From: Candidatus Poribacteria bacterium | GTDB lineage: Bacteria; Poribacteria; WGA-4E; WGA-3G | Assembly (NCBI GenBank): GCA_965205025.1 | Contig: CBDBFU010000012.1 | Coordinates: forward strand, 96,001 to 160,000 | Direction of reading: 5' to 3' | Length of the DNA: 64,000 bases | Shown here: in pieces, positions 1-64,000 of the stretch | How the letters are laid out: the number at the start of each line of letters is the position of its first letter | How positions within the stretch are numbered: the stretch's first letter is position 1 | Program-made: the position numbers and the translations under genes | The notes under the pieces: model-generated | The model's input: the letters and a program-made list of their open reading frames with translations, nothing else | Database searches by the model: none | Told to the model about the DNA's origin: nothing

Positions 1-1
1 A

Positions 2-316
2 TACGGAAAGACAGATGTAGATAAAGATGGAACACCTGGACACTTTGGAAGAGATCCTATGGAAATTAGTGAGAAATATGGTGGTCAATGGAAAACTGCT
101 GATTTTGAAATGGGAGATGTCATCATATTCACAATGCATACGATGCATACATCTACTAAAAATTTATCAGACAAATGGCGGGTTAGTTGTGATATTCGTT
201 TTCAACCAGTAGAACACCCAATTGATGAACGATGGGTAGGGAAAAACCCAATCTCGCATACCGGAAGTCAAAGATTATCGTTCGAAGAAGCCAAGAAAGA
301 GTGGGGATTAGAATAA
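2..316 (+). CDS. Phytanoyl-CoA dioxygenase (PhyH) family protein, 5'-truncated by the window edge
   Basis: Frame is open from base 2 (YGKTDVDKDG...). The C-terminal motif GDVIIFTMHTMHTS..N..D.WRVSCDIRF is typical of the PhyH 2OG-Fe(II) fold. Confidence 0.8.
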   Translation, partial: YGKTDVDKDGTPGHFGRDPMEISEKYGGQWKTADFEMGDVIIFTMHTMHTSTKNLSDKWRVSCDIRFQPVEHPIDERWVGKNPISHTGSQRLSFEEAKKEWGLE

Positions 317-327
317 CAAACAAATTT

Positions 328-349
328 AGGCGCGGACAACACCGCGCCT
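328..349. terminator. Probable bidirectional intrinsic terminator
   Basis: GC-rich hairpin AGGCGCGG-acaaca-CCGCGCCT between convergent genes. Confidence 0.6.
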
Positions 350-364
350 TCTGTTTAGAGAAAA

Positions 365-1540
365 TTAATTGAATAAAGCACGTCTTATCTGACGAACAGC
401 CTGACGAATTCTGTCTTCATTTTCAACAAGAGCAATGCGTATATAACCTTCACCATTGTGTCCAAATCCAGCTCCTGGTGAAACACAAACCTCTGCTTCA
501 TTTAAGAGTTTCATCGAAAACTCTAAAGAATCCATGTGTTTCCATTGATCAGGAATTGGTGCCCAGACAAACATTGATGCCTGGGGTTTTGTCACCTTCC
601 ATCCAATACGATTTAAACCGTCAACCAATACATCTCTACGATTCCAATAGACTTCTGTATTTTCCATCACCTCATCAATAGGGGTTCGGAGAGCCATGAT
701 AGCTGCAACTTGTATCGGTGGGAATATTCCATAATCGTAATATCCTTTAATCCGACCTAATGCCTCAATAATGTCTCGATTTCCTGCTGCAAATCCACAA
801 CGCCAACCAGCCATGTTATAGGATTTTGAGAGTGATATGAATTCAACACCAACATCTTTTGCTCCTTTTGCTTGTAAAAAACTTGGTGCATTATATCCAT
901 CAAACACTATATCTGCATAAGCTAAATCGTGAATTACAATCATATCCTCATGTTTAGCAAATCCAACCACCTCTTCAAAGAAGCTTAAGTCAACAACAGC
1001 ACCTGTAGGATTATGTGGAAAACTAAGGATCAATACTTTTGGTCTCGGCCATATATCTCGAGTAATCTCTTCAAGTGAAGGCACAAAGTCATTCTCCTCT
1101 TCAAGAGGAATACTAACAACACTTCCACCTGCTAATACCACACTATACATGTGAATTGGAAAAGTAGGGTTTGGTACCATAGCCAAATCACCTTCATCAA
1201 TCAAAGCTAAGGCAAGATGACCTAATCCTTCCTTCGTTCCAATAACAGCAATTGCTTCTTCGTCAGGATCGATATCTACACCGAAACGACGTTCATAATG
1301 CCAACTTACCTCTCTACGAAGATTGAATATACCTCGTGAGGCTGAATATCTATGATGACGCAATTCCTGAGCTGCCTCTGTAAGTTTATCAATAATGGGT
1401 TGAGGTGTTCTTTGATTGGGATTTCCCATTCCTAAATCAATTATGTCAAGTCCTTGTTGTCTACGTTCATGGGTTAACTGTTTTAGTTTACCAAACATGT
1501 ACGGTGGTAATCGATTAAGACGTTTCGAAAAAATATTCAT
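365..1540 (-). CDS. alaC: PLP-dependent class I aminotransferase, AlaC/YfdZ-like (DapL-related)
   Basis: RLPPY.F...DIIDLGMGNP, YSASRGI, G.KEGL.HL, HDLAY, SLSKSYNMAGWR and IKGYYDYG closely track E. coli AlaC. Confidence 0.75.
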   Translation of the reverse strand: MNIFSKRLNRLPPYMFGKLKQLTHERRQQGLDIIDLGMGNPNQRTPQPIIDKLTEAAQELRHHRYSASRGIFNLRREVSWHYERRFGVDIDPDEEAIAVIGTKEGLGHLALALIDEGDLAMVPNPTFPIHMYSVVLAGGSVVSIPLEEENDFVPSLEEITRDIWPRPKVLILSFPHNPTGAVVDLSFFEEVVGFAKHEDMIVIHDLAYADIVFDGYNAPSFLQAKGAKDVGVEFISLSKSYNMAGWRCGFAAGNRDIIEALGRIKGYYDYGIFPPIQVAAIMALRTPIDEVMENTEVYWNRRDVLVDGLNRIGWKVTKPQASMFVWAPIPDQWKHMDSLEFSMKLLNEAEVCVSPGAGFGHNGEGYIRIALVENEDRIRQAVRQIRRALFN

Positions 1541-1585
1541 CTGTTATACTATCCTATAGACTTTTAATAAACTATTTTAAATTTT

Positions 1586-3013
1586 TTATTTTCCATATTC
1601 CCAATATTCGCATAATCGTTTTCCCCAATTCGAAATTAGTCTTTGAGGACTTGTGTGGGAAATACGGCGTCTATTTAGTTGACCTTCCTGTTCTATTATT
1701 TTTTTTCTATATTTATTGACGATATTTTTATATTTAGGATTAAATGCAAGATTATTTTTTTCAAACGGATCAACATTTCTATCGAATAACTGCGCATGTC
1801 CAAGTTGTTCAATATCCGGTCCAGGAGGAATAAAATCTTCTTTCTCTTTTGGTTTATATTCGGTAATGAATTTATATTGGTCATCAACAATGGCGCGTCC
1901 CCAATAATTGCTTTCAATATATGCACAGTCCCGCCAGTTCTTTATATTATTTCCTTCAACAAGTGGTCTAAGACTCATACCTTGAATTCCATTAGGAGGA
2001 TCAATATTTGCATAATCACAAATAGTTGGAAATAGATCTACACCAGATACAAAATGTAAATTATCTAATCTATCTTTCTTCACAGATACACCCTCTCCAA
2101 GACAGGAAATGATTAATGGAACACGGATACTCTCTTCATAGAGTGCAAATTTTTGAAACATTTGATGACTCCCACATGCTTCTCCATGGTCCGCACTAAA
2201 AATTATCAACGTGTTATCCCAATATGCGGTTTCTTTAAGAATTGATAAAACTCTACCAATCTCGGCATCAACTTTTTCTACGAATCTATAATAATTCCAT
2301 CTAAGGTAACGCCATTGCAGTTCATCCCATGTTTTTACTGCTCTTAGAATTGGGGCATGAATCAATGCATCATCAACTCTTCGACAAACTCGGTGTAGAA
2401 CTGTTTCTCGTTCATCATAATTAAAATTTTCTGGAAGTGGAGGAAGATCATCTTCCGTTAGAATACCTTGCTCAACAGGATTTGGAATCTGTTTTTCTTC
2501 ATGATTATGTAGATATTCACAAACATCATGTGGATCAACATAACCTATCTGAAGATAGAATGGATCCGTGCTATTATGGATTGTTAGAAAATCTGCTACT
2601 GCATGAGTTGAAGCAGAATCATAGAATGCAGCACCACCTGCCCCAATATCTCGTTTACCAAAATAAAGAGTTTCGAAACTGTCGCGGACATTACGACCAG
2701 GAACATGCCATTTGCCACAGTGGAATGCTCTATAACCTTTCGATTTAAGTACTTGTCCTATATCTGGAATGTCATCGTGAAGTCGTCCACCGTTAAAAGG
2801 CACCCCTGTTTCAGATGTATATAAACCAGTTGCCCAACTTGATCGAGAGGCAGCACAAACAGGATCGGTACAATAAGAATTTCTAAATGAAGTCCCATTA
2901 CGATGAAGTAGATCTATGTTAGGGGTGTGAAGATACGGATTGCCATAAGCAGATATGGTATTCCAAGAGTGTTGATCGGTGTTAATGAAGAGGATATTGG
3001 GGCGTTTGCTCAA
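1586..3013 (-). CDS. Sulfatase (Cys-type)
   Basis: PNILFINTDQ, VCAASR..W.TG, GKWH, SADHG motifs. Confidence 0.9.
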   Translation of the reverse strand: MSKRPNILFINTDQHSWNTISAYGNPYLHTPNIDLLHRNGTSFRNSYCTDPVCAASRSSWATGLYTSETGVPFNGGRLHDDIPDIGQVLKSKGYRAFHCGKWHVPGRNVRDSFETLYFGKRDIGAGGAAFYDSASTHAVADFLTIHNSTDPFYLQIGYVDPHDVCEYLHNHEEKQIPNPVEQGILTEDDLPPLPENFNYDERETVLHRVCRRVDDALIHAPILRAVKTWDELQWRYLRWNYYRFVEKVDAEIGRVLSILKETAYWDNTLIIFSADHGEACGSHQMFQKFALYEESIRVPLIISCLGEGVSVKKDRLDNLHFVSGVDLFPTICDYANIDPPNGIQGMSLRPLVEGNNIKNWRDCAYIESNYWGRAIVDDQYKFITEYKPKEKEDFIPPGPDIEQLGHAQLFDRNVDPFEKNNLAFNPKYKNIVNKYRKKIIEQEGQLNRRRISHTSPQRLISNWGKRLCEYWEYGK

Positions 3014-3840
3014 ATTTTGTCTCCAATTATCTCTTTCAATATATATGTTTCAAAGAAATTAGAAACAATTACTGTAGTCTTCTGTTGGTCAATCCACCAA
3101 TAGGAGGGTAAAAGACCTTTACCATAAAGATAAAATCCATCAAGATGTAGTGGGAATTGTAATGAATTGAGGAAACCAATTTTGTTTTTTGATCTAAGTT
3201 GTTCAAGATCATCAAGCAAAACAATTTCTATAGTATCGTGATTATCTATAATCTGATTAGATAATAAGGGGATAACATCAAAAAGAGTCCAATTACATGT
3301 CAAGGGTAAAGTTATATCAGGAATTTCAAGAGTAATATAAATATCGTTTAAACGGATTCTAACCTTATCTTCAGAGATAATCTTACCTACAAAATTTAAT
3401 TCTGAATATTCATCCTGACAACTATTTAGAACTTTCCCATGCCATCCATTGAGAAGAGTACGACTCCAGGTATTCTCTGTGCTGAATTGGAGGAGAATAT
3501 TTTCTCCACTTGTGTCATTTTTGTAATTTACTTCATAATTCCATACATCATTATCCTTTTTCCTTTCAATGCTGACTGCACCAATATTTAATTTTGCATC
3601 TGGGTTACTTCTACCTGCATAACCACGCCAATAATTTGGCAATATCTTGTAAATGTGCTTTATATAACATGTCTCTTCAACATCTTTATTACCAAGAATT
3701 GAAGGGGTTTCATAACCCTTTATAAGATCAATCAATTCATTCGCATAATCAGGTCTATTAGCTCCAGTATTATAATCGAATGACCAATGTAAAGAATTCC
3801 CATCATTCATTCTAACACCAAATTGTAAGATAGAAAACAA
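3010..3840 (-). CDS. Hypothetical protein (start may be ATG 3810)
   Basis: 276-aa ORF overlapping the sulfatase start by 4 nt. No recognised motif. Confidence 0.6.
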   Translation of the reverse strand: MFSILQFGVRMNDGNSLHWSFDYNTGANRPDYANELIDLIKGYETPSILGNKDVEETCYIKHIYKILPNYWRGYAGRSNPDAKLNIGAVSIERKKDNDVWNYEVNYKNDTSGENILLQFSTENTWSRTLLNGWHGKVLNSCQDEYSELNFVGKIISEDKVRIRLNDIYITLEIPDITLPLTCNWTLFDVIPLLSNQIIDNHDTIEIVLLDDLEQLRSKNKIGFLNSLQFPLHLDGFYLYGKGLLPSYWWIDQQKTTVIVSNFFETYILKEIIGDKI

Positions 3841-3885
3841 ACATTTTAAGAAATTTGAGGAACTTATTATCTACAGTTCTCAGGA

Positions 3886-4584
3886 TTAATTCAAGTGTAG
3901 TTTGTTAATATAAGATACACCTGCAGGAATATCACCTGCAGCTGCTTTATGTGCATACCGTGTGGTTTCGGGAAGACGGAATCTTGGACAGCAATCCAGT
4001 GTAATTCTTATTGCAGAATCTAAGGAAATTTTATGTCCAATTGAGACAAAAACTGGACTCACTTTGGACCGTGTTCGTAAAACAGCACCTATAATTTCAG
4101 TGTCATCCATTAGATATGTAAACGATCCCTTTTCATTTTCTGGTTCGGAATAGGTACCACACAATCGGGATTTTGCACATCCAATTGTAGGTATGTCTAA
4201 TATCAGACCTAAATGAGAAGCGAGACCGAACCGTCTTGGATGTGCAATACCTTGACCATCAACTATTATTAGGTCAGGTACTGTATTTAAATACGCGAAA
4301 GCCACCAGGAGTGGTGGAATTTCGCGATATGATAAAATTCCAGGGATATAAGGGAAAGAAACTTTGTATTGGGTTACAATACCGTCAACAATGTGTAAAT
4401 CCGGATAACTGAGAACTATAACTGATGCTTGTGCGATATCTTCTCTGATACCTATATCTACACCTGCTACTGTATTAATTACCCCAAATTCATCTGTCTT
4501 TATTACTTGAGTACGGAGTTTGTCTTGGATTCCACGTGCTTCTTGTGGAGTTACATTCCATGAATGTAAATCATAATAATGCAT
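3886..4584 (-). CDS. nfi: Endonuclease V (deoxyinosine 3' endonuclease)
   Basis: VAGVD, FPYIPG.LS.RE, VDGQGIAHPRRFGLASHLG, IGCAKSRL, RLPETTR.AH. Confidence 0.95.
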   Translation of the reverse strand: MHYYDLHSWNVTPQEARGIQDKLRTQVIKTDEFGVINTVAGVDIGIREDIAQASVIVLSYPDLHIVDGIVTQYKVSFPYIPGILSYREIPPLLVAFAYLNTVPDLIIVDGQGIAHPRRFGLASHLGLILDIPTIGCAKSRLCGTYSEPENEKGSFTYLMDDTEIIGAVLRTRSKVSPVFVSIGHKISLDSAIRITLDCCPRFRLPETTRYAHKAAAGDIPAGVSYINKLHLN

Positions 4585-4741
4585 AATTCTGCGACTATGC
4601 TAACTATGTACTTTCCTCAAGTATACAGAGAAGATATCTATCTAATACTATTCTAAAAATTAATGTCATGAATTCAAAGTACTTGAATAAATATTCAATT
4701 GAACTATTTATCTCAGTTAACTACTGATTAATCCAGATGTA

Positions 4742-4897
4742 TTAACTGTCAAGTATTTTTGAAGCGGCTTCTTTTATTTCAACGATACGGGGTTTTGCAA
4801 TGAGTTGGACACCAGCAAAAAACGCATTCAGAATCAGATACCCGGCACCAATACCCATCAACGAACACAAACCACCAATTATAATCCCGTTAAACAT
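4742..4897 (-). CDS. 51-aa small membrane protein (below the ORF-track cutoff)
   Basis: MFNGIIIGGLCSLMGIGAGYLILNAFFAGVQLIAKPRIVEIKEAASKILDS. AGGAGG RBS lies 8 nt upstream and the N-terminus is hydrophobic. Confidence 0.65.
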   Translation of the reverse strand: MFNGIIIGGLCSLMGIGAGYLILNAFFAGVQLIAKPRIVEIKEAASKILDS

Positions 4898-5114
4898 TAA
4901 TAATGCCTCCTACAAACCTAATTTCTAATTAAGCCTTTGGATATGACAAACATCTAAAATTACTTGAATAGACTATTAAATCAACTTTTATTCTTAAAAC
5001 ACTTCACACATTAAACACTCATCTTTTGAAATATTGTGTATATAAATATTAAGTGTTGCATTACTATACGAAAGTTCAATAATACGGTTACATTTTTATT
5101 TATGCAATTATTTT

Positions 5115-5130
5115 AGCAAGAACTATGCCA
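5115..5130 (-). promoter_or_regulatory. Putative sigma-54 (-24/-12) promoter
   Basis: Minus strand TGGCAT-AGTTC-TTGCT matches TGGCAC-N5-TTGCW. It sits in an AT-rich intergenic region upstream of the small ORF. Confidence 0.6.
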
Positions 5131-5384
5131 TTAATTGATTCAGTTTTATTCTACTAATAGTTATTTGTTTCAATGTTTTTATTATTTACATGGATTCTAT
5201 AAAACCTGTAATAACAAGCAAAAGAATACAAAGTCACAATTGTCGATTAAAATGAACTATGAATACGGTAGTCCTTCATATATGAATATTATGTAACTAT
5301 GTTGACACAGATGTGGCAAAATTGAAACATATCTATTGATATTCCGCTACATACCAACGGAGTGACTAACTACTTCTCGTCAAG

Positions 5385-6116
5385 TTAATCCAGGAAGTTT
5401 ACAATGGAGGGAGGAACAAGATGTGAGATCTTATCACCAGCATTAATTCTATTCCTTATATCGGTGGATGAAAGATTGGCATAATAATCTGGCAAGGATA
5501 TATATTTTATAAATTGCTGATAAGTTCTAAGTGAAGGTTGATCTAAGAATTGCTTAATTTCGGGAATAGAAACACCTTTTCGATTTGCAACGATGAATTT
5601 ACATTGAGAAAATAGTGTATTTAATTCCTCATGAATATCATCATAATACTTTGGTTCGAATATCCTTACTAAGGTATCATAGCCAACGATAAAATAAAAT
5701 TCTGATTGCTTCGGATAGATCTGTTTTAATGCCGTAATTTTATCTATATAACGTCCATGACTTGAGATTCCGAGTGAAAGGTAGGATTGATTATTAGTAT
5801 GAAGTTTTAGTGTTAGTAATCGTGCTTCTATAGGCCAACCGAAAACATCCTTATCAACATTTGCTTTAGCTATTAATAATAATATTTCATCTAATTCAAA
5901 ACACTGATACGCTAGTTCAACCATCTTCGAATGTGCTAAAGTAAAAGGATTAAAGGAACCAGAAAAAATACCCAGTTTCTTACCTGATGAACTTATTGCA
6001 CTAGAAGATTGATGAAGTAAGACTATATGTGGAGAATTATTTGGGTCTACTTCATTAACAAGTTTTGAATAGATTTCATACTCTGGATAGGTGTTAAATT
6101 TCTCAAGAGATTTCAT
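5385..6116 (-). CDS. Nicotinate/nicotinamide-nucleotide adenylyltransferase-like (NadD/cytidylyltransferase fold)
   Basis: GIFSGSFNPFTLAH, FIVGYDT, LSSTDIR. Confidence 0.8.
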   Translation of the reverse strand: MKSLEKFNTYPEYEIYSKLVNEVDPNNSPHIVLLHQSSSAISSSGKKLGIFSGSFNPFTLAHSKMVELAYQCFELDEILLLIAKANVDKDVFGWPIEARLLTLKLHTNNQSYLSLGISSHGRYIDKITALKQIYPKQSEFYFIVGYDTLVRIFEPKYYDDIHEELNTLFSQCKFIVANRKGVSIPEIKQFLDQPSLRTYQQFIKYISLPDYYANLSSTDIRNRINAGDKISHLVPPSIVNFLD

Positions 6117-6888
6117 CGTTTTTTACTTCATTCCAAATTTTATCAAGTTCTTCAAGTGATTGATCCGATATATTCTTCCCTTGAGTATTCAGTTTAGTTT
6201 CCATACGTTTAAATCTACTTACGAACTTTCGATTGGCTTTCCTTAGAGTTTCTTCAGCCTGTAAATCAACAAATCTACATAGGTTAACAACAGCAAACAG
6301 AAGATCACCTATCTCCATTTCTATTTCATTCTGATCATCATTCTTCAAACTATCATTGACTTCATTTAATTCCTCTTCAACTTTATTAAATACATCAGAA
6401 ATATTATCCCAATCAAAACCGACGCGTGCAGCACGTTTTTGTATTTTTTGACCCCGTAATAAAGCAGGTAATGCTACAGGTATGCCATCAAGAATTGATT
6501 CTCTATCTTCATACCCTTCTTCTTGACTTTTTATGGATTCCCAGTTTTTTACTACTTCATCTGCACTTTCTACAGCAACATTTCCAAACACATGTGGGTG
6601 TCGTCTTATGAGTTTTTCAATTAATGACTCAATGACATCATAGATATCGAAATTATCACTTTCATCCGCTATTTGCGCTTGTAACATAATATTCAGCAGT
6701 AAATCACCGAGTTCTTCTTTGAGGTGATTTGAATCACCGGAATCAATCGCTTCAACTGTCTCATAAGTTTCCTCAATTAATGTAGATTTTAGTGATGAAT
6801 GGGTCTGTTCACGATCCCAGGGACACCCGTTTTCTCCTCTCAATATTGCAATGACATCAACCAGTGATTCAAATGGTTTTTTCTGCAT
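6103..6888 (-). CDS. mazG: Nucleoside triphosphate pyrophosphohydrolase MazG
   Basis: LRGENGCPWDREQTH.SL, EETYE, EELGDLL, KLIRRHPHVF, GFDW, EIGDLLF. Start taken at MQKKP. Confidence 0.95.
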   Translation of the reverse strand: MQKKPFESLVDVIAILRGENGCPWDREQTHSSLKSTLIEETYETVEAIDSGDSNHLKEELGDLLLNIMLQAQIADESDNFDIYDVIESLIEKLIRRHPHVFGNVAVESADEVVKNWESIKSQEEGYEDRESILDGIPVALPALLRGQKIQKRAARVGFDWDNISDVFNKVEEELNEVNDSLKNDDQNEIEMEIGDLLFAVVNLCRFVDLQAEETLRKANRKFVSRFKRMETKLNTQGKNISDQSLEELDKIWNEVKNDEIS

Positions 6889-7173
6889 TTTAATTATCCT
6901 TACAAGTTGATTAACTTCTATAATACCTATGTATGGCAATATCTATTAAAACGTTTACCAAGAAAAAGTAGTCAAATATAGTTAGTAATGTATTTTATCC
7001 GAAAATAGTGGTGAGAATGGTAGAGATGTATTTTCTGGTAGATTGGTATATTGAAGTCTAAGAAAATTAGGCTTTGATAGAATTATAATATTTCATTGAA
7101 GGGAGTTAAAAAATATATTGATTTAAATGTAGTAAATTCACTGAACGTGTTCTTTTATTTTTTAATAAATAGG

Positions 7174-7881
7174 TCATTCAGATTCATTGTCTCTATGATT
7201 CTCTAATAATACAATTAATTGTCCAAGTTGGAAACGGAGCAGCAATGTATAAATCTGCATTAATAGTGTAACTTGTGCTTCAGTTGTCAAATCACTGACA
7301 TGAATGAACTCAACGAATTTTTCTGCCCTATCCCTAACCTTTTCTGCTTGCTCAAAGTCCATCTGTTCTGTATCCTGTGTGGTTTCCTTAATAAACTGCC
7401 AAATCCTGTCTTGAATTTCAAGCATATAGTTTTTTGCCATAACAGTTCGTGCTTTCTTAGCAGAATCCACCCAAATAGTGTTTGCTTTCCAATTTAACAT
7501 AAATGCAATACTATTGATAATAACATCCCTAAGACTATCCTCACCAGAAATTAATTCCTCAAGATTTGTAATCCCTTCTGCCTCAGCAGAAAAAGTTCGT
7601 ACACGCGTGAAGTCTTTCAAGTTTGTCAATATCATTTCATTGTCAGATATGAGTTGCCAAAAACTCGCACTCGTAGACAATAGAGTTTCTACTTGTTTAC
7701 TTATTGGTACAGGCGAATCGGCACGAACACAGAAGTAGTGTATACTATGTAAATGACTTCTGAATTGTTGCAGCTCTGTCGGTGTTTGAAAATTGGTTAA
7801 GCTGGCAACATATGGAAGTAGATGACGTTGAATCTGTGTAAGCAGTTCATCAATAGTGGCAGGTTCGGCATTCATACGCAT
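7174..7881 (-). CDS. Hypothetical all-helical protein
   Basis: 235-aa ORF with plausible RBS. No recognised motif. Confidence 0.65.
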   Translation of the reverse strand: MRMNAEPATIDELLTQIQRHLLPYVASLTNFQTPTELQQFRSHLHSIHYFCVRADSPVPISKQVETLLSTSASFWQLISDNEMILTNLKDFTRVRTFSAEAEGITNLEELISGEDSLRDVIINSIAFMLNWKANTIWVDSAKKARTVMAKNYMLEIQDRIWQFIKETTQDTEQMDFEQAEKVRDRAEKFVEFIHVSDLTTEAQVTLLMQIYTLLLRFQLGQLIVLLENHRDNESE

Positions 7882-7976
7882 ACACCTTCAAAGATTGTTA
7901 ATTACCTTATAATAGCAGAATTTTCCTTCTATATCAAAGGCAAATATGGGACGATGGGACAATACCTATACCATTC

Positions 7977-8006
7977 TTGACATCCTTTCTTTTAATATGC
8001 TAAAAT
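7977..8006 (+). promoter_or_regulatory. sigma70-type promoter, possibly near-leaderless transcript
   Basis: TTGACA-N18-TAAAAT with TGn extension. The -10 ends only 9 nt before ATG 8016 and there is no SD sequence. Confidence 0.5.
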
Positions 8007-8015
8007 GATTACATC

Positions 8016-8546
8016 ATGAAAGGGAAGATATTCTGGGTTATATTATCATTTCTATTTTGTATTCTTGCTGTTGCTAAGCAAGATGAACCACCAAATATTG
8101 GTGATATGGCACCAGAATTTTCATTACAAGATACTGAAGAAAAACAGTATGAACTTAAGAAATTACGAGGGAAAATGGTTTTTCTAATTATGGGCAATCG
8201 TAGAATTAGGAAAGAGGATGATAAATGGGCAGTAGCATTCCATAATGAATACAAAGAAAATGAAAAAATTACAGCATTTATAATTGGTGATTTACGAAGT
8301 GTACCAGGTTTTATACCAAAAAGATTTGTCCTATCACAATTAAAGAAAAAGCCACCTCCACTTCCATTTCTACTTGACTGGAAAGGGAAAGTACATCAAA
8401 CCTATCATACTGAAAAGAAAAAGCCGAATTTGTACCTAATCTCATCTGAAGGAAAGCTCATATACCATCGTAAAACCAACTTTTCAGATAAAAATTTCAT
8501 TGAGTTAAAAAACAAGATTGATTCACATCTAAAACCTAATCTATAG
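8016..8546 (+). CDS. Secreted redoxin/AhpC-TSA-like (thioredoxin-fold) protein lacking CxxC
   Basis: Signal peptide, GD.APEFSLQD..K.Y.L..LRGK, LLDWKG, YLISSEGK. Confidence 0.7.
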   Translation: MKGKIFWVILSFLFCILAVAKQDEPPNIGDMAPEFSLQDTEEKQYELKKLRGKMVFLIMGNRRIRKEDDKWAVAFHNEYKENEKITAFIIGDLRSVPGFIPKRFVLSQLKKKPPPLPFLLDWKGKVHQTYHTEKKKPNLYLISSEGKLIYHRKTNFSDKNFIELKNKIDSHLKPNL

Positions 8547-8596
8547 ATCACTCAGACAATCAGATACATTGAACCTGTAAATTTAAGGAGAGAAAA

Positions 8597-9460
8597 ATGG
8601 AATCAAAAAATGATATAACAAAATATATGACCTTACCTACAACCCTTATTGGAACTGGTTCATTTTTTGGCATCTTAGGTTGGTGGGGATTAGCTCAGGC
8701 TGCTGGTAGTGTTCTATTGTTTAGCGGTTCTATGCTTCTCTCATTGTCTGGTTCAATTGCAACTTTAGTTGGATTATTGAGTTTAGAGAAAACAAAACCT
8801 AATAAACAGAAAGTAAGAAAAATCAAATCACTCATTGCTAATGATATAAAAATCCAGTATCCAAATTATATTCTACAGGTAGAGTATATAAAGCAACAAC
8901 ACCAAATACTTTATGACAAAATGTCTGCTATTTGGGAATATAGTGAATCATTTAAATTAAATATCTTAAAATTAAAAACTCACTTAGAAAAGCTGCAAAG
9001 GGATTTACAGGAGAATCTGAAGAGTAATACACCTAAACAGAAAGATGATACTGTAGATGACATAGCACAAAAGATACTTTGGTCAGAAAAAGAAATTGAA
9101 TTATCACAATTTCAGGAAGACTTAGATACAGTATCTAATTGTCTGACAACATCTGATGTGTCAGAATTTCGCGATGAACTCTCTCAGATTGGTCGTTCAT
9201 TAAATCAGCTTGAAAATGGTATTGGGTATTACCGAAACTTGTTGTTATTCTGTAGTCAAGAAGAAGAAGATAATTACGACCAAATTCTTGATGTTAAAGA
9301 AAAAGTCGAAAAGACAGATACAATAATATCTAAACAAAACACTCGTTTAGAAGAGCTTAGAAATAAGATGAATACAAAACAAGAGCAAGCTGAGAATGAG
9401 TTATTGAGATTTCAAAATCAATTGATTGAGTTTCAAGAAGTAAATGATACAGATTCTTAA
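8597..9460 (+). CDS. Hypothetical protein with two N-terminal TM helices and a long coiled coil
   Basis: Hydrophobic residues ~12-62 followed by E/Q/K/L-rich heptads. AGGAG RBS present. Confidence 0.7.
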   Translation: MESKNDITKYMTLPTTLIGTGSFFGILGWWGLAQAAGSVLLFSGSMLLSLSGSIATLVGLLSLEKTKPNKQKVRKIKSLIANDIKIQYPNYILQVEYIKQQHQILYDKMSAIWEYSESFKLNILKLKTHLEKLQRDLQENLKSNTPKQKDDTVDDIAQKILWSEKEIELSQFQEDLDTVSNCLTTSDVSEFRDELSQIGRSLNQLENGIGYYRNLLLFCSQEEEDNYDQILDVKEKVEKTDTIISKQNTRLEELRNKMNTKQEQAENELLRFQNQLIEFQEVNDTDS

Positions 9461-9513
9461 GTAGAATTATTAGAAAATCAACGAACAACTCATTGATGAT
9501 ACGGTGTAAGTAA

Positions 9514-10485
9514 ATGAAGTATCTTGTCACCGGTTGTGCTGGTTTTATTGGTTGGAAAGTTACAGAATTCCTCATTGCTGATGGACATACCGTAGTAGGA
9601 ATTGATAATATAAATGATGCCTATGATGTATCGGTTAAGAATTGGAGACTGGCACAACTACAGGAATTATCCAACTTCCATTACAATTGTTTAGATATCT
9701 GTGACTCAAAAACTCTCGAGCCACTGTTTGCACAAGAATTTGATGCAGTGATTAATCTTGCCGCACGTGCAGGTGTCCGTCAATCAGTTGAAAACCCTTG
9801 GGTATATATAGATACAAATATCACTGGTACGTTAAACCTACTTGAGTTATCAAGGGTTAATCACGTCAATAAGTTTATCCTTGCCTCCACTTCAAGCCTA
9901 TATGGATCGAAAAATCCTCTACCATTCAATGAGGAAGCAGATACCAACCGTCCACTATCTCCTTATGCAGCTTCGAAAAAAGGTGCAGAAGCACTCTGTC
10001 ATAGTTATCACCATCTATATGACATTGATATAACCATATTTCGGTTTTTTACTGTCTATGGTCCAGCTGGACGTCCGGATATGAGTGCATTTCGTTTTGT
10101 AAAATGGATTAGTGAGGGACATCCTGTAACTGTCTATGGGGATGGCAAACAATCCTCTCGGGATTATACCTATGTAGAAGATATTGCACGGGGTGTTATT
10201 GCTGGATTGAAACCACTTGGGTATTCAGTAATCAATCTTGGTTCAGATAGTCCCATCGTCTTGATTGATACAATTAGACTGATAGAAGAATTGGTAGGTA
10301 AGAAGGCAGAACTTTCACATCAACCATTCCATCCGGCTGATGTACGGGCCACATGGGCGGACATTAAAAAGGCAGAAAGACTTTTAGGTTGGTGTCCGCA
10401 GGTATCGTTTCGTGATGGGATAACTGAGTTGGTGAAGTGGTATCAAACACATCGGTCTTGGGTAAAAGATATCCCAACTGATTAG
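9514..10485 (+). CDS. NAD-dependent epimerase, UDP-glucuronate 4-epimerase-like
   Basis: TGCAGFIG, LAARAGVR.S, ASTSSLYG, YAASKK, RFFTVYGPAGRPDM. Confidence 0.9.
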   Translation: MKYLVTGCAGFIGWKVTEFLIADGHTVVGIDNINDAYDVSVKNWRLAQLQELSNFHYNCLDICDSKTLEPLFAQEFDAVINLAARAGVRQSVENPWVYIDTNITGTLNLLELSRVNHVNKFILASTSSLYGSKNPLPFNEEADTNRPLSPYAASKKGAEALCHSYHHLYDIDITIFRFFTVYGPAGRPDMSAFRFVKWISEGHPVTVYGDGKQSSRDYTYVEDIARGVIAGLKPLGYSVINLGSDSPIVLIDTIRLIEELVGKKAELSHQPFHPADVRATWADIKKAERLLGWCPQVSFRDGITELVKWYQTHRSWVKDIPTD

Positions 10486-11042
10486 GCTGCGAATAGAAGC
10501 TCCACTGCTTTTTGTAATGCTTTCTCATCTAAACTCAATTTTGCCAGTTCGACTTCCTTCTTCACATAAGTAATAGTATTGTCTAAATTCATAGGGGTTG
10601 CAATATCTTGAAATATCTTATGAAGACGTTTCACATCCGTTTTCTTAATTCCTGTCTGTGCTTCTATCCGAGTATGCAATTCCGTTGGAGATTCAGGGGG
10701 TTTCTCAATTACTTTAGGTTCAGAATTTGAAGATTGTGAAGAATTCTGTTTCTTTGTAGTTCCGGACCGTTTTCTTGTAGTGGTCTTTTGAATCTTTCCT
10801 GCTTGTATTGATTTGATACTACATTCCTTGCACAAATTAGCTGAAACATCTGCTAAAGTTATCTTTACGATGAGTTCGCTAATTGAACCACAGAGATCAC
10901 ATTCCGTCAGACTTTCTATACTTGATAGAATTTCTGACTGAAGTAGGAGCATTTTCTCTTTATCTGTTTTTGTTGTCTTCTCTTTTTGACATAAAACTAT
11001 CAGTTTTTGTGCTGTTTTTTGAATGTTATCTAAATTTCCCAT
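10482..11042 (-). CDS. Hypothetical protein with CxxC...CxxC putative Zn ribbon
   Basis: CDLCG and CKEC pairs. GGAGGA RBS present. Confidence 0.7.
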   Translation of the reverse strand: MGNLDNIQKTAQKLIVLCQKEKTTKTDKEKMLLLQSEILSSIESLTECDLCGSISELIVKITLADVSANLCKECSIKSIQAGKIQKTTTRKRSGTTKKQNSSQSSNSEPKVIEKPPESPTELHTRIEAQTGIKKTDVKRLHKIFQDIATPMNLDNTITYVKKEVELAKLSLDEKALQKAVELLFAA

Positions 11043-11133
11043 ATTCTTCCTCCATAAATGTAATATTAATTATAACACTTATGGATATTATTGTCAAGTA
11101 GGTAGTAAATATCTAATTAATGAATATGCTATT

Positions 11134-12696
11134 TTACTCATTATCCTTATATAATTTATACTCAAAACTCTCAATCAATGCTTCAAAACTTGCGGAAATT
11201 ATGTTCTCAGAGACACCTACTGTTCTCCAGCTTCTTTCCCCATCTCCAGCTTCAATTAACACACGTACCTTCGATCCTGTTCCTGCTTTGGTATCTAATA
11301 CCCGAACTTTATAGTCAATCAATCTAACTTTCTGTAATTCAGGATAAAACTCCTCAAGAGCTTTCCTAAGAGCCGTATCAAGTGCATTTACAGGACCATC
11401 ACCATCTGCTGCAGTATGTGTAGTTGTGTGATCTGGTGTTGTAACTTTTACCGTTGCTTCTGAACGCATGGTATGGTCAGTAAACTTCTCAATAATTACA
11501 CGAAAACCGAGTTGTTCAAAAAAGGATTTATATCCGTTAAATATTTTATGGGTTAATAATTCAAATGATGCTTCAGCCGCCTCATATTGGTATCCTTCAT
11601 GTTCAGCCTCTTTTAAAGTATTGAAAAGTTCTAATACCTGTGGAGAATTCTTATCAAGATCAGGATATTCTTTCTCAATTTTTTTCATGATTGTACCGCG
11701 TCCTGACTGGTCTGAGACAAGAATACGTTGGCTATTCCCTACCTTCTCAGGTTCAATATGTTCATAAGTCAGTCGATTCTTCCGAATTGCATCTATATGC
11801 AATCCACCTTTATGTGCAAATGCTGACCGACCAACATAGGCTTGTCTTTCATCATGAGGTAGATTTGCTAACTCACTAATAAGTCGTGATACATCTGTAA
11901 TTCTTTGAAGTTGTTCATCACTAATACACTGTATTCCAAGTTTAAGCTGAACTGTTGGGATGATAGACGCCAAGTTAGCATTACCACAACGTTCACCATA
12001 CCCGTTGAATGTCCCCTGAACATGATTTGCCCCCGCTTGTACTGCTAAGACAGAATTTGCAGCTCCCATTCCCGCATCATTATGTGTATGTATACCAATC
12101 GGTAATGAGAAAGAATTTAGAGCAGCTTTGACTCCTTCCTGAATTTCTAATGGCAACCTACCTCCGTTTGTATCACACAGAACAAGACATTTAGCACCAC
12201 CGTCTGTTGCAGCACGTAAAGTTTCAATTGCATAGACGGCATCATCTGCATGTCCATCAAAGAAGTGTTCAGCATCATAGATAACTTCACGTCCATTATC
12301 AACCAGAAAACGGACCGAACTCTCAATTAACTCTAAGTTCTCTTCTGCGGATACTCGTAACACATCAGTTGCATGGATACGCCAAGATTTACCAAAAATA
12401 GTAACAGTTCTTGCTCCAGTGTCCAGCAGAGCAGATAAATTTGGATCGGCATCAGGAGAATAGGTTGGATATCGTGTACTACCGAATGGCACAACCGTTG
12501 CTGTTTCTAACTGCATATCCTTAGCACGTTTAAAGAATTCTATATCTTTTGGATTGGATCCTGGATAACCACCTTCAATGTAACGAATACCTAATTTATC
12601 CAACTCATCTATGATGATAAGTTTGTCTTCAACTGAAAACGCTACACCTTCTGCTTGGCTACCATCTCTGAGTGTTGTATCATAAAATTCTACCAT
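11134..12696 (-). CDS. cimA: Citramalate synthase (LeuA-like family)
   Basis: YDTTLRDGSQAEG, EGGYPGSNPKD, YDAEHFFDG, GERCGNANL, AFAHKGG.H, DYKVR are the bacterial CimA signature. Confidence 0.9.
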   Translation of the reverse strand: MVEFYDTTLRDGSQAEGVAFSVEDKLIIIDELDKLGIRYIEGGYPGSNPKDIEFFKRAKDMQLETATVVPFGSTRYPTYSPDADPNLSALLDTGARTVTIFGKSWRIHATDVLRVSAEENLELIESSVRFLVDNGREVIYDAEHFFDGHADDAVYAIETLRAATDGGAKCLVLCDTNGGRLPLEIQEGVKAALNSFSLPIGIHTHNDAGMGAANSVLAVQAGANHVQGTFNGYGERCGNANLASIIPTVQLKLGIQCISDEQLQRITDVSRLISELANLPHDERQAYVGRSAFAHKGGLHIDAIRKNRLTYEHIEPEKVGNSQRILVSDQSGRGTIMKKIEKEYPDLDKNSPQVLELFNTLKEAEHEGYQYEAAEASFELLTHKIFNGYKSFFEQLGFRVIIEKFTDHTMRSEATVKVTTPDHTTTHTAADGDGPVNALDTALRKALEEFYPELQKVRLIDYKVRVLDTKAGTGSKVRVLIEAGDGERSWRTVGVSENIISASFEALIESFEYKLYKDNE

Positions 12697-12932
12697 GCAT
12701 TTCTCACAGCAATTATTGGTTATGTCCTTGAAAATATAGATCTGAACATCTATAGGTTATACCAAAATTCGGTGTCTCCTTTTTTATATTTAATGCGAAT
12801 TTTAACATAGGAATTTTATCACATATTGGTGTTAAAGTCAATATTATTGTTAGTGAAGATCAGTTCATATATAGTAAGTATTACTCTATGTTTTACTTTC
12901 TTATTCAAGCGAATTATGATAATATTACATAT

Positions 12933-14199
12933 ATGAAATCACTTACTTTTCTACCGATATTATTAATATTTTTACTCACAAGTTGTAGTATTCTTAGTAA
13001 GAAACCTGTTGAACCACAGCCACCAATAATCACCATAGATCCGGTTGATAAACTACAGGAAGATATCAATACAATATTACAGGATGACCTATTCAAATCA
13101 GCAAGTATAGGTATTAATGTTATGTCAACTAAAACTGGTGAGAGTCTTTATTCAAAAAACTCTCTAAGATTACACCATCCTGCCTCTACAACAAAACTCT
13201 TTACTGCAGCTACAGCATTGGTAAAGCTTGGAACAGATTTTCAGTTTGAAACTACACTCTACATTGATAAAAATGCTGAATCTCGTACAACTAATAATAT
13301 CTATCTTAAAGGAAAAGGTGATCCATTACTTGGAATTGATGATATTGAAAAATTAGTAGTGGGATTTGTTAAATCAGGAGTCAAGTTTATAGAGGGAGAT
13401 ATTATCGTTGATGAATCATATTTTGACACTGTTCGTGAAGGACCTGGATGGATGTGGGATGATAAACCCTTCCAATTAAGTGCTTTAAGTATAAGAAGTA
13501 TTGAACCTGAGAATAACATGGGTAGTAGAGCAATTGCTTGTGGACACATTTTGAAAACAAAAATTAATAGAAAATAGGATCTCTATAGGTGGAAAGGTGA
13601 TCTCAGGAAAAGTCCCCTCAAATGCTATAAAAGTAATTCAACATTTATCACCACCCCTTGGAGATATAATTAGATTAATGAATAAACCGAGTGATAATTG
13701 GATAGCAGAATTTCTATTCAAGGCAATCGGGGCAGAAGTTAAAGGGGTTCCGGGGACCTGGAGAAAAGGTAGGGAAACAATTACTGAGTTTTTAGATGAG
13801 ATATTAACTGAACCACCATCACATAGATTCGTTGATGGATCCGGTCTTTCACGTTACAATCTTGTTAATTCGGAGTTGCTCTCACAGCTGCTGATTTACA
13901 TGCATAATCAATTTGAAATAATGCCTGAATTTTTATCCTCACTCCCTATCGCAGGTGTTGATGGGACATTAAGAAATCGGATGCAAGGGATGTATGCAGA
14001 AAAGACATTACGTGCCAAAACGGGAACTCTTAGTGGCGTATCTGCTCTGGCAGGATATACTGTGACAGTTGAAGGTGAAGTACTGGCTTTTGGTATCCTA
14101 ATTAGTCATTATATTGGTTCGTCAGCAAGGGCACGTGGAATTCAGGATCAGATTGGGAGTCTACTGACTGAATTTAAGAGACTTCCAAAGACAAAATAG
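12933..14199 (+). pseudogene. dacB: D-Ala-D-Ala carboxypeptidase/endopeptidase PBP4 (S13), split by a +1 frameshift that may be a sequencing error
   Basis: Lipobox LLTSC and PASTTK (SxxK) are in ORF 12888-13577. SDN, DGSGLSRYN and AKTGTL are in ORF 13597-14199. Removing one A in the run near 13559-13563 joins them (KTKLIENRISIGGKVISG). Confidence 0.85.
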
Positions 14200-14328
14200 A
14201 GTAGTGAATATTTGGTAGGCATTACATCAAATATCTTAGCGAAACCCATCCTACAAAAGCATTCACGGGTGTAAACATAATAGATAAGAAACGGAATCTA
14301 AATAACCTTTATTATTCACAGTTTTTTC

Positions 14329-14357
14329 TTGACATTTAAGCTTTTTCCCGATATAAT
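14329..14357 (+). promoter_or_regulatory. Consensus sigma70 promoter of the TA operon
   Basis: TTGACA-N17-TATAAT exact match. Confidence 0.75.
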
Positions 14358-14501
14358 ATTGATGTAATTTTGGAACCGCAGTGAAAACGTAGTTTTCGGT
14401 TAATATTTTTCTTGACACTAATATTTTTACATGGTGTAGTAAACGTCATTCTATATGGATCGTTAAACAATCATGATAGAGGAAATTTGAAGGGGTAAAT
14501 T

Positions 14502-15191
14502 GTGTCAACCGATAAACAACGTACACCACATATCACACCAACGTCGGATCAAGTTGAATTAGACACTGCGTTTGAGGACGCTGGTGGATTGACTCCAGTT
14601 GAATACCAAAAGCCTGCTCCCACACATATTCCAAAAACGGTAAGTGCATCTCAATCGTGTGCTGCAGCGGTGAGTGCATTGGTTGATGTTGTTGGGCGGA
14701 ACGAAAGTCAACTTTTATATTCATTGACCCGTAACGATTTTCAACAACTTGCTGAAGCTTTAGAGACCTTAAAAACTATTGTTGGTGGAAATGAAAGTCA
14801 TTTACTAACTCCATTGATGAATTCCATTGATGCCTTCATTGAAAAATGTGAAAACGACATTGAAGAGGGTAATAGGGAGGAATTTGGTATGAAAACCCGA
14901 AATTATCCTATGGGTCATGACATGTCCAAACCACATCGTCCTGAAAAGGTTGGTCGTCCCACGACGCGCCCCCGCGTAAAACTCGCGGACCTCTTAGCAC
15001 AAGAAGCTAATATGACTGGATCCAATGATGCGGTGAATAGGAAACCTTTTAAACTGCATCGTCCTGAAAAGGTTGGTCGTCCCACGACGCGCCCCCGCGT
15101 AAAACTCGCGGACCTCTTAGCACAGGAAACTGATGATACCACATCCGGGGAGGTAGACACCGGACCACCGGTAGGTAATGAAATATGGTAG
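14502..15191 (+). CDS. Atypical antitoxin: MazE-like C-terminal segments (duplicated) on an unusual helical N-terminus
   Basis: C-terminal KLADLLAQ...GEVDTGPPVGNEIW resembles the MazE/ChpS toxin-binding tail. It overlaps the mazF start. Confidence 0.7.
   Translation: MSTDKQRTPHITPTSDQVELDTAFEDAGGLTPVEYQKPAPTHIPKTVSASQSCAAAVSALVDVVGRNESQLLYSLTRNDFQQLAEALETLKTIVGGNESHLLTPLMNSIDAFIEKCENDIEEGNREEFGMKTRNYPMGHDMSKPHRPEKVGRPTTRPRVKLADLLAQEANMTGSNDAVNRKPFKLHRPEKVGRPTTRPRVKLADLLAQETDDTTSGEVDTGPPVGNEIW
14934..15124 (+). repeat. Perfect 68-bp direct repeat (14934-15001 and 15057-15124)
   Basis: Identical CATCGTCCTGAAAAGG...CTCTTAGCACA copies with a 123-bp period, in frame. Confidence 0.95.
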
Positions 15192-15547
15192 CATCGACTC
15201 CGTACGACCCGGAATACGTACCGGTACGAGGTGACGTTGTATGGATGGATTTTGATCCTCAAGCCGGGAATGAAACCATGAAGCGACGTCCTGCTCTTGT
15301 TCTATCCTCTTCAAATTTTAACTACTATCGAAAGGTTGCTGTTGTTTGCCCAATTACCAGAACTGCCAGAACAAGTCGTTTTGATGTTATTATCCCAGAA
15401 GGTCTTGCAGTGCATGGTGTAATTCAGGCAGATCAATTTAAGTGCTTTGATTGGTATGCAAGAAATGCTATTTTTGAGGAAGGGATGCCAGATGAAACAG
15501 TGGAACAAGTTTCCGATATAGTTGAAGCAATTATATGGGCAGATTGA
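15185..15547 (+). CDS. mazF: MazF/PemK family endoribonuclease toxin
   Basis: YVP.RGDVVWMDFDPQAG.E..KRRPALVLS...FN, VCPIT, GVIQADQ.K..DW.AR. Confidence 0.93.
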   Translation: MVASTPYDPEYVPVRGDVVWMDFDPQAGNETMKRRPALVLSSSNFNYYRKVAVVCPITRTARTSRFDVIIPEGLAVHGVIQADQFKCFDWYARNAIFEEGMPDETVEQVSDIVEAIIWAD

Positions 15548-15696
15548 GTTCTACCATCTTCAAAAGTAGATATAGTAGAAGTGGTATCCATAAATACATA
15601 GATACATCCCCACCCCAATACTCCTAAAAAAAATGGCAAATACACGAAAATATGTGATATTCTCTATTCTTTTCAGACATATTATCAAGAAAAACT

Positions 15697-17439
15697 GTGA
15701 ACGCAGAAACTCTCATTAAAATTATAGAAGACCTCAATAATCCTGAGACAACTGAAACAGTTGAGAATACAATTGAGCAGTGGCGTGCCGTGGCTACTAT
15801 TACCGAAGAAATAGACACTGAACTCGCTTCTCACGCTTGGTTTTCCGTTGGATCCCTCCTTTCAGAAAGTGATAGAAAAGAAGAAGCACTTCCCGCCTAC
15901 GATAAAGCCTTACATATAAACCCAAATAATGCCAATGCTTACAACGATAGAGGGTCTACAAAGTCTCTACTCGGCCAGCTTGAAGAAGCAATATCTGACT
16001 ATGATGCTGCAATACACCTTGACCCAAAGTATACAGATGCTTATTACAATCGCGGTATTGCAAGAAATGAACTGAAGCAATACGAGGCTGCAATTACCGA
16101 CTATGACGAAGCGATCCGCCTGAATCCCGATTATGCAGATGCATACTACAATCGTGGATGGGCAAGAAACGAATTAGAGCAGTATGAAGCAGCTATTGCT
16201 GACTATGACGAGGCAATACACCTAAAACCCGATTATACGGACACATACTATAACCGTGGTATCGCCAAAGGTGAGCTAAAGCAGTACGAGGCTGCCATTG
16301 CCGACTATGATGAGGCGATACGCCTAAAGCCTGATTATACAGATGCATACTACAATCGCGGCGGCGCGAAGAACGAAATTTATCACCATGAAGCAGCCAT
16401 CCTTGACTATGACGAAGCCCTCCGTCTGAAGCCTGACTTTGCCGATGCATATACCAACCGAGGCGTTGCAAAATACAATTTGGGACGATACGAGGCTGCG
16501 ATTGCTGACTTTGATGAGACAATTCGTCTTAAACCAGATGATGCCGAAGTCTATTCCAACCGAGGCTATGCAAAGAGCCAAATTCACCAATTTGAGAACG
16601 CAATTGCAGATTGTAATGAAGCCATTCGGTTAGATCCAACTTTAGCAGTAGCCTATAATAGACGCGGGATTGTGAAAAGCCGGTTAGGACAGCATGAGGC
16701 TGCCATTGCTGATTATGATGAAGCACTTCGACTAAGTTTGGATGGTGTTACTTATTATGCCCGAGGATATACAAAAGTTCAGATTGGGCAATACAAGTCT
16801 GCGATTGCTGATTATGATCAGGCAATACGGCTCAGAACACCTAATGATGCACTTGTTTATAACAACCGGGGGCTTGCGAAAGGACGGTTAGGCCAATATG
16901 AGTCAGCGATTGCAGATTATGATGAGGCAATACGGTTAGATCCCAGTGCCGGACGATATTATAACCGAGGTTTTGCCAAAGAGGAACTTGGACAGCACGA
17001 AGACGCTCGTAAAGATTATGAGCAAGCTGTCACTCACTATGATGAACAGATTAGCCTTAAGCCAGATAATGCTACCGCTTACAATAATCGGGGGCTTGCA
17101 AAGATACGATTAGGCGAATTTAAGTCTGCAATTCCGGACTTTAATGAAGCAATACGGTTGAAAACTGATTTTGACTCAGCTTATAACAATCGTGGCAGAG
17201 CAAAAAATGGGTTAGGGCAATATGAGTCTGCACTGATTGACTGTAATGAGGCAATAAACCTCAAATCTGATAATGCTTTTGCCTACAAAGACCGAGGAGT
17301 TGCGTATACCGGATTGGGGCAAGTTCAGGAAGCAAAAGCAGACTATCAAACCGCGCTGAAGTTGTTAGAACAGGTCCGTAATGAAAGTCTCAAAGTCGAA
17401 GTAGAGGAATTGCTCCAAGAACTTGAAAACACCAAGTAG
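15697..17439 (+). CDS. Tetratricopeptide repeat protein (~15 TPRs)
   Basis: Recurrent AYYNRG.A...L.QYEAAIADYDEAIRL.P 34-aa units. Confidence 0.95.
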   Translation: MNAETLIKIIEDLNNPETTETVENTIEQWRAVATITEEIDTELASHAWFSVGSLLSESDRKEEALPAYDKALHINPNNANAYNDRGSTKSLLGQLEEAISDYDAAIHLDPKYTDAYYNRGIARNELKQYEAAITDYDEAIRLNPDYADAYYNRGWARNELEQYEAAIADYDEAIHLKPDYTDTYYNRGIAKGELKQYEAAIADYDEAIRLKPDYTDAYYNRGGAKNEIYHHEAAILDYDEALRLKPDFADAYTNRGVAKYNLGRYEAAIADFDETIRLKPDDAEVYSNRGYAKSQIHQFENAIADCNEAIRLDPTLAVAYNRRGIVKSRLGQHEAAIADYDEALRLSLDGVTYYARGYTKVQIGQYKSAIADYDQAIRLRTPNDALVYNNRGLAKGRLGQYESAIADYDEAIRLDPSAGRYYNRGFAKEELGQHEDARKDYEQAVTHYDEQISLKPDNATAYNNRGLAKIRLGEFKSAIPDFNEAIRLKTDFDSAYNNRGRAKNGLGQYESALIDCNEAINLKSDNAFAYKDRGVAYTGLGQVQEAKADYQTALKLLEQVRNESLKVEVEELLQELENTK

Positions 17440-17449
17440 AATCGATTAA

Positions 17450-18220
17450 CTACGAAAATTCCGGTGGCGGTTCACCAACAGCAGACCTTCCATCCTTCAA
17501 CACAGGTTCAGCATTACCCCATAGACGACTTCCATCACTTGAAAGTAGCGGTTCAGCAGAATATTGTGCTAAATAAGCTCTCCGCATGTTCTTAGTTGAA
17601 TTCGTACCACTACAGTGGAAGTTGACACTTGTAAAAGCTACTATACTCCCAGCAGGAACAATTGCAGGTACACCTTTTTCCGGTCCAAAATATCCAACAA
17701 GATCATTACTTTCTTCTTCTCTGATATGTTTCACCCAAGAACGGATACCTATATGTGAATATGGCATAACATAAACCGTTCCATTCTCTTCAGACATATC
17801 ATCTAAAGCACACCAACATGTCAAATATGGTCTATGATCCGGATAGCCTACATATCCTGAATCTTGATGCCAACTAAACTTCATACCTTCTTCAGCACCT
17901 TTGACGACATACTGTTCCCAAAAAAGATATGCAGTATCACCTAATGCAGCACGACAGACTTCTGCCATTAAATCACTGAATAGAAAATCTCGGAGTTTTG
18001 GTTGTTGTCTAAAACAATTGGAAACAAAATAACGTTTGTTTTTATGATTTAATCCTATTACATCCTTCTTTTCTTGCTCCATACGAGCATCCATCTGATT
18101 AATAAATGTACCACATTCTGCACGTAACAGTTCTAAGAGTGGATCTGGAATCACACTTTCTAATATAAAATAACCTTCCTCTTGATACTGTTGTTTCTGT
18201 TGATCAGTTATATTGACCAA
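17450..18220 (-). CDS. Phytanoyl-CoA dioxygenase (PhyH) family protein
   Basis: YQEEGY, WHQDSGY (HxD), CWCALDD...ENG, HCSG.N...RRA. Confidence 0.9.
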   Translation of the reverse strand: MVNITDQQKQQYQEEGYFILESVIPDPLLELLRAECGTFINQMDARMEQEKKDVIGLNHKNKRYFVSNCFRQQPKLRDFLFSDLMAEVCRAALGDTAYLFWEQYVVKGAEEGMKFSWHQDSGYVGYPDHRPYLTCWCALDDMSEENGTVYVMPYSHIGIRSWVKHIREEESNDLVGYFGPEKGVPAIVPAGSIVAFTSVNFHCSGTNSTKNMRRAYLAQYSAEPLLSSDGSRLWGNAEPVLKDGRSAVGEPPPEFS

Positions 18221-18230
18221 ATCAATACTC

Positions 18231-19364
18231 CTATTCTATCATAATCTTGCGAGTAATTTGTCCATTACTTTCCCAGTAGGTGTGTTTATCAGTAATATGT
18301 GCTGAATCACCTTCAGGTTGGATATTTCCCATGGTATCAATTGATCTGGATACGATGGTATGTGTACCTGGAGAAGGGTTATGCCAATTGTAATGCCAAA
18401 CCTTCCAAGCAAATTCCGCATCCTCAACGGTATCAATTTCAGCAGTTTGCCAAGGTCCACCATCAATACTAACTTCAACAGTTTCTATAGGAGCACCCCA
18501 TGCAGCTCCATAGATTCTGTATTCATCTCCAAGTCGTGTAACCTTTGCGGGAATAGACTTCAATTGTGTTTTACCTACTGATGTTTCCATCCAAACCGTT
18601 TCACCATCAGGACGGGTTTCCTCCCGTATAGTTACATAGTCACGTGCCATAAATCTACCCATAAAACGTCTATCTCGTATATCAATCCTTTTTAACCACT
18701 TCACACATGCAATGCCATACCAACCAGGGGCAATTAACCGTAAAGGTGCTCCATTCTTATGTGGCAGGGGTTCTCCATTCATCTCATAACAGAGAATATG
18801 TGATTCTTGTAATGCTTCTTCAACTGACATACTCCGTGCAAAATTCTGTTTCATTTTTACATCACGAATCTCTTCTTCACCCTCATCATGTCCAAAAAAG
18901 ATCACTTCAATACCATCATCTTTTATACCTGCTTTTTTGAGGATTGGTTTGAGTGGGGTTCCTCCCCATTTTGCATTCCCAATCGCTCCAGTAAATGTTG
19001 GAAACCCATGGTTACCTGAACATTCTAATGTGTAGGTTACTTCCGTTTTTGGTAAGGTTTTAATCTCTTCAATAGACAATGTAATAGGATTTTCTACCAA
19101 ACCACTAATTTCTAATACCCAGTTAGCACGTTCAGTCTCATCAATTTTCGGTACTCCATAGTGAGAGACATTAAAGAAGTCCTTGTTTGGAGTAATGAAT
19201 GAATCAAATTTGTGCCAATCAAGACCACGGTTTGATTTTGGTTCATCTATGAATGGTATAAGTACTTCCCCTTCTCGGTTAGGGAATGCATAAACTGCCC
19301 AAGGACTTAATAGAAAACCTGTAAGGGTTAATCCTGTTTTTTGTAAAAAATGTCTACGATCCAT
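18231..19364 (-). CDS. Tat-exported sulfite oxidase-family molybdoenzyme
   Basis: MDRRHFL Tat motif, LECSGN (Mo-ligating Cys), YEMNGEPLP..NGAPLRL..PGWYG..CVKWL. Confidence 0.9.
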   Translation of the reverse strand: MDRRHFLQKTGLTLTGFLLSPWAVYAFPNREGEVLIPFIDEPKSNRGLDWHKFDSFITPNKDFFNVSHYGVPKIDETERANWVLEISGLVENPITLSIEEIKTLPKTEVTYTLECSGNHGFPTFTGAIGNAKWGGTPLKPILKKAGIKDDGIEVIFFGHDEGEEEIRDVKMKQNFARSMSVEEALQESHILCYEMNGEPLPHKNGAPLRLIAPGWYGIACVKWLKRIDIRDRRFMGRFMARDYVTIREETRPDGETVWMETSVGKTQLKSIPAKVTRLGDEYRIYGAAWGAPIETVEVSIDGGPWQTAEIDTVEDAEFAWKVWHYNWHNPSPGTHTIVSRSIDTMGNIQPEGDSAHITDKHTYWESNGQITRKIMIE

Positions 19365-19373
19365 AAGAATACT

Positions 19374-20115
19374 CTATCCTTTCATCGCTGCGACATAATT
19401 GAGGTTAACCTGTTTCCAATTAACAACGTTGCTCCAGGCATCAATATAATCTGCCCGTTTATTCTGATACTTCAGATAATATGCATGTTCCCATACATCA
19501 AGTCCGAGGATAGGAGTGTGACCATCCATCAAAGGACTGTCTTGATTCTTTGTAGAATATATCTGAAGTTTCATCTTATCATCAACAACGAGCCATGCCC
19601 AACCAGATCCGAAATGTGTTTTTGCTGTTGAAGTGAATTTCTCTCTTGCTGCATCAATTGAACTAAAAGTGGATTGCAGTGCATTCCGCAACTTTCCCAG
19701 ACAACTCCCTACCCCCTGCAATCATTGTACTCCAGAAGAGTGTATGGTTGGCATGTCCACCACCACTATTGATAACAGCTTGTCGAATATTCATTGGGAC
19801 TTTATCAATATTTCGAAGTAAATCTTCAATTGATTGGTCAGATAAATCATGATTATCACCTACTGCCGCATTGAGTTTATTGACATATCCCTGATGATGT
19901 TTGCCATGATGGATTTCCATAGTACGTTTGTCAATATACGGCTCAAGTGCATCATATTGATAACTAAGCTTGGGTAATTCATAACCATGAGTGTGGTCAT
20001 GTTCTTGTTGTTCTGATTTTTCATGACTATCTGCATAAAGATGTAATGATTTGGTAGTCAGAAATATACCAGCTAAAACTGTGCTTCCATTTATAATAAA
20101 ATTTCTTCGGTTCAT
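19374..20115 (-). pseudogene. sod: Fe/Mn superoxide dismutase with Tat signal, split by a +1 frameshift that may be a sequencing error
   Basis: ALEPYID..TM.IHHGKHH, GGGHANH, FGSGWAWL, DVWEHAYY. Deleting one base near 19693-19698 restores LSGKLRNAL. Confidence 0.9.
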
Positions 20116-20272
20116 AGGTTAGCCTCGTAGGTATGATTTGATATAAATCTTAACAAAAGAAATGAATATATGTCAAGAAGGATTTGATAAAACCATTGAT
20201 TTATGTAAGAATATATGACATCAGGAAAAAACCGCTTCACATAAGAATAATGAATTTTGGAGAAAATACATA

Positions 20273-21025
20273 ATGTCAAATGAACTATTAAAACTTGTAC
20301 CAGTAGAGTTACGTAGTAAATGGACTAATGAGGCAAATGACTTTACACCTTGGTTGGCAAAAGATGAAAATCTTGAATTACTTGGAGAAACATTAGGTTT
20401 TGAGCTTGAATTAGGAGGACAAGAAGTAAATGTAGGTTCCTTTCGTGCAGATATACTATGTAAGAATACAGCAGACAATACTTGGGTCGTAATAGAAAAC
20501 CAATTAGAAAAAACTGTTCATTGGCATCTCGGGCAAATTTTAACATATTTCGCTGGCTTGGATGCGCACACTATCATTTGGATTGCAAGTGAGTTTCAAG
20601 ATGAACATAGAGCAGCAATTGATAAATTGAATGAAATCACACAAGAAGAATATCAATTTTTTGGGATAGAAATTAAATTGTGGAAAATTGATGATTCTCA
20701 AGCAGCTCCACAGTTTGAAATTGTTTCGAATCCAAATAATTGGAACAAAAATATACGGAGTACGATTAATAAGAATTTTTCTGATACGCAACACCAACAT
20801 TTAGAATTTTGGACCCAATTCACAGATTATATGGAACAAAGAGGGAATGATATCATACTCCCTGAACCGAAAATCTATCATAATTTCGACATAAGGATTG
20901 GAACACAAGGTACAGTTATCAGATTTACTGAAATCTCACAGATACCCACAACAAACACACCCTTACAAGTAGAAAACCAACCTCTTGAAGTAGAAGCCGT
21001 GCTACGCACCCTTGGCATCCATTGA
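20273..21025 (+). CDS. DUF4268-associated/NucS-like PD-(D/E)XK protein, 3' end apparently truncated or chimeric
   Basis: WTNEA.DFTPWL, VGSF.ADI, IENQL..T.H.HLGQ.LTY.AG, H..FW..F. Confidence 0.65.
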   Translation: MSNELLKLVPVELRSKWTNEANDFTPWLAKDENLELLGETLGFELELGGQEVNVGSFRADILCKNTADNTWVVIENQLEKTVHWHLGQILTYFAGLDAHTIIWIASEFQDEHRAAIDKLNEITQEEYQFFGIEIKLWKIDDSQAAPQFEIVSNPNNWNKNIRSTINKNFSDTQHQHLEFWTQFTDYMEQRGNDIILPEPKIYHNFDIRIGTQGTVIRFTEISQIPTTNTPLQVENQPLEVEAVLRTLGIH

Positions 21026-21206
21026 TACAAACCGAAATACATCACACGCGGGCTGATGGTGGTTTATTTACAGAAACAAATACAACAACAAGGTTTTTCT
21101 ACGAGTTACGATCCTACACAAAACTCGCAGAAAAATACGAAAATACTTGAAAACTCAACCTGAAATGGACATAAATTGTCCAAACTTTAGTAAAGGTTTA
21201 TAACAA

Positions 21207-22235
21207 ATGAAAATATGTATGAGATTGATACAATCCTTTCTAATTATCCTGTTTTTGTTGATAAGTATGAAAGTGTGCTGGTCGATTAGGGAAGCCCCTA
21301 CCACACCGAAAATACTGTTTACATCATCCCGTGATGGCAATTATGAAGTATACATGATGAATCCAGATGGTTCTGATCAGGTAAACTTGACACAACATCC
21401 TTCCTCAGATGTGAATGCTCGATGGTCTCCAACGGGTGAACAGATTCTCTTCGTCTCAGATCGACAAGGAACTCGGGTACGAGACCTATATCTAATGGAT
21501 GCTGATGGGGCCAATGTTCGTCGTGTTTTTAAGAGGAAAATTACAGAATGGAGAGCAAGTCCAACGTGGTCACCAGACGGAAAGAATTTTGCATATATTA
21601 CTTCAGACCGTGAACGTCCAAGGTCAAGTCTTCATCTTGGAACTTTTGGTGAAGAAGATTCCGAAATCCTCCCGTGGGGCAATTCCCCTGACTGGTCTCC
21701 AGATGGTTCAGAAATCGCATGTTCTGTTGGACATCCCAACGGGACACGACTTACATTCTTGAACATTCGAACCCGTAAGCGGGAACAACCGATAAAGGAT
21801 AAAATACTTCTATGGCAATCTCAACCCTCTTGGTCTTCTACAGGCGATAGAATTGCTTTTTCAGGCAACAAACATCCTTTACCTGCAATCTTGGATAGAG
21901 ATTTACACAACGCATGGATGGATAAACGGAGTATCTACCTCGTGAATCGGGACGGCTCAGGATTAAGATTACTCGTTGATGAAGCAGGTCCAGATGCTGC
22001 TTCACCAAAGATATCTCCTGATGGTTCAAAAGTAATTTATACACAAGAGATAAACGGACGGCGCCAAATCTTCAAATTGGACATCAACAATATGGAGAAG
22101 ACACAACTGACACATGGCGGTATTTTTATTCAAGCGAATTCAGGTGGCGACTGGTTTGACCCTGCATATACGACGTTGTCAGTTAATCCGCAACCCAATA
22201 TGCTTACAAATACATGGGGACAAATAAAAAAATAG
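21207..22235 (+). CDS. Secreted TolB-like (PD40) beta-propeller protein
   Basis: Signal peptide, F.S.RDGN.EVY.M..DG, repeated WSPDG. C-terminus SVNPQPNMLTNTWGQIKK. Confidence 0.85.
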   Translation: MKICMRLIQSFLIILFLLISMKVCWSIREAPTTPKILFTSSRDGNYEVYMMNPDGSDQVNLTQHPSSDVNARWSPTGEQILFVSDRQGTRVRDLYLMDADGANVRRVFKRKITEWRASPTWSPDGKNFAYITSDRERPRSSLHLGTFGEEDSEILPWGNSPDWSPDGSEIACSVGHPNGTRLTFLNIRTRKREQPIKDKILLWQSQPSWSSTGDRIAFSGNKHPLPAILDRDLHNAWMDKRSIYLVNRDGSGLRLLVDEAGPDAASPKISPDGSKVIYTQEINGRRQIFKLDINNMEKTQLTHGGIFIQANSGGDWFDPAYTTLSVNPQPNMLTNTWGQIKK

Positions 22236-22334
22236 TAATATATGAGAATAATTGAGATAGTTTCTCTATTAAAATCATTGATATTAAGCTATGAAAAATT
22301 AGTTGATGTATAATTTAAAAATTCTATAATTCAA

Positions 22335-22760
22335 ATGACTCAATCTCCAACTATGATGGGATTAATAAATAGGAATACTCTAATGACAAACAAAAATAGT
22401 ATAGATATTCAAAAACAACTTGAAGAATACCAAGATTGTATGGATGGTATACGTAAACAGCTTGAAGCATACCAAGAAGCTATGGCTACTTTACCAAAGC
22501 ATTTTGAAAAGCTACAAGAAACTATTGCTGGTATCCCAAGACATTCGGAGGAATTGCGGCAAGCAATCGCAAGTGTAACAGGGCATTCTGGTGATTTACT
22601 TGAGGCACTTGCGATTATATCAAAGCATTCTGAGGAACTGCAAAAAGGTGTTGATGGTATACCTAAACATTCTGAAGAAATTGAGAAAACCATTACAGGA
22701 ATTTCAGAACATTCTGCAGAATTACAAAGTACCATTTCAGAAATTTTGAAGAATGATTAG
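22335..22760 (+). CDS. Hypothetical coiled-coil protein with 14-aa His repeats
   Basis: His at residues 56, 70, 84, 98, 112 and 126 in (I/L)PKHSEEL-like units. Confidence 0.7.
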   Translation: MTQSPTMMGLINRNTLMTNKNSIDIQKQLEEYQDCMDGIRKQLEAYQEAMATLPKHFEKLQETIAGIPRHSEELRQAIASVTGHSGDLLEALAIISKHSEELQKGVDGIPKHSEEIEKTITGISEHSAELQSTISEILKND

Positions 22761-22874
22761 AATTGAACATAATATATAATTCATAAATCTTGCAATCACT
22801 CACTATTTTTGATAGAATTCTGTATAGTCTCAGATTCCAAACTAACATATTCCAACCTATAAGGACGGCAAATA

Positions 22875-24140
22875 ATGACACTTCCAAAAATGGCAAGAGT
22901 TAAGCAACATTTTGATGCCCCCGTTCTCACTGATCTACCCGGAGCAATTCATAGTGAATTAGATCGGATTAATGCATCATCAATTATTCGATCAGGAGAA
23001 ACTGTTGCAATCACTGCTGGGAGTCGTGGTGTAGCTAACATAGCAACTGCTGTAAAAGCAACAGTAGATTACTTAAAAAATCTCGGAGCAAAACCGTTTG
23101 TTGTACCAGCAATGGGAAGTCATGGGGGTGCAACAGCAGAAGGACAGACAAGTGTATTGGAGCATTATGGTATAACAGAATCGACTGTTAACGCACCTGT
23201 AAAGGCAACGATGGAGGTAGTTCAACTCGGTAGTATTGTAAATGCTGATGCTGACGATTTACCTGTGTTTATGGACAGATACGCAGCTGAAGCAGATCAT
23301 GTTGTACCGCTCAATCGGATTAAAGCACATACTGACTTCAACGGATCTATAGAAAGCGGTGTTCTAAAAATGATGGTTATCGGTCTTGGAAAACAACAAG
23401 GAGCAAATTACTATCATCGCGCATTCTTTCAATACGGTTTTGAACATGTCATTTCTGCGGTTGGTGGATTTATCCTTGATACAGGTAAGATCGCTTTCGG
23501 TATAGGACTTCTCGAAAACGCACATGAAGACACTGCTAAAGCCGTAGCAATGCCTGCTGAGAATATGCTTAGAACAGAAAGGGAACTGTTAGTCGAAGCA
23601 AAATCTATGATGGGAAGACTTCCCTTTGATGAACTTGATCTATTAATCGTGGATTGGTCAGGTAAGAATATCAGTGGAACAGGAATGGATACAAATGTCA
23701 TAGGTAGGATGATGCAGAACTTTGAACCTGAACCTCTCAAACCTGCTATTCTACGTATATTTGTTCGTGATCTCACTGAGGAGAGTGATGGAAATGCCAC
23801 TGGGATTGGACTCGCTGATTTTACGACAACTCGACTGGTTAATCAGATTGATCGACATTCTACCTATATGAACGGTATCACCGCTCTGGGACCACAGAAA
23901 TCAAAGATTCCATTTTACTACGATACCGATAAAGAAGCGATTGAAGTAGCACTTGAAACTATCGGTTTAACCAAACCTGAGAATGCACGAGTCATCCGAA
24001 TTGAGAGCACTTTGAGATTGACAGATCTTGATTTATCTGAAGTGCTTTTGAAGGATGTGGATTTACATTCAAATCTTGAAGTTATCGGGGACACACTTCC
24101 ATTACAGTTTGATTCATCAGATAACCTGTTCCCATTCTAA
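22875..24140 (+). CDS. LarA-like (lactate racemase N-terminal/DUF2088-type) protein
   Basis: VAITAGSRG..NI, VPAMGSHGGATAEGQ, NRIKAHT.F, GKNISGTGMDTNVIGR. Confidence 0.8.
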   Translation: MTLPKMARVKQHFDAPVLTDLPGAIHSELDRINASSIIRSGETVAITAGSRGVANIATAVKATVDYLKNLGAKPFVVPAMGSHGGATAEGQTSVLEHYGITESTVNAPVKATMEVVQLGSIVNADADDLPVFMDRYAAEADHVVPLNRIKAHTDFNGSIESGVLKMMVIGLGKQQGANYYHRAFFQYGFEHVISAVGGFILDTGKIAFGIGLLENAHEDTAKAVAMPAENMLRTERELLVEAKSMMGRLPFDELDLLIVDWSGKNISGTGMDTNVIGRMMQNFEPEPLKPAILRIFVRDLTEESDGNATGIGLADFTTTRLVNQIDRHSTYMNGITALGPQKSKIPFYYDTDKEAIEVALETIGLTKPENARVIRIESTLRLTDLDLSEVLLKDVDLHSNLEVIGDTLPLQFDSSDNLFPF

Positions 24141-24154
24141 TCGGAGATTTGTAG

Positions 24155-24745
24155 TTGAAACGATTGATTGTTGGTATCACAGGAGCAAGTGCTGTAGTCT
24201 ATGGTGTACGTCTACTTGAAGTGCTATCGCAACGTGAAGATGTAGAAGTTCATCTCACAATTTCTTCATCTGGGGCACGGGCACTATGGGAAGAACTACA
24301 GATTGAAGTAGATATAGATAAATTCATGATTGAATCGCTTATTGATACACCCACGAAACAGGTAATATATCACCATCAAAGCGATATCGGTGCTTCAATT
24401 GCAAGTGGATCTTTTCGCACTGCTGGCATGATTGTCGTACCCTGCAGTATGGGAACTGTCGCATCTATTGCTGCAGGTATATCCCGCAATCTTATTCATC
24501 GAGCAGCGGATGTGTGTATTAAGGAACGACGGAAACTTGTTATAGTACCACGAGAAACACCGATTAGTTCTATACATCTTGAAAACATGTTGAAGCTATC
24601 ACAGAACGGGGTATGTGTTTTACCTGCAATGCCAGGATTTTATCATTTCCCAAAAACTGTAGACGACCAAATCAACTTTATTGTCACAAAAATCTTAGAC
24701 CAGTTTGATATTGAATCAGGACTAACGCAACGGTGGAAAGAGTAG
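24155..24745 (+). CDS. ubiX: Flavin prenyltransferase UbiX
   Basis: IVGITGAS, ASIASGS, PCSMGT, RAADV..KERR.L..VPRETP, MPGFYH.P. Confidence 0.95.
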   Translation: MKRLIVGITGASAVVYGVRLLEVLSQREDVEVHLTISSSGARALWEELQIEVDIDKFMIESLIDTPTKQVIYHHQSDIGASIASGSFRTAGMIVVPCSMGTVASIAAGISRNLIHRAADVCIKERRKLVIVPRETPISSIHLENMLKLSQNGVCVLPAMPGFYHFPKTVDDQINFIVTKILDQFDIESGLTQRWKE

Positions 24746-24749
24746 AGTA

Positions 24750-25601
24750 TTGATACGTAAGTTAAGAATTATTCTTGAGATGATTAAATTTGAACATACT
24801 GTGTTTGCTCTACCTTTTGCAATCATGAGTGCATTTATAGCATCCAATGGTCTACCACCCCTTTCAAACCTTGGATGGATTCTCGTAGCAATGGTGGGTG
24901 CTCGTAGCTGCGCAATGGCATTTAACCGACTTGCTGATTCACACATTGATAGTCAAAATCCACGCACCTCAATGCGTGCAATTCCTGCTGGACTCATTAC
25001 AAAAGGTTCGGTTTGGTTGTTTACGGTGGTATCTGCTGGATTACTGGTATTTGCTGCATGGAGATTGAATCCTCTCGCTTTTGCATTATCTCCTGTTGCA
25101 CTGGTAGTAATTATGGGATATTCCTATACGAAACGGTTTACATCACTATCACATTTCTGGTTAGGACTTGCACTTTCAATTTCTCCTGTTGGGGCATGGA
25201 TTGCTATTACAGGTAGATTTGACTGGACACCGATAGTATTGTGTTGTGTCGTATTACTCTGGACTGCTGGCTTTGACATTATTTACGCATGCCAAGATGT
25301 TAATTTCGACAGAAAACATGGACTACACTCTATTCCCGCACGAATTGGAATTCGTTGGGCATTGTGGTTGTCATCCGCTATTCATGTAATCGCTGTATTA
25401 CTTCTTTTTGTTGTTCCATTCCTTACAGAATTAGGACTGTTCTACTACATTGGGGTTGGTATTGTTATACTCATTTTTGTCTACGAACATACAATCGTCA
25501 AACCAGACGATCTATCCCGTGTTAATCTCGCATTTTTCACATTGAATGGGATGATTAGTTTAGTGTTGATGGCACTTTCAATTACCGATATTCTTCTTTA
25601 G
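24750..25601 (+). CDS. UbiA-family prenyltransferase (MqnP-like, futalosine-type menaquinone pathway)
   Basis: IKFEHTVFALPFA, ARS.AMAFNRLAD..ID..NPRT..R, YSYTKRFT, GFDIIYA.QD..FD. Confidence 0.9.
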   Translation: MIRKLRIILEMIKFEHTVFALPFAIMSAFIASNGLPPLSNLGWILVAMVGARSCAMAFNRLADSHIDSQNPRTSMRAIPAGLITKGSVWLFTVVSAGLLVFAAWRLNPLAFALSPVALVVIMGYSYTKRFTSLSHFWLGLALSISPVGAWIAITGRFDWTPIVLCCVVLLWTAGFDIIYACQDVNFDRKHGLHSIPARIGIRWALWLSSAIHVIAVLLLFVVPFLTELGLFYYIGVGIVILIFVYEHTIVKPDDLSRVNLAFFTLNGMISLVLMALSITDILL

Positions 25602-25633
25602 TCCAACATCCTTCTATTGGAGATTTAATAAAC

Positions 25634-26455
25634 ATGAAACTATCTTTATCCGTTCGCGTTTCAGAAACATCATCAAAAAAAGACTCAACACACACATTTG
25701 TGCAACTAACTGAACTCGCAGCGAACCTTGGGTATGAGGCTATGTGTATGCGTGCATCTCAAGTTGGTATACACTCACCTTTAGAAGATATTACTGCTGT
25801 TCGCAAACAAGCAGATTCACTGAACCTAAAAATCTCTATGATCACAGGTGATTTTCCTGTCCCTCTTAATAACGATGAAGGACCAGATGGACTCCGCAAT
25901 ATCACACCATATCTTGATCTTACAGAACTTCTTGGATCAAGTTTAATTCGGATCGCCATGAAGGTAGAGGAGGATATTGTTTGGACACAACGTGCATCTG
26001 ATGAGGCAGCGGAACGTGGTATACGCCTTGCACATCAATCCCATACACAGAGTCTGTTTGAAACAGTTGATGGATCAATTGATGTACTAAAACGGGTTGG
26101 TAGAGATAATTTCGGTATTATTTATGAACCTGCTAACTTGGACCTATGTGCACAGGATTATGGCGTTGAAACGCTCAAACGGTTTTCACCATATCTATTC
26201 AATGTTTATCTACAAAATCACATCCGTAGACCAGAAGGAAAAACACATCTGTTAACATGGATTCAGGGTGTTGTGCCGCATGATCCTATACGTTTACAAG
26301 ATGAAGGTGGAATTGACTTTCCACTTGTGTTTGAAGGTTTAGAGGCTATCGGTTATGATGGGTATGTTACTGTTCATCAAGCCTTCCGTGAGATTATGGA
26401 ACCCGAAGATGCCGCTGAACAGAGTTTTGACTATTTGAAGCCATTTTGCAGGTGA
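25634..26455 (+). CDS. Sugar-phosphate isomerase/epimerase (xylose-isomerase-like TIM barrel)
   Basis: LAA.LGYEA, NFGIIYEPANL, G.IDF..VF..L..IGYDGYVT. Confidence 0.75.
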   Translation: MKLSLSVRVSETSSKKDSTHTFVQLTELAANLGYEAMCMRASQVGIHSPLEDITAVRKQADSLNLKISMITGDFPVPLNNDEGPDGLRNITPYLDLTELLGSSLIRIAMKVEEDIVWTQRASDEAAERGIRLAHQSHTQSLFETVDGSIDVLKRVGRDNFGIIYEPANLDLCAQDYGVETLKRFSPYLFNVYLQNHIRRPEGKTHLLTWIQGVVPHDPIRLQDEGGIDFPLVFEGLEAIGYDGYVTVHQAFREIMEPEDAAEQSFDYLKPFCR

Positions 26456-26516
26456 AGTGGAATACTATATCGTGGTATAAGCCTTAAAAGTTAACAAGAA
26501 ATGCGAGGGTATTACA

Positions 26517-27116
26517 ATGGCTTTCAGTGATTTTAATACAATTTCTGAAGTTCAAGAAAAATTCAACATCAAATACACGTATAATGATTTTTTCAATGTT
26601 GAGCCAAAAAACCCTTCAGAACATTTTTTAAAAGAGCTTGAATTTAGTCAGAAACATATAGACTTTTTTACATCCGAAGGTTCAAGATGTGAAGTGGTTA
26701 TATTTCCTACTATAAAAGAGATATACAAAGATTATGCCGAACACTATGGACTTTGGATAAAGAAGTCTATCACTTATGATGATACATTGAACGGTACTCC
26801 AGATTATCTTATTGCTACGAAGTCTGACTTGGGTATAACAGTTCTTGGAATGCCTCTGATAATGTTAGTTGAAGCAAAAAAGAATGACTTTGAACAGGGA
26901 TGGGGACAATGTCTGGCTGAGTTGGTTGCCGCACAAAAAATAAATGACGATACAAACTTTCCAATTCATGGAATTGTTACAGATGGAATTTTGTGGCAAT
27001 TTGGTAGACTTGTTGGAAACACATTTACGCGTAATAGAACGAATTTTAGTTTGGATAATATTCCAGTTCTATTCGGTGCAATGGATTCTGTTTTCAAGGC
27101 AATTCAAACAAACTAA
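26517..27116 (+). CDS. Hypothetical PD-(D/E)XK-like protein
   Basis: LNGTPDY...VEAKKNDFEQGWGQCLAEL.AAQ..N..GIVTDG..WQF. Confidence 0.7.
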   Translation: MAFSDFNTISEVQEKFNIKYTYNDFFNVEPKNPSEHFLKELEFSQKHIDFFTSEGSRCEVVIFPTIKEIYKDYAEHYGLWIKKSITYDDTLNGTPDYLIATKSDLGITVLGMPLIMLVEAKKNDFEQGWGQCLAELVAAQKINDDTNFPIHGIVTDGILWQFGRLVGNTFTRNRTNFSLDNIPVLFGAMDSVFKAIQTN

Positions 27117-27146
27117 CATTTTCTCTGTTTAACAAACGAACTACCT

Positions 27147-28661
27147 ATGAAAACACAACCTCCCAATATACTTATTATCACGACAGACCAACAACGTACA
27201 GATAGCCTTAGTTGCTACGGTTCTACTTTTACAGATACACCAAATCTTGATCAATTAGCTGTTGAAGGTGTATGTTTAGATCGTGCTTATTGTACAAATC
27301 CTGTCTGTACACCTGCCCGCGCATCGATTTTTACGGGTAAATATGTCAGTCGCCACGGGGCATGGAATGTCGGGATGAATGTACCTGAAGATGAACCGAT
27401 GATTTCACATCGTCTTAGAGATGTTGGATATCGTACCCACTATATCGGTAAAGCACACTTCCAACCCTTTGGAGCATCCCCTGAACAATCAATTGAAACA
27501 CGAAACAACAATAACCGATTCCCAGATTTTAACGGACCTTATTACGGATTTGAAACAGTAGAACTGGCACTTGGTCACGCAACTTATGGTATCGCTGGAC
27601 ATTACGGAGAATGGGTAAAAACTCAGGTTACAGAAGAGACCTTTGAGAGTTATAGTAAAGCAAGAAGATTATCCCAAACAGGATTTGGAGGCGGTGCACA
27701 CGATTGGGACATACCCTTAAAATATCACAACAGTGTGTGGACTGCTGATCGTACTATAGATTTTTTGAAGAAGCACGATGCTGATCAACCCTTCCTTTTG
27801 GCAGTCGGTTTTCAAGATCCACATCATCCACATTGTGTTCCAACAGAATTTGAAGAACGTGTTGATCCAAATGAAGTGCCACTCCCAGATTATGTTGAAG
27901 GAGAATTAGAGGATAAACCCCCTCATTTTATGGCTGCACGTTGTGGAGAACTTAGTAAATTGGAAACACGTGGGAAGTTTGCTATGGCTGGACAAGGTGG
28001 TGGTGCAGATTTTCGTAAAGTTTCTGAAAAGGATGCACGCCTCGGAAGAGCATACTATTATAATATGGTGAAGATTATTGATCAGCAGATAGGACGGATA
28101 ATGGAATGTCTTGATACATACGGTTTATGTGAAAATACATTGGTATTGTTTACCACTGACCATGGGGAGCTTTTAGGGGATCACGGCTTGTGGATGAAAG
28201 GACCTTTTCATTATGAACAACTTGTCCGAGTGCCAACAATAATACGTTATCCTGCAGCAATTCCACCTGGGCAGCGGTCTAATGCACTTTTCAGTCATGC
28301 TGACATTGTTCCAACAGTTCTTGCCGCAGCAGGATTGCCTATTTCATCGGATATAGATGGTGTAGATGCTATGCCTATGCTTAGCAGAGAACAAGATTCC
28401 ATACGAGATTCACTCCTAATTGAGTGTGTAGACGATCCCCAAGGTTTACGTCTAAAAACAATTGTTACAGACAATCGTAAATTAACATGGTATTGTGGAC
28501 AGACGTATGGTGAACTATACGACTTAGAAAATGATCCTGCCGAACGTGTAAACCACTGGAACAACCCTTCCTACGCATCAGATAAAGCACAACTGATCAG
28601 TACAGTACTTGAGGAAATGGAGATATTGGAGAAACGTGTTGAACGAACATCCTATGCATAA
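27147..28661 (+). CDS. Sulfatase (Cys-type)
   Basis: PNILIITTDQ, CTPARAS..TG, GKAH, DPHHP, TTDHG, ELYDL..DP.E. Confidence 0.93.
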   Translation: MKTQPPNILIITTDQQRTDSLSCYGSTFTDTPNLDQLAVEGVCLDRAYCTNPVCTPARASIFTGKYVSRHGAWNVGMNVPEDEPMISHRLRDVGYRTHYIGKAHFQPFGASPEQSIETRNNNNRFPDFNGPYYGFETVELALGHATYGIAGHYGEWVKTQVTEETFESYSKARRLSQTGFGGGAHDWDIPLKYHNSVWTADRTIDFLKKHDADQPFLLAVGFQDPHHPHCVPTEFEERVDPNEVPLPDYVEGELEDKPPHFMAARCGELSKLETRGKFAMAGQGGGADFRKVSEKDARLGRAYYYNMVKIIDQQIGRIMECLDTYGLCENTLVLFTTDHGELLGDHGLWMKGPFHYEQLVRVPTIIRYPAAIPPGQRSNALFSHADIVPTVLAAAGLPISSDIDGVDAMPMLSREQDSIRDSLLIECVDDPQGLRLKTIVTDNRKLTWYCGQTYGELYDLENDPAERVNHWNNPSYASDKAQLISTVLEEMEILEKRVERTSYA

Positions 28662-28673
28662 CTCAGTTTATTC

Positions 28674-29774
28674 TCACCCACCCATACGTCGAACTCTTGC
28701 CGGTGTATCATCCCCATGAATTTCAGAGGATAGAATACGATGACTCCGATCTTCAATAGGTAAGTTCACCCTTACGCCTCCACGACGATGCGATTCCCGT
28801 AAGGCAATAGCAACCTCCAACGCTTCCAATCCATCTTCGCCAGAGCATTTAGGAGAACCACCATTTTCTATCGCATCAATTATATCATCAACAATCGTCA
28901 AACCCATACCCTGCATTCGAACAGGATAAGGAAATGGACAGGTCGCAGGCACACCACGTCCTCGTCTGCCACCTGGTAGTGAACGTATCAGCTCAAACTT
29001 TTCTGCGTTATTGATGGATCGTATGCGTCCCGATGTTCCGATAACATCTACCTCCCACGACGCAACTCCGCATGCTGTACTTCGAAGATAACCACGTACA
29101 CCGTTATCAAAAACAAGATAACCATTACCCATCAAATCATTTTCACCTTCAGCAGCTTCATCGGATTGCATTTCACCAAAAACCCATTCTACATTTCCAC
29201 CTGCCATATAACGGAGAATATCTATGGCATGACTGCCGTTATGAGATAATCCGCATTGAGCATAAACAGTGACTTGTAGGACATTGCCTATTTCATCTTC
29301 ATCTATGAGTTTTCGTGCTTCACTAAAGAAGGGATTCCATCGACGGGCACAATTAATGGCTAATACGGTATTATTTTCTTTACAGACTTTCACCATCTCA
29401 TCCGCTTCAGCAAGACTAAGCGATATTGGCTTTTCTGCCCAGATTCCTTTGACACCAGCACGTGCGATGTCTTGAACAATCATTGAACGTACTCTCGCTG
29501 TTGTGCAAACACTGACAAGGTCAAGATTTTCTTTTTCTAACATCTCGCGGTAATCGCTATAAATATGTTCTGAACCAAGTCCCCAACGTTCTCCGAAGAT
29601 GGATGCTTGTTCCTCATGTAGATCAGCACCTGCTACTAACTCTGTTTTAGGTGAGGCTTCATAACTTGGTGCATGACAGTAAGGTAGGAATAGAGATCCG
29701 CCCTGAGTGATTTCATCATCAAAAGTACTTCCCATCCGTCCTAAACCGATTACACCTGCACGATATGTTGACAT
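28674..29774 (-). CDS. Gfo/Idh/MocA family oxidoreductase
   Basis: GVIGLGRMG, YSDYREML..E.LD.VSVCT, EKP, HAID. Confidence 0.9.
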   Translation of the reverse strand: MSTYRAGVIGLGRMGSTFDDEITQGGSLFLPYCHAPSYEASPKTELVAGADLHEEQASIFGERWGLGSEHIYSDYREMLEKENLDLVSVCTTARVRSMIVQDIARAGVKGIWAEKPISLSLAEADEMVKVCKENNTVLAINCARRWNPFFSEARKLIDEDEIGNVLQVTVYAQCGLSHNGSHAIDILRYMAGGNVEWVFGEMQSDEAAEGENDLMGNGYLVFDNGVRGYLRSTACGVASWEVDVIGTSGRIRSINNAEKFELIRSLPGGRRGRGVPATCPFPYPVRMQGMGLTIVDDIIDAIENGGSPKCSGEDGLEALEVAIALRESHRRGGVRVNLPIEDRSHRILSSEIHGDDTPARVRRMGG

Positions 29775-29839
29775 GGCATTCTCCTCTGAGTATATTTCTC
29801 GGTCTAACTTAGACTGTTCAAGGTAATTTTCAAAAGTGT

Positions 29840-30484
29840 TTAAATTTCACTGGTGTAGGTTAGAATTTTCTCATATACGAAATCTAACCATCTGTTCTGT
29901 GGGTAGACAATATCTGGTTTTGGTAAAATAGGTATCCAAAATGGTTGAAAAATGTGATCCATATCACTTTTCAATTGCCATCTATCTTCAGTGTCATCTG
30001 TTGTTGTTAATAGAAAGAAATGTCTTTTTTTCTGATTGTTGACGGTATTATTTGGTACCCAACCGGATATATTATAGGCTATATAGGTTGGGTTAGGAAA
30101 CTGATCATATTCAAAGTAAGTAACATGTGTGAAGTCATTGTAGGTAGAATGATATTCTACTGTCAACCCTCTGGTGAGTTTGTTTTTGAAAGTAATTGCA
30201 TTCAAATCGGGTTTTATATACACCTCAGTTGTTTCTGTTATAATTCTCTCCTGTTCGTCCAATTCATTCACAAAACAACCAAGATATTGTTCAGACTTTA
30301 GTCTCTTTAAACCTGTTTCTTCTTGTGCCTCTCTTATTGCAGCTGTTTCGATATCTTCACCAACTTCAACACTACCTGCTGGAATTTGAATACCTGCATT
30401 CGGATGTTTGAATACAAGCAGAGAATCAACCCCATTTCTTTTTTGTGTAATAAAGGAAGAGACTTTTTCAAATGGTTTTTTCAT
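29840..30484 (-). CDS. NUDIX hydrolase
   Basis: Nudix box PAGSVEVGEDIETAAIREAQEETGL. Start taken at MKKP. Confidence 0.85.
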   Translation of the reverse strand: MKKPFEKVSSFITQKRNGVDSLLVFKHPNAGIQIPAGSVEVGEDIETAAIREAQEETGLKRLKSEQYLGCFVNELDEQERIITETTEVYIKPDLNAITFKNKLTRGLTVEYHSTYNDFTHVTYFEYDQFPNPTYIAYNISGWVPNNTVNNQKKRHFFLLTTTDDTEDRWQLKSDMDHIFQPFWIPILPKPDIVYPQNRWLDFVYEKILTYTSEI

Positions 30485-30635
30485 TATTGTTCTGCCACTT
30501 ATTTCATAGATAGTATGGTAATATGATTTCAAACAAGTAGAAGCCTTCTTATAGTTTCTGGGAAATAAATGAGATTTCTACTCAACAGTTGTATGCCATT
30601 CTCTCGTTCAAACTATGGAACTTACTAATGGTTCA

Positions 30636-31084
30636 TTAACGAATATCTAATTTGGATCTCGGTGTACTTAACCCATTTTGACTTAATATCTTACTATATT
30701 TATCCGTCTTTCTAATTGCGGGATCAGTATTTCCACTGGAAATCCAGTGAAAACTGCTTTGTTTCATTAAATCTTCAAGGTTTTTCGCAGAAGATTTAAT
30801 CCATCTTTTTAACCACTTAATTTTTTCAACAATCTTTTTTACTTCACCAGTGGTAGCAGGTGAACTTCAAGGTAATAGATCTGTTTATTAAAACCGAATA
30901 CATAATCCCATCGATTTTCAGTCGGATATTGTTTTTTAAGACAAGAGTCGATATCAACACTTCCAGTTAACATTCGTGTTTCCTTTACCAAGACTTCACT
31001 ACTATTTGCTCCTAAAGCCTGTAACCCAGATTTATAACAGTGGGTGATTTCAGATGTATTTTGAATAGCCTCCTTAAAAGTCAA
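30636..31084 (-). pseudogene. Putative PD-(D/E)XK-like partner of the upstream ATPase, frameshifted (one base missing near 30860)
   Basis: TTG start overlaps the ATPase stop. Adding one C at CAC-C(C)T gives a 149-aa protein ...RWDY..F....YYLEVHPATTGEVKKIVEKIKWLKRWI...LDIR*. Confidence 0.7.
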
Positions 31085-32232
31085 AGATCTGTCTCCCACA
31101 CAGCCTCAGATACAACTTCAGATACTTTTGTACTGAATGATGTCAATCCTCCCCAATCTGAGACTTCCGCATCTATGTCTTCCGCATCTAATGTAGAGAT
31201 ATTTTTTACATTAACAACACCATCTTTCCGAGAAAAATAATAGGTTTTGAACGTTTTGGCATCCAAGATTGACTTCGTAAGGTCCTGGGAAAATGCACTT
31301 GTTTTCAAATCCAGCAGCTGTCTTAACCGTGTTGGAGCGTTTGTTGATTTAGCAATGAGTTGAATACCCCAGATGAGTTCTAAAATTTGTGTTGAATGGG
31401 TGGAAACGATCACTTTGTAGCCTCGCCTTAAAAGTTCCAAAAAAAGAAGGAGCAGTGCTGTGATTGCCTGGGGATGTAACCCCATTTCCGGCTCTTCAAT
31501 TATAACCCAATTCATGTTATTTTTCTTTTGTGCTTTTCCCGAAGGCATTAACCGGTACAGACCCAGTAATAAAGGCGCGAATTCTCTCTGACCTGTAGAC
31601 CACACCATAAATGGTAGTTGTGTATCTGCAACATCTAATACAATCCGTTTCCGCAATCCGGATCTATCCAATTTCACCTTAGCTTCTCCAAAGATACTTT
31701 TCCCGATTGAATCTCGAATTGTTTTATTCATACGACCTTCTTGTGGAAAGATAGCCCTTTCGCCAGAACCTAAACCTGCTTCCATCAGCAGGCGCAATTG
31801 TTCGCTGAACTCCTTAACGACGAACGGATCGCTGGTTCCATAGTCTGTAAAAGCGCGCGGCCACCCATCTTTGAGTGTTATAACACGGTGTGCCGGTATA
31901 AGAAAAAGACTCTCATCTTTCTTTCTCCTTAATAACGCTTTTTGAGGTGTAAAATCCACATTATCAACGATGACTTTTGTCTCATCCTTGTTCCAAATCC
32001 TTTCCATCCCTTCGCCGAAATAAAGTGACATATAATTTTCGGTCTTGTTTTGCCAATCAAAACCGTGTTTTTTGAGCGTTTGTGTAATACCACCTGCGTC
32101 TGAAATTAATTTCATAAGTTGGAGCAGAATACTCTTTCCACTTGCTTGTTCACCGACAAATACCGTCAAATCTCCAAGCGTGATATCGGCTTCACGAATT
32201 TGTCCTAACGAAGTCACCGTAAGACGTTTCAT
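31081..32232 (-). CDS. ABC-type ATPase (AAA_15/AAA_21-like)
   Basis: Walker A GEQASGKS, signature-like STGQRE, Walker B IIEEPEMGLHP, H-loop STHS. Confidence 0.9.
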   Translation of the reverse strand: MKRLTVTSLGQIREADITLGDLTVFVGEQASGKSILLQLMKLISDAGGITQTLKKHGFDWQNKTENYMSLYFGEGMERIWNKDETKVIVDNVDFTPQKALLRRKKDESLFLIPAHRVITLKDGWPRAFTDYGTSDPFVVKEFSEQLRLLMEAGLGSGERAIFPQEGRMNKTIRDSIGKSIFGEAKVKLDRSGLRKRIVLDVADTQLPFMVWSTGQREFAPLLLGLYRLMPSGKAQKKNNMNWVIIEEPEMGLHPQAITALLLLFLELLRRGYKVIVSTHSTQILELIWGIQLIAKSTNAPTRLRQLLDLKTSAFSQDLTKSILDAKTFKTYYFSRKDGVVNVKNISTLDAEDIDAEVSDWGGLTSFSTKVSEVVSEAVWETDL

Positions 32233-32396
32233 AATTTGTCTACTCCTTTAATGCTTACAAACAATTACCCAAAAAACTAATTCTAATTTGTACTTCTATT
32301 CTACCCGACGTAATTTATCTATTCACTGATAGATTATACCATTTCTGGTATTTAAAGTCTCATTTATAGAATCTCTTTAATGTAGCACAAACTTCC

Positions 32397-32508
32397 TGAA
32401 GATTAAGTAAATATTTCGGTAATTCTATTCTTCCCAAACCCGGTAGGTGCGGTTTCCTAACCGCACTGGATCTTTCTACAAATTGCCGAATTTAAAAATT
32501 AATCTTCA
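32397..32508. mobile_element. MITE-like element with IS630-type ends and an internal REP hairpin
   Basis: Terminal IR TGAAGATTAA...TTAATCTTCA. Core GTAG-GTGCGGTT-tcct-AACCGCAC at 32443-32466. Confidence 0.7.
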
Positions 32509-32884
32509 TCCAGTTTGTGTAGTATTTCAAGACATCAATATCACCTAATCATGGGAGAATTATTTATAGAAATAGTATTACATCTGCCAACATCCAGGAT
32601 CCGACATTCACTCACCACCGATAGCAAATTGCGAAATACCACTGTTATCTTCTTGTAATGGATAGCACGTATAATAGAAAACTGACGAGAGGACAAGCGA
32701 AATAGTTTGTTATTACCTTCGTGGAATTCCCATACAGGTTCAACTATCCTATACCAATGTTTCTTATATATTTCGCTATTGGTTACTATAGTTTGGACAA
32801 TTCTTATTTATATGAAAGTTGAGCTTCTAATGATAAGTCTATTTTTTGTTAGTTTTCTTTATCTGTGGAATCCTACAAAATACC

Positions 32885-32951
32885 GCACTCCAGCGGAGTG
32901 CAATGTCTATAGAAAACATGATCGATAAATTCTTGCACTCCAGCGGAGTGC
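32885..32951. repeat. Two copies of the GCACTCC-agc-GGAGTGC hairpin repeat (third copy at 57014-57030)
   Basis: Identical 17-bp palindromes at 32885 and 32935, each followed by AATGT. Confidence 0.85.
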
Positions 32952-33100
32952 AATGTTTCGATACACTACATACCGCTCTGCTGGAGCAATGGGTTTCATT
33001 CTTGTATTGTGTCAGAATTTAGAACAGAAGAAGTAAACCGATTTTTTATATCAAGTTCACGCATGAAAAATGTCCAAACTATAGTATTGGCTAATAGAAA

Positions 33101-33136
33101 ACACAATATTGTTGACCAGAGTCAATAATATTGTGT
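33101..33136. terminator. Hairpin, probable terminator of the GH32 gene
   Basis: ACACAATATTGTTGAC-caga-GTCAATAATATTGTGT, 14 nt past the stop. Confidence 0.55.
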
Positions 33137-33150
33137 AATATAATGGATAT

Positions 33151-34707
33151 TTACTCGTAGATATTCTTCATCTGCCATGCGTCAAGAGATATAAGCTCAG
33201 AAGCTTGACCTTGGGATCGTAAAGACACCCCGACACTATCCCCTCTATCAGGATATACACGCATTGCTACACATTGTCGACCATTTGCGAACACCTCAAC
33301 AACACTTTTGTCAACAAAAACCCGTAGCTTGAGTGTTTCGTCTCCTAAGATAGATAAACCACCCGTTTCAGGTGCCCGGGAACGTACATCTGGGGCAATT
33401 GACGAATACGAGGAATCAATGGTAAGTAGGCTCTCACGTACATTTCTATCTGAATTGTGGTTATTCATACCACGTTCTCTGAAGAATGCGATCCTGGTGA
33501 ATTCCTCTTTGTTGGGAGAACGCAGAACATTAAGCTCAACCATAGGTGCACCCTTTACATCAATTTCAAGATCAAGTTCCATCGCATTACCGTTTATACC
33601 ATCAAGAACAACTTCTTCATTTGCAGGTAGTGTAGTTGCATCTACATGCAGATGATCATAACGCAACGACTCAATATCACCTGCTGGTTCTACACCTAAA
33701 TCATCTCTTGAGAGTAGTGTTAAACGACGGGGTAAGGTCATAATTTGGTTCCAACCCTTAGTTGGTTTTGCGGGATTCATGTTGTATATAACAATGACAC
33801 CACCGTTACCATCAGGTGTAGCAGAAGGAGCATGTACACCGGCAGGGGAAGCAGCACCGAAATTATTTTTTGCCCCTCCTGTAACGACAAACTTGTCACG
33901 GGCTTTGTCGTAATCACCAAGTAGATATTGTCCACCACTCATATGACTAAAGAAGAGTAGAATGTGACGATCACCGATTGGCCAGAAATATGGACATGCA
34001 CCGTCATCACCTACCAATGTGAATTGATCATCTTCAACGAAGGGATGCAGATACACCCAGTTGGCTAAGTCTGCTGAACGGAGTAGGAAATTAGCACGAA
34101 CAGGCTTCCCACCCGGACCGTGCGGTAGTGTACCACCTGATAGAGAATAATACATGTCATCCTTTTTCCAAATACATGGATCGAAAACACGATAAACAGG
34201 TGTTGTTCCATCCGCGTGTCTTGATGGGATGACTGCTTTACCAGATACCTTTTCCCAATTGAGTAGAAGCGGATCACTTGATACAGCTACCATGTTCCCA
34301 ACAACAGTGCCATGATACATCGCTATTACACGGTCTTCTTCAACATAGGTCGAACCAGAGAAACAGCAACGTTCAGGGTTAGGATAGATTGCATAAGGTA
34401 AATCATGCCAGTGGATTAAGTCTTCACTAATTGCGTGTCCCCAATGTTGCCGAGTATCCTCGGGCGGATATGCTTGATAGAATAGATGCCACCGCCCCTG
34501 CCAGAAACACAGACCATTTGGATCATTGAGCATGGCTTCTGGGTTGATATAGTGGTAGATCGGACGATGTGGATCACCTTCAAATGCTTTCCGTGCATCG
34601 TTCATTCGTTGTAATAGAGGGTTTGATTCTAATTCTTTTTCCTGTTCTTCAAGCGTTTCTGAATATGTATAATGTGGAACTTTAGAGGTAAAATCTTCGT
34701 TTGCCAT
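33151..34707 (-). CDS. Glycoside hydrolase family 32-like protein
   Basis: RP.YH...P...LNDPNG, HLFYQ, HWGHA.S.DL.HW, FSGS, C-terminal L.VFVD.SVVEVF.N. Confidence 0.9.
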   Translation of the reverse strand: MANEDFTSKVPHYTYSETLEEQEKELESNPLLQRMNDARKAFEGDPHRPIYHYINPEAMLNDPNGLCFWQGRWHLFYQAYPPEDTRQHWGHAISEDLIHWHDLPYAIYPNPERCCFSGSTYVEEDRVIAMYHGTVVGNMVAVSSDPLLLNWEKVSGKAVIPSRHADGTTPVYRVFDPCIWKKDDMYYSLSGGTLPHGPGGKPVRANFLLRSADLANWVYLHPFVEDDQFTLVGDDGACPYFWPIGDRHILLFFSHMSGGQYLLGDYDKARDKFVVTGGAKNNFGAASPAGVHAPSATPDGNGGVIVIYNMNPAKPTKGWNQIMTLPRRLTLLSRDDLGVEPAGDIESLRYDHLHVDATTLPANEEVVLDGINGNAMELDLEIDVKGAPMVELNVLRSPNKEEFTRIAFFRERGMNNHNSDRNVRESLLTIDSSYSSIAPDVRSRAPETGGLSILGDETLKLRVFVDKSVVEVFANGRQCVAMRVYPDRGDSVGVSLRSQGQASELISLDAWQMKNIYE

Positions 34708-35002
34708 AGTTTCTCCTCTGTATAAAGAGAATATAAGATTTTATGTTTAACATATCATAGCAATCGTCATCTGTCCAGAATTTTTAATATCTAACATCTA
34801 TGTAAATTATTGGATAACCGGTGTGTTGGGAGGGTTGATGAGAGATAGGAAGATAGATTGATAAGAATCATTCTGCTTAACCAATCGTGTTTGAAATTTC
34901 ATTTAGAGATAGATGAAAGAATCTGATATACTGAGAAAGGTATTAAGTGGAAAGGCGGGTAATTGAGAAGGATCTAATAAACTTATTAAAGATTATGAAG
35001 CA

Positions 35003-35857
35003 CTACCAGATGAATTGAATTTTATGACTTCCTCCCAGCAGATATTGTGATGGAGTAATGTTATCCTTAGCCACTTGGTAATACTCTGGTAAGATTTCTA
35101 TGCCAGCAGAATTTCTATGTAAGTCATGAGCGACTCGGCAGGTAGTCCCGGAACCTGCAAACGGATCTAATACCCAGTCATTCTCTTTCGTAAACAGTTT
35201 AATGAACCATTCAGGTAAGGTCTTTGGAAAGACAGCACTATGATTACGATTGCCAGTTTCTGTTGCTAAATGCAATACATTCGTGGGATATGCCATTTTA
35301 CGGTCTAACCAATTTGAAACATTTTTACCAAATCCACTCCCTACCTTTGAGGTGTCCCTGGTTTGGTCAGTCTTACTTAGTTTTTTTAGTCTTCTCTCAG
35401 CCCAATCTCCCATAGGTACCATAACCTCATCTTGGTACATATTGAAGTTTTTCTCTTTATTAAATTGGATACACCTTTCCCAAGCATCTCTGAAACGATT
35501 AGGCCATTTCCCTGGGTAACTATTTTTCTTATGCCAAACGAATTCCTCTGTCCATAGCCAACCTTGCCTTTTCATCTCAAGTATAAGCTCAATTACATAG
35601 GTGTGTCGTTCTCCATTAACTGCCTTCTCTTTTATATTCAGGATGAATGTTCCACAAGGTTTAAGGACTCTCAGGAATTGTTCAGCTCGCGGCATAAACC
35701 AATTAACATATTCCTCAGGTTTTATACCTCCATAGGTCTTAGATCGTCTATCTGCATACGGTGGAGAGGTCACAATAAGATCAATGGAATCCGCATCAAA
35801 GTCCTGAAGGATATCTAAGCAGTCACCAAGATATAGGTCTGTTTTTATTTCTCTCAT
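35003..35857 (-). CDS. Site-specific DNA methyltransferase, beta class (likely N4-cytosine)
   Basis: DLIVTSPPY precedes HSAVFP and VLDPFAGSGTT. Confidence 0.9.
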   Translation of the reverse strand: MREIKTDLYLGDCLDILQDFDADSIDLIVTSPPYADRRSKTYGGIKPEEYVNWFMPRAEQFLRVLKPCGTFILNIKEKAVNGERHTYVIELILEMKRQGWLWTEEFVWHKKNSYPGKWPNRFRDAWERCIQFNKEKNFNMYQDEVMVPMGDWAERRLKKLSKTDQTRDTSKVGSGFGKNVSNWLDRKMAYPTNVLHLATETGNRNHSAVFPKTLPEWFIKLFTKENDWVLDPFAGSGTTCRVAHDLHRNSAGIEILPEYYQVAKDNITPSQYLLGGSHKIQFIW

Positions 35858-36133
35858 ATTATGTAGGTAGTTAGTTAAATTGGATGGAAAAAGGCATACT
35901 TCTTGGTTCTTTTTTTGGTTCTTTTTATTACTTGTAGATCATTTAAATTCAACAAAGATTGCAACATTATTAACAGAGTTACTTCCTTCAATATATGTCA
36001 AATTATAGCATATAAAATAGTTGTAAACAATTGAATACTATTAATTGCTTTCATCTTCTGTAGACGGGATTCCGATCTCCGACTTCTCTTCTGTAGGAGG
36101 GGATTCCGAACACAACGTTATTTGTACAAGATA

Positions 36134-36369
36134 CCTCTTCTCCGCGTAATCCGTGATTCAGAAAAAACACCTCTTTGTACCACAAACTTTATGAGGATTA
36201 AATAAATAGTTCTGTAATCCTAATTTTCCCAAACCCGGTAGGTGCGGTTTCCTAACCGCACTGAATATTTCTCCAAAACTACCGAATTAAATAATTAATC
36301 TTTATTTAGTTTGTGATCTTACTCCTTCCCCTCTCAAAACCCTCTTCTCCGTGTAATCCGCGATTCAGA
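36134..36369 (+). repeat. 29-bp direct repeat (36134-36162 and 36341-36369) bracketing a MITE copy
   Basis: CCTCTTCTCCGYGTAATCCGYGATTCAGA twice, 2 mismatches. Confidence 0.75.
36192..36304. mobile_element. Second copy of the IS630-ended MITE with REP hairpin
   Basis: TGAGGATTAA...CCCAAACCCGGTAGGTGCGGTTTCCTAACCGCACTG...TACCGAATTAAATAATTAATCTTTA. Confidence 0.7.
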
Positions 36370-37244
36370 CAACCCAAACGGATCAGACATTCTTATATAA
36401 TATTCAAAAAAAATTGAAGAAAACACCCATCTCTGACAACTAACATACATATATCACAAAAACAGAAAAACATATTAATAATATTTGTCAAAATGAAAAT
36501 AAAATTCGGGGTTATGGAAAAAAGATTATAGGTTAGAACACAAACTAAAAAACAGTATCCAAAAACGAATAATTCCAGTCTACATATTCGTAGGAAAATA
36601 AACATGACTATCTATAAAAAAGATCCTAATTACAAAGTTTTATATACCTCAAAAAAGCATACATTTTTAACCGGCAGGAATGTAAAATCAGAAAGGACAA
36701 CAAAAACACAAAATCACACATTTTTGAATTTCTTATAAAGTTAATTCAAACTGGAGTAAAGCCAGTCTATGACAGGGATTACAGGGGTAATTTACGCCAA
36801 TTTCAATGTCACACTGTGTGACAAAAAGTGTAACTTTTTTCAGCTTTTCGATGCATAGAGTGAGACAACGACATCACGATCTACTGTCTGAGTATTTAGG
36901 ATTAAAAGACTATTTTTATACCTTATTTTCTGGCTATATATTAGGATTAAATATCTGTTTTATGACTTCTTTACCATGAGAAAATATTAGTTATTGAAGA
37001 ATATTCTCAAGACCAATATATGACATTATATACAAATACAAAGTACAACAAAAGATTGGGATAAATATAGGCATACAGATCTAATAGCAGCGTATTATTT
37101 AGTGAAAAACTCTACAAAACCCTATTAATGGTATCGGAGAACGTTCAGGATTTGACCAGATCTTCAATGAATGATAGAATGCAAATAAACAGTTTGAATT
37201 ACCAAGGATGTATTTCGTACTCATCAAAAATTAGGAGAAGACCA

Positions 37245-38243
37245 GTGAATACTAACGATAAACAATCCATAAAGAAAGCAGATATGCATGTCGGTGTTCA
37301 AGGTATTGGAACTTCAAAGAAAGAATTAGAATTTCTGGTGCGGCACGGGGTTACACATATGGATGCATCAGTCAGAGGAACTGAACCAGAAACACTGATA
37401 GAACACAAGGCTGAAGCAGAGGCAGCAGGTGTCAGTCTTGAGATGATTCACATTGGATTGCCAAGAAGCATTACACTCGCACAAGATCCACAGCGAGACA
37501 AGGACCTTGATGGAGTATGCACCACTATAGAAAATGCTGCAAAAGCAGGTTTACGAGGTTTAAACTATAATTTCTGTATCCTAAATCATCAACGAACCGA
37601 GAGTACAATAGGACGGGGTGGTTCCAGTTATAGTACATTTGACCTGTCAAAATACGATAACGATACTTTATCCGAGGCTGGCGAAGTAAGCCGTGCGGAA
37701 GCATTTGACAGGATAGGTTATTTTCTTGAAAGAGTAATACCTGTTGCTGAAGAAAACAATATCCAAATGGCATGTCATCCTAATGATCCACCTGCACCAG
37801 TATTACGCGGTGTGGAAAGATGGAATTACCCCATATTTGACGGATTAAAACGGTACAGTGAGATAGTGGATAGTCCTTATAACGGTTTTAACTTCTGCTG
37901 TGGTGTTGTTTCGGAAGGATTAGACGATCCCGGTACAGAATTGTATGAAATCATAGAGTATTTCGGTAAACGTAAAAGGATATTCAATATCCATTTTCGG
38001 AATATTAAGGGAGGATTACATAATTTCCAGGAGGTATGGCCAGATGAGGGAGATGTTGATATGTTTCGAGTTGCAAAGACCTTGCATGATGTAGAATATC
38101 CTTACATGTTGATGCCTGACCATGCTCCATCACATCCAGATGATAAATCACCTGAAGGTGTTTCTGGTCGTGTTCGTCAAGCATGGGCATACCAATTTGG
38201 ATATATAATTGCATTGATTCAAGCAGTTAATTCCATGAATTGA
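37245..38243 (+). CDS. Mannonate dehydratase (UxuA)-like protein
   Basis: YNF, FLERVIPVAEE..I.MACHPNDPP, SPYNG.NFC.G, IHFRNI.G, E...DEGDVDM, MPDH.P. GTG start follows AGGAG. Confidence 0.85.
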   Translation: MNTNDKQSIKKADMHVGVQGIGTSKKELEFLVRHGVTHMDASVRGTEPETLIEHKAEAEAAGVSLEMIHIGLPRSITLAQDPQRDKDLDGVCTTIENAAKAGLRGLNYNFCILNHQRTESTIGRGGSSYSTFDLSKYDNDTLSEAGEVSRAEAFDRIGYFLERVIPVAEENNIQMACHPNDPPAPVLRGVERWNYPIFDGLKRYSEIVDSPYNGFNFCCGVVSEGLDDPGTELYEIIEYFGKRKRIFNIHFRNIKGGLHNFQEVWPDEGDVDMFRVAKTLHDVEYPYMLMPDHAPSHPDDKSPEGVSGRVRQAWAYQFGYIIALIQAVNSMN

Positions 38244-38371
38244 TTTTCTGATGCATCTGAACTTCAGATCTCTCCGATTGGTGTACCGATGGGTGCACCC
38301 GCTGTATGGTGTGAAATTGTAGATTGAGAAGTCCTTAGATATACTCAATAAAACTAAACAAGGAGATAAAT

Positions 38372-39652
38372 ATGGCAAAGTCACCAAACATTGTTTTTAT
38401 TCTTGCTGACGATCACGGTTATGGTGATATCTCAGCACATAATGGACCCTCAATTCAAACACCACATATTGATAGGATCGCAGAAGACGGTATACGACTT
38501 ACCCAATTCTATGCAAACTCCTCTGTCTGTTCACCAAGTCGTGCATCGCTCATGACGGGTCGCTATCCGGATAGAGTTGGTGTTCCAGGTGTTATACGCA
38601 CACATCCAGAAAACAATTGGGGATATTTTCGACAGGATGCTATCACACTCCCATCTATATTAAAAGAGAAAGATTACAAGACATCCCTAATTGGTAAGTG
38701 GCATCTCGGACTTGAAGATGAAAATCACCCATGTAAAAGAGGATTTGATTATTTTCACGGCTTTCTCGGTGATATGATGGATGACTATTACACGCATCTT
38801 CGCCATCAGAATAACTATATGCGTCGTGATTTTGAAACAATTGACCCAAGAGGACACGCTACCGATCTATTCTCGGATTGGAGTGTTGAGTTTATCCAAG
38901 AACAATCACAATCCACACAACCCTTCTTTCTATATCTTGCTTATAATGCACCGCACACCCCGATCCAACCACCGAATGATTGGGTTGATAGAGTGAAGGA
39001 TCGTGAACCAGATATTTCAGAACAACGGGCAAAATATATAGCACTTGTTGAGCACATGGATGCTGGTATTGGACGGGTTCTTGATTCACTTGAAAAAACC
39101 AATCAACTCTCCAATACTCTTGTCATATATACTTCTGACAACGGAGGTCAAATGGGGGTTGGGGCACATAACGGTCCACTTCGAGGTCAGAAGGGTGAAA
39201 TGTATGAAGGCGGTATACGTGTACCTACCTGTGTCATGTGGGAAGGACATATTCCTGAAGGTTATGTATCAAATCAAGTGGGTATGATAATGGATTTTTA
39301 TCCTACACTCTGTGAAATTACGGGTATACCTATAAACCATGAAATTGAGGGACAGTCAATTTTGAAAACATTGCAAGGCGAAAAACAGGATTTATCCGAA
39401 CGTCTACTCTACTGGATACGAAGAGAGGGAGGACAACAGTTCTTAGGAGATTGCCAACATGCTGTTAGACAGGGGGACATAAAACTGCTACATAACAGAC
39501 CTTTTGAATCCCTTGAACTTTATGACTTATCAAACGATCCGATGGAAGCTACCGATACTGCCAAAACGAATACTGATCTTTTTAAAGAGATGGGGAATCT
39601 TTTCCAGCAAGAGACACAGAAATCAGGGGGCATTCCTTGGCAAAAAGCATAA
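38372..39652 (+). CDS. Sulfatase (arylsulfatase A-like)
   Basis: PNIVFILADD.GYGD, CSPSRASLMTGRY, GKWHLG, YNAPHTP, TSDNGG. Confidence 0.95.
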   Translation: MAKSPNIVFILADDHGYGDISAHNGPSIQTPHIDRIAEDGIRLTQFYANSSVCSPSRASLMTGRYPDRVGVPGVIRTHPENNWGYFRQDAITLPSILKEKDYKTSLIGKWHLGLEDENHPCKRGFDYFHGFLGDMMDDYYTHLRHQNNYMRRDFETIDPRGHATDLFSDWSVEFIQEQSQSTQPFFLYLAYNAPHTPIQPPNDWVDRVKDREPDISEQRAKYIALVEHMDAGIGRVLDSLEKTNQLSNTLVIYTSDNGGQMGVGAHNGPLRGQKGEMYEGGIRVPTCVMWEGHIPEGYVSNQVGMIMDFYPTLCEITGIPINHEIEGQSILKTLQGEKQDLSERLLYWIRREGGQQFLGDCQHAVRQGDIKLLHNRPFESLELYDLSNDPMEATDTAKTNTDLFKEMGNLFQQETQKSGGIPWQKA

Positions 39653-39845
39653 TTAATTTCTCAATTTAAAGGTTTTAAATGTGAGCCTATTTCAAATATT
39701 TATTCTCGTTCCAGGTTAAATGAGGTAGAATAAAAAGGATGCATCTCTCATCAGAAATCTATCCTTAGAAATTACTATCTTTTGGATATAAAATGACTCT
39801 TTAATGGTGGTGTATACAATGTATACATTCGTTATTTCGTTAACA

Positions 39846-39874
39846 TTGACATGCCGTAAAATCCGTTGTATAAT
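39846..39874 (+). promoter_or_regulatory. Consensus sigma70 promoter of the grpE-hsp70-J-like operon
   Basis: TTGACA-N17-TATAAT exact match. Confidence 0.75.
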
Positions 39875-39938
39875 CAAACAAAAACAACTTGAATGTATAA
39901 TAGTCATTCCTACATCATAGGTATGAGAGAATTCAGTT

Positions 39939-40655
39939 TTGAGCAGTGAAATGAATAACGATCTTGATGCAAAATTAAAAAAAATCTTGGATAGTGAAAC
40001 AAACTTAGATACGGATAAACCTGATGACACAGTAGATACTGTTGGAGATACCCCAATGGAGGACATGGAATTACATCAGATAAATACACTTACTGAGATT
40101 AACCAGTCTTTGACGGTATTACTCGAATTATTTGAAAAACACATATCTGGAAATCAGAATCAAGTCCAGATGTTTGATAAAATGTATGCCGAAATGAAGG
40201 ACTATAAAGAGAGTTTTCTACTTGAAGTACTTCATAAACCGGTTATCCATAACTTAATTCAACTCTACGATAGTTTTGTATCACTTGAATCTCAGCTTAC
40301 TAACCTTATTGATGAGAATAATGATAACACACTATTAAATGAGTTGGGGCAATATAGTAGTAATTTACAGAATTTTCGTTTTGAACTTGAAGAAGTTTTA
40401 TACCGCATGGATGTAACACCCTATAAGGATTCACCAGATACATTGGATAGGCAGTTACACAAGACACGGAAAGTCATATCTACTGACGATCCAAATTTGG
40501 ATCAGAAAGTAGCAGAAGTGCATAAAATTGGATTCTATTGGCGTGAGAAAGTATTTCGTCCGGAAGATGTAACCATTTATCGTTATACGGCCTCCACAGA
40601 AAAATCTGAACATCGTAATACTAAACATTCTTCAGATCAGCAAAGGGGAGATTAA
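39939..40655 (+). CDS. GrpE-like nucleotide exchange factor
   Basis: Long N-terminal helix, LIQLYD, then LD..LH...V.....D..VAEV.K.GF.W..KV.RPEDV.IY (GrpE beta head). The stop abuts the hsp70 ATG. Confidence 0.8.
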   Translation: MSSEMNNDLDAKLKKILDSETNLDTDKPDDTVDTVGDTPMEDMELHQINTLTEINQSLTVLLELFEKHISGNQNQVQMFDKMYAEMKDYKESFLLEVLHKPVIHNLIQLYDSFVSLESQLTNLIDENNDNTLLNELGQYSSNLQNFRFELEEVLYRMDVTPYKDSPDTLDRQLHKTRKVISTDDPNLDQKVAEVHKIGFYWREKVFRPEDVTIYRYTASTEKSEHRNTKHSSDQQRGD

Positions 40656-42251
40656 ATGGGTAAAGTTGTCGGAATAGATTTAGGTACGACATTTTCTGTG
40701 ATAGCACATATAAATGAGCATGGACAACCTGAAATTATCCCCAATTTGGAAAGTGACCGAATCACACCATCGGTCGTAATGTTTGAAGACAATCTTGTAA
40801 CTGTTGGGAAAATAGCTAAGCAGAATGCCAGAGCTGTTCCTGAACAGATTGTTGAGTTTATCAAAAGGGAGATGGGTAAATCAAGAACGAATTTCTTCCG
40901 TACATTCGATGAAAAAGACTATTCCCCTGAAGAACTATCTGCGCTCATTTTGACGAAACTGAAACAGGATGCAGAAATCTATCTGAATGAAGAGGTAACT
41001 GATGCTGTAATCACTGTACCCGCGTATTTTCACGACGCAGAAAGGGAAGCCACCCGAAATGCAGGTAAAATTGCAGGTTTTAATGTGCTTCAAGTCTTGA
41101 ACGAACCGACCGCAGCTGCACTCGCTTATGGAATCGATCAACTGGGTAATAACCAAAATGTATTTGTATTCGACCTTGGTGGTGGTACATTTGATGTGAC
41201 AATTATGCAGGTCTCAGAAGCTGAAATACAAATGTTAGCAACAAATGGTGACCATAGGTTAGGAGGTAAAGATTGGGACGACAAAATCATTACTTATGTT
41301 GCTGAGATGTTTGAGATAGAACATGGAGAGAATCCTCTGGATGATCTACATACATATCAAGACCTTCAACTGGATGCAATTGGAGCCAAAGAATCCTTAT
41401 CTCAACGACAAAGAGCATTAATTGTATGTGGATATAATGGGAAAACAACTCGTGTCGAATTAATGCGCGAGAAATTTGAAGAACTTACGGCAGATCTACT
41501 TGAGAGATGTCGAACTTTGTGTGAATTAGTATTATCAGAGGCAGAAATGGCTTGGACTGATATTGATAAGATTTTATTGGTTGGCGGGTCGACACGGATG
41601 CCTATGGTACAAGAAATGATACGGACAATTAGCGATAAAGAGATTAATCCACATGAAGTTAATCCTGATGAAGTCGTCGCATTAGGCGCGGCTATCCAAG
41701 GAACTCTACGTCAAATCACTGATGATACTGTTGAAACACCGGAAATGCCTGAAGCTGTTATTGAACGGTTTATTGGACCGGATGGTGTGCCAAAAGTCAC
41801 TGTAACTGACGGTGCTACACATAATCTCGGTCTTGTTGTCCTCAATTCACAACGCGATTATATTATCCATGTTATGATACCAAAAATGACTGCTGTACCG
41901 TGTGAAATTGCTGATCAATTCTTGACTGTAGATGAGAACCAACCAACTGTACTAATTGAGGTGGTGCAAGGACTTGAACAGGATCAGATTAAAAACCAAA
42001 TCCCATTTTTTGATGAATATAAGTTGGGAGAATGCACGCTTGAGTTACCTAACGGATTGCCACAAGGATCTCCAATTGAGGTAAATTATAAATATAATTT
42101 AGACCAAAATCTTGAGGTAACAGCAAAATCATTGACAGATGACGGTCCTACTGCAGTTTTTGATATCTTTTCAATAATTGATAGACCAACACTTAATGAA
42201 GAAGAAGTTTCCCAAGCACAAACAGATCTGCAAGAACTTACAGTTGAATAA
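40656..42251 (+). CDS. Hsp70/DnaK-family paralog lacking most of the alpha-helical lid
   Basis: GIDLGTT.S, TVPAYF, NEPTAAALAYG, DLGGGTFDV, LGG.DWD, LVGGSTRMP, NPDEVVALGAA. Only 531 aa long. Confidence 0.95.
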   Translation: MGKVVGIDLGTTFSVIAHINEHGQPEIIPNLESDRITPSVVMFEDNLVTVGKIAKQNARAVPEQIVEFIKREMGKSRTNFFRTFDEKDYSPEELSALILTKLKQDAEIYLNEEVTDAVITVPAYFHDAEREATRNAGKIAGFNVLQVLNEPTAAALAYGIDQLGNNQNVFVFDLGGGTFDVTIMQVSEAEIQMLATNGDHRLGGKDWDDKIITYVAEMFEIEHGENPLDDLHTYQDLQLDAIGAKESLSQRQRALIVCGYNGKTTRVELMREKFEELTADLLERCRTLCELVLSEAEMAWTDIDKILLVGGSTRMPMVQEMIRTISDKEINPHEVNPDEVVALGAAIQGTLRQITDDTVETPEMPEAVIERFIGPDGVPKVTVTDGATHNLGLVVLNSQRDYIIHVMIPKMTAVPCEIADQFLTVDENQPTVLIEVVQGLEQDQIKNQIPFFDEYKLGECTLELPNGLPQGSPIEVNYKYNLDQNLEVTAKSLTDDGPTAVFDIFSIIDRPTLNEEEVSQAQTDLQELTVE

Positions 42252-42327
42252 ATTCCTTCACCAAATTACATTTTCTTAGATAATATCATTAGTATATCTT
42301 ACCTTAGTTAACCACAGGAAATTACGA

Positions 42328-43704
42328 ATGTCTGATCGAGATGAATTTATAGCCTTTGTAACAGATTTTAAAGTTGTCTCACTTACTATTTCGGACGAAC
42401 AACGTAAAGGTCTTTTACGTAGAGCAGTACATCAACACGGTCTTACTGTAGAAGAAGCATACAGAATATTAGATAAATCGGGACTTGTAATTGGAGAACA
42501 ACAGGTAGATTTTTTTCAAGTATTAGGTATACCCTTTGAAGAGATTAAAACTAAAACCGAATCGGAGATTACAGGATGTGTTGAGTCAACCCACAAGAGA
42601 CTATATAGAGAATCCCTGAATTCGGGTGGTCGTCCACGGCCAGATGGTAGGTCAGAAGAACAGTGGCGAAGATTATTAAATCAAGCACGTGATGTCCTTA
42701 TTGATCCCATTAAGAGGCAAGGACATATTGATGAACTAAATACTTATGATGATGAAGAGTTTAATGAGGATATATCAATTAAGCCAACCACTTCTATAAG
42801 CAATTCATCATTTAATGTTGAGGAAAGGGTTATACCAGCACACAAAAAACTTGTATATTCTGTTGTATTTTCACCTGATGGCACATGTGTTGCCAGTGGG
42901 AGTGCTGACAAATCAATATGTATCTGGGATATTCAGGCTGAAAAGCAGAAACATATTCTTAACGGTCATCATGATACAGTAACATCTGTTAGGTATTCCC
43001 CAGACGGTAAAACCATAGCAAGCGGGAGTTTTGACGGAACAGTATGTTTATGGAATGCTAAATCTGGAGAGTTGAAAAAACGTTTAACAGAACAAAAAGA
43101 TAAAATTAGTTCCCTTGCTTATTCACCTGATGGAAAAACAATTGCAAGTGGGAGTTATAATGGAACTATTCAATTATACAATGCTGAGACAGGAGAACCT
43201 AAAATCCTCCTCAAAGGACATAAGAATTGGGTTAGTTCAGTTGTGTATTCACCTGATGGAAAAACAGTTGCATGTGCAAGTTATGATGGGAATGTATATT
43301 TATGGAATACTGAATCAGGCGTAAATATGCATGTCCTAACAGGTCATAAATTTAGTGTTATCGCAGTAACTTATTCACCTAATTCTGATACAATCATTAG
43401 TATTGATCTACAAGGAACAATTCTGGCATGGAATGCTATTTCTGGAAAACAAAAGAAACTCTCAACGGGGTTCATGTCCTGGGTTAGTTCAGTAGTTTAT
43501 TCCCCAGATGCAACGAATCTAACATGTGGTAGTTTTCATGGATCAATCACTTTATGGAATACAGATACATGGGAGGAAGTAAGAACTATTACAGGGCATA
43601 CCTCAACTGTAAAAGCACTATCCTACTCTCCAGATGGAAGGATTCTGGCAAGCTGCGGTGGAGACGGTAATGTACGAATTTGGAGTTCATCATTATACGA
43701 ATAA
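42328..43704 (+). CDS. J-domain-like module fused to a 7-bladed WD40 beta-propeller
   Basis: Shared N-terminal module (DFFQVLG...GGRPRPDGRSEEQW..LLNQARD.L.DP.KR), then GH..V.SV.YSPDG..IASGS.D repeats. Confidence 0.85.
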   Translation: MSDRDEFIAFVTDFKVVSLTISDEQRKGLLRRAVHQHGLTVEEAYRILDKSGLVIGEQQVDFFQVLGIPFEEIKTKTESEITGCVESTHKRLYRESLNSGGRPRPDGRSEEQWRRLLNQARDVLIDPIKRQGHIDELNTYDDEEFNEDISIKPTTSISNSSFNVEERVIPAHKKLVYSVVFSPDGTCVASGSADKSICIWDIQAEKQKHILNGHHDTVTSVRYSPDGKTIASGSFDGTVCLWNAKSGELKKRLTEQKDKISSLAYSPDGKTIASGSYNGTIQLYNAETGEPKILLKGHKNWVSSVVYSPDGKTVACASYDGNVYLWNTESGVNMHVLTGHKFSVIAVTYSPNSDTIISIDLQGTILAWNAISGKQKKLSTGFMSWVSSVVYSPDATNLTCGSFHGSITLWNTDTWEEVRTITGHTSTVKALSYSPDGRILASCGGDGNVRIWSSSLYE

Positions 43705-43788
43705 TACCTATTCAAGCTGCCGATCATTAATGACAGAATACTACAACTGAATTATTCTTGTTCATAGAATTTCTAATAGGTTTAATTA

Positions 43789-45030
43789 ATGTCCCAACGC
43801 GATGAATTCTTTGCATTTATTAATACTCTCAAAGATGCATCACCTACGATTACTGATGAACAACGAAAAGGCTTTCTCAGACTTGCAGTTGAAAAATATG
43901 GTTTAACTGTTGATGAAGCAACATCTATATTTAATGCATCGGGTATAATAATTGGGGAAATAGTTGATCTACTTGAAATCTTTGGATTAACTATCACAGA
44001 GATTAAGAGATATAATCAATCTGAAATTGTCGATCGCGTTGAGTCAATCCACAGTAAACTATATAGTGAATCTTTAAAGTCCGGTGGTCGTCCGCGTCCA
44101 GATGGTAGGTCAGAAGAACAGTGGCGAAGATTATTAAATCAAGCACGAGACACACTAACTGACTCAAAGAAACGGCACGAATATCTTACCACACTCCAAA
44201 TTAAAGAACCCTCCTTTGATATAGCATCAGGAAGCACAAGTCTTGAGGATATGTCACTTATTCATAAAGGTGAATTTGAAATGGGTAGCAATGATGACGA
44301 GGCTTTTGATGATGAACATCCGGTTCATACCGTTTTTCTTGACGAATTCTATATTGACCAATATCCTGTAACCAATGCACAATACAAGGCATTCCTTGAT
44401 GCAAGACCACAGTGGAGTAGACATGAAATTCCAAAAGAGTATTGTGATGTTGACTATCTAAAGCATTGGCGTTGGGATAGTTTTCCGAAAGGAGAAGCAG
44501 ATTATCCTGTTGTCAATGTAAGTTGGTATGCTGCTATGGCTTATGCTCAATGGAGAGGCAAACGTCTTCCAACTGAAGCTGAATGGGAAAAAGCTGCACG
44601 AGGTGATCTAATTGGCAATAAATATCCATACGGTAATTCAGTAGATCCCACTCAAGCGAATTATGACTGGAATGAGGGAAATACCACACCCGTTGGCAAA
44701 TATCCTTCAAATGGATATGAACTCTATGACATGTGCGGTAATGTTTGGGAATGGTGCCTTGATAAATATGAGAAATATTATTATAGAAACTCACCGACTC
44801 GTAACCCTATTGCTGGTGAAGATACTATTCACCAGTTGAATAGCAACTACTTAGAGATTGAATCTAACCGAGTATTACGGGGTGGTTCATGGCGTATACC
44901 TGCCTTATTAGTAAGAACAGCAAAACGTAATGCTGAATCACCATGGTTTTCACTGAATGTAATTGGATTTCGATGTGTATATCAGGTCTTACTTAAGGAT
45001 ATGTCTCCTTTACCTCCTTCCGTTATATGA
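43789..45030 (+). CDS. J-domain-like module + FGE/SUMF1 (CLec-fold) domain, paralog 1
   Basis: Shared N module, F.MGS..E.P.H.V, PVTNAQY, RLPTEAEWEKAARG, GNVWEW, RGGSW, GFRC. Confidence 0.9.
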   Translation: MSQRDEFFAFINTLKDASPTITDEQRKGFLRLAVEKYGLTVDEATSIFNASGIIIGEIVDLLEIFGLTITEIKRYNQSEIVDRVESIHSKLYSESLKSGGRPRPDGRSEEQWRRLLNQARDTLTDSKKRHEYLTTLQIKEPSFDIASGSTSLEDMSLIHKGEFEMGSNDDEAFDDEHPVHTVFLDEFYIDQYPVTNAQYKAFLDARPQWSRHEIPKEYCDVDYLKHWRWDSFPKGEADYPVVNVSWYAAMAYAQWRGKRLPTEAEWEKAARGDLIGNKYPYGNSVDPTQANYDWNEGNTTPVGKYPSNGYELYDMCGNVWEWCLDKYEKYYYRNSPTRNPIAGEDTIHQLNSNYLEIESNRVLRGGSWRIPALLVRTAKRNAESPWFSLNVIGFRCVYQVLLKDMSPLPPSVI

Positions 45031-45061
45031 ACTATCTTAACTTCTATATCAAAATTAGACT

Positions 45062-46447
45062 ATGCTAAAACGTAATGAGTATATAGACTTTATTAATCAA
45101 TTTAGAACTGTATCTCCAACTATCACAGATGAACAAAGGATTGGTCTTCTGCGACGAGGTGTTCAACAACATGGTCTATCAATTTCTGAGGCAGAGAAAA
45201 TAATTCTATCATCAGGATTAATTATCGGTGAACAGATAAATTATTTCGATATATTCGGTTTATCCATAGAAGATTTACAGAATAAAAACGAGGAGTTAAT
45301 TACAGCAGAAGTTGATACGATACACAGAAATCTATATAACGCTTCCTTAAAAGCAGGAGGTCGTATACGATCAGATGGCAGGACAGAAGAACAGTGGCGG
45401 ATCATATTAAATGAAGCACGCGATACTCTCAAGAATGTTGAAAAACGAAAATCTCATATTGAAATGCTACAATCCGATGTTCTACCTCCGATTGAAATCC
45501 TATTTGAAGATTCTCCTCTACAAGAAACTGACACAACACAAGAAACAATTCAAACACAACCAACCGAACAGTCAAGTGTGTTGCCATCTGTAAAAGTACT
45601 TCCTGAAGATGAATCTATACAAGAAACTGACACCCTTGAAGAATCTAATTTAACACAACCCGTAATAGAAGATGGTATGGCACTCATTCCTGCCGGAGAA
45701 TTTCAAATGGGGAGTGATGACATTGAGGCATACAATGACGAAAAACCTGTACATACTGTATACATAGATACATTCTTTATTGATCAATATCCTGTCACGA
45801 ATGTAGAATATCAAGAGTTTATTGATACCAATCCTGAATGGCGTAAACCCAAAAAGTGGTATGATAATACTGAAATTATTGCCGGTATTCACAAGAAATA
45901 TCATGACGGTGATTACCTAAAGACTTGGAAAAGAAACAATTTTCCAAAAAATGAAGATCATCATCCTGTAACTTGGGTGAGTTGGTATGCAGCCATGGCT
46001 TACGCACAGTGGAAAGGTAAAAGACTACCAACGGAAGCTGAATGGGAAAAAGCTGCACGAGGTGGTTTGACAGGACAGAAATATCCATGGGGAAATACCA
46101 TAAGCCTCAATCATCTAAATTACGATCTATATATCAGTAATACTACAGAAGTAGGTCAATACCCTGAAAATGGTTATGGTATTTATGATATGGCGGGGAA
46201 CGTATTTGAATGGTGCATAGATTTATGGGATGAAAACTTCTATACTAATTCTCCATACAATAATCCTGTCGCTGATGGATATTTAGCAGATATATTAGCT
46301 GATTTCACAAGCGCAATTACACCGAGAGTTGTGCGGGGTGGATCTTCTGTAAGTACTCCGAGAAACACACGTGTTTCATATCGACATAGAAATACTCCTA
46401 AACTGACATGTTTTAGTATTGGATTCCGTTGTGTAAGATCTAAATAA
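45062..46447 (+). CDS. J-domain-like module + FGE/SUMF1 domain, paralog 2
   Basis: Same architecture, with an acidic T/E/Q linker (QETDT twice). Confidence 0.9.
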   Translation: MLKRNEYIDFINQFRTVSPTITDEQRIGLLRRGVQQHGLSISEAEKIILSSGLIIGEQINYFDIFGLSIEDLQNKNEELITAEVDTIHRNLYNASLKAGGRIRSDGRTEEQWRIILNEARDTLKNVEKRKSHIEMLQSDVLPPIEILFEDSPLQETDTTQETIQTQPTEQSSVLPSVKVLPEDESIQETDTLEESNLTQPVIEDGMALIPAGEFQMGSDDIEAYNDEKPVHTVYIDTFFIDQYPVTNVEYQEFIDTNPEWRKPKKWYDNTEIIAGIHKKYHDGDYLKTWKRNNFPKNEDHHPVTWVSWYAAMAYAQWKGKRLPTEAEWEKAARGGLTGQKYPWGNTISLNHLNYDLYISNTTEVGQYPENGYGIYDMAGNVFEWCIDLWDENFYTNSPYNNPVADGYLADILADFTSAITPRVVRGGSSVSTPRNTRVSYRHRNTPKLTCFSIGFRCVRSK

Positions 46448-46500
46448 ACTACATTTTTATCAAATTTTTACTAATTTTTCATATATAAATTATTCTATCT

Positions 46501-47721
46501 ATGGCTGAAAGCAAAGAATTCATAGCATTTGTTAATAGATTAAAGACACTGTCACCGACCATAACCGAAGAGCAGCGTATTGGTCTTCTACGTCAAGGTA
46601 TGCAGGAATATAACCTCACCTCAGATGAAGCGGAAAATATTCTGAAAACATCAGGATTAATTGTTGGTGAACAAGATAATTATTTTGATGTCTTAGGAAT
46701 CTCAATTGAAGAATTTGAAGAACTTAGTGAAGCAGATATTATTGCGTATGTAGAATCCATCCACGACAAACTTTACAGAGCATCTTTGAATGCAGGAGGT
46801 CGGCCAAGGTCTGATGGTAGGACAGAAGAAGAGTGGCGGACACTACTAAATCAAGCACGAGATACATTAATAGATCCTGATATACGACGATTACACAATT
46901 CAACATTACAACAAACAGAAAATTCCTTAGATGATGGAATAACACATCTAAGTTCTGAAAATATGGTGTTAATCCCTGAAGGAGAATTTCAGATGGGATG
47001 TGATGATTATCAATCTGATAAGAGTGAGAAACCTGTCCATACTGTTTATGTTGATGCATTCTATATAGACTCTTTTCCGGTAACGAATCTACAGTACAAA
47101 TTATTTCTGGATGCGAACCCTCAGTGGAAATCTCCTAAAATAATTGATATTTATAGGATGCGAAAATATCGAGATACAGACTATTTGATGACTTGGGATA
47201 GGAACAAAGTTCCAACAGGAAAGGAAGAACATCCTGTAACTTGGGTGAGTTGGTATGCAGCTATGGCTTATGCTCAATGGTTAGGTAAAAGATTGCCAAC
47301 AGAAGCAGAATGGGAAAAAGCAGCACGTGGTGGCTTAGAAGAGAAAAAATATCCATGGGGTAATTCGATTGATGATTCCTATGCAAATTTTGGTATAAAC
47401 ATCGGTGAGACAACCCCAATTGGTAATTATCCTGCTAACAATTATGAAGTATACGATATGGTAGGGAATGTATCTGAATGGTGTTTAGATAAGTGGGATG
47501 AAAAATTCTATAGTTATTCACCACATATTAACCCAATTGCAGGTGGAAGTACTGAAAGGATTATAGAGACACATTCAAAATTAAGAGAGGAACGTGTAAT
47601 CAGAGGGGGTTCATGGCATACTGACCTTGAAGACCTACGAATATCCTACAGAACAGGATTAGCACCTTCAAAAACAGAAAGTTTTATAGGATTTCGTTGT
47701 GTGAAACCTATTAACCAGTAA
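46501..47721 (+). CDS. J-domain-like module + FGE/SUMF1 domain, paralog 3
   Basis: Same architecture. Confidence 0.9.
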   Translation: MAESKEFIAFVNRLKTLSPTITEEQRIGLLRQGMQEYNLTSDEAENILKTSGLIVGEQDNYFDVLGISIEEFEELSEADIIAYVESIHDKLYRASLNAGGRPRSDGRTEEEWRTLLNQARDTLIDPDIRRLHNSTLQQTENSLDDGITHLSSENMVLIPEGEFQMGCDDYQSDKSEKPVHTVYVDAFYIDSFPVTNLQYKLFLDANPQWKSPKIIDIYRMRKYRDTDYLMTWDRNKVPTGKEEHPVTWVSWYAAMAYAQWLGKRLPTEAEWEKAARGGLEEKKYPWGNSIDDSYANFGINIGETTPIGNYPANNYEVYDMVGNVSEWCLDKWDEKFYSYSPHINPIAGGSTERIIETHSKLREERVIRGGSWHTDLEDLRISYRTGLAPSKTESFIGFRCVKPINQ

Positions 47722-47763
47722 ACCAATTATTTCTCTTGTTAAAGACCTAATTGAGGATCAAGA

Positions 47764-49053
47764 ATGCGTGAATATGAAGAATTTATCTCTGTTATCAATA
47801 CACTCAAAGTACTATCACCAATAATAACTGAAGCGCAACGTATTGGTCTTCTGCGACAAGGTGTGCAGGAATATGGTCTCACTACAGATGAAGCGGAAAA
47901 TATTCTGAAAACATCAGGATTAATTGTTGGTGAACAAGATAATTATTTTGATGTTTTAGGAATCTCAATTGAAGAACTGGAAAATCTCAGTGAAGCAGAT
48001 GTCGACGCACATGTTGAATCTGTCCACGACAAACTTTACCGAACATCTTTGAATGCAGGAGGTCGTCCGCGGTCTGATGGTAGAACAGAAGTAGAGTGGC
48101 GAAACCTTTTAAATCAAGCAAAAGATACAATAACAGATCCCTTAAAAAGAAGTGAATATATTTACATTCTACAACAGGATAGAATAAAGGATATACCTAC
48201 TGAAACATCACAGGAATTGGAATCATCTGAGGCAAACACAATACCTCATGCATTAAGTAGTACATTTATACAGGATGGTATTGAGGTGCCTGATGATATG
48301 GTATATATACCAGCAGGAGAATTCCAAATGGGGAGTGAACATGCAGATGCAGAGGAGGATGAACAACCTATTCACACAGTTTTTGTTAATGCATTTCTTA
48401 TGGATAAATATCCTGTGACAAATAGGAAATTTAGAGAATTTCTGAATACTAATCCTGAGTGGCGGAAACCTGATGATATAATTAATCATATAAGATGGAA
48501 TTATCATGACGGTTCATATTTGAAGGATTGGCAGATGAATATGTATCCACCTGGGAAAGGTGATCATCCAGTGACACAGGTGAGTTGGTATGCTGCGATG
48601 GCGTATGCAGAATCTGTAGGTAAGCGTTTACCGACTGAAGCGGAATGGGAAAGAGCAGCACGCGGTGGCTTGGATGGTAAACACTATTCATGGGGTAATG
48701 TTGAAGATTTTGCTAATGCAGATGAGTATTTAAATGCTGAAGATAATTTGCCAATCGGCCTTACACCTGCCAATAATTATGGACTTTATGACATGTGTGG
48801 CAATGTATGGGAATGGTGTCTTGATGCATATAATGAGGATTTCTATAATGATACACCACAGAATAACCCATTTTATGGACCTAACAGCATAGAATGGGTA
48901 ATAGAACATTTTAGACGTATAACAATCGAACGTGTATTACGCGGAGGTCCTTGGGGTTTTGAAACTATAGGTGCACGAGTATCACAACGACTCAAAAGTG
49001 CCCCAACCGATACTTTACCTACTTACAGTTTTCGTTGTATAAAATATATTTGA
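47764..49053 (+). CDS. J-domain-like module + FGE/SUMF1 domain, paralog 4
   Basis: Same architecture. Confidence 0.9.
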   Translation: MREYEEFISVINTLKVLSPIITEAQRIGLLRQGVQEYGLTTDEAENILKTSGLIVGEQDNYFDVLGISIEELENLSEADVDAHVESVHDKLYRTSLNAGGRPRSDGRTEVEWRNLLNQAKDTITDPLKRSEYIYILQQDRIKDIPTETSQELESSEANTIPHALSSTFIQDGIEVPDDMVYIPAGEFQMGSEHADAEEDEQPIHTVFVNAFLMDKYPVTNRKFREFLNTNPEWRKPDDIINHIRWNYHDGSYLKDWQMNMYPPGKGDHPVTQVSWYAAMAYAESVGKRLPTEAEWERAARGGLDGKHYSWGNVEDFANADEYLNAEDNLPIGLTPANNYGLYDMCGNVWEWCLDAYNEDFYNDTPQNNPFYGPNSIEWVIEHFRRITIERVLRGGPWGFETIGARVSQRLKSAPTDTLPTYSFRCIKYI

Positions 49054-49117
49054 TAGGTATGGTCTTTTTGATAGAATAATTTCATAGAATATTGAAATAT
49101 AAATAGACTTACTAAAC

Positions 49118-50407
49118 ATGGCAAAACGTGAAGAGTTCATTCAGCTTATCAACACTTTTAAAACGGTGTCAGACACAATAACAGACAATCAAAGACGTGG
49201 TCTGTTGCAACAGGCTGTACAGATCTACGATCTCTCTATTGAAGAAGGTATAGAGATATTGGATTCATTAGGAATAGTTGTCGGCGATGAGATAAATTAT
49301 TTTGAGATATTAGGACTATCCCTTGAGGACATACAAGACAAGGATGACCACTCGGTTACTGATATTGTTAAAATAGCACATGATGACTTGTATAAAGTCT
49401 CCTTAACTGCTGGAGGACGGGTCAGATCAGATGGAAGGACTGAAGAACAGTGGCGAATACTACTGAACCAAGCGCGGAATATTCTGGGTGATAAAGAAAA
49501 AAGAAACGAATACATATCAACCCTTCTTCAAGAAGAATCTGAAGAATTTACAACTCCGAATACACCTACTATTCCGGGTACCGAACCTAATTCTATACAG
49601 ACGAGTGAAATTGTATCTGAACTGACCTCTCATATAATAATAGATCCTGACGATATTGAAATCCCGACTGAAATGGTATTGATCCCTTCAGGAGAATTTA
49701 TGATGGGATCTCATAGTGAAGAAATAAATGGTAGTGATTTATCATTACATAGTGTGTATGTAAATGGATACCTAATTGATAAATATCCTGTAACTAATTC
49801 TGAATTCCGTATTTTTCTCACAGAGAACGAACAATGGCAGAAAAACAACATACCCAATGAATTTCACAATGGTAAATACCTTAGTTCTTGGAACGGGAAT
49901 ATCTATCCAAGAAATAAAGACAATGATCCGGTTGTCGACGTAAGTTGGTATGCTGCCATGGCTTATGCTCAATGGATAGAGAAACGACTTCCAACAGATA
50001 TTGAATGGGAAAAAGCTGCACGTGGAGGGTTAACTGAAAAAACGTATCCCTGGGGTGATGATATTACTAACGACCTGGCGAATTACGGAATGATTGTTGG
50101 GAATACAACCCCTGTTGGCACCTATCCTCCAAATGAGTATGGTGCGTATGATATGGTTGGCAATGTGTGGGAATGGTGCCTTAATCATTATGAACATATT
50201 GAAGCATTTAGTAAACCAAGTATATCTGTTGAACAGATTGGTGATATCTTAGATTCCTACTTAGAAGTCGAAAGCAATCGTGTGTTACGTGGAGGGTCTT
50301 GGGCAAGTAGTGAACGAGCTCTTAATGTTGCATATAGAGGTAGTGCTGCCCCTGATTATACATATTACAGCTACGGGTTTCGATGTGTTAAGGATATTCA
50401 TGGGTAA
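49118..50407 (+). CDS. J-domain-like module + FGE/SUMF1 domain, paralog 5
   Basis: Same architecture. Confidence 0.9.
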   Translation: MAKREEFIQLINTFKTVSDTITDNQRRGLLQQAVQIYDLSIEEGIEILDSLGIVVGDEINYFEILGLSLEDIQDKDDHSVTDIVKIAHDDLYKVSLTAGGRVRSDGRTEEQWRILLNQARNILGDKEKRNEYISTLLQEESEEFTTPNTPTIPGTEPNSIQTSEIVSELTSHIIIDPDDIEIPTEMVLIPSGEFMMGSHSEEINGSDLSLHSVYVNGYLIDKYPVTNSEFRIFLTENEQWQKNNIPNEFHNGKYLSSWNGNIYPRNKDNDPVVDVSWYAAMAYAQWIEKRLPTDIEWEKAARGGLTEKTYPWGDDITNDLANYGMIVGNTTPVGTYPPNEYGAYDMVGNVWEWCLNHYEHIEAFSKPSISVEQIGDILDSYLEVESNRVLRGGSWASSERALNVAYRGSAAPDYTYYSYGFRCVKDIHG

Positions 50408-50467
50408 AATATCTTCAACTCTAATGTACATCTAATTTTCAGAGTTCATCTTTTTGGAACTGTATTA

Positions 50468-51845
50468 ATGGCAAAACGAGAAGAATTTATAGATGCAATC
50501 AATTTGTTTAGATCTGCCTCACAGTCCATTTCGGTAGAACAACGGATAGGACTTTTACAACAAGCTGTACAAGAGTATGGACTATCAATAGAAGAAGCAG
50601 AGGGGATAATCAAAGAAACAGGATTAAATGTCGGTGGTGCTATTAATTACTTTAGAGTCTTAGGTTTGTCAAATCACGAATTTGAAAATCTGAACGAAAC
50701 CACTATTACATCAATTATAGATGACGCACATAAACAACATTATACAGAATCATTAAGGGCAGGTGGCCTTCCTCGTCCTGATGGGAGAACCCAAGAACAG
50801 TGGAGAAATATCTTAAATCACGCACGCGATACTTTAATTGATCCACATAAACGCGAAGAATATCTATCACAATTATTGAGTGAAGAAGATTCATCTGATA
50901 GTCTCATTAATGATGTGTCCAACAATAATACCACTGATACGGAAATCTATAATCAGAATCATAACCAGACAGTCTCAATTGATAATAAAGCACAATTAAA
51001 TACATGCACCTTCGATTGTAAAAAATAAAAAAGTATTTACCCATCATGAATCACCTGCAAATATGGTACAAATCCCTGCTGGTGACTTCAGAATGGGTAG
51101 TAATAATGAAAAAGTTAGTAATAGAGAAAAACCTGCACATGTCGTGTATATTGACGAGTTTTTTATAGACACTAATTTAGTTACCAATGCAGAATATAAA
51201 GAGTTTGTAGATGCCAATCCACAATGGACAAAACCAACAAAATGGTTTCACTTAGAGAAAAAGATGAAATCTTATATACCTGAGAAATACCATGATGGTG
51301 ATTATCTAAAACATTGGAATGAGAATACATATCCTGATGAGAAAGCAGAACATCCTGTGACATGGGTGAGCTGGTATGCCGCAATGGCGTATGCTGAATG
51401 GGTGGCTAAACGTCTCCCAACAGAGGCAGAATGGGAAAAAGCTGCACGCGGTGGAATAACTGGACAGAATTATCCTTGGGGAGAATCAATTGATTATACT
51501 AAGGCTAATTATAATAGCTATATTGGTGAAACAACTTCTGTCGGTCAGTATCCTGCAAACGGATATGGAATTCATGATATGATAGGAAATGTCTGGGAAT
51601 GGTGTCTTGACGAGTATCAGGAAAATTACTATGCAAGTTCAGAACGCAAGAACCCAATTTGTGGTCCAAATACGGTTGAATCAATAGAATATAGTGATAT
51701 AGATAATAGACATGCACGGGTAATGCGAGGAGGTTCTTGGCTGGATGCCTCTCAATTCGTCCGTTCTGCATCCCGTTACAGGAACACACCTACACGTACA
51801 CTCGCAAGAATTGGGTTTCGTTGTGTCAAGTCTGCAACATCATAA
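50468..51845 (+). pseudogene. J-domain-like module + FGE/SUMF1 domain, paralog 6, split by a +1 frameshift in the linker (ORFs 50468-51028 and 51063-51845)
   Basis: The downstream frame is open from 51000. Deleting one A between 50998 and 51025 fuses the two ORFs. Confidence 0.85.
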
Positions 51846-51907
51846 TCCCGATAACTTCTTCATTGCAAATTTAGTTACACCTACATGTTTAATTACTGGT
51901 GGTACGT

Positions 51908-53299
51908 ATGTCAAATCGTGATGAGTTTATTGCTGTCGTAAATACACTCAAAACACTCTCTAATACAATTACAGATGAACAGAATAGAAGTCTATTACAG
52001 CAGGCAGTCCACGATCATGGTCTCTCAGTAGAAGACGCCTTGGAGATAATCGATTCATTAGGGATAATTGTTGGGGAAAAGATAAACTACTTAGAGATCT
52101 TAGGGTTTTCTATTGAAGATTTAAGTTCACAAGATGAATCTAACATTACTAAAATGCTTGAAATTGCCCATAAAAAATACTACTCTGAATCATTACAGTC
52201 GGGTGGGTTACCACGACAGGATGGGAGAACTCAAGAACAGTGGCGTACAATTCTAAATCAAGCCTATGATACATTGAAAGATCCAATAAAACGCAAGGAA
52301 CATATTGAAACCGTACAAACTGAGTCATCTCATGAGGAGAACACATCAACTATAGTAACCGAAATATCTGAACCTAAAGATACCTCATTACAAGTTGCAG
52401 TTCCAGAAGAAATGGTCTTAATTCCATCTGGGGATTTTCAGATGGGTAATAGTAATGAAAATGCAAATATACGCGAAACACCGGTACATATTGTCAATAC
52501 TGATGCATTTTATATTGACAAATATCCAATAACAAATGAACAATATAAAGCGTTTATAGATGCAAACCCATTATGGCGGAAACCATCTGAAGGATTGTGG
52601 TTATATCTTCAAAAATGGTATGAAAAAGGGAACGTTCGATTTCGATATAACTACATATATGATAAATATCATGATGGAGTGTATCTGAGACATTGGAGAC
52701 ATAATAGGTTCCCTCTTGAAACAGCTAATCATCCTGTTACCCATGTAAGTTGGTATGCTGCAATGGCGTATGCACAATGGGTTGGCAAACGTCTGCCAAC
52801 AGAAGCAGAATGGGAGAAAGCTGCACGGGGAGGGATAAATGGTCAGAAATATCCTTGGGGTGATTTAATGAATTCCAACATGGCAAATTGTAATGAGGAT
52901 GCAGATAAAACCACACCTATAGGAAAGTATCCTGCAAATAATTTCGGTGTTTTTGATATGGTTGGAAATATATGGGAGTGGTGCATTGATGAATATGTAA
53001 TGGATTTTTATACATCCTCTACATCTCTGAATCCTATCGCAGGCGTGGACTCAAAGGAGGACTTGGACAATTTCATTCTCAATTTTAGAGACGTAGATAG
53101 TGATCGTGTTTTGCGAGGTGGTACATCCTTTATTTCATCTGAACCTATCCATACTGCCGCACGTTGGGGTGGAACACCTATTCTTACTGAACATATTGCT
53201 TCCTATTCAACTAAGTATTTAGATACATTTTCAAGGCCAATCGCAGCAAACATTGGCTTCAGATGTGTATGGGATACAAACGTAAAAACGAATTCTTAA
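51908..53299 (+). CDS. J-domain-like module + FGE/SUMF1 domain, paralog 7
   Basis: Same architecture. Start set at MSNRDEF by comparison with the paralogs. Two long insertions in the variable loops. Confidence 0.9.
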   Translation: MSNRDEFIAVVNTLKTLSNTITDEQNRSLLQQAVHDHGLSVEDALEIIDSLGIIVGEKINYLEILGFSIEDLSSQDESNITKMLEIAHKKYYSESLQSGGLPRQDGRTQEQWRTILNQAYDTLKDPIKRKEHIETVQTESSHEENTSTIVTEISEPKDTSLQVAVPEEMVLIPSGDFQMGNSNENANIRETPVHIVNTDAFYIDKYPITNEQYKAFIDANPLWRKPSEGLWLYLQKWYEKGNVRFRYNYIYDKYHDGVYLRHWRHNRFPLETANHPVTHVSWYAAMAYAQWVGKRLPTEAEWEKAARGGINGQKYPWGDLMNSNMANCNEDADKTTPIGKYPANNFGVFDMVGNIWEWCIDEYVMDFYTSSTSLNPIAGVDSKEDLDNFILNFRDVDSDRVLRGGTSFISSEPIHTAARWGGTPILTEHIASYSTKYLDTFSRPIAANIGFRCVWDTNVKTNS

Positions 53300-53326
53300 T
53301 TCTTGTTAAATCTAATTTATTAAACA

Positions 53327-55663
53327 ATGAATTCATATCCAAAAGAGAGATTGATTATGAAAAACAAAAATAGTTACATATTATGGTATAACAAACCAGC
53401 ACAAGAGTGGACAGATGCCCTACCCGTTGGGAATGGACGACTTGGGGCAATGGTGTTTGGGGGAGTAGAACAGGAACGGATCCAACTTAATGAAGAGAGT
53501 CTTTGGGAAGGATGTTTTCAGGATACAAATAATCCTAAGGCACTGCAAGCACTTCCAATTGTCCAACAATTGTTGTTTGAAGACAAAAATGATGAAGCCA
53601 CAACACTTGCTGGTGAAACGATGCTGGGTGTTCCACATCGGATAAAATCTTATCAGTCTTTAGGCGATATTATTATTGATTTTACTAATCATAGTGAAAT
53701 TACAGAATATCACCGGGAACTGGATTTAGATACAGGTATAGCAAAGACAACCTATCAAGTCGGTAATGATAATATCAATAGAGAAGTCTTCGCAACTGCT
53801 GTCGATGATATCATCGTTATCCGTATAGAATCCGATTCAGCCAATGCTGTTAGTTTTGATGTTACAATGACACGAGAACAGGATGCCTCGGTTGCATGCA
53901 TATCTGACAAAATCCTTAGACTTGATGGAGAATGTAGTGATGGTGGTCTACGTTTTTCTGCATATCTGAAGGCAAATGTTGATGATGGAAAAATAGAATC
54001 GAATGAAGATAAAATTTCTATTCGTTCTGCAAGTAGTGTAACATTGCTACTGTCTGGTGCAACGAGTTATATTAATCAGAAAGATGCAACGGGTAATCCA
54101 CATGAATTGTGTGAAGGTCATCTGTCATCAGTAGAAAACAAATCTTATGACAAATTACGTTCTGACCACATACAGGAACATCAATCTCTATTTCAAAGAG
54201 TAGACATAAACCTCGGTTCAAGCGATGCGGATAATCTACCTACAGATGAACGTCTAACAAAGGTAAAGGAAGGTGACTCTGACCCAGGGCTTGTTTCACT
54301 ATATTTTCAGTTTGGACGTTATCTTTTAATGGGGAGTTCAAGACCCGGATGTCTCCCAGCCAACCTGCAGGGGGTTTGGAACCATCACATGAAAGCCCCA
54401 TGGAACAGCGATTACCACACCAATATTAATCTACAAATGAATTACTGGGTTCCAGAAGTATGCAATCTCGCTGAATGTCATAAGCCGTTATTTGATTATA
54501 TGGATACACTCGTTGAACCTGGAAGTGAGACAGCAAAACGCCATTATGGTGCAGGGGGTTGGGTAGTTCATCACTTATCTGATATATGGGGATTTACAAC
54601 ACCAGCGGATGGTATTTGGGGGATATCACCTGTAGGTGCTGCATGGTTGAGCGAACATGTATGGGAACATTACCTGTTCGGTGGTGATGAGAAATTTCTT
54701 AGAGAACAAGGTTATCCACTCATGAAAGGTGCCGCACGTTTTATGCTTGATTTTCTAATTGAAGCACCAGAAGGTACACCTTTCGCTGGAAAACTTGTAA
54801 CGAATCCATCCCATTCACCTGAAAACAGTTTTCAAAAAGCTGATGGTACACGTTCACTATTCACTTATGCCGCAACAATTGACCTTGAGATTATACATGA
54901 ACTCTTCACAAATTGCATAGACTGTCTTGATGTACTCGGTATTGACGCGGATTTCCGAGAAGAATTAGTTTCATCTCTGGATCGGTTGGCACCACTACAG
55001 ATTAGTGAAAAAACAGGTAGACTGCAGGAGTGGATATATGACTATGATGAACCGGAACCAGGACATAGACATATGTCACATATGTATGGTCTACATCCAA
55101 GTTGTCAAATAACACTACGTGGCACTCCTGAGTTGGCAGAGGCAGCACGAAAATCTTTGGAATATCGATTGCAACATGGTGGCGGACAAACAGGATGGAG
55201 TCGGGCATGGTTGGTAAATTTCTTAGCACGACTTGAAGACGCAGAAGAAGCGTATAACCATTTACATGCACTCCTTGCAAGGTGTACCTTAACAAACCTG
55301 TTTGATACCCATCCACCATTCCAGATTGACGGAAACTTTGGGGGAACAGCAGGAATTGCTGAGATGCTTATACAAAGTCATGACGGAGAGATTAACCTAC
55401 TCCCCGCACTGCCAAAAGAATGGAATACCGGTTATGTTAAAGGGTTGCGTGCACGCAGTGGGTTTGAAGTGGATATGGAATGGGAAAATGGTACTCTTAC
55501 TAAGTCGATAATTTCTTCTCAACTTGGTAGGGAATGTACTGTTAGAACAACGGAAACTGTTTCGGTGTCGTGTGATAATGAAAAAATTGAATCAATTCAA
55601 TCTAATTCAGTGACAACATTCAGTACAGAGATTGGAAAAACCTACATAATATCTACTACATAG
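53327..55663 (+). CDS. Glycoside hydrolase family 95 (alpha-1,2-L-fucosidase-like)
   Basis: [60 protein letters not shown]. Confidence 0.95.
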
Positions 55664-55702
55664 TGTTCAAACAAATACATCGGGAGCCTATCCTATTAAA
55701 AG

Positions 55703-55741
55703 CAATAGACTCTATCAATGGAACATTGACGGAGTCTATTG
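55703..55741. terminator. Hairpin, probable bidirectional terminator
   Basis: CAATAGACTCTATCAATG-gaa-CATTGACGGAGTCTATTG between convergent genes. Confidence 0.6.
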
Positions 55742-55780
55742 ATAATTCCAAGATTTATTTAGAAAATATTGTGATGACAA

Positions 55781-56572
55781 CTATTTTGTTTTTAAATTCC
55801 CCCAAGTTGTTGTCAACTTGCCACCTGCTTCAACAGCAGTAATCGCAGAAATTCCATCTTCCATCACAGATTTTACTTCATCATGAGTTAACCCACGTTT
55901 CCATACTTGCATGTCATCCATGAGTCCAGCAAAAGGACGGTTATTATCGATATTATAACCTACACGTGCCCCTTGACCCCAATCACCTGCGATAGGATCT
56001 GGCAATCGCGCTTTTTCCTCACCTACTTTTTCCCCATTAATATATAGATAAGCCATAGCTTCTTCACGACTAAATGTACCAGCGTAATGCACCCACTCTT
56101 TTGGCGTATTTTTACCTGCACGGATATCAAATAATGTTTTACCTGGATTATGTCCCCGATTGAGCCAGCGGAAATTACCACCTCCACGTGCTTCTGGATG
56201 TACTACCCAGGTACCATCTGTTGCACGTGCGTTGAAGAGTGCCATATCTGTAACTGCATCAACATTAATCCACGCGACAATACTCATACCTTGTGTCGGT
56301 ATATGGGCTGGATCAACGTTAGGACCATCCATATCAAGATAACTCCCCGATACAAAATGTCCAGCTTTACCAAATTTACCCGCATTCGCTTGGGTCACAT
56401 CTCCATTGATTGTCCCATCATAACCATGACCGGATTTATCAATAACTTTATTTCCAGAAAATTCTTCAAAATCAAAATAAAAAACTAAATCTTCATCTAA
56501 CACTTTTGCAGACAAACTGCTAATATGGGATGCAAACATCAAACATAGAACTACCAGTATGAAACGTTTCAT
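55781..56572 (-). CDS. Secreted LamG-like jelly-roll protein
   Basis: Signal peptide, YFDFEE..G..V.D.SG, W.H.AGT, LYING, F.G.MDD..VW.R.L. C-terminus AVEAGGKLTTTWGNLK. Confidence 0.9.
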   Translation of the reverse strand: MKRFILVVLCLMFASHISSLSAKVLDEDLVFYFDFEEFSGNKVIDKSGHGYDGTINGDVTQANAGKFGKAGHFVSGSYLDMDGPNVDPAHIPTQGMSIVAWINVDAVTDMALFNARATDGTWVVHPEARGGGNFRWLNRGHNPGKTLFDIRAGKNTPKEWVHYAGTFSREEAMAYLYINGEKVGEEKARLPDPIAGDWGQGARVGYNIDNNRPFAGLMDDMQVWKRGLTHDEVKSVMEDGISAITAVEAGGKLTTTWGNLKTK

Positions 56573-56726
56573 ATAGATTACCCCTTTTACATTTGAATAG
56601 TATCAACCTTTAGATTGCTTATAGTAGATTAGTATAACAAAGTTAAGATTGTAAGGCAAACCAATTTCAATAACATCATTTAATTAATAAAATTGATTCT
56701 AAAAAAATAGGATTATTTTAATATTA

Positions 56727-57058
56727 CCCAAGTTGCTACTAAGGGATTCTGATCGTTTCAACACAGTTTTCAGACACTTTCCTCACCCCAGATGAAGTTA
56801 AAAAAATAAAATAGGTAATTTGGACCCAGAGCTGGTAGGTGTGGTTTCCTAACCGCACCATAGGCGTCAATTTAGGAGAAAAAATGTTGTATCCCAGGCC
56901 GGTAGGTGCGGTTTCCCAACCGCACTATTAGGCCTCAATTTTAGACTATGACTTTATTGGTTTTGAGTCCCGTAGGGACGGAATGTCTATAGAAAAAGGT
57001 ATATCAACATCCTGCACTCCAGCGGAGTGCTATGTAAGTAAATAGGTGGCAACTTGGG
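56727..57058. mobile_element. Composite non-autonomous element with 13-bp TIRs and TTA flanks, containing nested REP/MITE pieces
   Basis: tta-CCCAAGTTGCTAC...GTGGCAACTTGGG-tta. Inside are two GTAG-GTG(C/T)GGTT..AACCGCAC hairpins and one GCACTCCAGCGGAGTGC. Confidence 0.65.
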
Positions 57059-57193
57059 TTAATTACCATTAACCCAATCATGGTATTATTGGTAGAATTC
57101 AATTGAAAAAGCACACCCATCCTGCCAATTCTTTTAACTTGATTAATCAAAAATAATTATGTAAATTATGACAAGAAATTAGGAGAACCCAGA

Positions 57194-58975
57194 ATGAAAA
57201 TATCACCAATAGATTGGGCTATAATTATCGGCTATATCCTCTTTGCGTTAGGTCTGGGAATCTATTTCTCCAAACGTGCCGGTAAGAATATAAGTGAATT
57301 CTTCATCTCTGGTCGAAACCTACCTTGGTGGCTTGCTGGCACCTCAATGGTCGCAACTACCTTCGCATCAGACACACCCCTTGCGGTAACCGAAATCGTT
57401 GTAAAGGATGGTATATCCGGTAATTGGTTATGGTGGAATGCGGTCTTGAGCGGAATGTTAGCAACATTCCTTTTTTCTCGATTATGGCGTCGTTCTGAAA
57501 TCATCACCGATGTTGAATTCACAGAGTTACGCTATTCAGGACCATCAGCAAGTTTTCTACGGGGTTTCCGTGCATTATATATAGGACTGCCAATTAACTG
57601 CATTACAATGGGGTGGGTTATCCTTGCAATGCAGAAAATCGTTGTGATTACCTTTGACCTACCTGATACGACCTATACCAAAATCCTCGTCGTATTAGGA
57701 TGTCTCATAATTGCAGGAATCTATTGTGCTTTATCAGGATTTTGGGGTGTTGTTATGACCGACCTTGTCCAATTTGGAATGGCAATGATCGGTTCATTCT
57801 CTCTGGCAATTATCGCTATAACTAAAATTGGTGGTATAGGTGCATTAAAAGATAAACTGGTACAAAACTATGGAGTAGAACACAATATACTGAATTTCAA
57901 TCCCGACTTCAGCACCGGGAAAATGGCAATAATTACCTTTGGTGTATATCTCGGAATGCAATGGTGGGCATCAAATGGTGTGGATGGAAGTGGGTACATA
58001 GCACAGAGAATGTTTGCTGCGAAAAATGAACGACATACACTCCTCGCAACACTTTGGTTTAACATAGCACACTACACTCTTCGACCTTGGCCCTGGATCC
58101 TTGTGGCTTTGGTAGCAATGGTGGTCTATCCGGGTATAGGGAATCCTAATCATATTGATCCTTCATTACAGGATCCTGCCGCAGGATATGTTCTGTTAAT
58201 GCTTGATTATTTACCTGTCGGTCTACTGGGGTTAATGCTTACTGCATTCTTAGCTGCCTTTATGTCTACGATTGATACCCATCTGAATTGGGGAGCATCC
58301 TACCTTGTGAATGATTTTTATAAGAGGTTTATTACCCCCGATGAAACACCTGAACATTATGTTGCCATCTCCCGTTTATCTGTAATTCTGATAATGGTTT
58401 TCGCTGGTATAACAAGCCTTTTCATGGATTCAATTGCAGGTGCTTGGAAGTTTCTGATTGCTTTGAATGCTGGAATTGGACTTGTTCAAATATTAAGATG
58501 GTATTGGTGGCGAATAAATGCTTGGTCAGAAATATCTGCTATGGTCGCAGCTTTAATCGTTTCATTTTGTGTCTTTATTATTCCAGCAACCAAAGATCAA
58601 TTCGCACTTCAAATGCTGATTATTGTTCCAATCTCAACATTAGTTTGGTTAGTTGTTACATTTATCACACAACCCGTTTCCACGGCAACATTGATGAATT
58701 ATTACAAGAAAGTAAGACCGTCAAGATTAGGTTGGAATCGGATTATCAAAATAATAAATAGTGAAGATAAAACCACAACTATTGAACCTGATTCAAGTGG
58801 AATTCCTCCAATGATAAATTGGATAATTGGCGTGATTTTCATATATTCTCTTTTATTTGGTATAGGAAAGTTCATCTTAGGATTTACTGCTATAGGTATG
58901 TTATATCTATTTATTGCAATTATCTCAGGGTATATCATATATGTGAATTTACCTCGTGAAGAGAAAGACACTTGA
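57194..58975 (+). CDS. Sodium:solute symporter (SSS) family transporter
   Basis: DW.II..Y, EFF.SGRNLPWW.AGTSMVATTF, QR..AAKNE, AAFMST. About 13 TM helices. Confidence 0.92.
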   Translation: MKISPIDWAIIIGYILFALGLGIYFSKRAGKNISEFFISGRNLPWWLAGTSMVATTFASDTPLAVTEIVVKDGISGNWLWWNAVLSGMLATFLFSRLWRRSEIITDVEFTELRYSGPSASFLRGFRALYIGLPINCITMGWVILAMQKIVVITFDLPDTTYTKILVVLGCLIIAGIYCALSGFWGVVMTDLVQFGMAMIGSFSLAIIAITKIGGIGALKDKLVQNYGVEHNILNFNPDFSTGKMAIITFGVYLGMQWWASNGVDGSGYIAQRMFAAKNERHTLLATLWFNIAHYTLRPWPWILVALVAMVVYPGIGNPNHIDPSLQDPAAGYVLLMLDYLPVGLLGLMLTAFLAAFMSTIDTHLNWGASYLVNDFYKRFITPDETPEHYVAISRLSVILIMVFAGITSLFMDSIAGAWKFLIALNAGIGLVQILRWYWWRINAWSEISAMVAALIVSFCVFIIPATKDQFALQMLIIVPISTLVWLVVTFITQPVSTATLMNYYKKVRPSRLGWNRIIKIINSEDKTTTIEPDSSGIPPMINWIIGVIFIYSLLFGIGKFILGFTAIGMLYLFIAIISGYIIYVNLPREEKDT

Positions 58976-59727
58976 AAAGTATAGGTATCATTCCCGCACG
59001 ATATGCATCATCTCGGTTTGAGGGTAAACCTTTAGCTGATATATTTGGTAAACCGATGATACAACATGTATACGAGGGAGCATGTAGATCAAAGTTTCTT
59101 GATCAAGTGATCGTTGCTACCGATGATAAACGAATCTACGATGTCGTTAAGAATTTTAACGGAAATATTGTGATGACTTCTGAGTGTTCAACTGGAACGG
59201 AACGGGTTGCCGTCGTTGCTAAAGAGTTGAAATGTGATATCGTACTCAACATACAAGGTGATGAACCATTACTTGAACCTGAACATATTGATCTAATGCT
59301 TCAACCCTTCTTAACAACACCATCTATTCAAGTATGTACATTAAAGGAGAGAGTTCATTCTATTGAGGATTATCTGGACCCAAACGTCGTTAAAGTTGTT
59401 ACAAATCTTAACGGATATGCGTTGTATTTTTCAAGAAGTTCTCTGCCACATATTCCTGATAAAAATCAGAATGAGATAGACAAATTCAAGCATATATATA
59501 GGCATATCGGTTTATACGCCTATCGGAGAGAACAACTTCTTGAATTCATTACATGGGAATCTACCCCTAATGAAAAAGCCGAAGGCTTAGAACAGTTACG
59601 ATTTTTGGAACACGACGTAGATATACATGTCGTTGAAACGGATAAACCCCTTATTGGAGTTGATGTTCCTACAGACTTAGATCGGGTAAAACATTTCTTA
59701 GAAAAGAGAGGTATCGAAAGAAAATGA
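58972..59727 (+). CDS. kdsB: 3-deoxy-manno-octulosonate cytidylyltransferase
   Basis: IIPARYASSRF.GKPL, ATDD.RI, GTER, NIQGDEP, ALYFSR, HIGLYAY, E.LEQLR. Confidence 0.95.
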   Translation: MKSIGIIPARYASSRFEGKPLADIFGKPMIQHVYEGACRSKFLDQVIVATDDKRIYDVVKNFNGNIVMTSECSTGTERVAVVAKELKCDIVLNIQGDEPLLEPEHIDLMLQPFLTTPSIQVCTLKERVHSIEDYLDPNVVKVVTNLNGYALYFSRSSLPHIPDKNQNEIDKFKHIYRHIGLYAYRREQLLEFITWESTPNEKAEGLEQLRFLEHDVDIHVVETDKPLIGVDVPTDLDRVKHFLEKRGIERK

Positions 59728-61355
59728 CAAAATATATCTTTGTAACAGGTGGTGTGATCTCAGGTATTGGAAAGGGAATTACAACGGCTTCACTCGGAAG
59801 ATTACTAATAAATCGCGGTTTTAAAGTTAATGTCGTCAAAATTGATCCGTATCTTAATGTTGATGCTGGGGTAATGAATCCTTTTCAACACGGTGAAGTT
59901 TTTGTTACACATGATGGCGCGGAAACGGATTTAGATGTCGGAAATTATGAGCGATTCTTAGGCGTTGACCTAAATCAACAATCTAATTTCACTACGGGTT
60001 CAGTATATAATGAAGTAATTCAAAAAGAACGAAGAGGGGATTACCTCGGGCAAACCGTTCAATTAATACCTCATATTACGGATGAAATCAAAAAACGAAT
60101 ATATCAAATTGGTAAAGATAATCACGTCGATATCGTTATTACTGAAATCGGTGGTACCATAGGTGATTTTGAGATGCCTCCCTTTGTTGAAGCAATTAGA
60201 CAAATTGCTATGGAAGTGGGAAGAGAGAATACACTCTTCTTACACGTCTCATTGATATACACATTACCAAATGGTGAAAGTAAGAGTAAACCCACGCAAC
60301 ATAGCATCAGAAAACTTCAGGAATTTGGTATACAACCAGATCTATTATTGTGCCGTACCAGTCAACATCTTGAAGATAGTATCAGACGAAAAATATCGCT
60401 ACTATGTGGAATTAGTGAAGATTTTATCATAGAAGGATTAGATACGAACTGTGTCGATGAAATACCTCTGAATTTTGAGGAACAAGGTATGGGACATCTT
60501 GTAGCAAAGAAATTGGGTCTTGAAAGACGCGCAACATTAGATGCCGAATGGATTGCGATGGTAGAAAAATTAAAAAATCCTAAACACCACACTACCATCG
60601 CTATAGTTGGGAAATATACTACAGGGAGTGATGCTTATATTAGTGTTCAAGAAGCAATTAAACATGGGGGTATAGCAAACGAAGCTTCAGTTAATATCGA
60701 ATGGTTTGAAGCAGAAGCAGTAACAGAACTGTCCAATCTTGAAAAGTTGTTTGAAAATATAGATGGTATTTTAGTGCCAGGGGGATTTGGGGATCGCGGT
60801 ATTGAAGGCATGTTAACTACTGTCAAATATGCTCGTGAGAATCATATCCCTTACTTCGGATTATGTCTTGGTATGCAATGCCTCGTAATTGAATATGCAC
60901 GAAATGTAGCAAACTTAGAAGATGCTAATAGCACAGAAGTTGATGAAAATACACAATATCCTGTAATTGATTTGATGTTAGACCAACGTTCAATAGCAGA
61001 CTTGGGGGCAACCATGAGACTTGGACACTATCCTTGTGTACTTAAGGAAAATACGAAAAGTTACAATGCTTATCAACAACCTATAATTATTGAACGACAT
61101 CGACATAGATATGAATTGAATAACGACTTTCGTACTGAATTAGAAAACGCAGGTCTCTGTTTTAGTGGTGTTTCCCCAGATGAAAGTCTTGTCGAAATCG
61201 CTGAAGTGTCAGACCATCCGTGGATGGTTGGTTCTCAATTTCATCCTGAATTCCAGTCAAAACCTCTTGCCCCACACCCTTTATTCAGAGAATTCATTTC
61301 TGCAGTATTAAATCACCAGCAAGAGAGAATTAACACAGGAGATGATGATGAATAA
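59724..61355 (+). CDS. pyrG: CTP synthase
   Basis: TKYIFVTGGV.S..GKG, KIDPYLNVD.G.M.P.QHGEVFV, GLCLGMQ, ERHRHRYE, QFHPEF. Confidence 0.98.
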   Translation: MTKYIFVTGGVISGIGKGITTASLGRLLINRGFKVNVVKIDPYLNVDAGVMNPFQHGEVFVTHDGAETDLDVGNYERFLGVDLNQQSNFTTGSVYNEVIQKERRGDYLGQTVQLIPHITDEIKKRIYQIGKDNHVDIVITEIGGTIGDFEMPPFVEAIRQIAMEVGRENTLFLHVSLIYTLPNGESKSKPTQHSIRKLQEFGIQPDLLLCRTSQHLEDSIRRKISLLCGISEDFIIEGLDTNCVDEIPLNFEEQGMGHLVAKKLGLERRATLDAEWIAMVEKLKNPKHHTTIAIVGKYTTGSDAYISVQEAIKHGGIANEASVNIEWFEAEAVTELSNLEKLFENIDGILVPGGFGDRGIEGMLTTVKYARENHIPYFGLCLGMQCLVIEYARNVANLEDANSTEVDENTQYPVIDLMLDQRSIADLGATMRLGHYPCVLKENTKSYNAYQQPIIIERHRHRYELNNDFRTELENAGLCFSGVSPDESLVEIAEVSDHPWMVGSQFHPEFQSKPLAPHPLFREFISAVLNHQQERINTGDDDE

Positions 61356-62604
61356 TACTGCAACAGTATATACTGGTGCATGGTATGGAGATAACGAACT
61401 CCCACTCAACTTCCCTGATGGTTGGGAGGTCGAGATGCTTCATCAAAATGATGCTCCAGCACTTTCTGACGCTGAAATTGAAAAAGCATTTGCCGAACCA
61501 ATTGGAACAAAACGTATATCTGAAATAGCAAAAAATAAAAAAAGTGCTGCTATCATCGTAGATGACCTTAGTCGACCAACCCCTGCATATAAGGTTATAC
61601 CATTCTTACTTAAGGAGCTTTTTGCTGCAGGTGTACCAAAATCTGAGATTCGGTTCGTAGTCGGGGTAGGTGGACATCGTCCTATCTCAGAAGAAGAAAT
61701 GATTAAAAAAGTTGGGGCAGACATCTTCTCTGAATACGAAGTTACAAATCATGATTTTCTCAGTGGAGATCTTAGAGCGATAGGGAAACTTGATAACGGA
61801 ACGCCTGTATATATCAATCGAACAGTAGCAGATTCAGATTTCAAAATTTGCTTGGGCGGAATATATCCTCACAGTTCTGTCGGATTTAGCGGTGGAGCGA
61901 AACTAATTGTTCCCGGTACTGCTGGTTTTTCAACAATGTACTATTTCCATAAATTCCCACCGGGCAGGGGACCAGCAAATATTGAAGGAGACAGTGACGA
62001 ACCTGATCGAAGAGATACCATTGAAATGGCAGCTGGACTCCTGGGACTTAATGCAATAGCCAATGTCGTGCTAAATAGTCGCCGTGAAATCGCTGGTCTT
62101 TTTGTTGGTGATTTTGTAAAAGCACATCGTAAAGGTGCACATTTTGCTTTGAATACCTATACAACTGAAATTTCAGAAACGACTCGGACGCAAAGCGATC
62201 TTGTAGTAATAAATTGCTATCCTTTAGATGCAGATGGAATACAACTCGATAAAGCTTTAGCAGCATTTTCCTATTTTGAAAATGCATATACAATTGCACT
62301 ATATCCTGCTTCTGATGGATCATGTTTTCACGGATTATTTGATAGACTTGATTATCCGCGGTATCTCCAGCAGAAATTAGAACACATACCCTCTGCCCCT
62401 TCACCACCACCAAAACTTGGCACAAGAAATCAACTACATGTTTGGTCTGAAAGTTTTGATAGAGATGATTTCTACAAGGAATATCCATCCTCACTTCTTT
62501 TCCGAGACATAGATCAACTCATAGACCTATTCGCTGAAGAACTACCAGCGCAAGCAAAAGTATCAATATTACCAGTGGCAGGAATTCAGGTATTATCACC
62601 CTAA
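61342..62604 (+). CDS. LarA-like (lactate racemase family) protein
   Basis: PIG..RI, IIVDD.SRPTP, G.HRP, NHD, PH...GFSGG.K...PG. Confidence 0.85.
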   Translation: MMMNNTATVYTGAWYGDNELPLNFPDGWEVEMLHQNDAPALSDAEIEKAFAEPIGTKRISEIAKNKKSAAIIVDDLSRPTPAYKVIPFLLKELFAAGVPKSEIRFVVGVGGHRPISEEEMIKKVGADIFSEYEVTNHDFLSGDLRAIGKLDNGTPVYINRTVADSDFKICLGGIYPHSSVGFSGGAKLIVPGTAGFSTMYYFHKFPPGRGPANIEGDSDEPDRRDTIEMAAGLLGLNAIANVVLNSRREIAGLFVGDFVKAHRKGAHFALNTYTTEISETTRTQSDLVVINCYPLDADGIQLDKALAAFSYFENAYTIALYPASDGSCFHGLFDRLDYPRYLQQKLEHIPSAPSPPPKLGTRNQLHVWSESFDRDDFYKEYPSSLLFRDIDQLIDLFAEELPAQAKVSILPVAGIQVLSP

Positions 62605-62614
62605 TCCCGCCCTT

Positions 62615-62820
62615 GGTAGGTTCGGTTTCATGAGGATTAAGTTTTAAATTCGGCAATTCTCATTATTCCAAACCCTGTAGGTTCGGTTTCCTAACCGAAC
62701 CATAGGTGTCAATTTAATCATTAGGCTCTTCTGTAGGCGGGGAATGCCCGGGGAATGCCTAAATGGCATTCATACCGTTGATTTATGGCATTCATACCCG
62801 ACGAATGCCCGGGGAATGAC
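62615..62820. repeat. Cluster of REP/MITE remnants beside the IS end
   Basis: GTAGGTTCGGTTTC twice, a TGAGGATTAA end motif at 62631, and the hairpin GTTCGGTT-tcct-AACCGAAC. GAATGCCCGGGGAATG and ATGGCATTCATACC each occur twice. Confidence 0.7.
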
Positions 62821-62822
62821 TA

Positions 62823-64000
62823 ATGAAGATTAATTTTTTAATTCGGTAATAATCCGATCTGGCGTAGCAGCATCTGTGATCCTCCTATGAACTGCGACAT
62901 AAAACTAATCACCTTGTCTTTCACGATTTCCCAATCATCGCAATGACGATGGTTATGTAAAACCGATTGACGCACCCATCGCCATAACTTTTCAATCGGG
63001 TTCGTCCACGGCGCATAAGTCGGTAGTTGTATTATCTCAATCGGAAGTTTTTGTAGTGTTCCGATTTTCTCTGAGGGTTTACCTGTCCAATTCGGTGGCT
63101 TCGGTTTCACAAACGATGCTGTTTGCGGGAGAAGTGCTTCCAATAAGTTAGCTTGAAAGTGGGTTGACCAATTGTCTTGTATCAAATATATCCGTTGCTT
63201 GTTTGCGTAGCGTTGGCAAATCTCGGTGTAAAAAGAATGAAGTGCTTCAGCAGTGCAGCGTGAAACTTGCTGGTAAACAACATCTCCAGTATGTGGGTTC
63301 AGAGCCCCGATCCCATAGCACGTTTGGTTGTGTCTGTAGCTCTGACGGGCTAAAGGTGTTTTCGTGCCTGTTTGTGCCCAGTCTTTTGCTATGGTAGGGT
63401 TGCGATAAAACGAGAACTCATCTTGGTAAAGCGCAACACAGGTCTGTGGATGTTGACGGGTCTCTTCCAAAACTTGCTGGACCCTGTCTATTTTTTGGGC
63501 ATAGTCTGTATCCGGACTATGTATGTATAAGCGAGCGCGTTTATAGCTGAGACCGAGTCGACTAAGGATTTTGTGAATACCCGGCACAGACACATCACTG
63601 AGCCAAGGGACGATGTTTCCAAGGGATCGGAGTGTCCATCGTGTTTGATGCGGATTATGTTGTTCAGGTCCCTGTGCGATAGTATTATAGACCTCCGCCT
63701 CTGCTTCTTCGGGGGATTTAGGGGAATAAGCAGGTTTGCGACCACGACCGGGTGTATAGAATAAACCTTGAATACCGTTTTCATTGTATCGGTGAAGCCA
63801 CGAATAGACCGTATCAGGATCGCGTTCTTTCAAGAGCATTTTTCGGGCGACTTTGTGAGGGGAAAACCCCTCGCTTATTTTCAAAAGGGCAGCAGCGCGT
63901 TCTCGTAGATAAGCCGGTTCGCCTTTATCACGGAGTTCAACGAGTTTTTGTCGTTCAGTTTCACTGAGTTCAAGTTTATGATGTTTTGCCATGAATAAAT
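62823..64000 (-). mobile_element. IS630-family insertion sequence (other end beyond the window)
   Basis: Transposase ORF plus the end motif TACCGAATTAAAAAAATTAATCTTCA shared with the MITEs. Higher GC than the flanks. Confidence 0.85.
62838..63992 (-). CDS. IS630-family transposase
   Basis: HTH region (TVYSWL.RY...G..GL...PGRGR), RWTL, GLSYKR, and DDE triad YQDE / IQDN / LP.YAPW.NPIEKLW. Confidence 0.93.
   Translation of the reverse strand: MAKHHKLELSETERQKLVELRDKGEPAYLRERAAALLKISEGFSPHKVARKMLLKERDPDTVYSWLHRYNENGIQGLFYTPGRGRKPAYSPKSPEEAEAEVYNTIAQGPEQHNPHQTRWTLRSLGNIVPWLSDVSVPGIHKILSRLGLSYKRARLYIHSPDTDYAQKIDRVQQVLEETRQHPQTCVALYQDEFSFYRNPTIAKDWAQTGTKTPLARQSYRHNQTCYGIGALNPHTGDVVYQQVSRCTAEALHSFYTEICQRYANKQRIYLIQDNWSTHFQANLLEALLPQTASFVKPKPPNWTGKPSEKIGTLQKLPIEIIQLPTYAPWTNPIEKLWRWVRQSVLHNHRHCDDWEIVKDKVISFMSQFIGGSQMLLRQIGLLPN

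Follow-up and report, generated by a model that had tools for sequence, protein, structure and literature searches.

The Poribacteria operon described here, from a sponge symbiont, probably encodes a private Hsp70 machine (we give this reading a probability of about 0.6) composed of a GrpE-like exchange factor, an Hsp70 without a lid (Hsp70-A) and J-fold adaptors that carry binding heads. It lies within a stretch of 64,000 nucleotides, the window, and consists of a GrpE-like gene, the Hsp70 gene and eight paralogs, in this order and all on the + strand. The evidence for a dedicated Hsp70 machine that has adaptor-like paralogs is good, and client recruitment by these paralogs is the most natural reading of what they may do.

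The first-pass annotation of the window described one promoter followed by ten co-oriented genes. This holds with one correction, as the seventh paralog is split in two by a frameshift and counts twice, so that the ten genes correspond to 11 ORFs. The candidate sigma-70-type promoter, TTGACA-17 nt-TATAAT (39846..39874, + strand), is assigned by consensus match only and is the sole 12/12 match within 39600-53700, an interval in which promoter-like sites as a whole are not in excess (51 vs 57.4 in shuffles) and in which no convincing + strand terminator was found inside the array. The GrpE-like gene (39939..40655) encodes 238 amino acids from a TTG start, with an ATG at 39951, and its stop abuts the ATG of the gene for Hsp70-A (40656..42251, 531 amino acids); AAGGGGAG lies just 5' of this TAA-ATG junction, and direct reading of the sequence agrees with the annotated abutment. 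The eight tandem genes that follow do share an N-terminal module, the N module, over a stretch of about 140 residues. Paralog 1 (42328..43704) joins it to a WD40 propeller (WD40, 222 bits). In paralogs 2 (43789..45030), 4 (46501..47721), 5 (47764..49053) and 6 (49118..50407) the head has the FGE fold, with FGE-sulfatase scores of 214, 209.7, 199.5 and 207 bits, respectively, and paralog 3 (45062..46447; 209.9 bits) has a long acidic linker between the module and a head of the same kind. Paralog 8 (51899..53299, starting at GTG 51899 or ATG 51908) ends in a longer, divergent C-terminal part and matches FGE-sulfatase with 196.7 bits over profile positions 3-195 only.

Paralog 7 is encoded by an N-module half (50468..51028), which aligns as N module and has no Pfam match, and by an FGE-head half in another frame (open frame 51000..51845, first ATG 51063), which matches PF03781 with 216.9 bits at the matching place in the genome (C12:147057-147830). 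The frames of the two ORFs, 50468-51028 and 51063-51845, are both open across 51000-51028. Its positional orthologs at two other loci (L003 and L004) are single ORFs of 458 amino acids. Contigs from two related runs have one base fewer at about 50999, which joins the frames, and two near-identical runs carry the same split as the window. The A-run at 51020-51036 was considered as the frameshift site and rejected, since the contigs place the shift at about 50999.

Two of the operon genes match known chaperone families. The GrpE-like protein matches Pfam GrpE (PF01025) with 34.4 bits (cut-off 25.8) over profile positions 12-163 of 165, a weak match beside that of the canonical GrpE in the same genome (149.5 bits), to which it is the second. 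In one genus an ankyrin-repeat gene stands in place of the GrpE gene, which indicates that the module does not always need an exchange factor of its own. The canonical GrpE and DnaJ are encoded at C12:436xxx and the canonical DnaK on contig C27; the operon Hsp70 is therefore not the only dnaK of the genome, and the module is self-contained and apart from the housekeeping set, as had been claimed. Hsp70-A matches PF00012 with 406 bits over profile positions 1-514 of 599, is 38% identical to the DnaK of its genome and stops at about DnaK residue 515, so that it lacks the helical lid. It has the actin-fold nucleotide-binding domain (NBD) and catalytic residues of an Hsp70, with K70, E150, D173 and T178 invariant among 66 clade members, and a beta-sandwich SBD (SBD-beta) that can be aligned to that of DnaK. 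We propose that Hsp70-A, though lid-less, is ATPase-competent, as predicted from its sequence. The canonical contacts between J-proteins and DnaK are D35-R167 and H33-L391 (PMC13012618). In Hsp70-A the position of R167 is occupied by Q146, and the linker, conserved in the clade, reads KVTVTD, with VTVT for the ILLL of DnaK; as judged from the alignment, Hsp70-A has lost the residues that read the HPD motif (R167 and the LLL linker).

The HPD motif itself is gone from the paralogs. The N module is 44-53% identical to that of paralog 1 over the aligned ~140 residues, with 27 invariant columns. An AF2 model of residues 1-142 of paralog 4, the copy used for folding and docking, has a pLDDT of 90.6 and helices at 61-65, 77-97, 109-124 and 126-141. 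The ten best Foldseek matches in the PDB are all J domains (probability 0.96-1.00), but with E values of only 0.18-0.44. In VIA-align, J or J-like domains take 17 of the 19 first rows over residues 58-142 (Z 5.8-8.4), examples being 2dmx (Z 8.4, rmsd 5.1, 81 residues aligned) and HscB 1fpo (Z 7.6, rmsd 3.3, 70 aligned); residues 1-57 have weak and mixed three-helix matches only, with Z up to 5.6. Profile comparison by hhalign of the N module with 30 canonical J domains from the same phylum gave a probability of 93.3% (E 2.6e-7), as against 0.2% when the N sub-domain served as control. A sequence-profile search of the PDB returned HscB (E 0.031), Jac1 and DnaJ as best matches (E 0.03-1.5). The paralogs in the window have no match to Pfam DnaJ (PF00226), one distant family member matches it under the cut-off (E 1.2e-4), and the best scores of an ESM Atlas search with the module (0.80) are at chance level. 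The second half of the N module (residues ~58-142) is a true J-domain homolog that has lost its HPD.

HPD, which J-domain proteins carry between helices II and III, is present in all 30 canonical J domains and is absent from all 104 J-like modules of alignment A3 and from all 41 of the wider family. Its position, at which hhalign places G99-G100-R101, is taken by an invariant G-G-R-P-R-x-D-G loop. Conservation across the 104 modules is highest here, with Y92, S95, L96, G99, R103 and D105 invariant. The earlier description of the paralogs as J-like is thus right for fold and ancestry and fails for the canonical mechanism, the HPD and the Hsp70 residues that read it being missing from the system. 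Because both are gone, canonical J-type stimulation is unlikely.

As annotated earlier, the heads in the window comprise one WD40 propeller and seven FGE folds by Pfam, one of the latter in the frameshifted gene. The FGE/C-type-lectin-like fold is indicated by PF03781, which scores 197-214 bits for paralog 8 and the other five FGE paralogs that are intact, and solved FGEs match the heads at E 7e-32. When the head of paralog 4 is aligned to 6s07, both Cu-binding cysteines, which follow the GGS motif, are missing. Among 154 heads the segment of this Cys pair contains no Cys in 136 and at least one in 9, with the remaining 9 left unparsed. We reject true FGE activity for these heads, as the catalytic Cys pair is absent and the genome has a radical-SAM sulfatase maturase; the FGE-fold heads are predicted to be non-enzymatic, with a putative role in binding. 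The genome has 14 other FGE-family loci; of the 9 that were parsed, none has two Cys in the corresponding segment and two have one. Variation among the heads is concentrated in loops, including a segment equivalent to the variable region of DGR targets. Diversification by a DGR was also rejected, as the 95.5%-complete genome has no reverse transcriptase (PF00078). Of the 66 family members scanned, 16 have FGE heads, 11 ankyrin, 2 WD40 and 2 HEAT, and TPR heads were also seen. A crude hydropathy scan found no TM-like or signal-like segment in the operon proteins, in keeping with the absence of signal peptides and TM helices first reported; the highest 19-residue Kyte-Doolittle mean, 1.70, is located inside the folded N module.

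Of 176 Poribacteria genomes, 61 have the N module, and precisely these 61 have an Hsp70 of the Hsp70-A clade, although these genomes are kin and such counts overstate independence. In 28 of 37 Poribacteria loci the Hsp70 lies directly upstream of one to nine N-module genes. The other nine are arrays or single genes with no Hsp70 within the DNA examined, some of them being cut or overlapping pieces; L016, L019, L029, L031 and L037 are neither, and because no Hsp70 is found at these loci their adaptors would act in trans. Relatives in genome collections were sought with one narrow peptide pattern, and most database matches come without a taxon, which limits what the survey says about the range beyond Poribacteria. 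GrpE, Hsp70-A and a J-like protein are found together at divergent loci from further genera, from another family and from another class, and in deeper relatives the same operon includes an Hsp70-vWA fusion. Homologs of the module are therefore tightly linked to this Hsp70/GrpE clade, and none of the three outcomes that the first-pass annotation named as speaking against its reading was observed. Copy number (1 to 13 per genome, with presence and absence within a genus) and C-terminal domains (ankyrin, HEAT and TPR in addition) vary as the first-pass annotation had suggested might be checked.

The cassette does not behave as a mobile island: in 21-23 of the 37 loci its chromosomal position is the same, with a sulfatase gene on one side and a GH95 gene on the other, and the sulfatase gene is directly upstream in 23. 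In two genomes of the same genus (G107 and G104) the entire cassette is cleanly absent and the sulfatase abuts GH95. The flanks contain carbohydrate-degradation and housekeeping genes, and in the genome as a whole there are 47 matches to sulfatases and a single bona fide anSME (524 bits). Positional orthologs are stable and evolve under purifying selection, which marks them as real genes; dN/dS is 0.17-0.32 among the adaptors and 0.05 in the Hsp70.

Docking of the N module of paralog 4 to Hsp70-A with ESMFold2 gave an ipSAE of 0.71 (runs 0.67, 0.75 and 0.71), and controls gave 0.00 as the best of three. Of 80 solved complexes 58 attain this ipSAE mark, as do 2 of 110 mismatched pairs; the counts apply here only roughly, because the models were made with our own alignments. 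The runs have at least 61% of contacts in common, and the pLDDT of the partners is at least 79. On the N-module side the modelled interface comprises residues 93, 96-104 and 106, that is, the invariant loop. On the side of Hsp70-A it comprises residues 63-83 and 205-234 (~226-255 by the E. coli DnaK offset), a surface that we take to be NBD lobes IB and IIB. BAG domains also grip these lobes. GrpE does so too (PMC12987570). The model suggests that the invariant loop docks on lobes IB/IIB and not on the canonical J site, though as a single model it is perhaps drawn to conserved patches.

Each adaptor would consist of a non-catalytic head (FGE/C-type-lectin or WD40) on a flexible acidic linker that extends from the helical N module. 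If the docking model is right, the invariant loop would dock the adaptor onto lobes IB/IIB of the Hsp70-A NBD, a target bound by the head would thereby be brought to the chaperone and held, unfolded or taken apart, and the GrpE-like exchange factor would reset the cycle. We infer this sequence of events, as we do any effect on the ATPase and the identity of the ligands.

In a different reading the paralogs would themselves be the clients or cargo, and the N module a built-in tag for docking, so that the Hsp70 could hold, assemble or activate them or hand them over, for example as eukaryote-like proteins kept export-competent towards the sponge host. The wider family's heads are typical protein-interaction folds, one genus has an ankyrin protein in the operon, and the modelled dock would be a stable-looking loop insertion distant from the catalytic J site. 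The results fit cargo and adaptors alike, but we consider cargo an unlikely role, as the proteins lack signal peptides and TM segments, neither the operon nor its flanks contain secretion genes, and the combination of a J domain and a targeting domain is the classic adaptor architecture, that of the class C J-proteins. About as doubtful is an anti-phage or anti-mobile-element conflict sensor, in which the heads would recognise invader proteins and the Hsp70 would be effector or switch, an analogue of the NTPase/vWA systems of Kaur et al. 2020. In that study FGS and WD40/TPR-type repeat heads (WD40, TPR and HEAT here) are among the variable parts commonly found, and one theme combines HSP70, GrpE and a DnaJ-fused protein (PMC7159879). 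The Hsp70-vWA fusion of deeper relatives, the varying copy number, the presence or absence inside one genus, the adaptor dN/dS at 3-6 times that of the Hsp70 and the loop-centred head variation, DGR-type segment included, also fit a sensor. The operon, however, encodes no nuclease, protease, pore or other effector, and the fixed site, the stable orthologs, a gene-wide dN/dS below 0.4 and the absence of a reverse transcriptase, and hence of a DGR, all speak against it. PADLOC-DB 2.0 (2023 library), run on eight operon proteins, gave a weak, partial match of the Hsp70 to PDC-M61B (E 9e-4) and otherwise matched only the WD40 head, with a repeat-type model; in 66 family members the matches were confined to ankyrin, HEAT and further models that we take to be repeat-driven, with no Zorya model among them. 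None of 57 pattern matches on viral contigs is a relative. The conflict or receptor role first proposed for the array is accordingly not directly supported. A broader recognition system, in which germline lectin-fold, WD40, ankyrin and HEAT heads capture foreign phage, plasmid or host proteins and a re-wired J fold, seated on the nucleotide-exchange face of the lid-less Hsp70, couples capture to the nucleotide state of the chaperone, is likewise a tentative proposal; if true, it would provide a naturally orthogonal Hsp70/J pair with a docking mode unlike that of solved complexes.

The neighbouring sulfatase raises the question of a helper in sulfatase biogenesis, in which inactive FGE heads would bind the unfolded Cys/Ser-x-Pro-x-Arg motif and the Hsp70 would keep sulfatases in an unfolded state for the radical-SAM maturase. 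Sulfatase peptides are acted on by FGE while unfolded, and the upstream sulfatase gene, the many sulfatases and the anSME are what such a helper would call for. We hold it to be very improbable, as WD40, ankyrin, HEAT and TPR heads are unsuited to the role, deep relatives keep the Hsp70/GrpE/J-like core with no neighbouring sulfatase, genomes of the same genus without the cassette retain theirs, and most heads (136 of 154) have no Cys at the place of the catalytic pair. Least credible of all is a purely historical linkage, with ordinary lectin-fold and WD40 proteins standing beside a spare Hsp70 that the J-like module never contacts: loss of HPD, the failure of Pfam DnaJ to match the paralogs and the frameshift would suit it, but nothing else in the module is as conserved as the loop at the HPD position, both partners occur in the same genomes, the core stays together across genera and in another family and another class, the cassette is lost as one unit and the docking model passes its controls. 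The private Hsp70 machine with J-fold adaptors remains the reading that we prefer.

The first-pass annotation recognised no named system in the operon, and we come to the same view. NCBIfam has no specific name for the GrpE-like protein (which has no match at all), the N module or Hsp70-A, its DnaK and HscA models scoring Hsp70-A far under their cut-offs, a cluster look-up of ten relatives that have the J-like part only gave neither names nor taxa, and in the literature searched no paper joins Poribacteria with this Hsp70/J-like system, although supplements might list such neighbourhoods. The operon resembles DnaK-DnaJ-GrpE and HscA-HscB in combining an Hsp70, a GrpE-type factor and partners that join a J fold to a binding domain, and HscB is both the best PDB profile match and a top fold match. 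It differs from them in the lack of HPD in the 145 modules examined, in an Hsp70 without lid, R167 or LLL linker, in the additional three-helix sub-domain that precedes the J fold, in the up to 13 partner paralogs in tandem and in the modelled dock on lobes IB/IIB. Membership in the HscC-DjlB/DjlC type is disfavoured by the HPD-less partners, as judged on this motif alone. Tim16/Pam16 also has a J fold without HPD (2guz_B, Z 6.1, rmsd 3.8, 60 aligned). Tim16 acts by pairing with a true J protein, whereas this operon encodes no HPD-bearing partner and the loop standing in place of HPD does not vary.

The GAP1-N2 theme of Kaur, Burroughs, Iyer and Aravind 2020 likewise brings together a chaperone NTPase, co-chaperones and variable FGS, WD40, TPR or HEAT parts (PMC7159879). 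By comparison, the ORFs of our operon include no GAP1 GTPase, FNIII protein, MoxR or peptidase, no GAP1 or MoxR plus vWA components were found near the cassette (vWA occurring only in the Hsp70-vWA fusion of distant relatives), and the J-type domain is HPD-less, fused to the variable head and found in no conflict context. The lid-less DnaK-like domain that is found fused to EACC1-protease defence modules is 50% identical to DnaK, and shares with Hsp70-A a derivation from DnaK, the lack of lid helices and a non-housekeeping role (PMC12642450); Hsp70-A is unfused, is 38% identical and has its own GrpE and J-like partners. With GrpE and BAG exchange factors the adaptors would share the modelled NBD surface, the contact here being one loop of a J fold. 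The chaperone layout varies the Hsp70/J-protein/NEF theme in a new way that has no match in the literature searched, and is a clean case in that all partners are encoded in one operon. Its variable, non-enzymatic heads may account for some of the expansion that FGE-fold and repeat proteins have undergone in sponge symbionts. The supposedly essential HPD and its Hsp70 readers have been lost on both sides, yet the partners are strictly linked and conserved; should the modelled dock be right, a J fold would have a further mode of engaging Hsp70 beside the canonical one, and the operon would provide a naturally orthogonal Hsp70/adaptor pair.

The cassette at 39846-53299 is laid out as one promoter followed by a co-oriented gene set, as the first-pass annotation had described: the sole perfect promoter consensus of the region lies at 39846-39874 (a pattern match only), and every long open reading frame is on the plus strand. 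The TAA of a GrpE-like gene (39939-40655, +; Pfam GrpE, 34.4 bits against a cut-off of 25.8) stands immediately 5' of the ATG of a gene for a 531-amino-acid Hsp70 (40656-42251, +; PF00012, 406 bits), hereafter Hsp70-A, so that the abutment reported earlier is directly visible. A 116-amino-acid open reading frame on the minus strand (39716-40066), antisense across the promoter and the GrpE start, is probably spurious. Downstream of Hsp70-A are eight closely spaced paralogs, which Pfam assigns one WD40 propeller head and seven FGE-sulfatase-family heads. Over their first ~140 residues they align with 27 invariant columns, and identity to paralog 1 is 44-53%; this shared N module has no match among Pfam, NCBIfam and PADLOC models. 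A pattern search of the array interior gave no convincing plus-strand terminator. In agreement with the claim that the proteins lack signal peptides and transmembrane helices, a crude hydropathy scan detected no signal-like or membrane-like segment in the operon proteins.

The earlier count of eight tandem paralogs with these heads stands by Pfam and alignment, except that the seventh is split into two open reading frames, for the N module (50468-51028, +) and the head (51063-51845, +), which differ in frame. In two close relatives the positional ortholog is an uninterrupted gene for 458 amino acids, and the contigs of two related runs have one base fewer at ~50999, which joins both frames; the split form is also present in two near-identical runs. 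Compared with close relatives, every paralog of the window matches its positional counterpart best, indicating that the duplications are old. By NG86 against two relatives, dN/dS was 0.05 for the Hsp70, 0.06-0.08 for the flanking sulfatase, 0.19-0.35 for the GrpE-like protein and 0.17-0.32 for the paralogs, which are under constraint, yet evolve faster than the Hsp70. The same comparison gave no sign of gene-wide positive selection.

The N module had been called J-like, and structural and profile comparisons bear this out for its second half. AlphaFold2, run on an alignment of 104 modules (eight from the window and 96 from related loci, less than 80% identical to each other), gave a model with a pLDDT of 90.6, in which a three-helix sub-domain (residues 2-51) is followed by helices at 61-65, 69-73, 77-97, 109-124 and 126-141. 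The ten best Foldseek matches in the PDB are all J domains, at a probability of 0.96-1.00 and with E values of just 0.18-0.44, weak values that fit the short length of the domain; lower-ranked hits reach a by-target TM score of 0.74. In VIA-align, which does not rely on Foldseek, 17 of the 19 top rows were J or J-like domains covering residues 58-142, among them 2dmx (Z 8.4, rmsd 5.1, 81 aligned), HscB 1fpo (Z 7.6, rmsd 3.3, 70 aligned) as well as Tim16 2guz_B (Z 6.1, rmsd 3.8, 60 aligned), Z scores of a size that alone may reflect common helical arrangements. The best hits of the N-module profile among PDB sequences were HscB, Jac1 and DnaJ proteins (E 0.03-1.5). When residues 56-140 were compared by hhalign with 30 canonical J domains out of 15 genomes of the phylum, the probability was 93.3% (E 2.6e-7, 64 columns), against 0.2% for the first sub-domain as control, and one distant family member matched Pfam DnaJ at E 1.2e-4, under the cut-off. 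Taken together, these results make descent of the second half from a J domain well supported.

The His-Pro-Asp (HPD) motif of canonical J domains is present in all 30 reference domains; none of the 104 modules and none of 41 wider-family members has it. The hhalign alignment sets G99-G100-R101 at the HPD position, within a loop, A-G-G-R-P-R-x-D-G-R, that is invariant or nearly so in the 104 modules; a HMMER alignment to HscB sets the HPD equivalent a few residues earlier, and the exact equivalence therefore depends on the alignment. In DnaK, D35 of the HPD touches R167 and H33 touches linker residue L391 (PMC13012618). In Hsp70-A, an almost invariant Q146 occupies the R167 position, and the linker reads VTVT in place of the hydrophobic ILLL, with an insertion of ~20 residues just before it. 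With the HPD gone, both sides of the canonical J-Hsp70 contact are altered.

Hsp70-A is 38% identical to the DnaK of its own genome and ends at about DnaK residue 515, past the beta-sandwich, so that the lid is absent. Residues K70, E150, D173 and T178, which we take as the counterparts of DnaK catalytic residues, are invariant in 66 clade members (69-100% identical), and Hsp70-A is therefore expected to be ATPase-competent. The genome (5.66 Mb in 33 contigs, completeness 95.5%) also has the separate housekeeping set that had been proposed: a canonical DnaK (891 bits) on a different contig, and a canonical GrpE (149.5 bits) adjoining a canonical DnaJ. It holds two PF00226 J domains in total, and its N modules are confined to the cassette locus.

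In a single ESMFold2 job with custom alignments (66 rows for Hsp70-A, 104 for the N module), the two were docked with an ipSAE of 0.71 (runs 0.67, 0.75 and 0.71), and the best of three controls scored 0.00. A value as high as 0.71 was obtained for 58 of 80 solved complexes and for 2 of 110 mismatched pairs, a calibration that is approximate with custom alignments. Agreement between the runs is 61% of contacts or more, with a partner pLDDT no lower than 79. On the module side the modelled interface comprises residues 93, 96-104 and 106, which form the invariant loop and take in the HPD-equivalent position. On Hsp70-A it comprises residues 63, 66-68, 80-83, 205, 209, 212-213, 216, 220, 226, 228-229, 231 and 234. 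Of these 19 residues, 14 show full invariance or conservation of at least 90% in the clade, a level reached by ~54% of all positions. From the numbering offset relative to E. coli DnaK and the lobe boundaries of that protein, we take this surface to be lobes IB and IIB. At the confidence of the model, the N-module loop would dock there, whereas canonical J domains use the IIA/linker site. Lobes IB and IIB are those that GrpE-type factors wedge apart (PMC12987570).

The closest PDB matches of an FGE-type head are solved FGEs (E 7e-32), in alignment to which both copper-binding cysteines are missing. Of 154 heads compared, seven belong to the window and 147 are distinct sequences taken from the loci. 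In 136 of them the 12-residue stretch following the GGS motif is free of cysteine, in nine it has one or more, and nine were unparsed. We rejected true FGE enzymes on this ground, and DGR targets because no reverse transcriptase was found in the 95.5% complete genome; the heads would accordingly be non-catalytic binding domains, as far as sequence can tell. In paralog 4 the head core (residues 251-280 and 321-330) is very highly conserved, and the least conserved loops are 171-180, 211-220, 291-300, 331-360 and 371-390. At one related locus (L084, G156:C4, ~12444-17276), a single open frame of 1613 amino acids begins with an N module and, by tblastn, has five consecutive FGE-fold domains.

Genomic linkage of N-module genes to Hsp70-A, an expectation of the first-pass annotation, is borne out by two surveys. 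A single peptide pattern, scanned through one genome per species (n=185,579), found 37 loci, exclusively in Poribacteria or unlabelled MAGs; database relatives that bear a name are all 'Candidatus Poribacteria'. In 28 of the 37 an Hsp70 (72-97% identical) lies directly 5' of 1-9 N-module genes, and tblastn detected GrpE in 16. Among the nine loci without one, two share DNA with other loci, two are end-cut, and L016, L019, L029, L031 and L037 are arrays or lone genes whose surrounding 5-10 kb contain no Hsp70. Among 176 genomes of the phylum (N module at E up to 1e-3, Hsp70 clade at E up to 1e-150, genome lists matched by eye), both occur in the identical 61, with 1-13 modules each; these genomes are kin, so the co-occurrences are not independent events. 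The 61 include 33 of 39 genomes of the window's own genus and 22 of 65 of a second. The chromosomal site of the cassette is fixed: 23 of the 37 loci have a sulfatase on the upstream side, and 21 have GH95 on the downstream side. In two genomes of the same genus that lack the system (G107 and G104, one a single contig), ~150-275 bases separate sulfatase and GH95; here the cassette is absent as a whole unit.

An ankyrin-repeat gene precedes Hsp70 in nine loci, mostly replacing GrpE. At L024, in a sister genus, a seven-repeat ankyrin protein (4625-5524, +) takes the GrpE place directly 5' of Hsp70, and L023 has both genes. Relatives from other genera, and from another family and another class, retain the order GrpE, Hsp70-A, J-like protein; their heads are HEAT or BACON-type, and an extra Hsp70-vWA fusion, absent from the window's genome, lies upstream. 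These 728-755-amino-acid proteins with a C-terminal vWA (L088:14236-16422, -; L089:10625-12892, -) stand upstream of GrpE and Hsp70-A, and their architecture recurs in ~100 database clusters, one labelled Myxococcota. The N-module family is small, since its profile retrieved only 131 clusters from 1.84 billion representatives. Pfam found FGE (16), ankyrin (11), DnaJ (4), PG-binding (3), WD40 (2) and HEAT (2) domains in 66 longer members, and in many relatives the N-terminus holds the J-like half alone. A PADLOC scan of the 66 gave no match to a Zorya model. The profile matches the metagenomic protein P0209 (679 amino acids) six times along its length. A Pfam DnaJ match at E 1.2e-121 in one of the 66, possibly P0209, suggests a repeated-J-domain protein.

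The best-supported reading of the cassette is a private Hsp70 cycle that takes its specificity from an array of adaptor-like proteins. The re-wired J fold would serve as the docking element onto Hsp70-A, and in the preferred form of this reading the heads would bring third-party clients to it. That the paralogs are themselves the cargo of the Hsp70 seems unlikely to us. We give similarly low odds to a conflict system in which the heads sense invaders: the head types resemble those of conflict systems, copy number varies, relatives have Hsp70-vWA and head variation is centred on loops, all of it indirect, but neither an effector in the operon, nor a defence context, nor a viral link was found. 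The neighbourhood is not a defence island; its flanks (33151-39652 and 53327-58975) hold carbohydrate and housekeeping genes, namely GH32, a UxuA-like TIM-barrel protein, the sulfatase, GH95, a LamG-fold protein, a sodium:solute symporter, KdsB and CTP synthase. A gene for an N6/N4 DNA methylase (35003-35857, -; PF01555, 154 bits) lies 4 kb upstream of the cassette. A helper role in sulfatase biogenesis is more improbable still. The flanking sulfatase is the best PF00884 match in a genome with 47 sulfatase and 22 FGE-family matches and one bona fide radical-SAM sulfatase maturase; the sulfatase-GH95 pair is retained in genomes without the cassette.

Our literature searches turned up no paper on this Hsp70/J-like cassette. 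Kaur et al. (2020) describe GTPase-centred systems with HSP70, GrpE and DnaJ-fused proteins and with FGS domains as variable parts (PMC7159879); the cassette has none of the core components of those systems. DnaK-derived paralogs are called largely unexplored in reviews (PMC13580251). Lid-less DnaK-like domains are described in a 2025 preprint as fused to protease-effector modules (PMC12642450), and duplicated DnaK/GrpE pairs are reported from myxobacteria in a 2024 paper (PMC11019930).

Follow-up and report, generated by a model that had tools for sequence, protein, structure and literature searches.

A candidate insulated Hsp70 machine with eight HPD-less adaptors in a poribacterial sponge symbiont

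Organisation of the locus

We analysed a stretch of 64,000 nucleotides from a Candidatus Poribacteria genome (contig CBDBFU010000012.1; henceforth the window) and found that this sponge symbiont carries an operon consisting of a GrpE-like gene, an Hsp70 gene and eight related adaptor paralogs, all on one strand and separated by short gaps. The unit starts at 39939 with a gene for a second, divergent GrpE-like nucleotide exchange factor of 238 aa (39939..40655, + strand; PF01025, E 2.2e-8, 34.4 bits against a cut-off of 25.8). Its stop abuts the start of a gene for a lid-less, private Hsp70 of 531 aa (40656..42251, +; PF00012, E 2.7e-121). About 65 nt 5' of the GrpE-like start lies a promoter-like site (39846..39874, +), a perfect TTGACA-17-TATAAT with 12/12 consensus positions; the total of such sites in the region showed no excess over shuffles, and we treat this one as a lead only. 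A sulfatase gene (38372-39652) is found directly upstream of the array, and a search of the + strand inside the array for a terminator gave none that was convincing.

The ORF list of the window places eight paralogs on the + strand within 42328-53299. Paralog 1 (42328..43704, +) combines an N-domain and an HPD-less J-domain (together residues 1 to ~143; henceforth the module) with a WD40 propeller (E 9.9e-68). In paralog 2 (43789..45030, +; PF03781, E 3.7e-63) and paralog 3 (45062..46447, +) the module is followed by a head of the FGE fold without its Cys pair, and the same arrangement of module and FGE-fold head is found in paralog 4 (46501..47721, +; the copy used for modelling), paralog 5 (47764..49053, +) and paralog 6 (49118..50407, +), with paralogs 3, 5 and 6 assigned by Pfam match and paralog alignment. 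The seventh paralog is represented by two ORFs, i.e., a first piece of 186 aa with module and linker only, which is without any Pfam family and has an A-rich tract at its end (50468..51028, +), and a second piece in a different reading frame that encodes the FGE-fold head alone (51063..51845, +; PF03781, E 1.2e-63). Paralog 8 (51908..53299, +; alternative GTG start at 51899) has a module that ends at 52310 and an FGE-fold head that carries an additional C-terminal insert, and the genes continue to 53299.

Besides the locus copy, the genome encodes a canonical GrpE beside DnaJ (E 2e-43), and its sole other Hsp70 is the housekeeping DnaK. J-proteins with an HPD motif are absent from the operon, and just two are encoded elsewhere in the genome. 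We found no defence, effector or client gene within the window that would hint at function, and the genome lacks a diversity-generating reverse transcriptase. A search for RNA runs that contain the locus listed none.

Sequence and fold of the shared module

All eight paralogs begin with the same module of ~140 residues, with loops exactly as an earlier, sequence-based note on this DNA had listed them. In an alignment of the first 150 residues, the copies showed 44-54% identity to the first and had 27 invariant columns. The N-terminal TITDEQRxGLLRxAVxxYGLSxEEA stretch was present in 8/8 copies, as were the two stretches reported earlier as J-like, namely the helix-I-like (N/D)(Y/F/L)(F/L)xx(L/F)G and LLNQARDxLxDxxKR, with small deviations in paralog 3 (N for D) and paralog 5 (I for L). 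The HPD motif was sought in all eight paralogs and found in none (0/8). In its place is the loop GG(R/L)xRxDG(R/K), the best-conserved segment of the module, which reads GGRPRPDGRS (twice), GGRIRSDGRT, GGRPRSDGRT (twice), GGRVRSDGRT, GGLPRPDGRT or GGLPRQDGRT.

The prominence of the loop, as described in the earlier note, extended to 160 distinct modules (8 from the window and 152 from 38 related loci). Specifically, G99 was conserved in 156 of them, R103 and D105 in 155 each, and G106 and W112 in 154 each, all other rows being gaps, while the x of RxD was P in 76, A in 34, S in 22 and T in 8. Helix II had a net charge of -1.06 in these modules (n=160), whereas canonical J-domains had +2.55 (n=29). 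The set of paralogs is old and has stayed stable: in a tree, the seven full-length window paralogs fell into seven separate ortholog groups that are older than the species splits, with a fork of 97-100% SH-aLRT around each.

Judged by profile homology and predicted fold, residues ~57-142 form a genuine, though divergent, J-domain, in line with the topology that had been proposed from the sequence. An hhalign comparison of 50 J-like sequences with 29 distinct canonical J-domains gave a probability of 96.5% (E 9.8e-10, 63 columns). Against the PDB, J-type proteins made up 9/9 matches of the family profile at E<=1 (HscB at 8.2e-5) and 7/8 matches of the 8-sequence profile, with HscB and Jac1 as the module's best PDB sequence matches. 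The Pfam J-domain model was reached by 0/8 window copies; the family's fringe members score below the threshold of PF00226, and the margin of the hit list includes true HPD J-domains. The AlphaFold model of paralog 4 (mean pLDDT 89.2) has helices at 61-65, 77-96, 109-124 and 126-141; helices II and III are joined by a loop of 12 residues, NAGGRPRSDGRT (residues 97-108; 46789-46824). An exhaustive structural search returned J-domain or J-type co-chaperone names on 11 of the top 15 rows (Z 8.7-6.3, model residues ~57-142), where Z scores of 6-9 are the tool's middling range for helical models, and Foldseek gave J-domain entries throughout ranks 1-9 (probability 0.89-1.00), but with weak E-values of 0.23 or worse. 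By contrast, the proposed TerB-like nature of residues 1-55 found no counterpart in Pfam TerB or in PDB sequence matches, and the AlphaFold model shows a generic three-helix bundle there.

The private Hsp70 and its modelled contact with the module

Mapped on E. coli DnaK, the locus Hsp70 has kept its ATPase residues, has no lid and carries the linker VTVTD preceded by a 26-residue insert. The residues that read J-domains are changed across its relatives: Arg167 is replaced by Gln in 28/28, E206 by K/R in 19/28, E217 by Q in 24/28, D477 by K/R in 27/28 and D479 by N in 28/28, while the housekeeping DnaK retains all five. An R167-D393-D481 network of Hsp70 has been described (PMC7289447), and the locus Hsp70 keeps D393 and D481 despite R167Q. 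Module and partner also co-occur. An Hsp70 of the locus type, 72-97% identical across loci, lies no more than 8 kb away in 27/38 related loci, and an intact one is absent from 5/5 module-negative genomes of the genus (a fragment is found in one). Within the family, one member fuses an Hsp70 NBD to the module and another fuses the module to an Hsp70 SBD (linker plus SBD). At the sequence level, these data support a J-domain linked to a cognate Hsp70 whose J-reading positions differ from those of housekeeping DnaK.

In three of three runs, the complex model of module and Hsp70 put the conserved loop on NBD lobes IB/IIB, off the canonical J site, with an ipSAE of 0.76 (runs 0.75-0.77) against 0.00 for the best of 3 controls, an inter-run contact agreement of at least 76% and a partner pLDDT of at least 79. 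In calibration, the ipSAE mark was reached by 58/80 solved complexes and 2/110 mismatched pairs, which holds only roughly here, with our own alignments supplied and ATP included. The predicted interface comprises residues 93, 96-104 and 106 of the paralog 4 module and Hsp70 residues equivalent to DnaK 63-68, 91-94 and 230-259. Among the 19 contacting Hsp70 positions, 15 are invariant in 23/23 locus-type Hsp70s, 18 are held by at least 18/23 (position 229 being variable) and 17 are unlike DnaK. Both the binding of the loop to lobes IB/IIB and its site are features of the model. Exchange factors use overlapping NBD lobes (GrpE-DnaK), and given this overlap the model could instead reflect an exchange-factor-like pose.

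The earlier note had suggested that RxD takes over from HPD at the same Hsp70 site. The J-like domain would then dock canonically (on NBD IIA, linker and SBD-beta), and RxD would trigger ATP hydrolysis in the cognate Hsp70 only. Several observations fit: the loop sits between helices II and III in the AlphaFold model, which is HPD's place in a J-domain; 'RPD' is the commonest RxD form (76/160 modules); a gapless alignment with one short HPD-bearing relative (P0130) puts HPD at most two residues from RxD; and the coordinated change of the canonical site (R167Q, with D393 and D481 kept) means that the J side could supply the arginine. The placement of HPD on the loop varies by method (Y93-x-x with the 8-sequence PDB profile, the conserved His with the family PDB profile, G-G-R with hhalign and the joint alignment). 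However, in profile-profile and joint alignments it falls on G-G-(R/L), with D105/106 closer to the later 'NPGD' position. Moreover, none of the canonical-site residues was contacted in the three complex runs, and D105 and R107 are outside the confident contacts. We thus retain the loss of HPD and consider its replacement at the same site unlikely. The related proposal of an orthogonal J-domain with a cognate Hsp70 agrees with the altered J-reading positions, but the modelled loop lies away from the canonical J site; orthogonality is therefore plausible, probably through a different surface.

A proposed machine, its alternatives and known systems

We favour, as reasonably probable, the view that the locus encodes an insulated second Hsp70 machine with an adaptor repertoire, in which the loop docks on lobes IB/IIB of the private NBD. 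The GrpE-like exchange factor, the lid-less Hsp70 and the eight adaptors would form a self-contained set, with each adaptor built of a three-helix N-domain, an HPD-less J-domain, a linker and a putatively non-enzymatic binding head. The J-fold would be the docking piece, such that the tip of the helix II-III hairpin, with its invariant L-x-A-G-G-(R/L)-P-R-x-D-G loop, may bind a lineage-specific, invariant IB/IIB patch. The private Hsp70 has lost the surface by which J-domains are canonically read (Gln now stands for Arg167, and basic or neutral residues for Glu206, Glu217, Asp477 and Asp479), and this loss together with the lineage-specific patch would insulate the pair from the same genome's housekeeping DnaK-DnaJ-GrpE set. 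The heads would choose the targets, the Hsp70 would perform ATP-driven work or switching, and GrpE would reset it; that the pair is insulated, that the paralogs act as adaptors and that ATPase or nucleotide exchange may be affected is what we infer here. Candidate roles are the cell-internal surveillance of foreign or host molecules and the handling of specific own clients. If true, this would be a chaperone machine that is insulated by nature and whose target-binding heads can be exchanged.

Alternatively, the module may mainly serve as an adaptor for assembly through homotypic or heterotypic contacts, as effector-associated domains do in NTPase-centred conflict systems, uniting the eight heads and, in some genomes, Hsp70 halves, with the Hsp70 chaperoning or gating assembly without J-type regulation. 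This would accommodate the presence of the module on the Hsp70 NBD alone in some members and on linker plus SBD alone in others, the swappable order of N-domain and J-like domain, the repeated N-domains, and one protein with two J-like copies. The use of one adaptor in many paralogs with varied heads (FGS, WD40, Ank, HEAT, TPR) also matches the 'EAD principle' as set out in Kaur et al. 2021 (PMC8195603), and a caspase and an Hsp70-vWA fusion are also encoded at one related locus. We nevertheless find this explanation quite unlikely: the window Hsp70 has no module, which makes a homotypic link to it impossible here; a direct contact between module and Hsp70, made by the most conserved loop, is confidently predicted; and PADLOC defence families matched 0/5 window proteins and none of 31/32 family members, the remaining one matching a HEAT-ARM repeat model only.

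It is very improbable that the array is a sulfatase-maturation machine, in which Hsp70-tethered FGE enzymes would meet sulfatase precursors that the Hsp70 keeps unfolded for formylglycine formation. The neighbouring sulfatase gene and the membership of the heads in the Pfam FGE-sulfatase family suggest such a role, yet the catalytic Cys pair is missing in 7/7 heads (aligned to CxxxxC of the S. coelicolor and human enzymes) and, as checked by motif in the C-terminal ~95 residues, in all 14 other FGE-fold genes of the genome; in addition, one paralog has a WD40 head, and relatives have Ank, HEAT or TPR heads. The heads of the locus, i.e., one WD40 propeller (paralog 1) and seven FGE/C-type-lectin-fold domains, thus look like binders rather than enzymes, with dead FGE active sites. 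Finally, that the J-like domains are decaying, functionless remnants of ordinary J-domains is hardly credible, as the lost HPD, though held essential for J-domain function, was replaced by what is the best-conserved segment of the module in 160 distinct copies, the seven full-length paralogs belong to seven ortholog groups predating species splits, and the partner Hsp70 is so similar between loci (72-97% identity).

The insulated machine that we propose shares with DnaK-DnaJ-GrpE and class C J-proteins an Hsp70 whose ATPase residues are intact, an exchange factor of the GrpE family and a four-helix J-fold joined to a client- or location-specifying domain. It differs in its missing HPD, in a helix II that is acidic instead of basic, and in an Hsp70 without the lid, without Arg167 and without the acidic residues that contact helix II. 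In addition, the contact is modelled on IB/IIB and not on IIA, linker and SBD-beta, and a single operon encodes the Hsp70 together with eight adaptors. E. coli HscC-DjlB/DjlC likewise combines a second, specialised Hsp70 whose lid is reduced with dedicated J-type partners encoded nearby and with an altered HPD triad, described as HPE (PMC10410713). HscC, to which the locus Hsp70 is 35% identical (40% to DnaK), nevertheless keeps R167, E206 and E217, and DjlB and DjlC keep H-P-E, unlike the locus proteins; a 12-kb stretch of the record around E. coli hscC held no GrpE annotation.

HscA-HscB and Ssq1-Jac1 are also dedicated Hsp70-J pairs with a co-evolved, divergent interface, and their J-proteins rank high in structural comparison with the module model (Z 7.5, 7.0, 5.9). 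HscB and Jac1 have kept HPD and bind the canonical site (PMC7289447). In contrast to the locus array, each offers one partner with one client domain. Tim16/Pam16 provides a precedent for a J-fold without HPD (the model matched Tim16, 2guz_B, with Z 6.0). To function, Tim16 pairs with the HPD-bearing J-protein Tim14, whereas the locus operon has no HPD J-protein, and its loop is itself invariant and modelled as touching the Hsp70.

NTPase-centred conflict systems, as described by Kaur et al. 2020 and 2021 (PMC7159879, PMC8195603), have in common with the locus and its relatives the non-catalytic FGE-fold, WD40, Ank, HEAT and TPR heads, a shared N-terminal adaptor over many paralogs and an NTPase core, and the related locus with the caspase and vWA fusion adds to this likeness. 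In the portions of these two papers that we draw on, Hsp70 is described only within GTPase-centred systems with canonical DnaJ-FNIII proteins. The locus departs from such systems in that its window has no effector enzyme and, among the five proteins compared, no PADLOC match, and its genome no diversity-generating reverse transcriptase, and in that its paralog repertoire is long-lived rather than fast-turning.

Fold and spread of the HPD-less module

The module that opens each of the eight paralogs (residues 1 to about 142) had no match when searched with Pfam, NCBIfam and PADLOC. Specifically, the Pfam J-domain HMM reached none of the eight copies in the window, and in the whole genome it found only two ordinary J-proteins. 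Comparisons with profiles of the module itself pointed to J-domains. A profile of the eight copies gave 8 matches at E ≤ 10 among PDB sequences, 7/8 of them J-type co-chaperones, and a 50-sequence profile gave 9 matches at E ≤ 1, all nine J-type, with HscB the best at 8.2e-5. When the J-like part was aligned by hhalign with 29 distinct canonical J-domains, all taken from genomes within the order, the match had a probability of 96.5% (E 9.8e-10). Among 1.84 billion representative proteins, a profile search returned only 132 relatives, the fringe of which comprised genuine HPD-bearing J-domains together with members having sub-threshold PF00226 scores.

An AlphaFold model of residues 1–142 of paralog 4 (46501–47721, whose numbering we use for the module) had a mean pLDDT of 89.2, with helices at 61–65, 69–73, 77–96, 109–124 and 126–141 and a 12-residue loop at 97–108. 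The predicted structure contains the four-helix J fold with its hairpin of helix II, loop and helix III. Foldseek returned no match at E ≤ 0.001; ranks 1–9 were all J-domain entries (probability 0.89–1.00, target TM at most 0.72). J-domains also led an exhaustive structural search of 48,161 chains, in which 11 of the top 15 matches were named J-type and lay on residues ~57–142. The structural Z values (DNAJB8 8.7, E. coli HscB 7.5, Tim16 6.0, E. coli DnaJ 5.8) are in the middling range for helical models by the tool's own scale, and because of this the fold call rests on the agreement between sequence and structure evidence. In the ESM Atlas the top score of 0.83 was at chance level, and we take the DnaJ (0.79) and DjlA/TerB (0.77) clusters found there as leads only. 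The earlier note had called this part of the module a non-canonical J-domain, and this call is upheld by the hhalign match, the J-type PDB profile matches, the J topology of the model and the top ranks in both structural searches.

Over their first 150 residues the eight paralogs are 44–54% identical in the alignment, with 27 invariant columns. HPD is absent from 8/8 copies in the window, as the earlier note had said of its eight paralogs, and from all 160 distinct modules that we collected; the loop variants listed in that note match our alignment exactly. Across the 160 modules, G99, R103, D105, G106, W112 and R113 are invariant except for gaps, and the middle residue of RxD is P in 76, A in 34, S in 22 and T in 8. 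The genome carries eight module matches, all within the array. Elsewhere in the genus, 18 of 24 genomes have the module, at 4–11 copies each; a search of 16 genomes belonging to three other families of the order did not find it. We located 38 related loci, 35 in Candidatus Poribacteria MAGs and 3 under the label 'uncultured bacterium'; these are close relatives from named genomes, and some overlap on one contig.

The N-terminal 55 residues are a domain in their own right: the J-like part stands alone in many relatives, the order of the two is reversed in some, and others repeat the N-domain. In the AlphaFold model this domain is predicted to form three helices, and its structural matches were generic three-helix bundles with Z of 6.2 or lower. 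A TerB-like identity, suggested for this region from a sequence motif, found no support. Pfam gave no TerB (PF05099) match at E ≤ 10 for four isolated N-domains, and a search of 41 genomes of the class with PF05099, the present genome among them, returned nothing. A profile of the N-domain gave nothing significant against the PDB (the best hit, phage SPP1 gp23.1, had E 0.12), and no TerB entry was among the best 50 matches of the exhaustive structure search. An hhalign comparison with a single E. coli DjlA also gave no match, and had no power, as it missed the control, DjlA's own J-domain, too.

The private Hsp70 and its modelled contact with the module

The HPD motif is regarded as the invariant, defining trigger of the J-domain, and Arg167 as its reader on Hsp70. 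Large J-domain surveys leave HPD-less sequences out, as was done in PMC10410713. Both hhalign and a joint MAFFT alignment that included bridging sequences placed H-P-D against G-G-(R/L) of the module, with the module's invariant Asp nearer to the later 'NPGD' position of canonical domains. HMMER alignments to HscB put HPD elsewhere, which leaves an uncertainty of a few residues in the register. In the predicted structure the loop starts with N97-A98-G99-G100 straight after helix II, which is the usual place of HPD in J-domains. The earlier note had the HPD loop replaced by the motif that contains RxD; the loss of HPD stands, while a simple replacement of HPD by RxD is probably wrong in detail.

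The Hsp70 encoded beside the paralogs (40656–42251; 531 residues) has changed on the other side of this contact. The genome's housekeeping set lies elsewhere and consists of a 643-residue DnaK, a GrpE adjoining DnaJ, and a second J-protein. In E. coli DnaK numbering, the private Hsp70 keeps the ATPase residues D8, T11, K70, E171, D194, T199 and D201, and its SBD-beta aligns. Relative to DnaK it carries R167Q, E206Q, E217Q, D477K and D479N, while D393 and D481 are retained. Its linker reads VTVTD instead of VLLLD and is preceded by a 26-residue insert, and the protein is lidless, ending near DnaK residue 525, where the lid would start. Across 28 Hsp70s of the private type, position 167 is Q in 28/28, 206 is K or R in 19/28, 217 is Q in 24/28, 477 is K or R in 27/28 and 479 is N in 28/28.

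According to one published study (PMC7289447), the R167-D393-D481 network is perturbed by the Asp of HPD, and acidic NBD residues contact the basic helix II of the J-domain. Mean net charge of helix II is −1.06 in the modules (n = 160) versus +2.55 in canonical J-domains (n = 29), i.e., the acidic helix II of the module goes in step with the loss of acidic J-contact residues on the Hsp70. Across 27 loci there was no visible covariation between Hsp70 position 206 and the helix II charge of the adaptors. The suggestion of an orthogonal pair, in which the module would serve its cognate Hsp70 and avoid housekeeping DnaK, holds up as plausible from sequence comparison, the private Hsp70 being unlike DnaK at the J-reading positions.

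The two partners also occur together. A private-type Hsp70 (72–97% identity) was found within 8 kb of a module in 27/38 related loci, and in 5/5 module-negative genomes of the genus the housekeeping DnaK is the only intact Hsp70. One of these genomes contains a fragment (G009:C1:1640947–1641291) that is 72% identical to private Hsp70 residues 366–481 and has a TGA inside it; it looks like the remnant of a lost system.

We also considered whether the private Hsp70 is HscC and ruled this out, as it is 35% identical to HscC versus 40% to DnaK. HscC retains R167, E206 and E217, unlike the private Hsp70, and the HscC partners DjlB and DjlC carry HPE.

We then modelled the complex from the Hsp70 (23-row alignment), ATP and the module (50-row alignment). 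The model reached an ipSAE of 0.76 (0.75–0.77 across runs), compared with 0.00 for the best of three controls; contact agreement between runs was at least 76%, and partner pLDDT was at least 79. In calibration the mark was reached by 58/80 solved complexes and 2/110 mismatched pairs, counts that are only a rough guide here because we supplied our own alignments and included a ligand. The model favours binding of the module to the private Hsp70. Its confident module contacts are predicted at residues 93, 96–104 and 106, which cover the conserved loop and the tail end of helix II. The Hsp70 is predicted to contribute residues 63, 66–68, 80–83, 205, 209, 212–213, 216, 220, 226, 228–229, 231 and 234, which would correspond to DnaK 63–68 and 91–94 (lobe IB) and 230–259 (lobe IIB).

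In the solved DnaK–J complex the site is formed by IIA, the linker and SBD-beta, whereas the modelled loop sits on IB/IIB; since the pose differs, the passing score is unlikely to be a memory of that complex. All 23 private-type Hsp70s have the same residue at 15 of the 19 contact positions, and 18 positions are held by at least 18/23, position 229 being the variable one; 17/19 differ from DnaK. The IB and IIB lobes are those gripped by exchange factors such as GrpE. If the modelled site is right, an effect of the module on nucleotide exchange would therefore be just as likely as one on hydrolysis.

Gene order and related loci

All long ORFs of the array (39939–53299) lie on the + strand, with gaps of 0–84 bases between them. 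The first encodes a GrpE-like protein (PF01025, E 2.2e-8; 34.4 bits against a gathering cut-off of 25.8), the second GrpE of the genome; the private Hsp70 follows (PF00012, E 2.7e-121), and then the eight paralogs, of which the first has a C-terminal WD40 propeller and the rest a C-terminal Pfam FGE-sulfatase domain. By consensus matching only, the GrpE-like gene is preceded, some 65 nt upstream, by a perfect match to the sigma-70 consensus, and no convincing + strand terminator was found inside the array. No RNA run covering the locus was listed. In the window the array is flanked by carbohydrate-degrading genes and one DNA methylase. The latter, an N6/N4 enzyme (35003–35857, minus strand; PF01555, E 7.7e-45) about 4 kb upstream, is itself surrounded by sugar-degradation genes (GH32, UxuA-like and sulfatase, with GH95 downstream).

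Paralog 7 (50468–51845, + strand) is split into a 186-residue piece with module and linker and a separate FGE piece in another frame. The first piece stops at a TAA within an A-rich tract (~51020–51033), and the FGE head restarts 34 nt on. Short module-only ORFs, with open frames of 204–259 aa, are also present in other genomes of the genus. The split could be a frameshift, a homopolymer assembly error or a genuine two-gene form.

A second type of locus is found in a related species (L091; G012:C125:6000–24000, 1–13675). It encodes, in order, a caspase (Peptidase_C14), an Hsp70-vWA fusion that retains Arg at DnaK position 167, a GrpE-like protein and a Q167-type lidless Hsp70. The next gene product has only the J-like part of the module, joined to an unknown domain and a membrane anchor, and the last three are a membrane protein and then two FGE-fold proteins anchored in the membrane. 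In another genome (L092; G005:C1:2524000–2540000, 4236–7943, minus strand) the trio that comes after the Hsp70 in L091 stands with no Hsp70 nearby: a full module with the same unknown domain and a membrane anchor, a 302-residue membrane protein and a membrane-anchored FGE-fold protein. It adjoins a 1289-residue HEAT-repeat protein and secreted WD40 proteins. Many relatives have a conserved domain of ~150 residues after the J-like domain (P0012, P0069 and P0074 from the protein search; 8319–9707 in L091), which matches no Pfam family and starts with (I/F)(K/T)F(P/R/S)NG(D/N)EA(T/S)(S/N)I(P/S)QLA.

Two further family members, P0047 and P0061 (at least one of them metagenomic), join the module to parts of an Hsp70. 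One consists of the NBD of a Q167-type Hsp70 followed directly by the module and nothing else; in the other, a module precedes the linker and SBD-beta of a Q167-type Hsp70. They are either gene-calling fusions or a sign that some organisms split the Hsp70 into halves, each bearing a module.

Adaptor heads and the proposed system

Seven of the heads have the PF03781 FGE/C-type-lectin fold (E 1e-58 to 1e-63) and align to solved formylglycine-generating enzymes. In one head, compared with the S. coelicolor and human enzymes, the catalytic CxxxxC aligns to LDASQF, and 7/7 heads have no Cys at the place of the catalytic pair. The genome has 22 FGE-fold matches, 7 of them in the array; in the 14 others examined the C-terminal ~95 residues contain no CxxxxC pair, although the window itself encodes a sulfatase. 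The heads vary most in the insert that follows NPQW and in the RGGSW...GFRC stretch at the C-terminus. In Kaur et al. 2021 (PMC8195603), non-catalytic domains of this sort, named 'FGS', are described as lectin-like sensors of NTPase-centred conflict systems.

Of the 165 module-bearing ORFs in the 38 related loci, 146 bear FGE heads and 5 are short; the remaining 14 end in other heads (WD40, or an unknown domain with a membrane anchor or ankyrin repeats). More distant relatives carry Ank, HEAT, TPR, PEGA with peptidoglycan-binding, or S1 domains. To place the paralogs we built a maximum-likelihood tree of 75 of them from the window and 11 loci (ORFs of more than 350 residues on non-overlapping contigs, with the split paralog 7 omitted). 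The seven window paralogs fell into seven separate ortholog groups, each inside a cross-species clade whose enclosing fork had 97–100% SH-aLRT in a quick tree, and in the group table they needed seven changes in all bootstrap trees (5–95% range 7–7). The repertoire is therefore older than the species splits and stable, which speaks for fixed targets over a fast arms race. A search for reverse transcriptase (PF00078), as the mark of a diversity-generating retroelement, found none in the genome, which is 95.5% complete. When five window proteins were searched against PADLOC-DB 2.0, the WD40 head matched only the repeat model HEAT-ARM_XIII (E 2.6e-23) and the other matches were weak (E 9e-4 to 0.026); 32 family members gave a single HEAT-ARM match, and no defence family was hit in either set.

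The best-supported reading is that of a private, insulated Hsp70 system whose eight adaptors dock through their HPD-less J-fold and differ in their binding heads. We put forward only tentatively, and consider rather doubtful, a more specific version in which the J-fold has acquired both a new job and a new docking site. The invariant Gly-Gly-Arg-Pro-Arg-x-Asp-Gly loop at the hairpin tip would plug into lobes IB and IIB of a private Hsp70 that has discarded the canonical J-sensing arginine and the lid. In place of the classical HPD trigger, the adaptors would tether targets and act with or against the private GrpE to control the nucleotide state, and the outcome would be a fully insulated, programmable Hsp70 switch.

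In this natural family both sides of the HPD–Arg167 contact have been lost together, and strong conservation, an exchange factor of its own and a repertoire of several adaptor genes are retained. Should the modelled contact hold, it would provide a second way for a J-fold to address Hsp70, as well as a ready-made orthogonal chaperone–adaptor pair for engineering. Our searches of the open-access literature found no published description of such an operon. It may be a distinct functional module of Poribacteria, abundant sponge symbionts, and the targets of its heads could bear on symbiosis or defence. On the more specific version above, the eight heads, lectin-like or propeller in fold and both old and conserved, could survey the inside of the symbiont for particular foreign or host molecules, and the machine would then be an Hsp70-based counterpart of the NTPase-centred surveillance systems.

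Follow-up and report, generated by a model that had tools for sequence, protein, structure and literature searches.

Why should a bacterium keep seven FGE-fold domains in tandem when none of them carries the catalytic cysteines? The question is raised by a stretch of 64,000 nucleotides (the window) from the genome of a sponge symbiont, Candidatus Poribacteria. A first-pass annotation had placed the array at 44240..53299, an interval that includes the FGE halves of the proteins and leaves their N-terminal halves, as well as the Hsp70 and GrpE genes, outside; the N-domain and the GrpE-Hsp70 operon went unnoticed in it. Seven PF03781 domains, one WD40 domain, an Hsp70 and a GrpE form a single uninterrupted run on the + strand (Table 1), and this operon, together with a J-like N-terminal domain shared by the encoded proteins, changes the identity of the array. 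We give a probability of roughly 55% to the reading that the FGE-fold domains are the target-recognition ends of eight adaptors in a dedicated, lineage-specific Hsp70 machine. The adaptor battery is probably a fixed, ligand-specific set, neither enzymes nor hypervariable receptors.

Table 1. Features of the operon and its flanks (window coordinates).
Feature	Position	Strand	Evidence and remarks
Cys-type sulfatase (CSPSR motif), without signal peptide	38372..39652	+	PF00884 E 4.7e-66; context only
Sigma-70-type promoter-like site	39846..39874	+	TTGACA-17-TATAAT, 12/12 matches, just upstream of GrpE-like gene
Divergent GrpE-like nucleotide-exchange factor	39939..40655	+	PF01025 E 2.2e-8
Dedicated divergent Hsp70, 531 aa	40656..42251	+	PF00012 E 2.7e-121
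Adaptor paralog 0: N-domain + WD40 propeller	42328..43704	+	WD40 E 9.9e-68
Adaptor F1: N-domain + Cys-less FGE-fold domain	43789..45030	+	PF03781 E 3.7e-63; orthologs L001, L002, L003
Adaptor F2: N-domain + long acidic linker + Cys-less FGE-fold domain	45062..46447	+	PF03781 E 6.7e-62; has orthologs
Adaptor F3: N-domain + Cys-less FGE-fold domain	46501..47721	+	PF03781 E 7.7e-62; copy modelled
Adaptor F4: N-domain + Cys-less FGE-fold domain	47764..49053	+	PF03781 E 9.8e-59; orthologs L001, L003
Adaptor F5: N-domain + Cys-less FGE-fold domain	49118..50407	+	PF03781 E 5e-61; has orthologs
Adaptor F6, split	50468..51845	+	N-domain ORF 50468-51028, FGE-domain ORF 51063-51845; PF03781 E 1.2e-63 (C-terminal part)
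Adaptor F7: N-domain + Cys-less FGE-fold domain	51899..53299	+	PF03781 E 7e-58; alignment; has orthologs
GH95 glycoside hydrolase	53327..55663	+	PF22124 E 1.3e-176; context only

The putative promoter is the sole 12/12 match to TTGACA-17-TATAAT within 36800-56700, and an exact match also stands just upstream of the GrpE-like ORF in the related loci L002, L003, L004, L005, L006, L009 and L026. It sits between the sulfatase gene and grpE, and the sulfatase is probably a separate transcription unit. At the other end GH95 starts 28 nt past F7, and the array is followed by GH95 in all eight related loci for which a downstream ORF was available. A single inserted nucleotide in the linker, near 50994, splits F6, as judged by DNA alignment with the intact L002 and L003 orthologs; the +1 frame resumes the orthologous peptide after the extra base, and contigs of runs X1 and X2 (two samples, one study) show no differences and no gaps at this site. 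The L002 ortholog of F4 is broken by a stop. Because one window copy is frameshifted and others are broken in L001 and L002, not every adaptor is indispensable.

The fold assignment of the array itself was borne out: PF03781 (FGE-sulfatase) is found in 7/7 ORFs of 43789-53299 (E 1e-58 to 1e-63). The AlphaFold2 model of F3 (mean pLDDT 86.6, with a disordered linker at 138-152) has the FGE structure 2q17 as its top Foldseek match (E 2.3e-22). In the alignment the scaffold segments VSWYAAMAYA and KRLPTEAEWEKAARGG are kept across copies, and the peptides quoted in the first pass are letter-exact, including the three inserts ahead of the YHDG motif and the 18-aa insertion in the RGG-GFRC loop of the last copy, F7, which also carries a long insert ahead of YHDG. 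When copy 3 was aligned with Thermomonospora curvata FGE (6s07) by phmmer, the first catalytic cysteine fell in a gap and the second was replaced by Leu; by this alignment and PMC6676471, the copy is without the loop groove residues Cys269, Tyr273, Cys274 and Arg276. A C-x4-C at the catalytic place occurs in 0/7 window loops and 0/143 family loops from related loci. The single match to a C-x4-C regular expression uses the Cys of the terminal GFRC. The earlier statement that these are not sulfatase maturases is therefore supported, since the Cu-binding pair is missing in 7/7 copies and 143/143 relatives and a radical-SAM maturase (anSME, 524 bits against a curated cut-off of 349) is encoded elsewhere in the genome. 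The first-pass description was thus right about the seven domains, the absent cysteine pair and the peptides, and needs qualifying for its ranking of the loops, the split sixth copy and its coordinates.

The FGE/EgtB/PvdO superfamily includes Cys-less enzymes, and the domains might still be catalytic, with an active site independent of the Cys pair. Relatives of the array bear public names such as ‘SUMF1/EgtB/PvdO family nonheme iron enzyme’ or ‘formylglycine-generating enzyme family protein’, and there are sub-threshold NCBIfam matches to EgtB, SenA and PvdO. These matches, however, are all far under their cut-offs (EgtB, for example, 128 bits against 360), and the DinB-type iron domain of EgtB/OvoA does not precede the fold, the N-terminal half being J-like instead. 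Furthermore, the positions that stay invariant across 136 sequences belong to the scaffold, whereas the loops that form the pocket vary from paralog to paralog; a shared active site would predict the opposite pattern. We therefore consider it very unlikely that the domains are still catalytic, with the Hsp70 context incidental or serving their folding.

All seven FGE domains make up the C-terminal halves of proteins that begin with one common domain of ~140 aa. An eighth paralog (paralog 0) has the same N-domain, which aligns with the other seven, and a WD40 domain in place of FGE; these 8 genes, and no others in the genome, encode the N-domain. Its model (pLDDT 87.6) consists of a three-helix subdomain followed by a J-like domain without the HPD motif (residues 57-140). 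Nearly all top Foldseek rows for residues 57-140 are J-domains, the best being Thermus DnaJ (E 0.086, prob 1.00), with no row below E 0.001. VIA-align gave Z 8.5 to the DNAJB8 J-domain, a value in the range that the tool calls common for helical models, and 7.4 to HscB. These structural matches are statistically modest throughout. Against PDB sequences the N-domain profile reached HscB at E 0.2 and DNAJA3 at E 1.4, and in a library of 1.84 billion proteins it reaches true DnaJ-domain proteins (P0108, E 7.8e-11). HPD is present in 0/125 N-domains and SL..G...R.DG in 124/125. Among 74 N-domain relatives scanned, the accompanying module was FGE-sulfatase in 20, ankyrin in 11, WD40, HEAT and TPR in two each, and a fused Hsp70 ATPase domain in one.

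The two genes at the head of the operon supply the remainder of the putative machine. The GrpE-like protein scores 34.4 bits with PF01025 (cut-off 25.8), has no match in NCBIfam and returns only itself when searched by phmmer against the genome. Its ORF is listed from a TTG at 39939, and an ATG a few codons later is an alternative start. Its stop abuts the Hsp70 start, and the GrpE-Hsp70 order is kept in many related loci. In the Hsp70 a DnaK-like ATPase domain is followed by an insertion, the interdomain linker is altered, and the substrate-binding domain has its beta part but not the helical lid; the protein falls under the NCBIfam DnaK equivalog cut-off (425 bits against 648). Aligned with the genome's own DnaK, it reads VTVTD for ILLLD in the linker and is missing the C-terminal lid. 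Within VLRI(V/I)NEPTAA it carries Q where Mycobacterium DnaK and the genome's DnaK carry R, and this Q146 is invariant in 28/28 copies. Length is likewise steady across related loci (531 aa in 25/28 copies; the rest 508, 532 and 534 aa), with 72-97% identity to the window copy over 27 aligned copies.

Complex prediction for the Hsp70 and the N-domain gave a median score of 0.45 (runs 0.45, 0.01 and 0.68; best control 0.00), with at least 55% of contacts agreeing between runs and a partner pLDDT of at least 72. In calibration the mark was reached by 116/157 solved complexes and 2/215 mismatches, while scores of 0.60 or less were reached by only 18 of the 157 solved complexes and by both mismatches; solved J-domain/Hsp70 complexes exist, and likeness to them may contribute to the score. 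The predicted complex lends weak backing to docking.

On our preferred reading, the operon would be transcribed from its own promoter to yield the GrpE-like exchange factor, the lidless Hsp70 and the eight N-domain paralogs. The J-like domain would dock each adaptor onto the operon's Hsp70 through a rewired interface, formed by the conserved SL..G...R.DG loop of the adaptor and the Gln that replaces the J-contact Arg of the Hsp70. The C-terminal module, whether a Cys-less FGE/C-type-lectin fold or WD40, would hold a ligand of its own, with a protein or peptide the likeliest kind, in the FGE domains within the groove that in true FGE accommodates the sulfatase peptide. The ATPase cycle of the Hsp70, reset by the GrpE-like factor, could then hold, unfold or remodel the bound target. 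Against this reading, a J-like domain that lacks HPD may leave the ATPase of an Hsp70 wholly unstimulated, and it could instead act as a regulator or serve a different partner. The broken adaptor copies, and the absence of the system from 6/37 sampled genomes of the same genus, count against it as well.

If the domains are binders, which is plausible given an FGE/CLec fold whose paralog-specific segments cover the FGE triad stretch, how were their loops diversified? The first pass had singled out the RGG-GFRC loop as most variable. It does have the highest pN among window paralogs (0.562), by a narrow margin over the other three variable segments (0.486-0.513; scaffold 0.238), and by pairwise identity it ties with the insert ahead of YHDG and the segment ahead of RVxRGG. 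The seven paralogs are 45-55% identical to each other, and three other genomes carry their 1:1 syntenic orthologs with gene order preserved. Between paralogs the loops show an identity of 0-0.3, as against 0.6-0.9 within orthologs; for the RGG-GFRC loop dN/dS is 0.27 when taken from the four closest genomes and 0.24 when 49 independent pairs are used, and pN exceeds pS in 0/434 columns of the ortholog comparison. Per-site dN/dS across orthologs thus came out as purifying selection, the result that the first-pass annotation itself had named as telling against its proposal. Diversification by duplication survives as an old, static event; ongoing diversification fails because the orthologous loops are under purifying selection.

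The same data bear on whether a diversity-generating retroelement (DGR) targets the loops, or did so until recently, as the first pass had suggested looking into. Fold and position of the variable segment do match FGE-type DGR variable proteins, TvpA (2y3c) matching the F3 model at Foldseek E 3.5e-14, and PMC6328139 describes a C-terminal variable region that overlays the FGE catalytic triad. However, the 95.5%-complete assembly has no match to the reverse transcriptase family RVT_1 and no template repeat: the last 200 nt of each of the seven genes match only themselves in the genome. The paralogs differ over the whole domain rather than in the loop alone, orthologous loops are conserved, and the contigs from two runs agree with the window at every position of the stretch, although contigs cannot show rare variants. 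We regard this explanation as close to refuted. Of the first-pass interpretation, then, the rejection of maturase activity and an old duplication remain, and continuing diversification and the DGR lead do not.

The likeness to FGE invites a further reading, in which the dead domains would grip unfolded sulfatase signature peptides and deliver nascent sulfatases to the operon's Hsp70, so that these stay competent for maturation by the radical-SAM enzyme, with different loops for different sulfatase classes. The inactive human paralog pFGE/SUMF2 is said to keep such a grip, and the FGE substrate, an unfolded peptide, is of the same kind that J-proteins deliver to Hsp70. The nearest solved relatives of the array are true FGEs (~30% identical), ahead of EgtB, PvdO, PorK and TvpA; the triad Ser is kept in 99/143 family loops and the Trp228 equivalent in 109/136. 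The gene directly upstream encodes a Cys-type sulfatase, in the window as at 11/11 related loci examined, and the genome has 46 sulfatase matches and an anSME, with the Cys pair in 0/22 FGE-family ORFs. But the promoter-like site separates the sulfatase gene from the operon, and with 46 matches in 5.7 Mb a neighboring sulfatase is not rare. In addition, the groove residues Tyr273 and Arg276 are not kept in copy 3, the WD40, ankyrin, HEAT or TPR modules of sister adaptors give no hint of sulfatase peptides, and 97/151 sampled Poribacteria genomes are without the N-domain, in a count that covered this domain only. On balance we find this reading quite unlikely.

The distribution of the operon raises the possibility of a conflict system, with the FGE-fold (‘FGS’) and WD40 domains as sensors of invader proteins, from phage or other sources, and Hsp70/GrpE as an NTP-driven switch or effector. 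The GrpE-Hsp70-array operon was found at 36 related Poribacteria loci and the N-domain in 54/151 genomes sampled from the phylum. Occurrence is patchy within genera (31/37 and 20/57 genomes, so that 6/37 sampled same-genus genomes, the window's own excluded, are without it), copy number ranges from 1 to 13, and some copies are broken. According to PMC7159879, many conflict systems use FGS domains as sensors or effectors, and one GTPase-centred class includes Hsp70-GrpE-DnaJ genes; FGE sensors fused to proteases, and a lidless DnaK-like domain fused to defence modules, are described in PMC12642450. Chaperone-centred conflict systems have also been proposed in bacteria with complex life styles. 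However, no recognizable effector (nuclease, protease, pore, TIR etc.) lies within the operon, PADLOC families gave no match to the GrpE, adaptors or Hsp70 bar one at E 0.0009, and the flanks are the same catabolic genes at all loci examined rather than a variable defence island. Purifying selection acts on the recognition loops, where no site rises above neutrality, and the paralogs are kept 1:1, which weakens this reading because an arms-race receptor would be expected to turn over. It is in our view an unlikely candidate.

How does the proposed Hsp70 machine compare with known systems? FGE/SUMF1 (2q17, 6s07, 1y1e) and the inactive pFGE/SUMF2 (1y4j) share the fold at ~30% identity and match the array best in both sequence and structure; FGE and the array have in common the WEW(C) and GFRC scaffold motifs and, in most copies, the triad Ser and the Trp228 equivalent. 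In contrast to FGE/SUMF1, every array copy is missing both Cu-binding cysteines, and the array domains are fused to a J-like domain, as seven tandem paralogs in an Hsp70 operon. Compared with T. curvata FGE, the loop is 3 residues shorter in copy 3 and has the 18-aa insert in F7. The DGR C-type-lectin variable proteins (TvpA 2y3c, TaqVP, Mtd) are of the same fold subtype, and the most paralog-specific segment of the array sits over the C-terminal FGE triad, as their variable region does (PMC6328139). They differ in that the array has no reverse transcriptase or template repeat in the searched genome, and its variation spans the whole domain, between ancient paralogs, with each loop conserved among orthologs.

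In FGS conflict systems (Kaur, Burroughs, Iyer and Aravind 2020, PMC7159879) and protease-effector FGE sensors (PMC12642450), as far as the accessible parts of both sources go, a non-catalytic FGE fold is likewise a C-terminal recognition module behind varied N-terminal domains, with chaperone-type NTPase association and lineage-specific expansions, whereas their cores are built on MoxR-vWA, GTPases or proteases and come with explicit effectors. The core of the array is Hsp70 plus GrpE, coupling would run through a J-like domain lacking HPD, and the operon has no recognizable effector. Finally, specialized J-domain proteins recruit Hsp70 to one target, as in HscB-HscA, auxilin-Hsc70 and DjlB/DjlC-HscC, and J-like proteins without HPD are known in Pam16/Tim16. 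Like these, the adaptors would combine a J-fold with a target-binding module and work with an Hsp70 that is either dedicated or recruited, to which they are genetically linked, and HscB, ERdj5 and Tim14-Tim16 are among the structural matches of the N-domain. Unlike them, the array N-domains have a longer conserved loop replacing HPD (125/125) and an extra three-helix subdomain ahead of the J-fold, and eight paralogous adaptors are encoded per operon together with an Hsp70 that has neither lid nor J-contact Arg.

A single unbroken run of genes on the forward strand encodes a GrpE-like protein, an Hsp70 and eight paralogous proteins. All eight paralogs begin with a common N-terminal domain of ~140 residues (N-domain), which is 49–75% identical to that of copy 3 (F3) in our alignments. 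The domain is followed by a C-terminal module: a WD40 propeller in the first paralog and an FGE-sulfatase domain (PF03781, E 1e-58 to 1e-63) in the other seven (F1–F7). The interval marked by the first-pass annotation begins at the first FGE domain, so that the N-domains common to the paralogs fall outside it, as do the WD40 paralog, the GrpE-like gene and the Hsp70. The promoter-like site ahead of the run is the sole 12/12 consensus match within 20 kb, and an identical TTGACA-17-TATAAT pattern lies just 5′ of the GrpE-like ORF in seven related loci. We consider the best reading of this operon, at a probability of roughly 0.55, to be a dedicated Hsp70 machine with a set of adaptors. An Hsp70 with its own exchange factor would be served by modular adaptors, each joining a J-type docking domain to a distinct recognition module. 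The rival explanations differ from this one mostly over what is bound.

Features of the operon and its surroundings (window coordinates)
Feature	Position	Strand	Remarks
DNA methylase (N6/N4)	35003-35857	-	PF01555 E 7.7e-45; restriction partner not evident among scanned ORFs
Sulfatase	38372-39652		upstream flank; Cys-type CSPSR motif, without signal peptide
Promoter-like site	39846-39874		TTGACA-17-TATAAT, perfect match; between sulfatase and GrpE-like genes
Unbroken gene run	39939-53299	+	GrpE-like, Hsp70, eight paralogs
GrpE-like gene	39939-40655	+	PF01025 E 2.2e-8
Hsp70	40656-42251	+	PF00012 E 2.7e-121 over residues 4-525; start abuts GrpE stop
First-pass interval	44240-53299
Extra base in F6	near 50994 (50990-51000)		in the linker
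GH95 hydrolase	53327-55663		downstream flank; start 28 nt past last adaptor
Laminin_G_3 protein	55781-56572	-	263 aa; hydrophobic N-terminus; Laminin_G_3/concanavalin-like domain E 3.1e-22; convergent with GH95 gene

Pfam has no match for the N-domain, and no gene of the 5.66-Mb assembly other than these eight carries it. In the AlphaFold2 models, residues 1-56 form three short helices and residues 57-143 a four-helix unit; mean pLDDT was 86.6 for a full-length copy and 87.6 for the N-domain alone. When residues 57-140 were searched with Foldseek, J-domains made up nearly all of the top rows (E 0.086-1, probability up to 1.00), none of them reaching E 0.001. VIA-align of the same unit gave Z scores of 8.5 (DNAJB8), 7.9, 7.5 and 7.4 (HscB). 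A sequence profile of the N-domain searched against the PDB returned four matches, three of which were to HscB (E 0.2) and DNAJA3 (E 1.4), and against 1.84 billion representative proteins it also reached genuine DnaJ-domain proteins. The Foldseek, VIA-align and profile scores are modest when taken singly, but all point one way, towards a J-fold for the predicted four-helix unit. Look-alikes in the ESM Atlas, which include one DnaJ and one DjlA cluster, scored only 0.78-0.81 and serve as leads only. The HPD motif is absent from all 125 aligned N-domains, and in 124 of them a longer SL..G...R.DG loop stands in its place. Invariant residues of the domain are Y92, S95, L96, G99, R103, D105 and W112.

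The Hsp70 of the operon is itself unusual. It scores 425 bits against the DnaK equivalog NF001413 (cut-off 648), although its ATPase domain is nonetheless DnaK-like. The PF00012 match and an alignment to DnaK structures, which spans residues 1-352 and 404-492, show an actin-like ATPase domain and a beta substrate-binding domain. Compared with the DnaK of the same genome, it is missing the helical lid, has ~20 additional residues after the ATPase domain, and carries the linker VTVTD in place of the hydrophobic ILLLD. It also has a Gln where the DnaK of this genome, like that of Mycobacterium, has the Arg of VLRIINEPTAA. This Gln is invariant in 28 of 28 Poribacteria Hsp70 copies. At the related loci, 25 of 28 copies have a length of 531 residues (508, 532 and 534 in the others); the 27 copies aligned with the one in the window are 72-97% identical to it. 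The replaced Arg is presumably R167 of DnaK, the contact of the HPD Asp; if so, both sides of the canonical J-Hsp70 contact have changed together.

N-domain genes share an operon with Hsp70 in the window and in most of the 36 related loci described below. Structure prediction of the Hsp70 with the N-domain, run without ATP, gave a median score of 0.45 (runs of 0.45, 0.01 and 0.68), against 0.00 for the best control. Runs agreed in at least 55% of contacts, with a partner pLDDT of at least 72. In calibration, 116 of 157 solved complexes attained the mark, as did 2 of 215 mismatches, and scores of 0.60 or below belonged to only 18 of the 157 solved complexes and to both of these mismatches. Since J-domain/Hsp70 complexes have already been solved, likeness to them may contribute to the score. 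The prediction thus lends weak support to a complex between the N-domain and the Hsp70.

The C-terminal modules of F1–F7 have the FGE-sulfatase/C-type-lectin-like fold, as judged from the PF03781 match in all seven and a Foldseek match to 2q17 (E 2.3e-22, TM 0.71 on the target). FGE carries a Cu(I)-binding pair of cysteines, C336 and C341 in the human enzyme and C269 and C274 in that of T. curvata. A C-x4-C at the catalytic place was found in 0 of the 7 window copies, 0 of 143 full-length relatives and 0 of the 22 FGE-family ORFs of the genome. In an alignment of copy 3 with the FGE of T. curvata (6s07), one catalytic Cys lies opposite a gap and the other opposite a Leu; residues Cys269, Cys274, Ser266, Tyr273 and Arg276 of that enzyme are identified in PMC6676471. 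The first-pass annotation was therefore right that the seven domains are without catalytic cysteines, and every peptide string it quoted is present in the window, as are the last copy's insertion of 18 residues and the variable inserts that precede the YHDG motif. Relatives appear under the public names ‘formylglycine-generating enzyme family protein’, ‘SUMF1/EgtB/PvdO family nonheme iron enzyme’ and ‘hypothetical’. The enzyme names are almost certainly wrong for these proteins, and residual enzymatic activity is a very improbable explanation of the array.

In another rival explanation, the FGE modules would bind unfolded sulfatases as maturation chaperones. We surveyed the flanks of 11 related loci, running 21 of 38 flank ORFs against Pfam. 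At all 11, a sulfatase gene is found upstream of the GrpE-like one (with an ankyrin gene in between at one locus, L021), and a GH95 hydrolase follows the array in all eight loci that have a downstream ORF in the data. These conserved flanks may represent plain synteny inside one bacterial family, or a functional link. The genome has 46 sulfatase matches and one radical-SAM sulfatase maturase (anSME, 524 bits against a cut-off of 349). Because anSME is present and none of the 22 FGE-family ORFs carries the Cys pair, sulfatase maturation in this genome seems to rest on the radical-SAM route. We regard the chaperone role as unlikely.

The seven FGE domains are 45-55% identical in pairwise comparisons, and their differences concentrate in four segments: the insert before YHDG, a short middle loop, the segment before RVxRGG, and the loop between RGG and GFRC. 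The earlier claim that the domains vary most at the ligand-binding loop holds in that pN among the window paralogs is highest in the RGG-GFRC loop (0.562); the margin is narrow, with 0.486-0.513 in the other loops and 0.238 in the scaffold, and the loop is one of four variable segments. According to PMC6328139, the place of this most paralog-specific segment is that of the FGE catalytic-triad stretch and of the DGR variable region. We read the FGE domains as probable ligand-binding modules. The insert before YHDG may likewise correspond to the stretch that holds several peptide contacts of T. curvata FGE (Trp84, Phe86, Met99, Ala101, Trp108 and Trp109). This placement is judged from position, since phmmer leaves the N-terminal half of the fold unaligned there (copy 3 residues 206-238 against chain residues 74-128 of 6s07).

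In a tree of FGE domains from the window and the three closest loci, with two partial rows of locus L002 removed beforehand, the copies form seven clades, each with one gene per genome and in conserved chromosomal order; L001 and L002 each have one extra copy. Columnwise identity in the variable segments is 0-30% between paralogs and 60-90% within orthologs. Selection was assessed by two crude counting methods rather than codon models: Nei-Gojobori estimates by region in the four closest genomes, and per-column counts that pool 49 independent closest pairs drawn from all loci.

Substitution ratios by region of the adaptor proteins
Region	dN/dS (four closest genomes)	pN/pS (49 pairs)
Scaffold	0.14	0.13-0.20
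RGG-GFRC loop	0.27	0.24
Other three loops	0.39-0.49	0.33-0.35
Whole protein	0.21	0.255

In the 49-pair set, pN exceeds the overall pS in 0 of 434 columns, and no region rises above neutrality. Positive selection, for which the first-pass annotation had proposed a per-site dN/dS comparison, was not seen in these counts. Given the low dN/dS and segments that are conserved among orthologs and divergent among paralogs, the loops are paralog-specific and have since been maintained. Such a pattern is that of fixed, different specificities and not of an ongoing arms race or hypermutation.

The same annotation had raised a possible link to diversity-generating retroelements, and this did not hold up. 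No reverse transcriptase (PF00078, RVT_1) matched in the assembly (95.5% complete, 33 contigs), and when the 3′-terminal 200 nt of every FGE gene were compared with the genome by blastn, all seven returned self matches only, with no template repeat. The paralogs diverge across the whole domain, at the identities given, and orthologous loops are conserved; variation is thus not limited to the C-terminal region or to adenine-templated codons. We accordingly rejected these proteins as DGR targets, an explanation whose likelihood we place close to nil. Contigs from two sequencing runs are identical to the window, although contigs cannot reveal rare variants; contig ‘joints’ linking conserved motifs of different paralogs or organisms were taken as assembly artefacts.

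The sixth copy, F6, is split by one extra base relative to its intact orthologs in L002 and L003, so that its N-domain and its FGE domain lie in separate ORFs. The site has identical letters without gaps in the contigs of both runs, which come from two samples of one study, probably the source of the MAG itself. Interrupted copies also occur elsewhere (L001:8679-9955, L001:11748-13046 and L002:10712-12010), comprising one frameshift-like overlap and two in-frame stops. Such copies in related arrays suggest occasional loss of single adaptors, or MAG assembly errors.

If the FGE and WD40 modules instead bound invader proteins, the operon would be an immune system. PADLOC gave no defence-system match for the operon. 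Across the operon and six scanned surrounding ORFs, Pfam identified Hsp70, GrpE, WD40, FGE-sulfatase, sulfatase, UxuA, GH95, GH32, DNA methylase and Laminin_G_3 domains, and no MoxR, vWA, GTPase or effector domain. An immune role is, in our judgment, rather unlikely.

The N-domain profile matched only 132 cluster representatives at E ≤0.001 among the 1.84 billion, and domains were scanned in the 74 longer ones. For ten distant relatives of the N-domain, a cluster look-up gave neither names nor taxa. These carried FGE-sulfatase domains (20), ankyrin repeats (11), and WD40, HEAT, TPR and PEGA/peptidoglycan-binding domains (2 each); the rest comprised 1 fusion of an Hsp70 ATPase domain to the N-domain, 2 true DnaJ proteins, 5 with other domains and 27 with none. 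In one library protein of 536 aa (P0047), an Hsp70 ATPase domain (residues 30-381) is joined directly to an adaptor N-domain (residues 403-533). The joined gene is either natural or the product of a gene call that read through, and a real fusion would speak for physical partnership.

When species-representative genomes were scanned by pattern, 36 loci emerged; the titles name Candidatus or uncultured Poribacteria for 34 of them and an ‘uncultured bacterium’ for the other 2. Most of the loci have GrpE-Hsp70 followed by 2-10 N-domain/FGE genes. Among N-domain genes without FGE, 11 of 16 were scanned, giving 7 with WD40, 1 with ankyrin and 3 with no Pfam match. The N-domain was detected in 54 of 151 sampled genomes of the phylum (1-13 matches per genome) and is nearly confined to one family (52 of 99), within which two genera account for 31 of 37 and 20 of 57. 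In adaptor paralogs of ~540 aa at three loci (L025:9953-11569, L029:4462-6072 and L031:9983-11608), Pfam matches nothing in the C-terminal ~400 residues, which may hold a further unnamed recognition module. A second type of locus in other Poribacteria (L007, L012, L013, L014, L016, L019, L023 and L032) combines the same 531-aa Hsp70 with a shorter array of 2-3 adaptors behind it; phmmer found no GrpE-like ORF at E 0.001 in these eight. In L007, L014, L019 and L023, a perfect consensus promoter pattern lies just 3′ of the array.

Taken further, and more tentatively, the locus could represent an undescribed Hsp70 targeting machine restricted to Poribacteria, a proposal that we consider less likely than not. 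In it, an HPD-less J-like domain would couple about eight fixed, heritable receptor modules to a lidless Hsp70 through a rewired interface, the SL..G...R.DG loop facing an Hsp70 with Gln for the J-contact Arg. At this locus the receptors would be WD40 or dead FGE folds; in other arrays, ankyrin, HEAT or TPR modules would take that part. If true, this would be a bacterial counterpart to the eukaryotic network of specialized J-proteins, possibly directed at a defined set of proteins, whether from the sponge host, from phage or from the bacterium itself. The FGE peptide groove would then have found a second use as a general surface for recognizing proteins, with no DGR involved. Should the adaptor reading given first be right, the seven orthologue-stable groove variants would offer a ready series for FGE/C-type-lectin recognition without retroelement diversification. 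Likewise, the non-canonical J-like domain and its matching Hsp70 would be a natural experiment on rewiring of the J-Hsp70 interface. Poribacteria sponge symbionts are known for eukaryote-like repeat proteins, and the machine would be a lineage-specific trait of these uncultivated symbionts, with a possible part in symbiosis or in defence of the sponge holobiont against phage.

In a literature search covering main texts, largely outside subscription journals, the combination was not found described, including in the accessible portions of PMC7159879 and PMC12642450. The FGS-bearing ternary/GTPase conflict systems, as presented in the available part of PMC7159879, have a MoxR-vWA or GTPase core with linked effector domains, neither of which was found in the operon here. 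The kinds of component were already known separately: specialized J-proteins, dedicated Hsp70s and recognition domains of the non-catalytic FGE (‘FGS’) type. What appears to be new is their combination, in which a J-like domain whose HPD has given way to a conserved loop meets a lidless Hsp70 without the J-contact Arg and a syntenic array of at least seven dead FGE folds.
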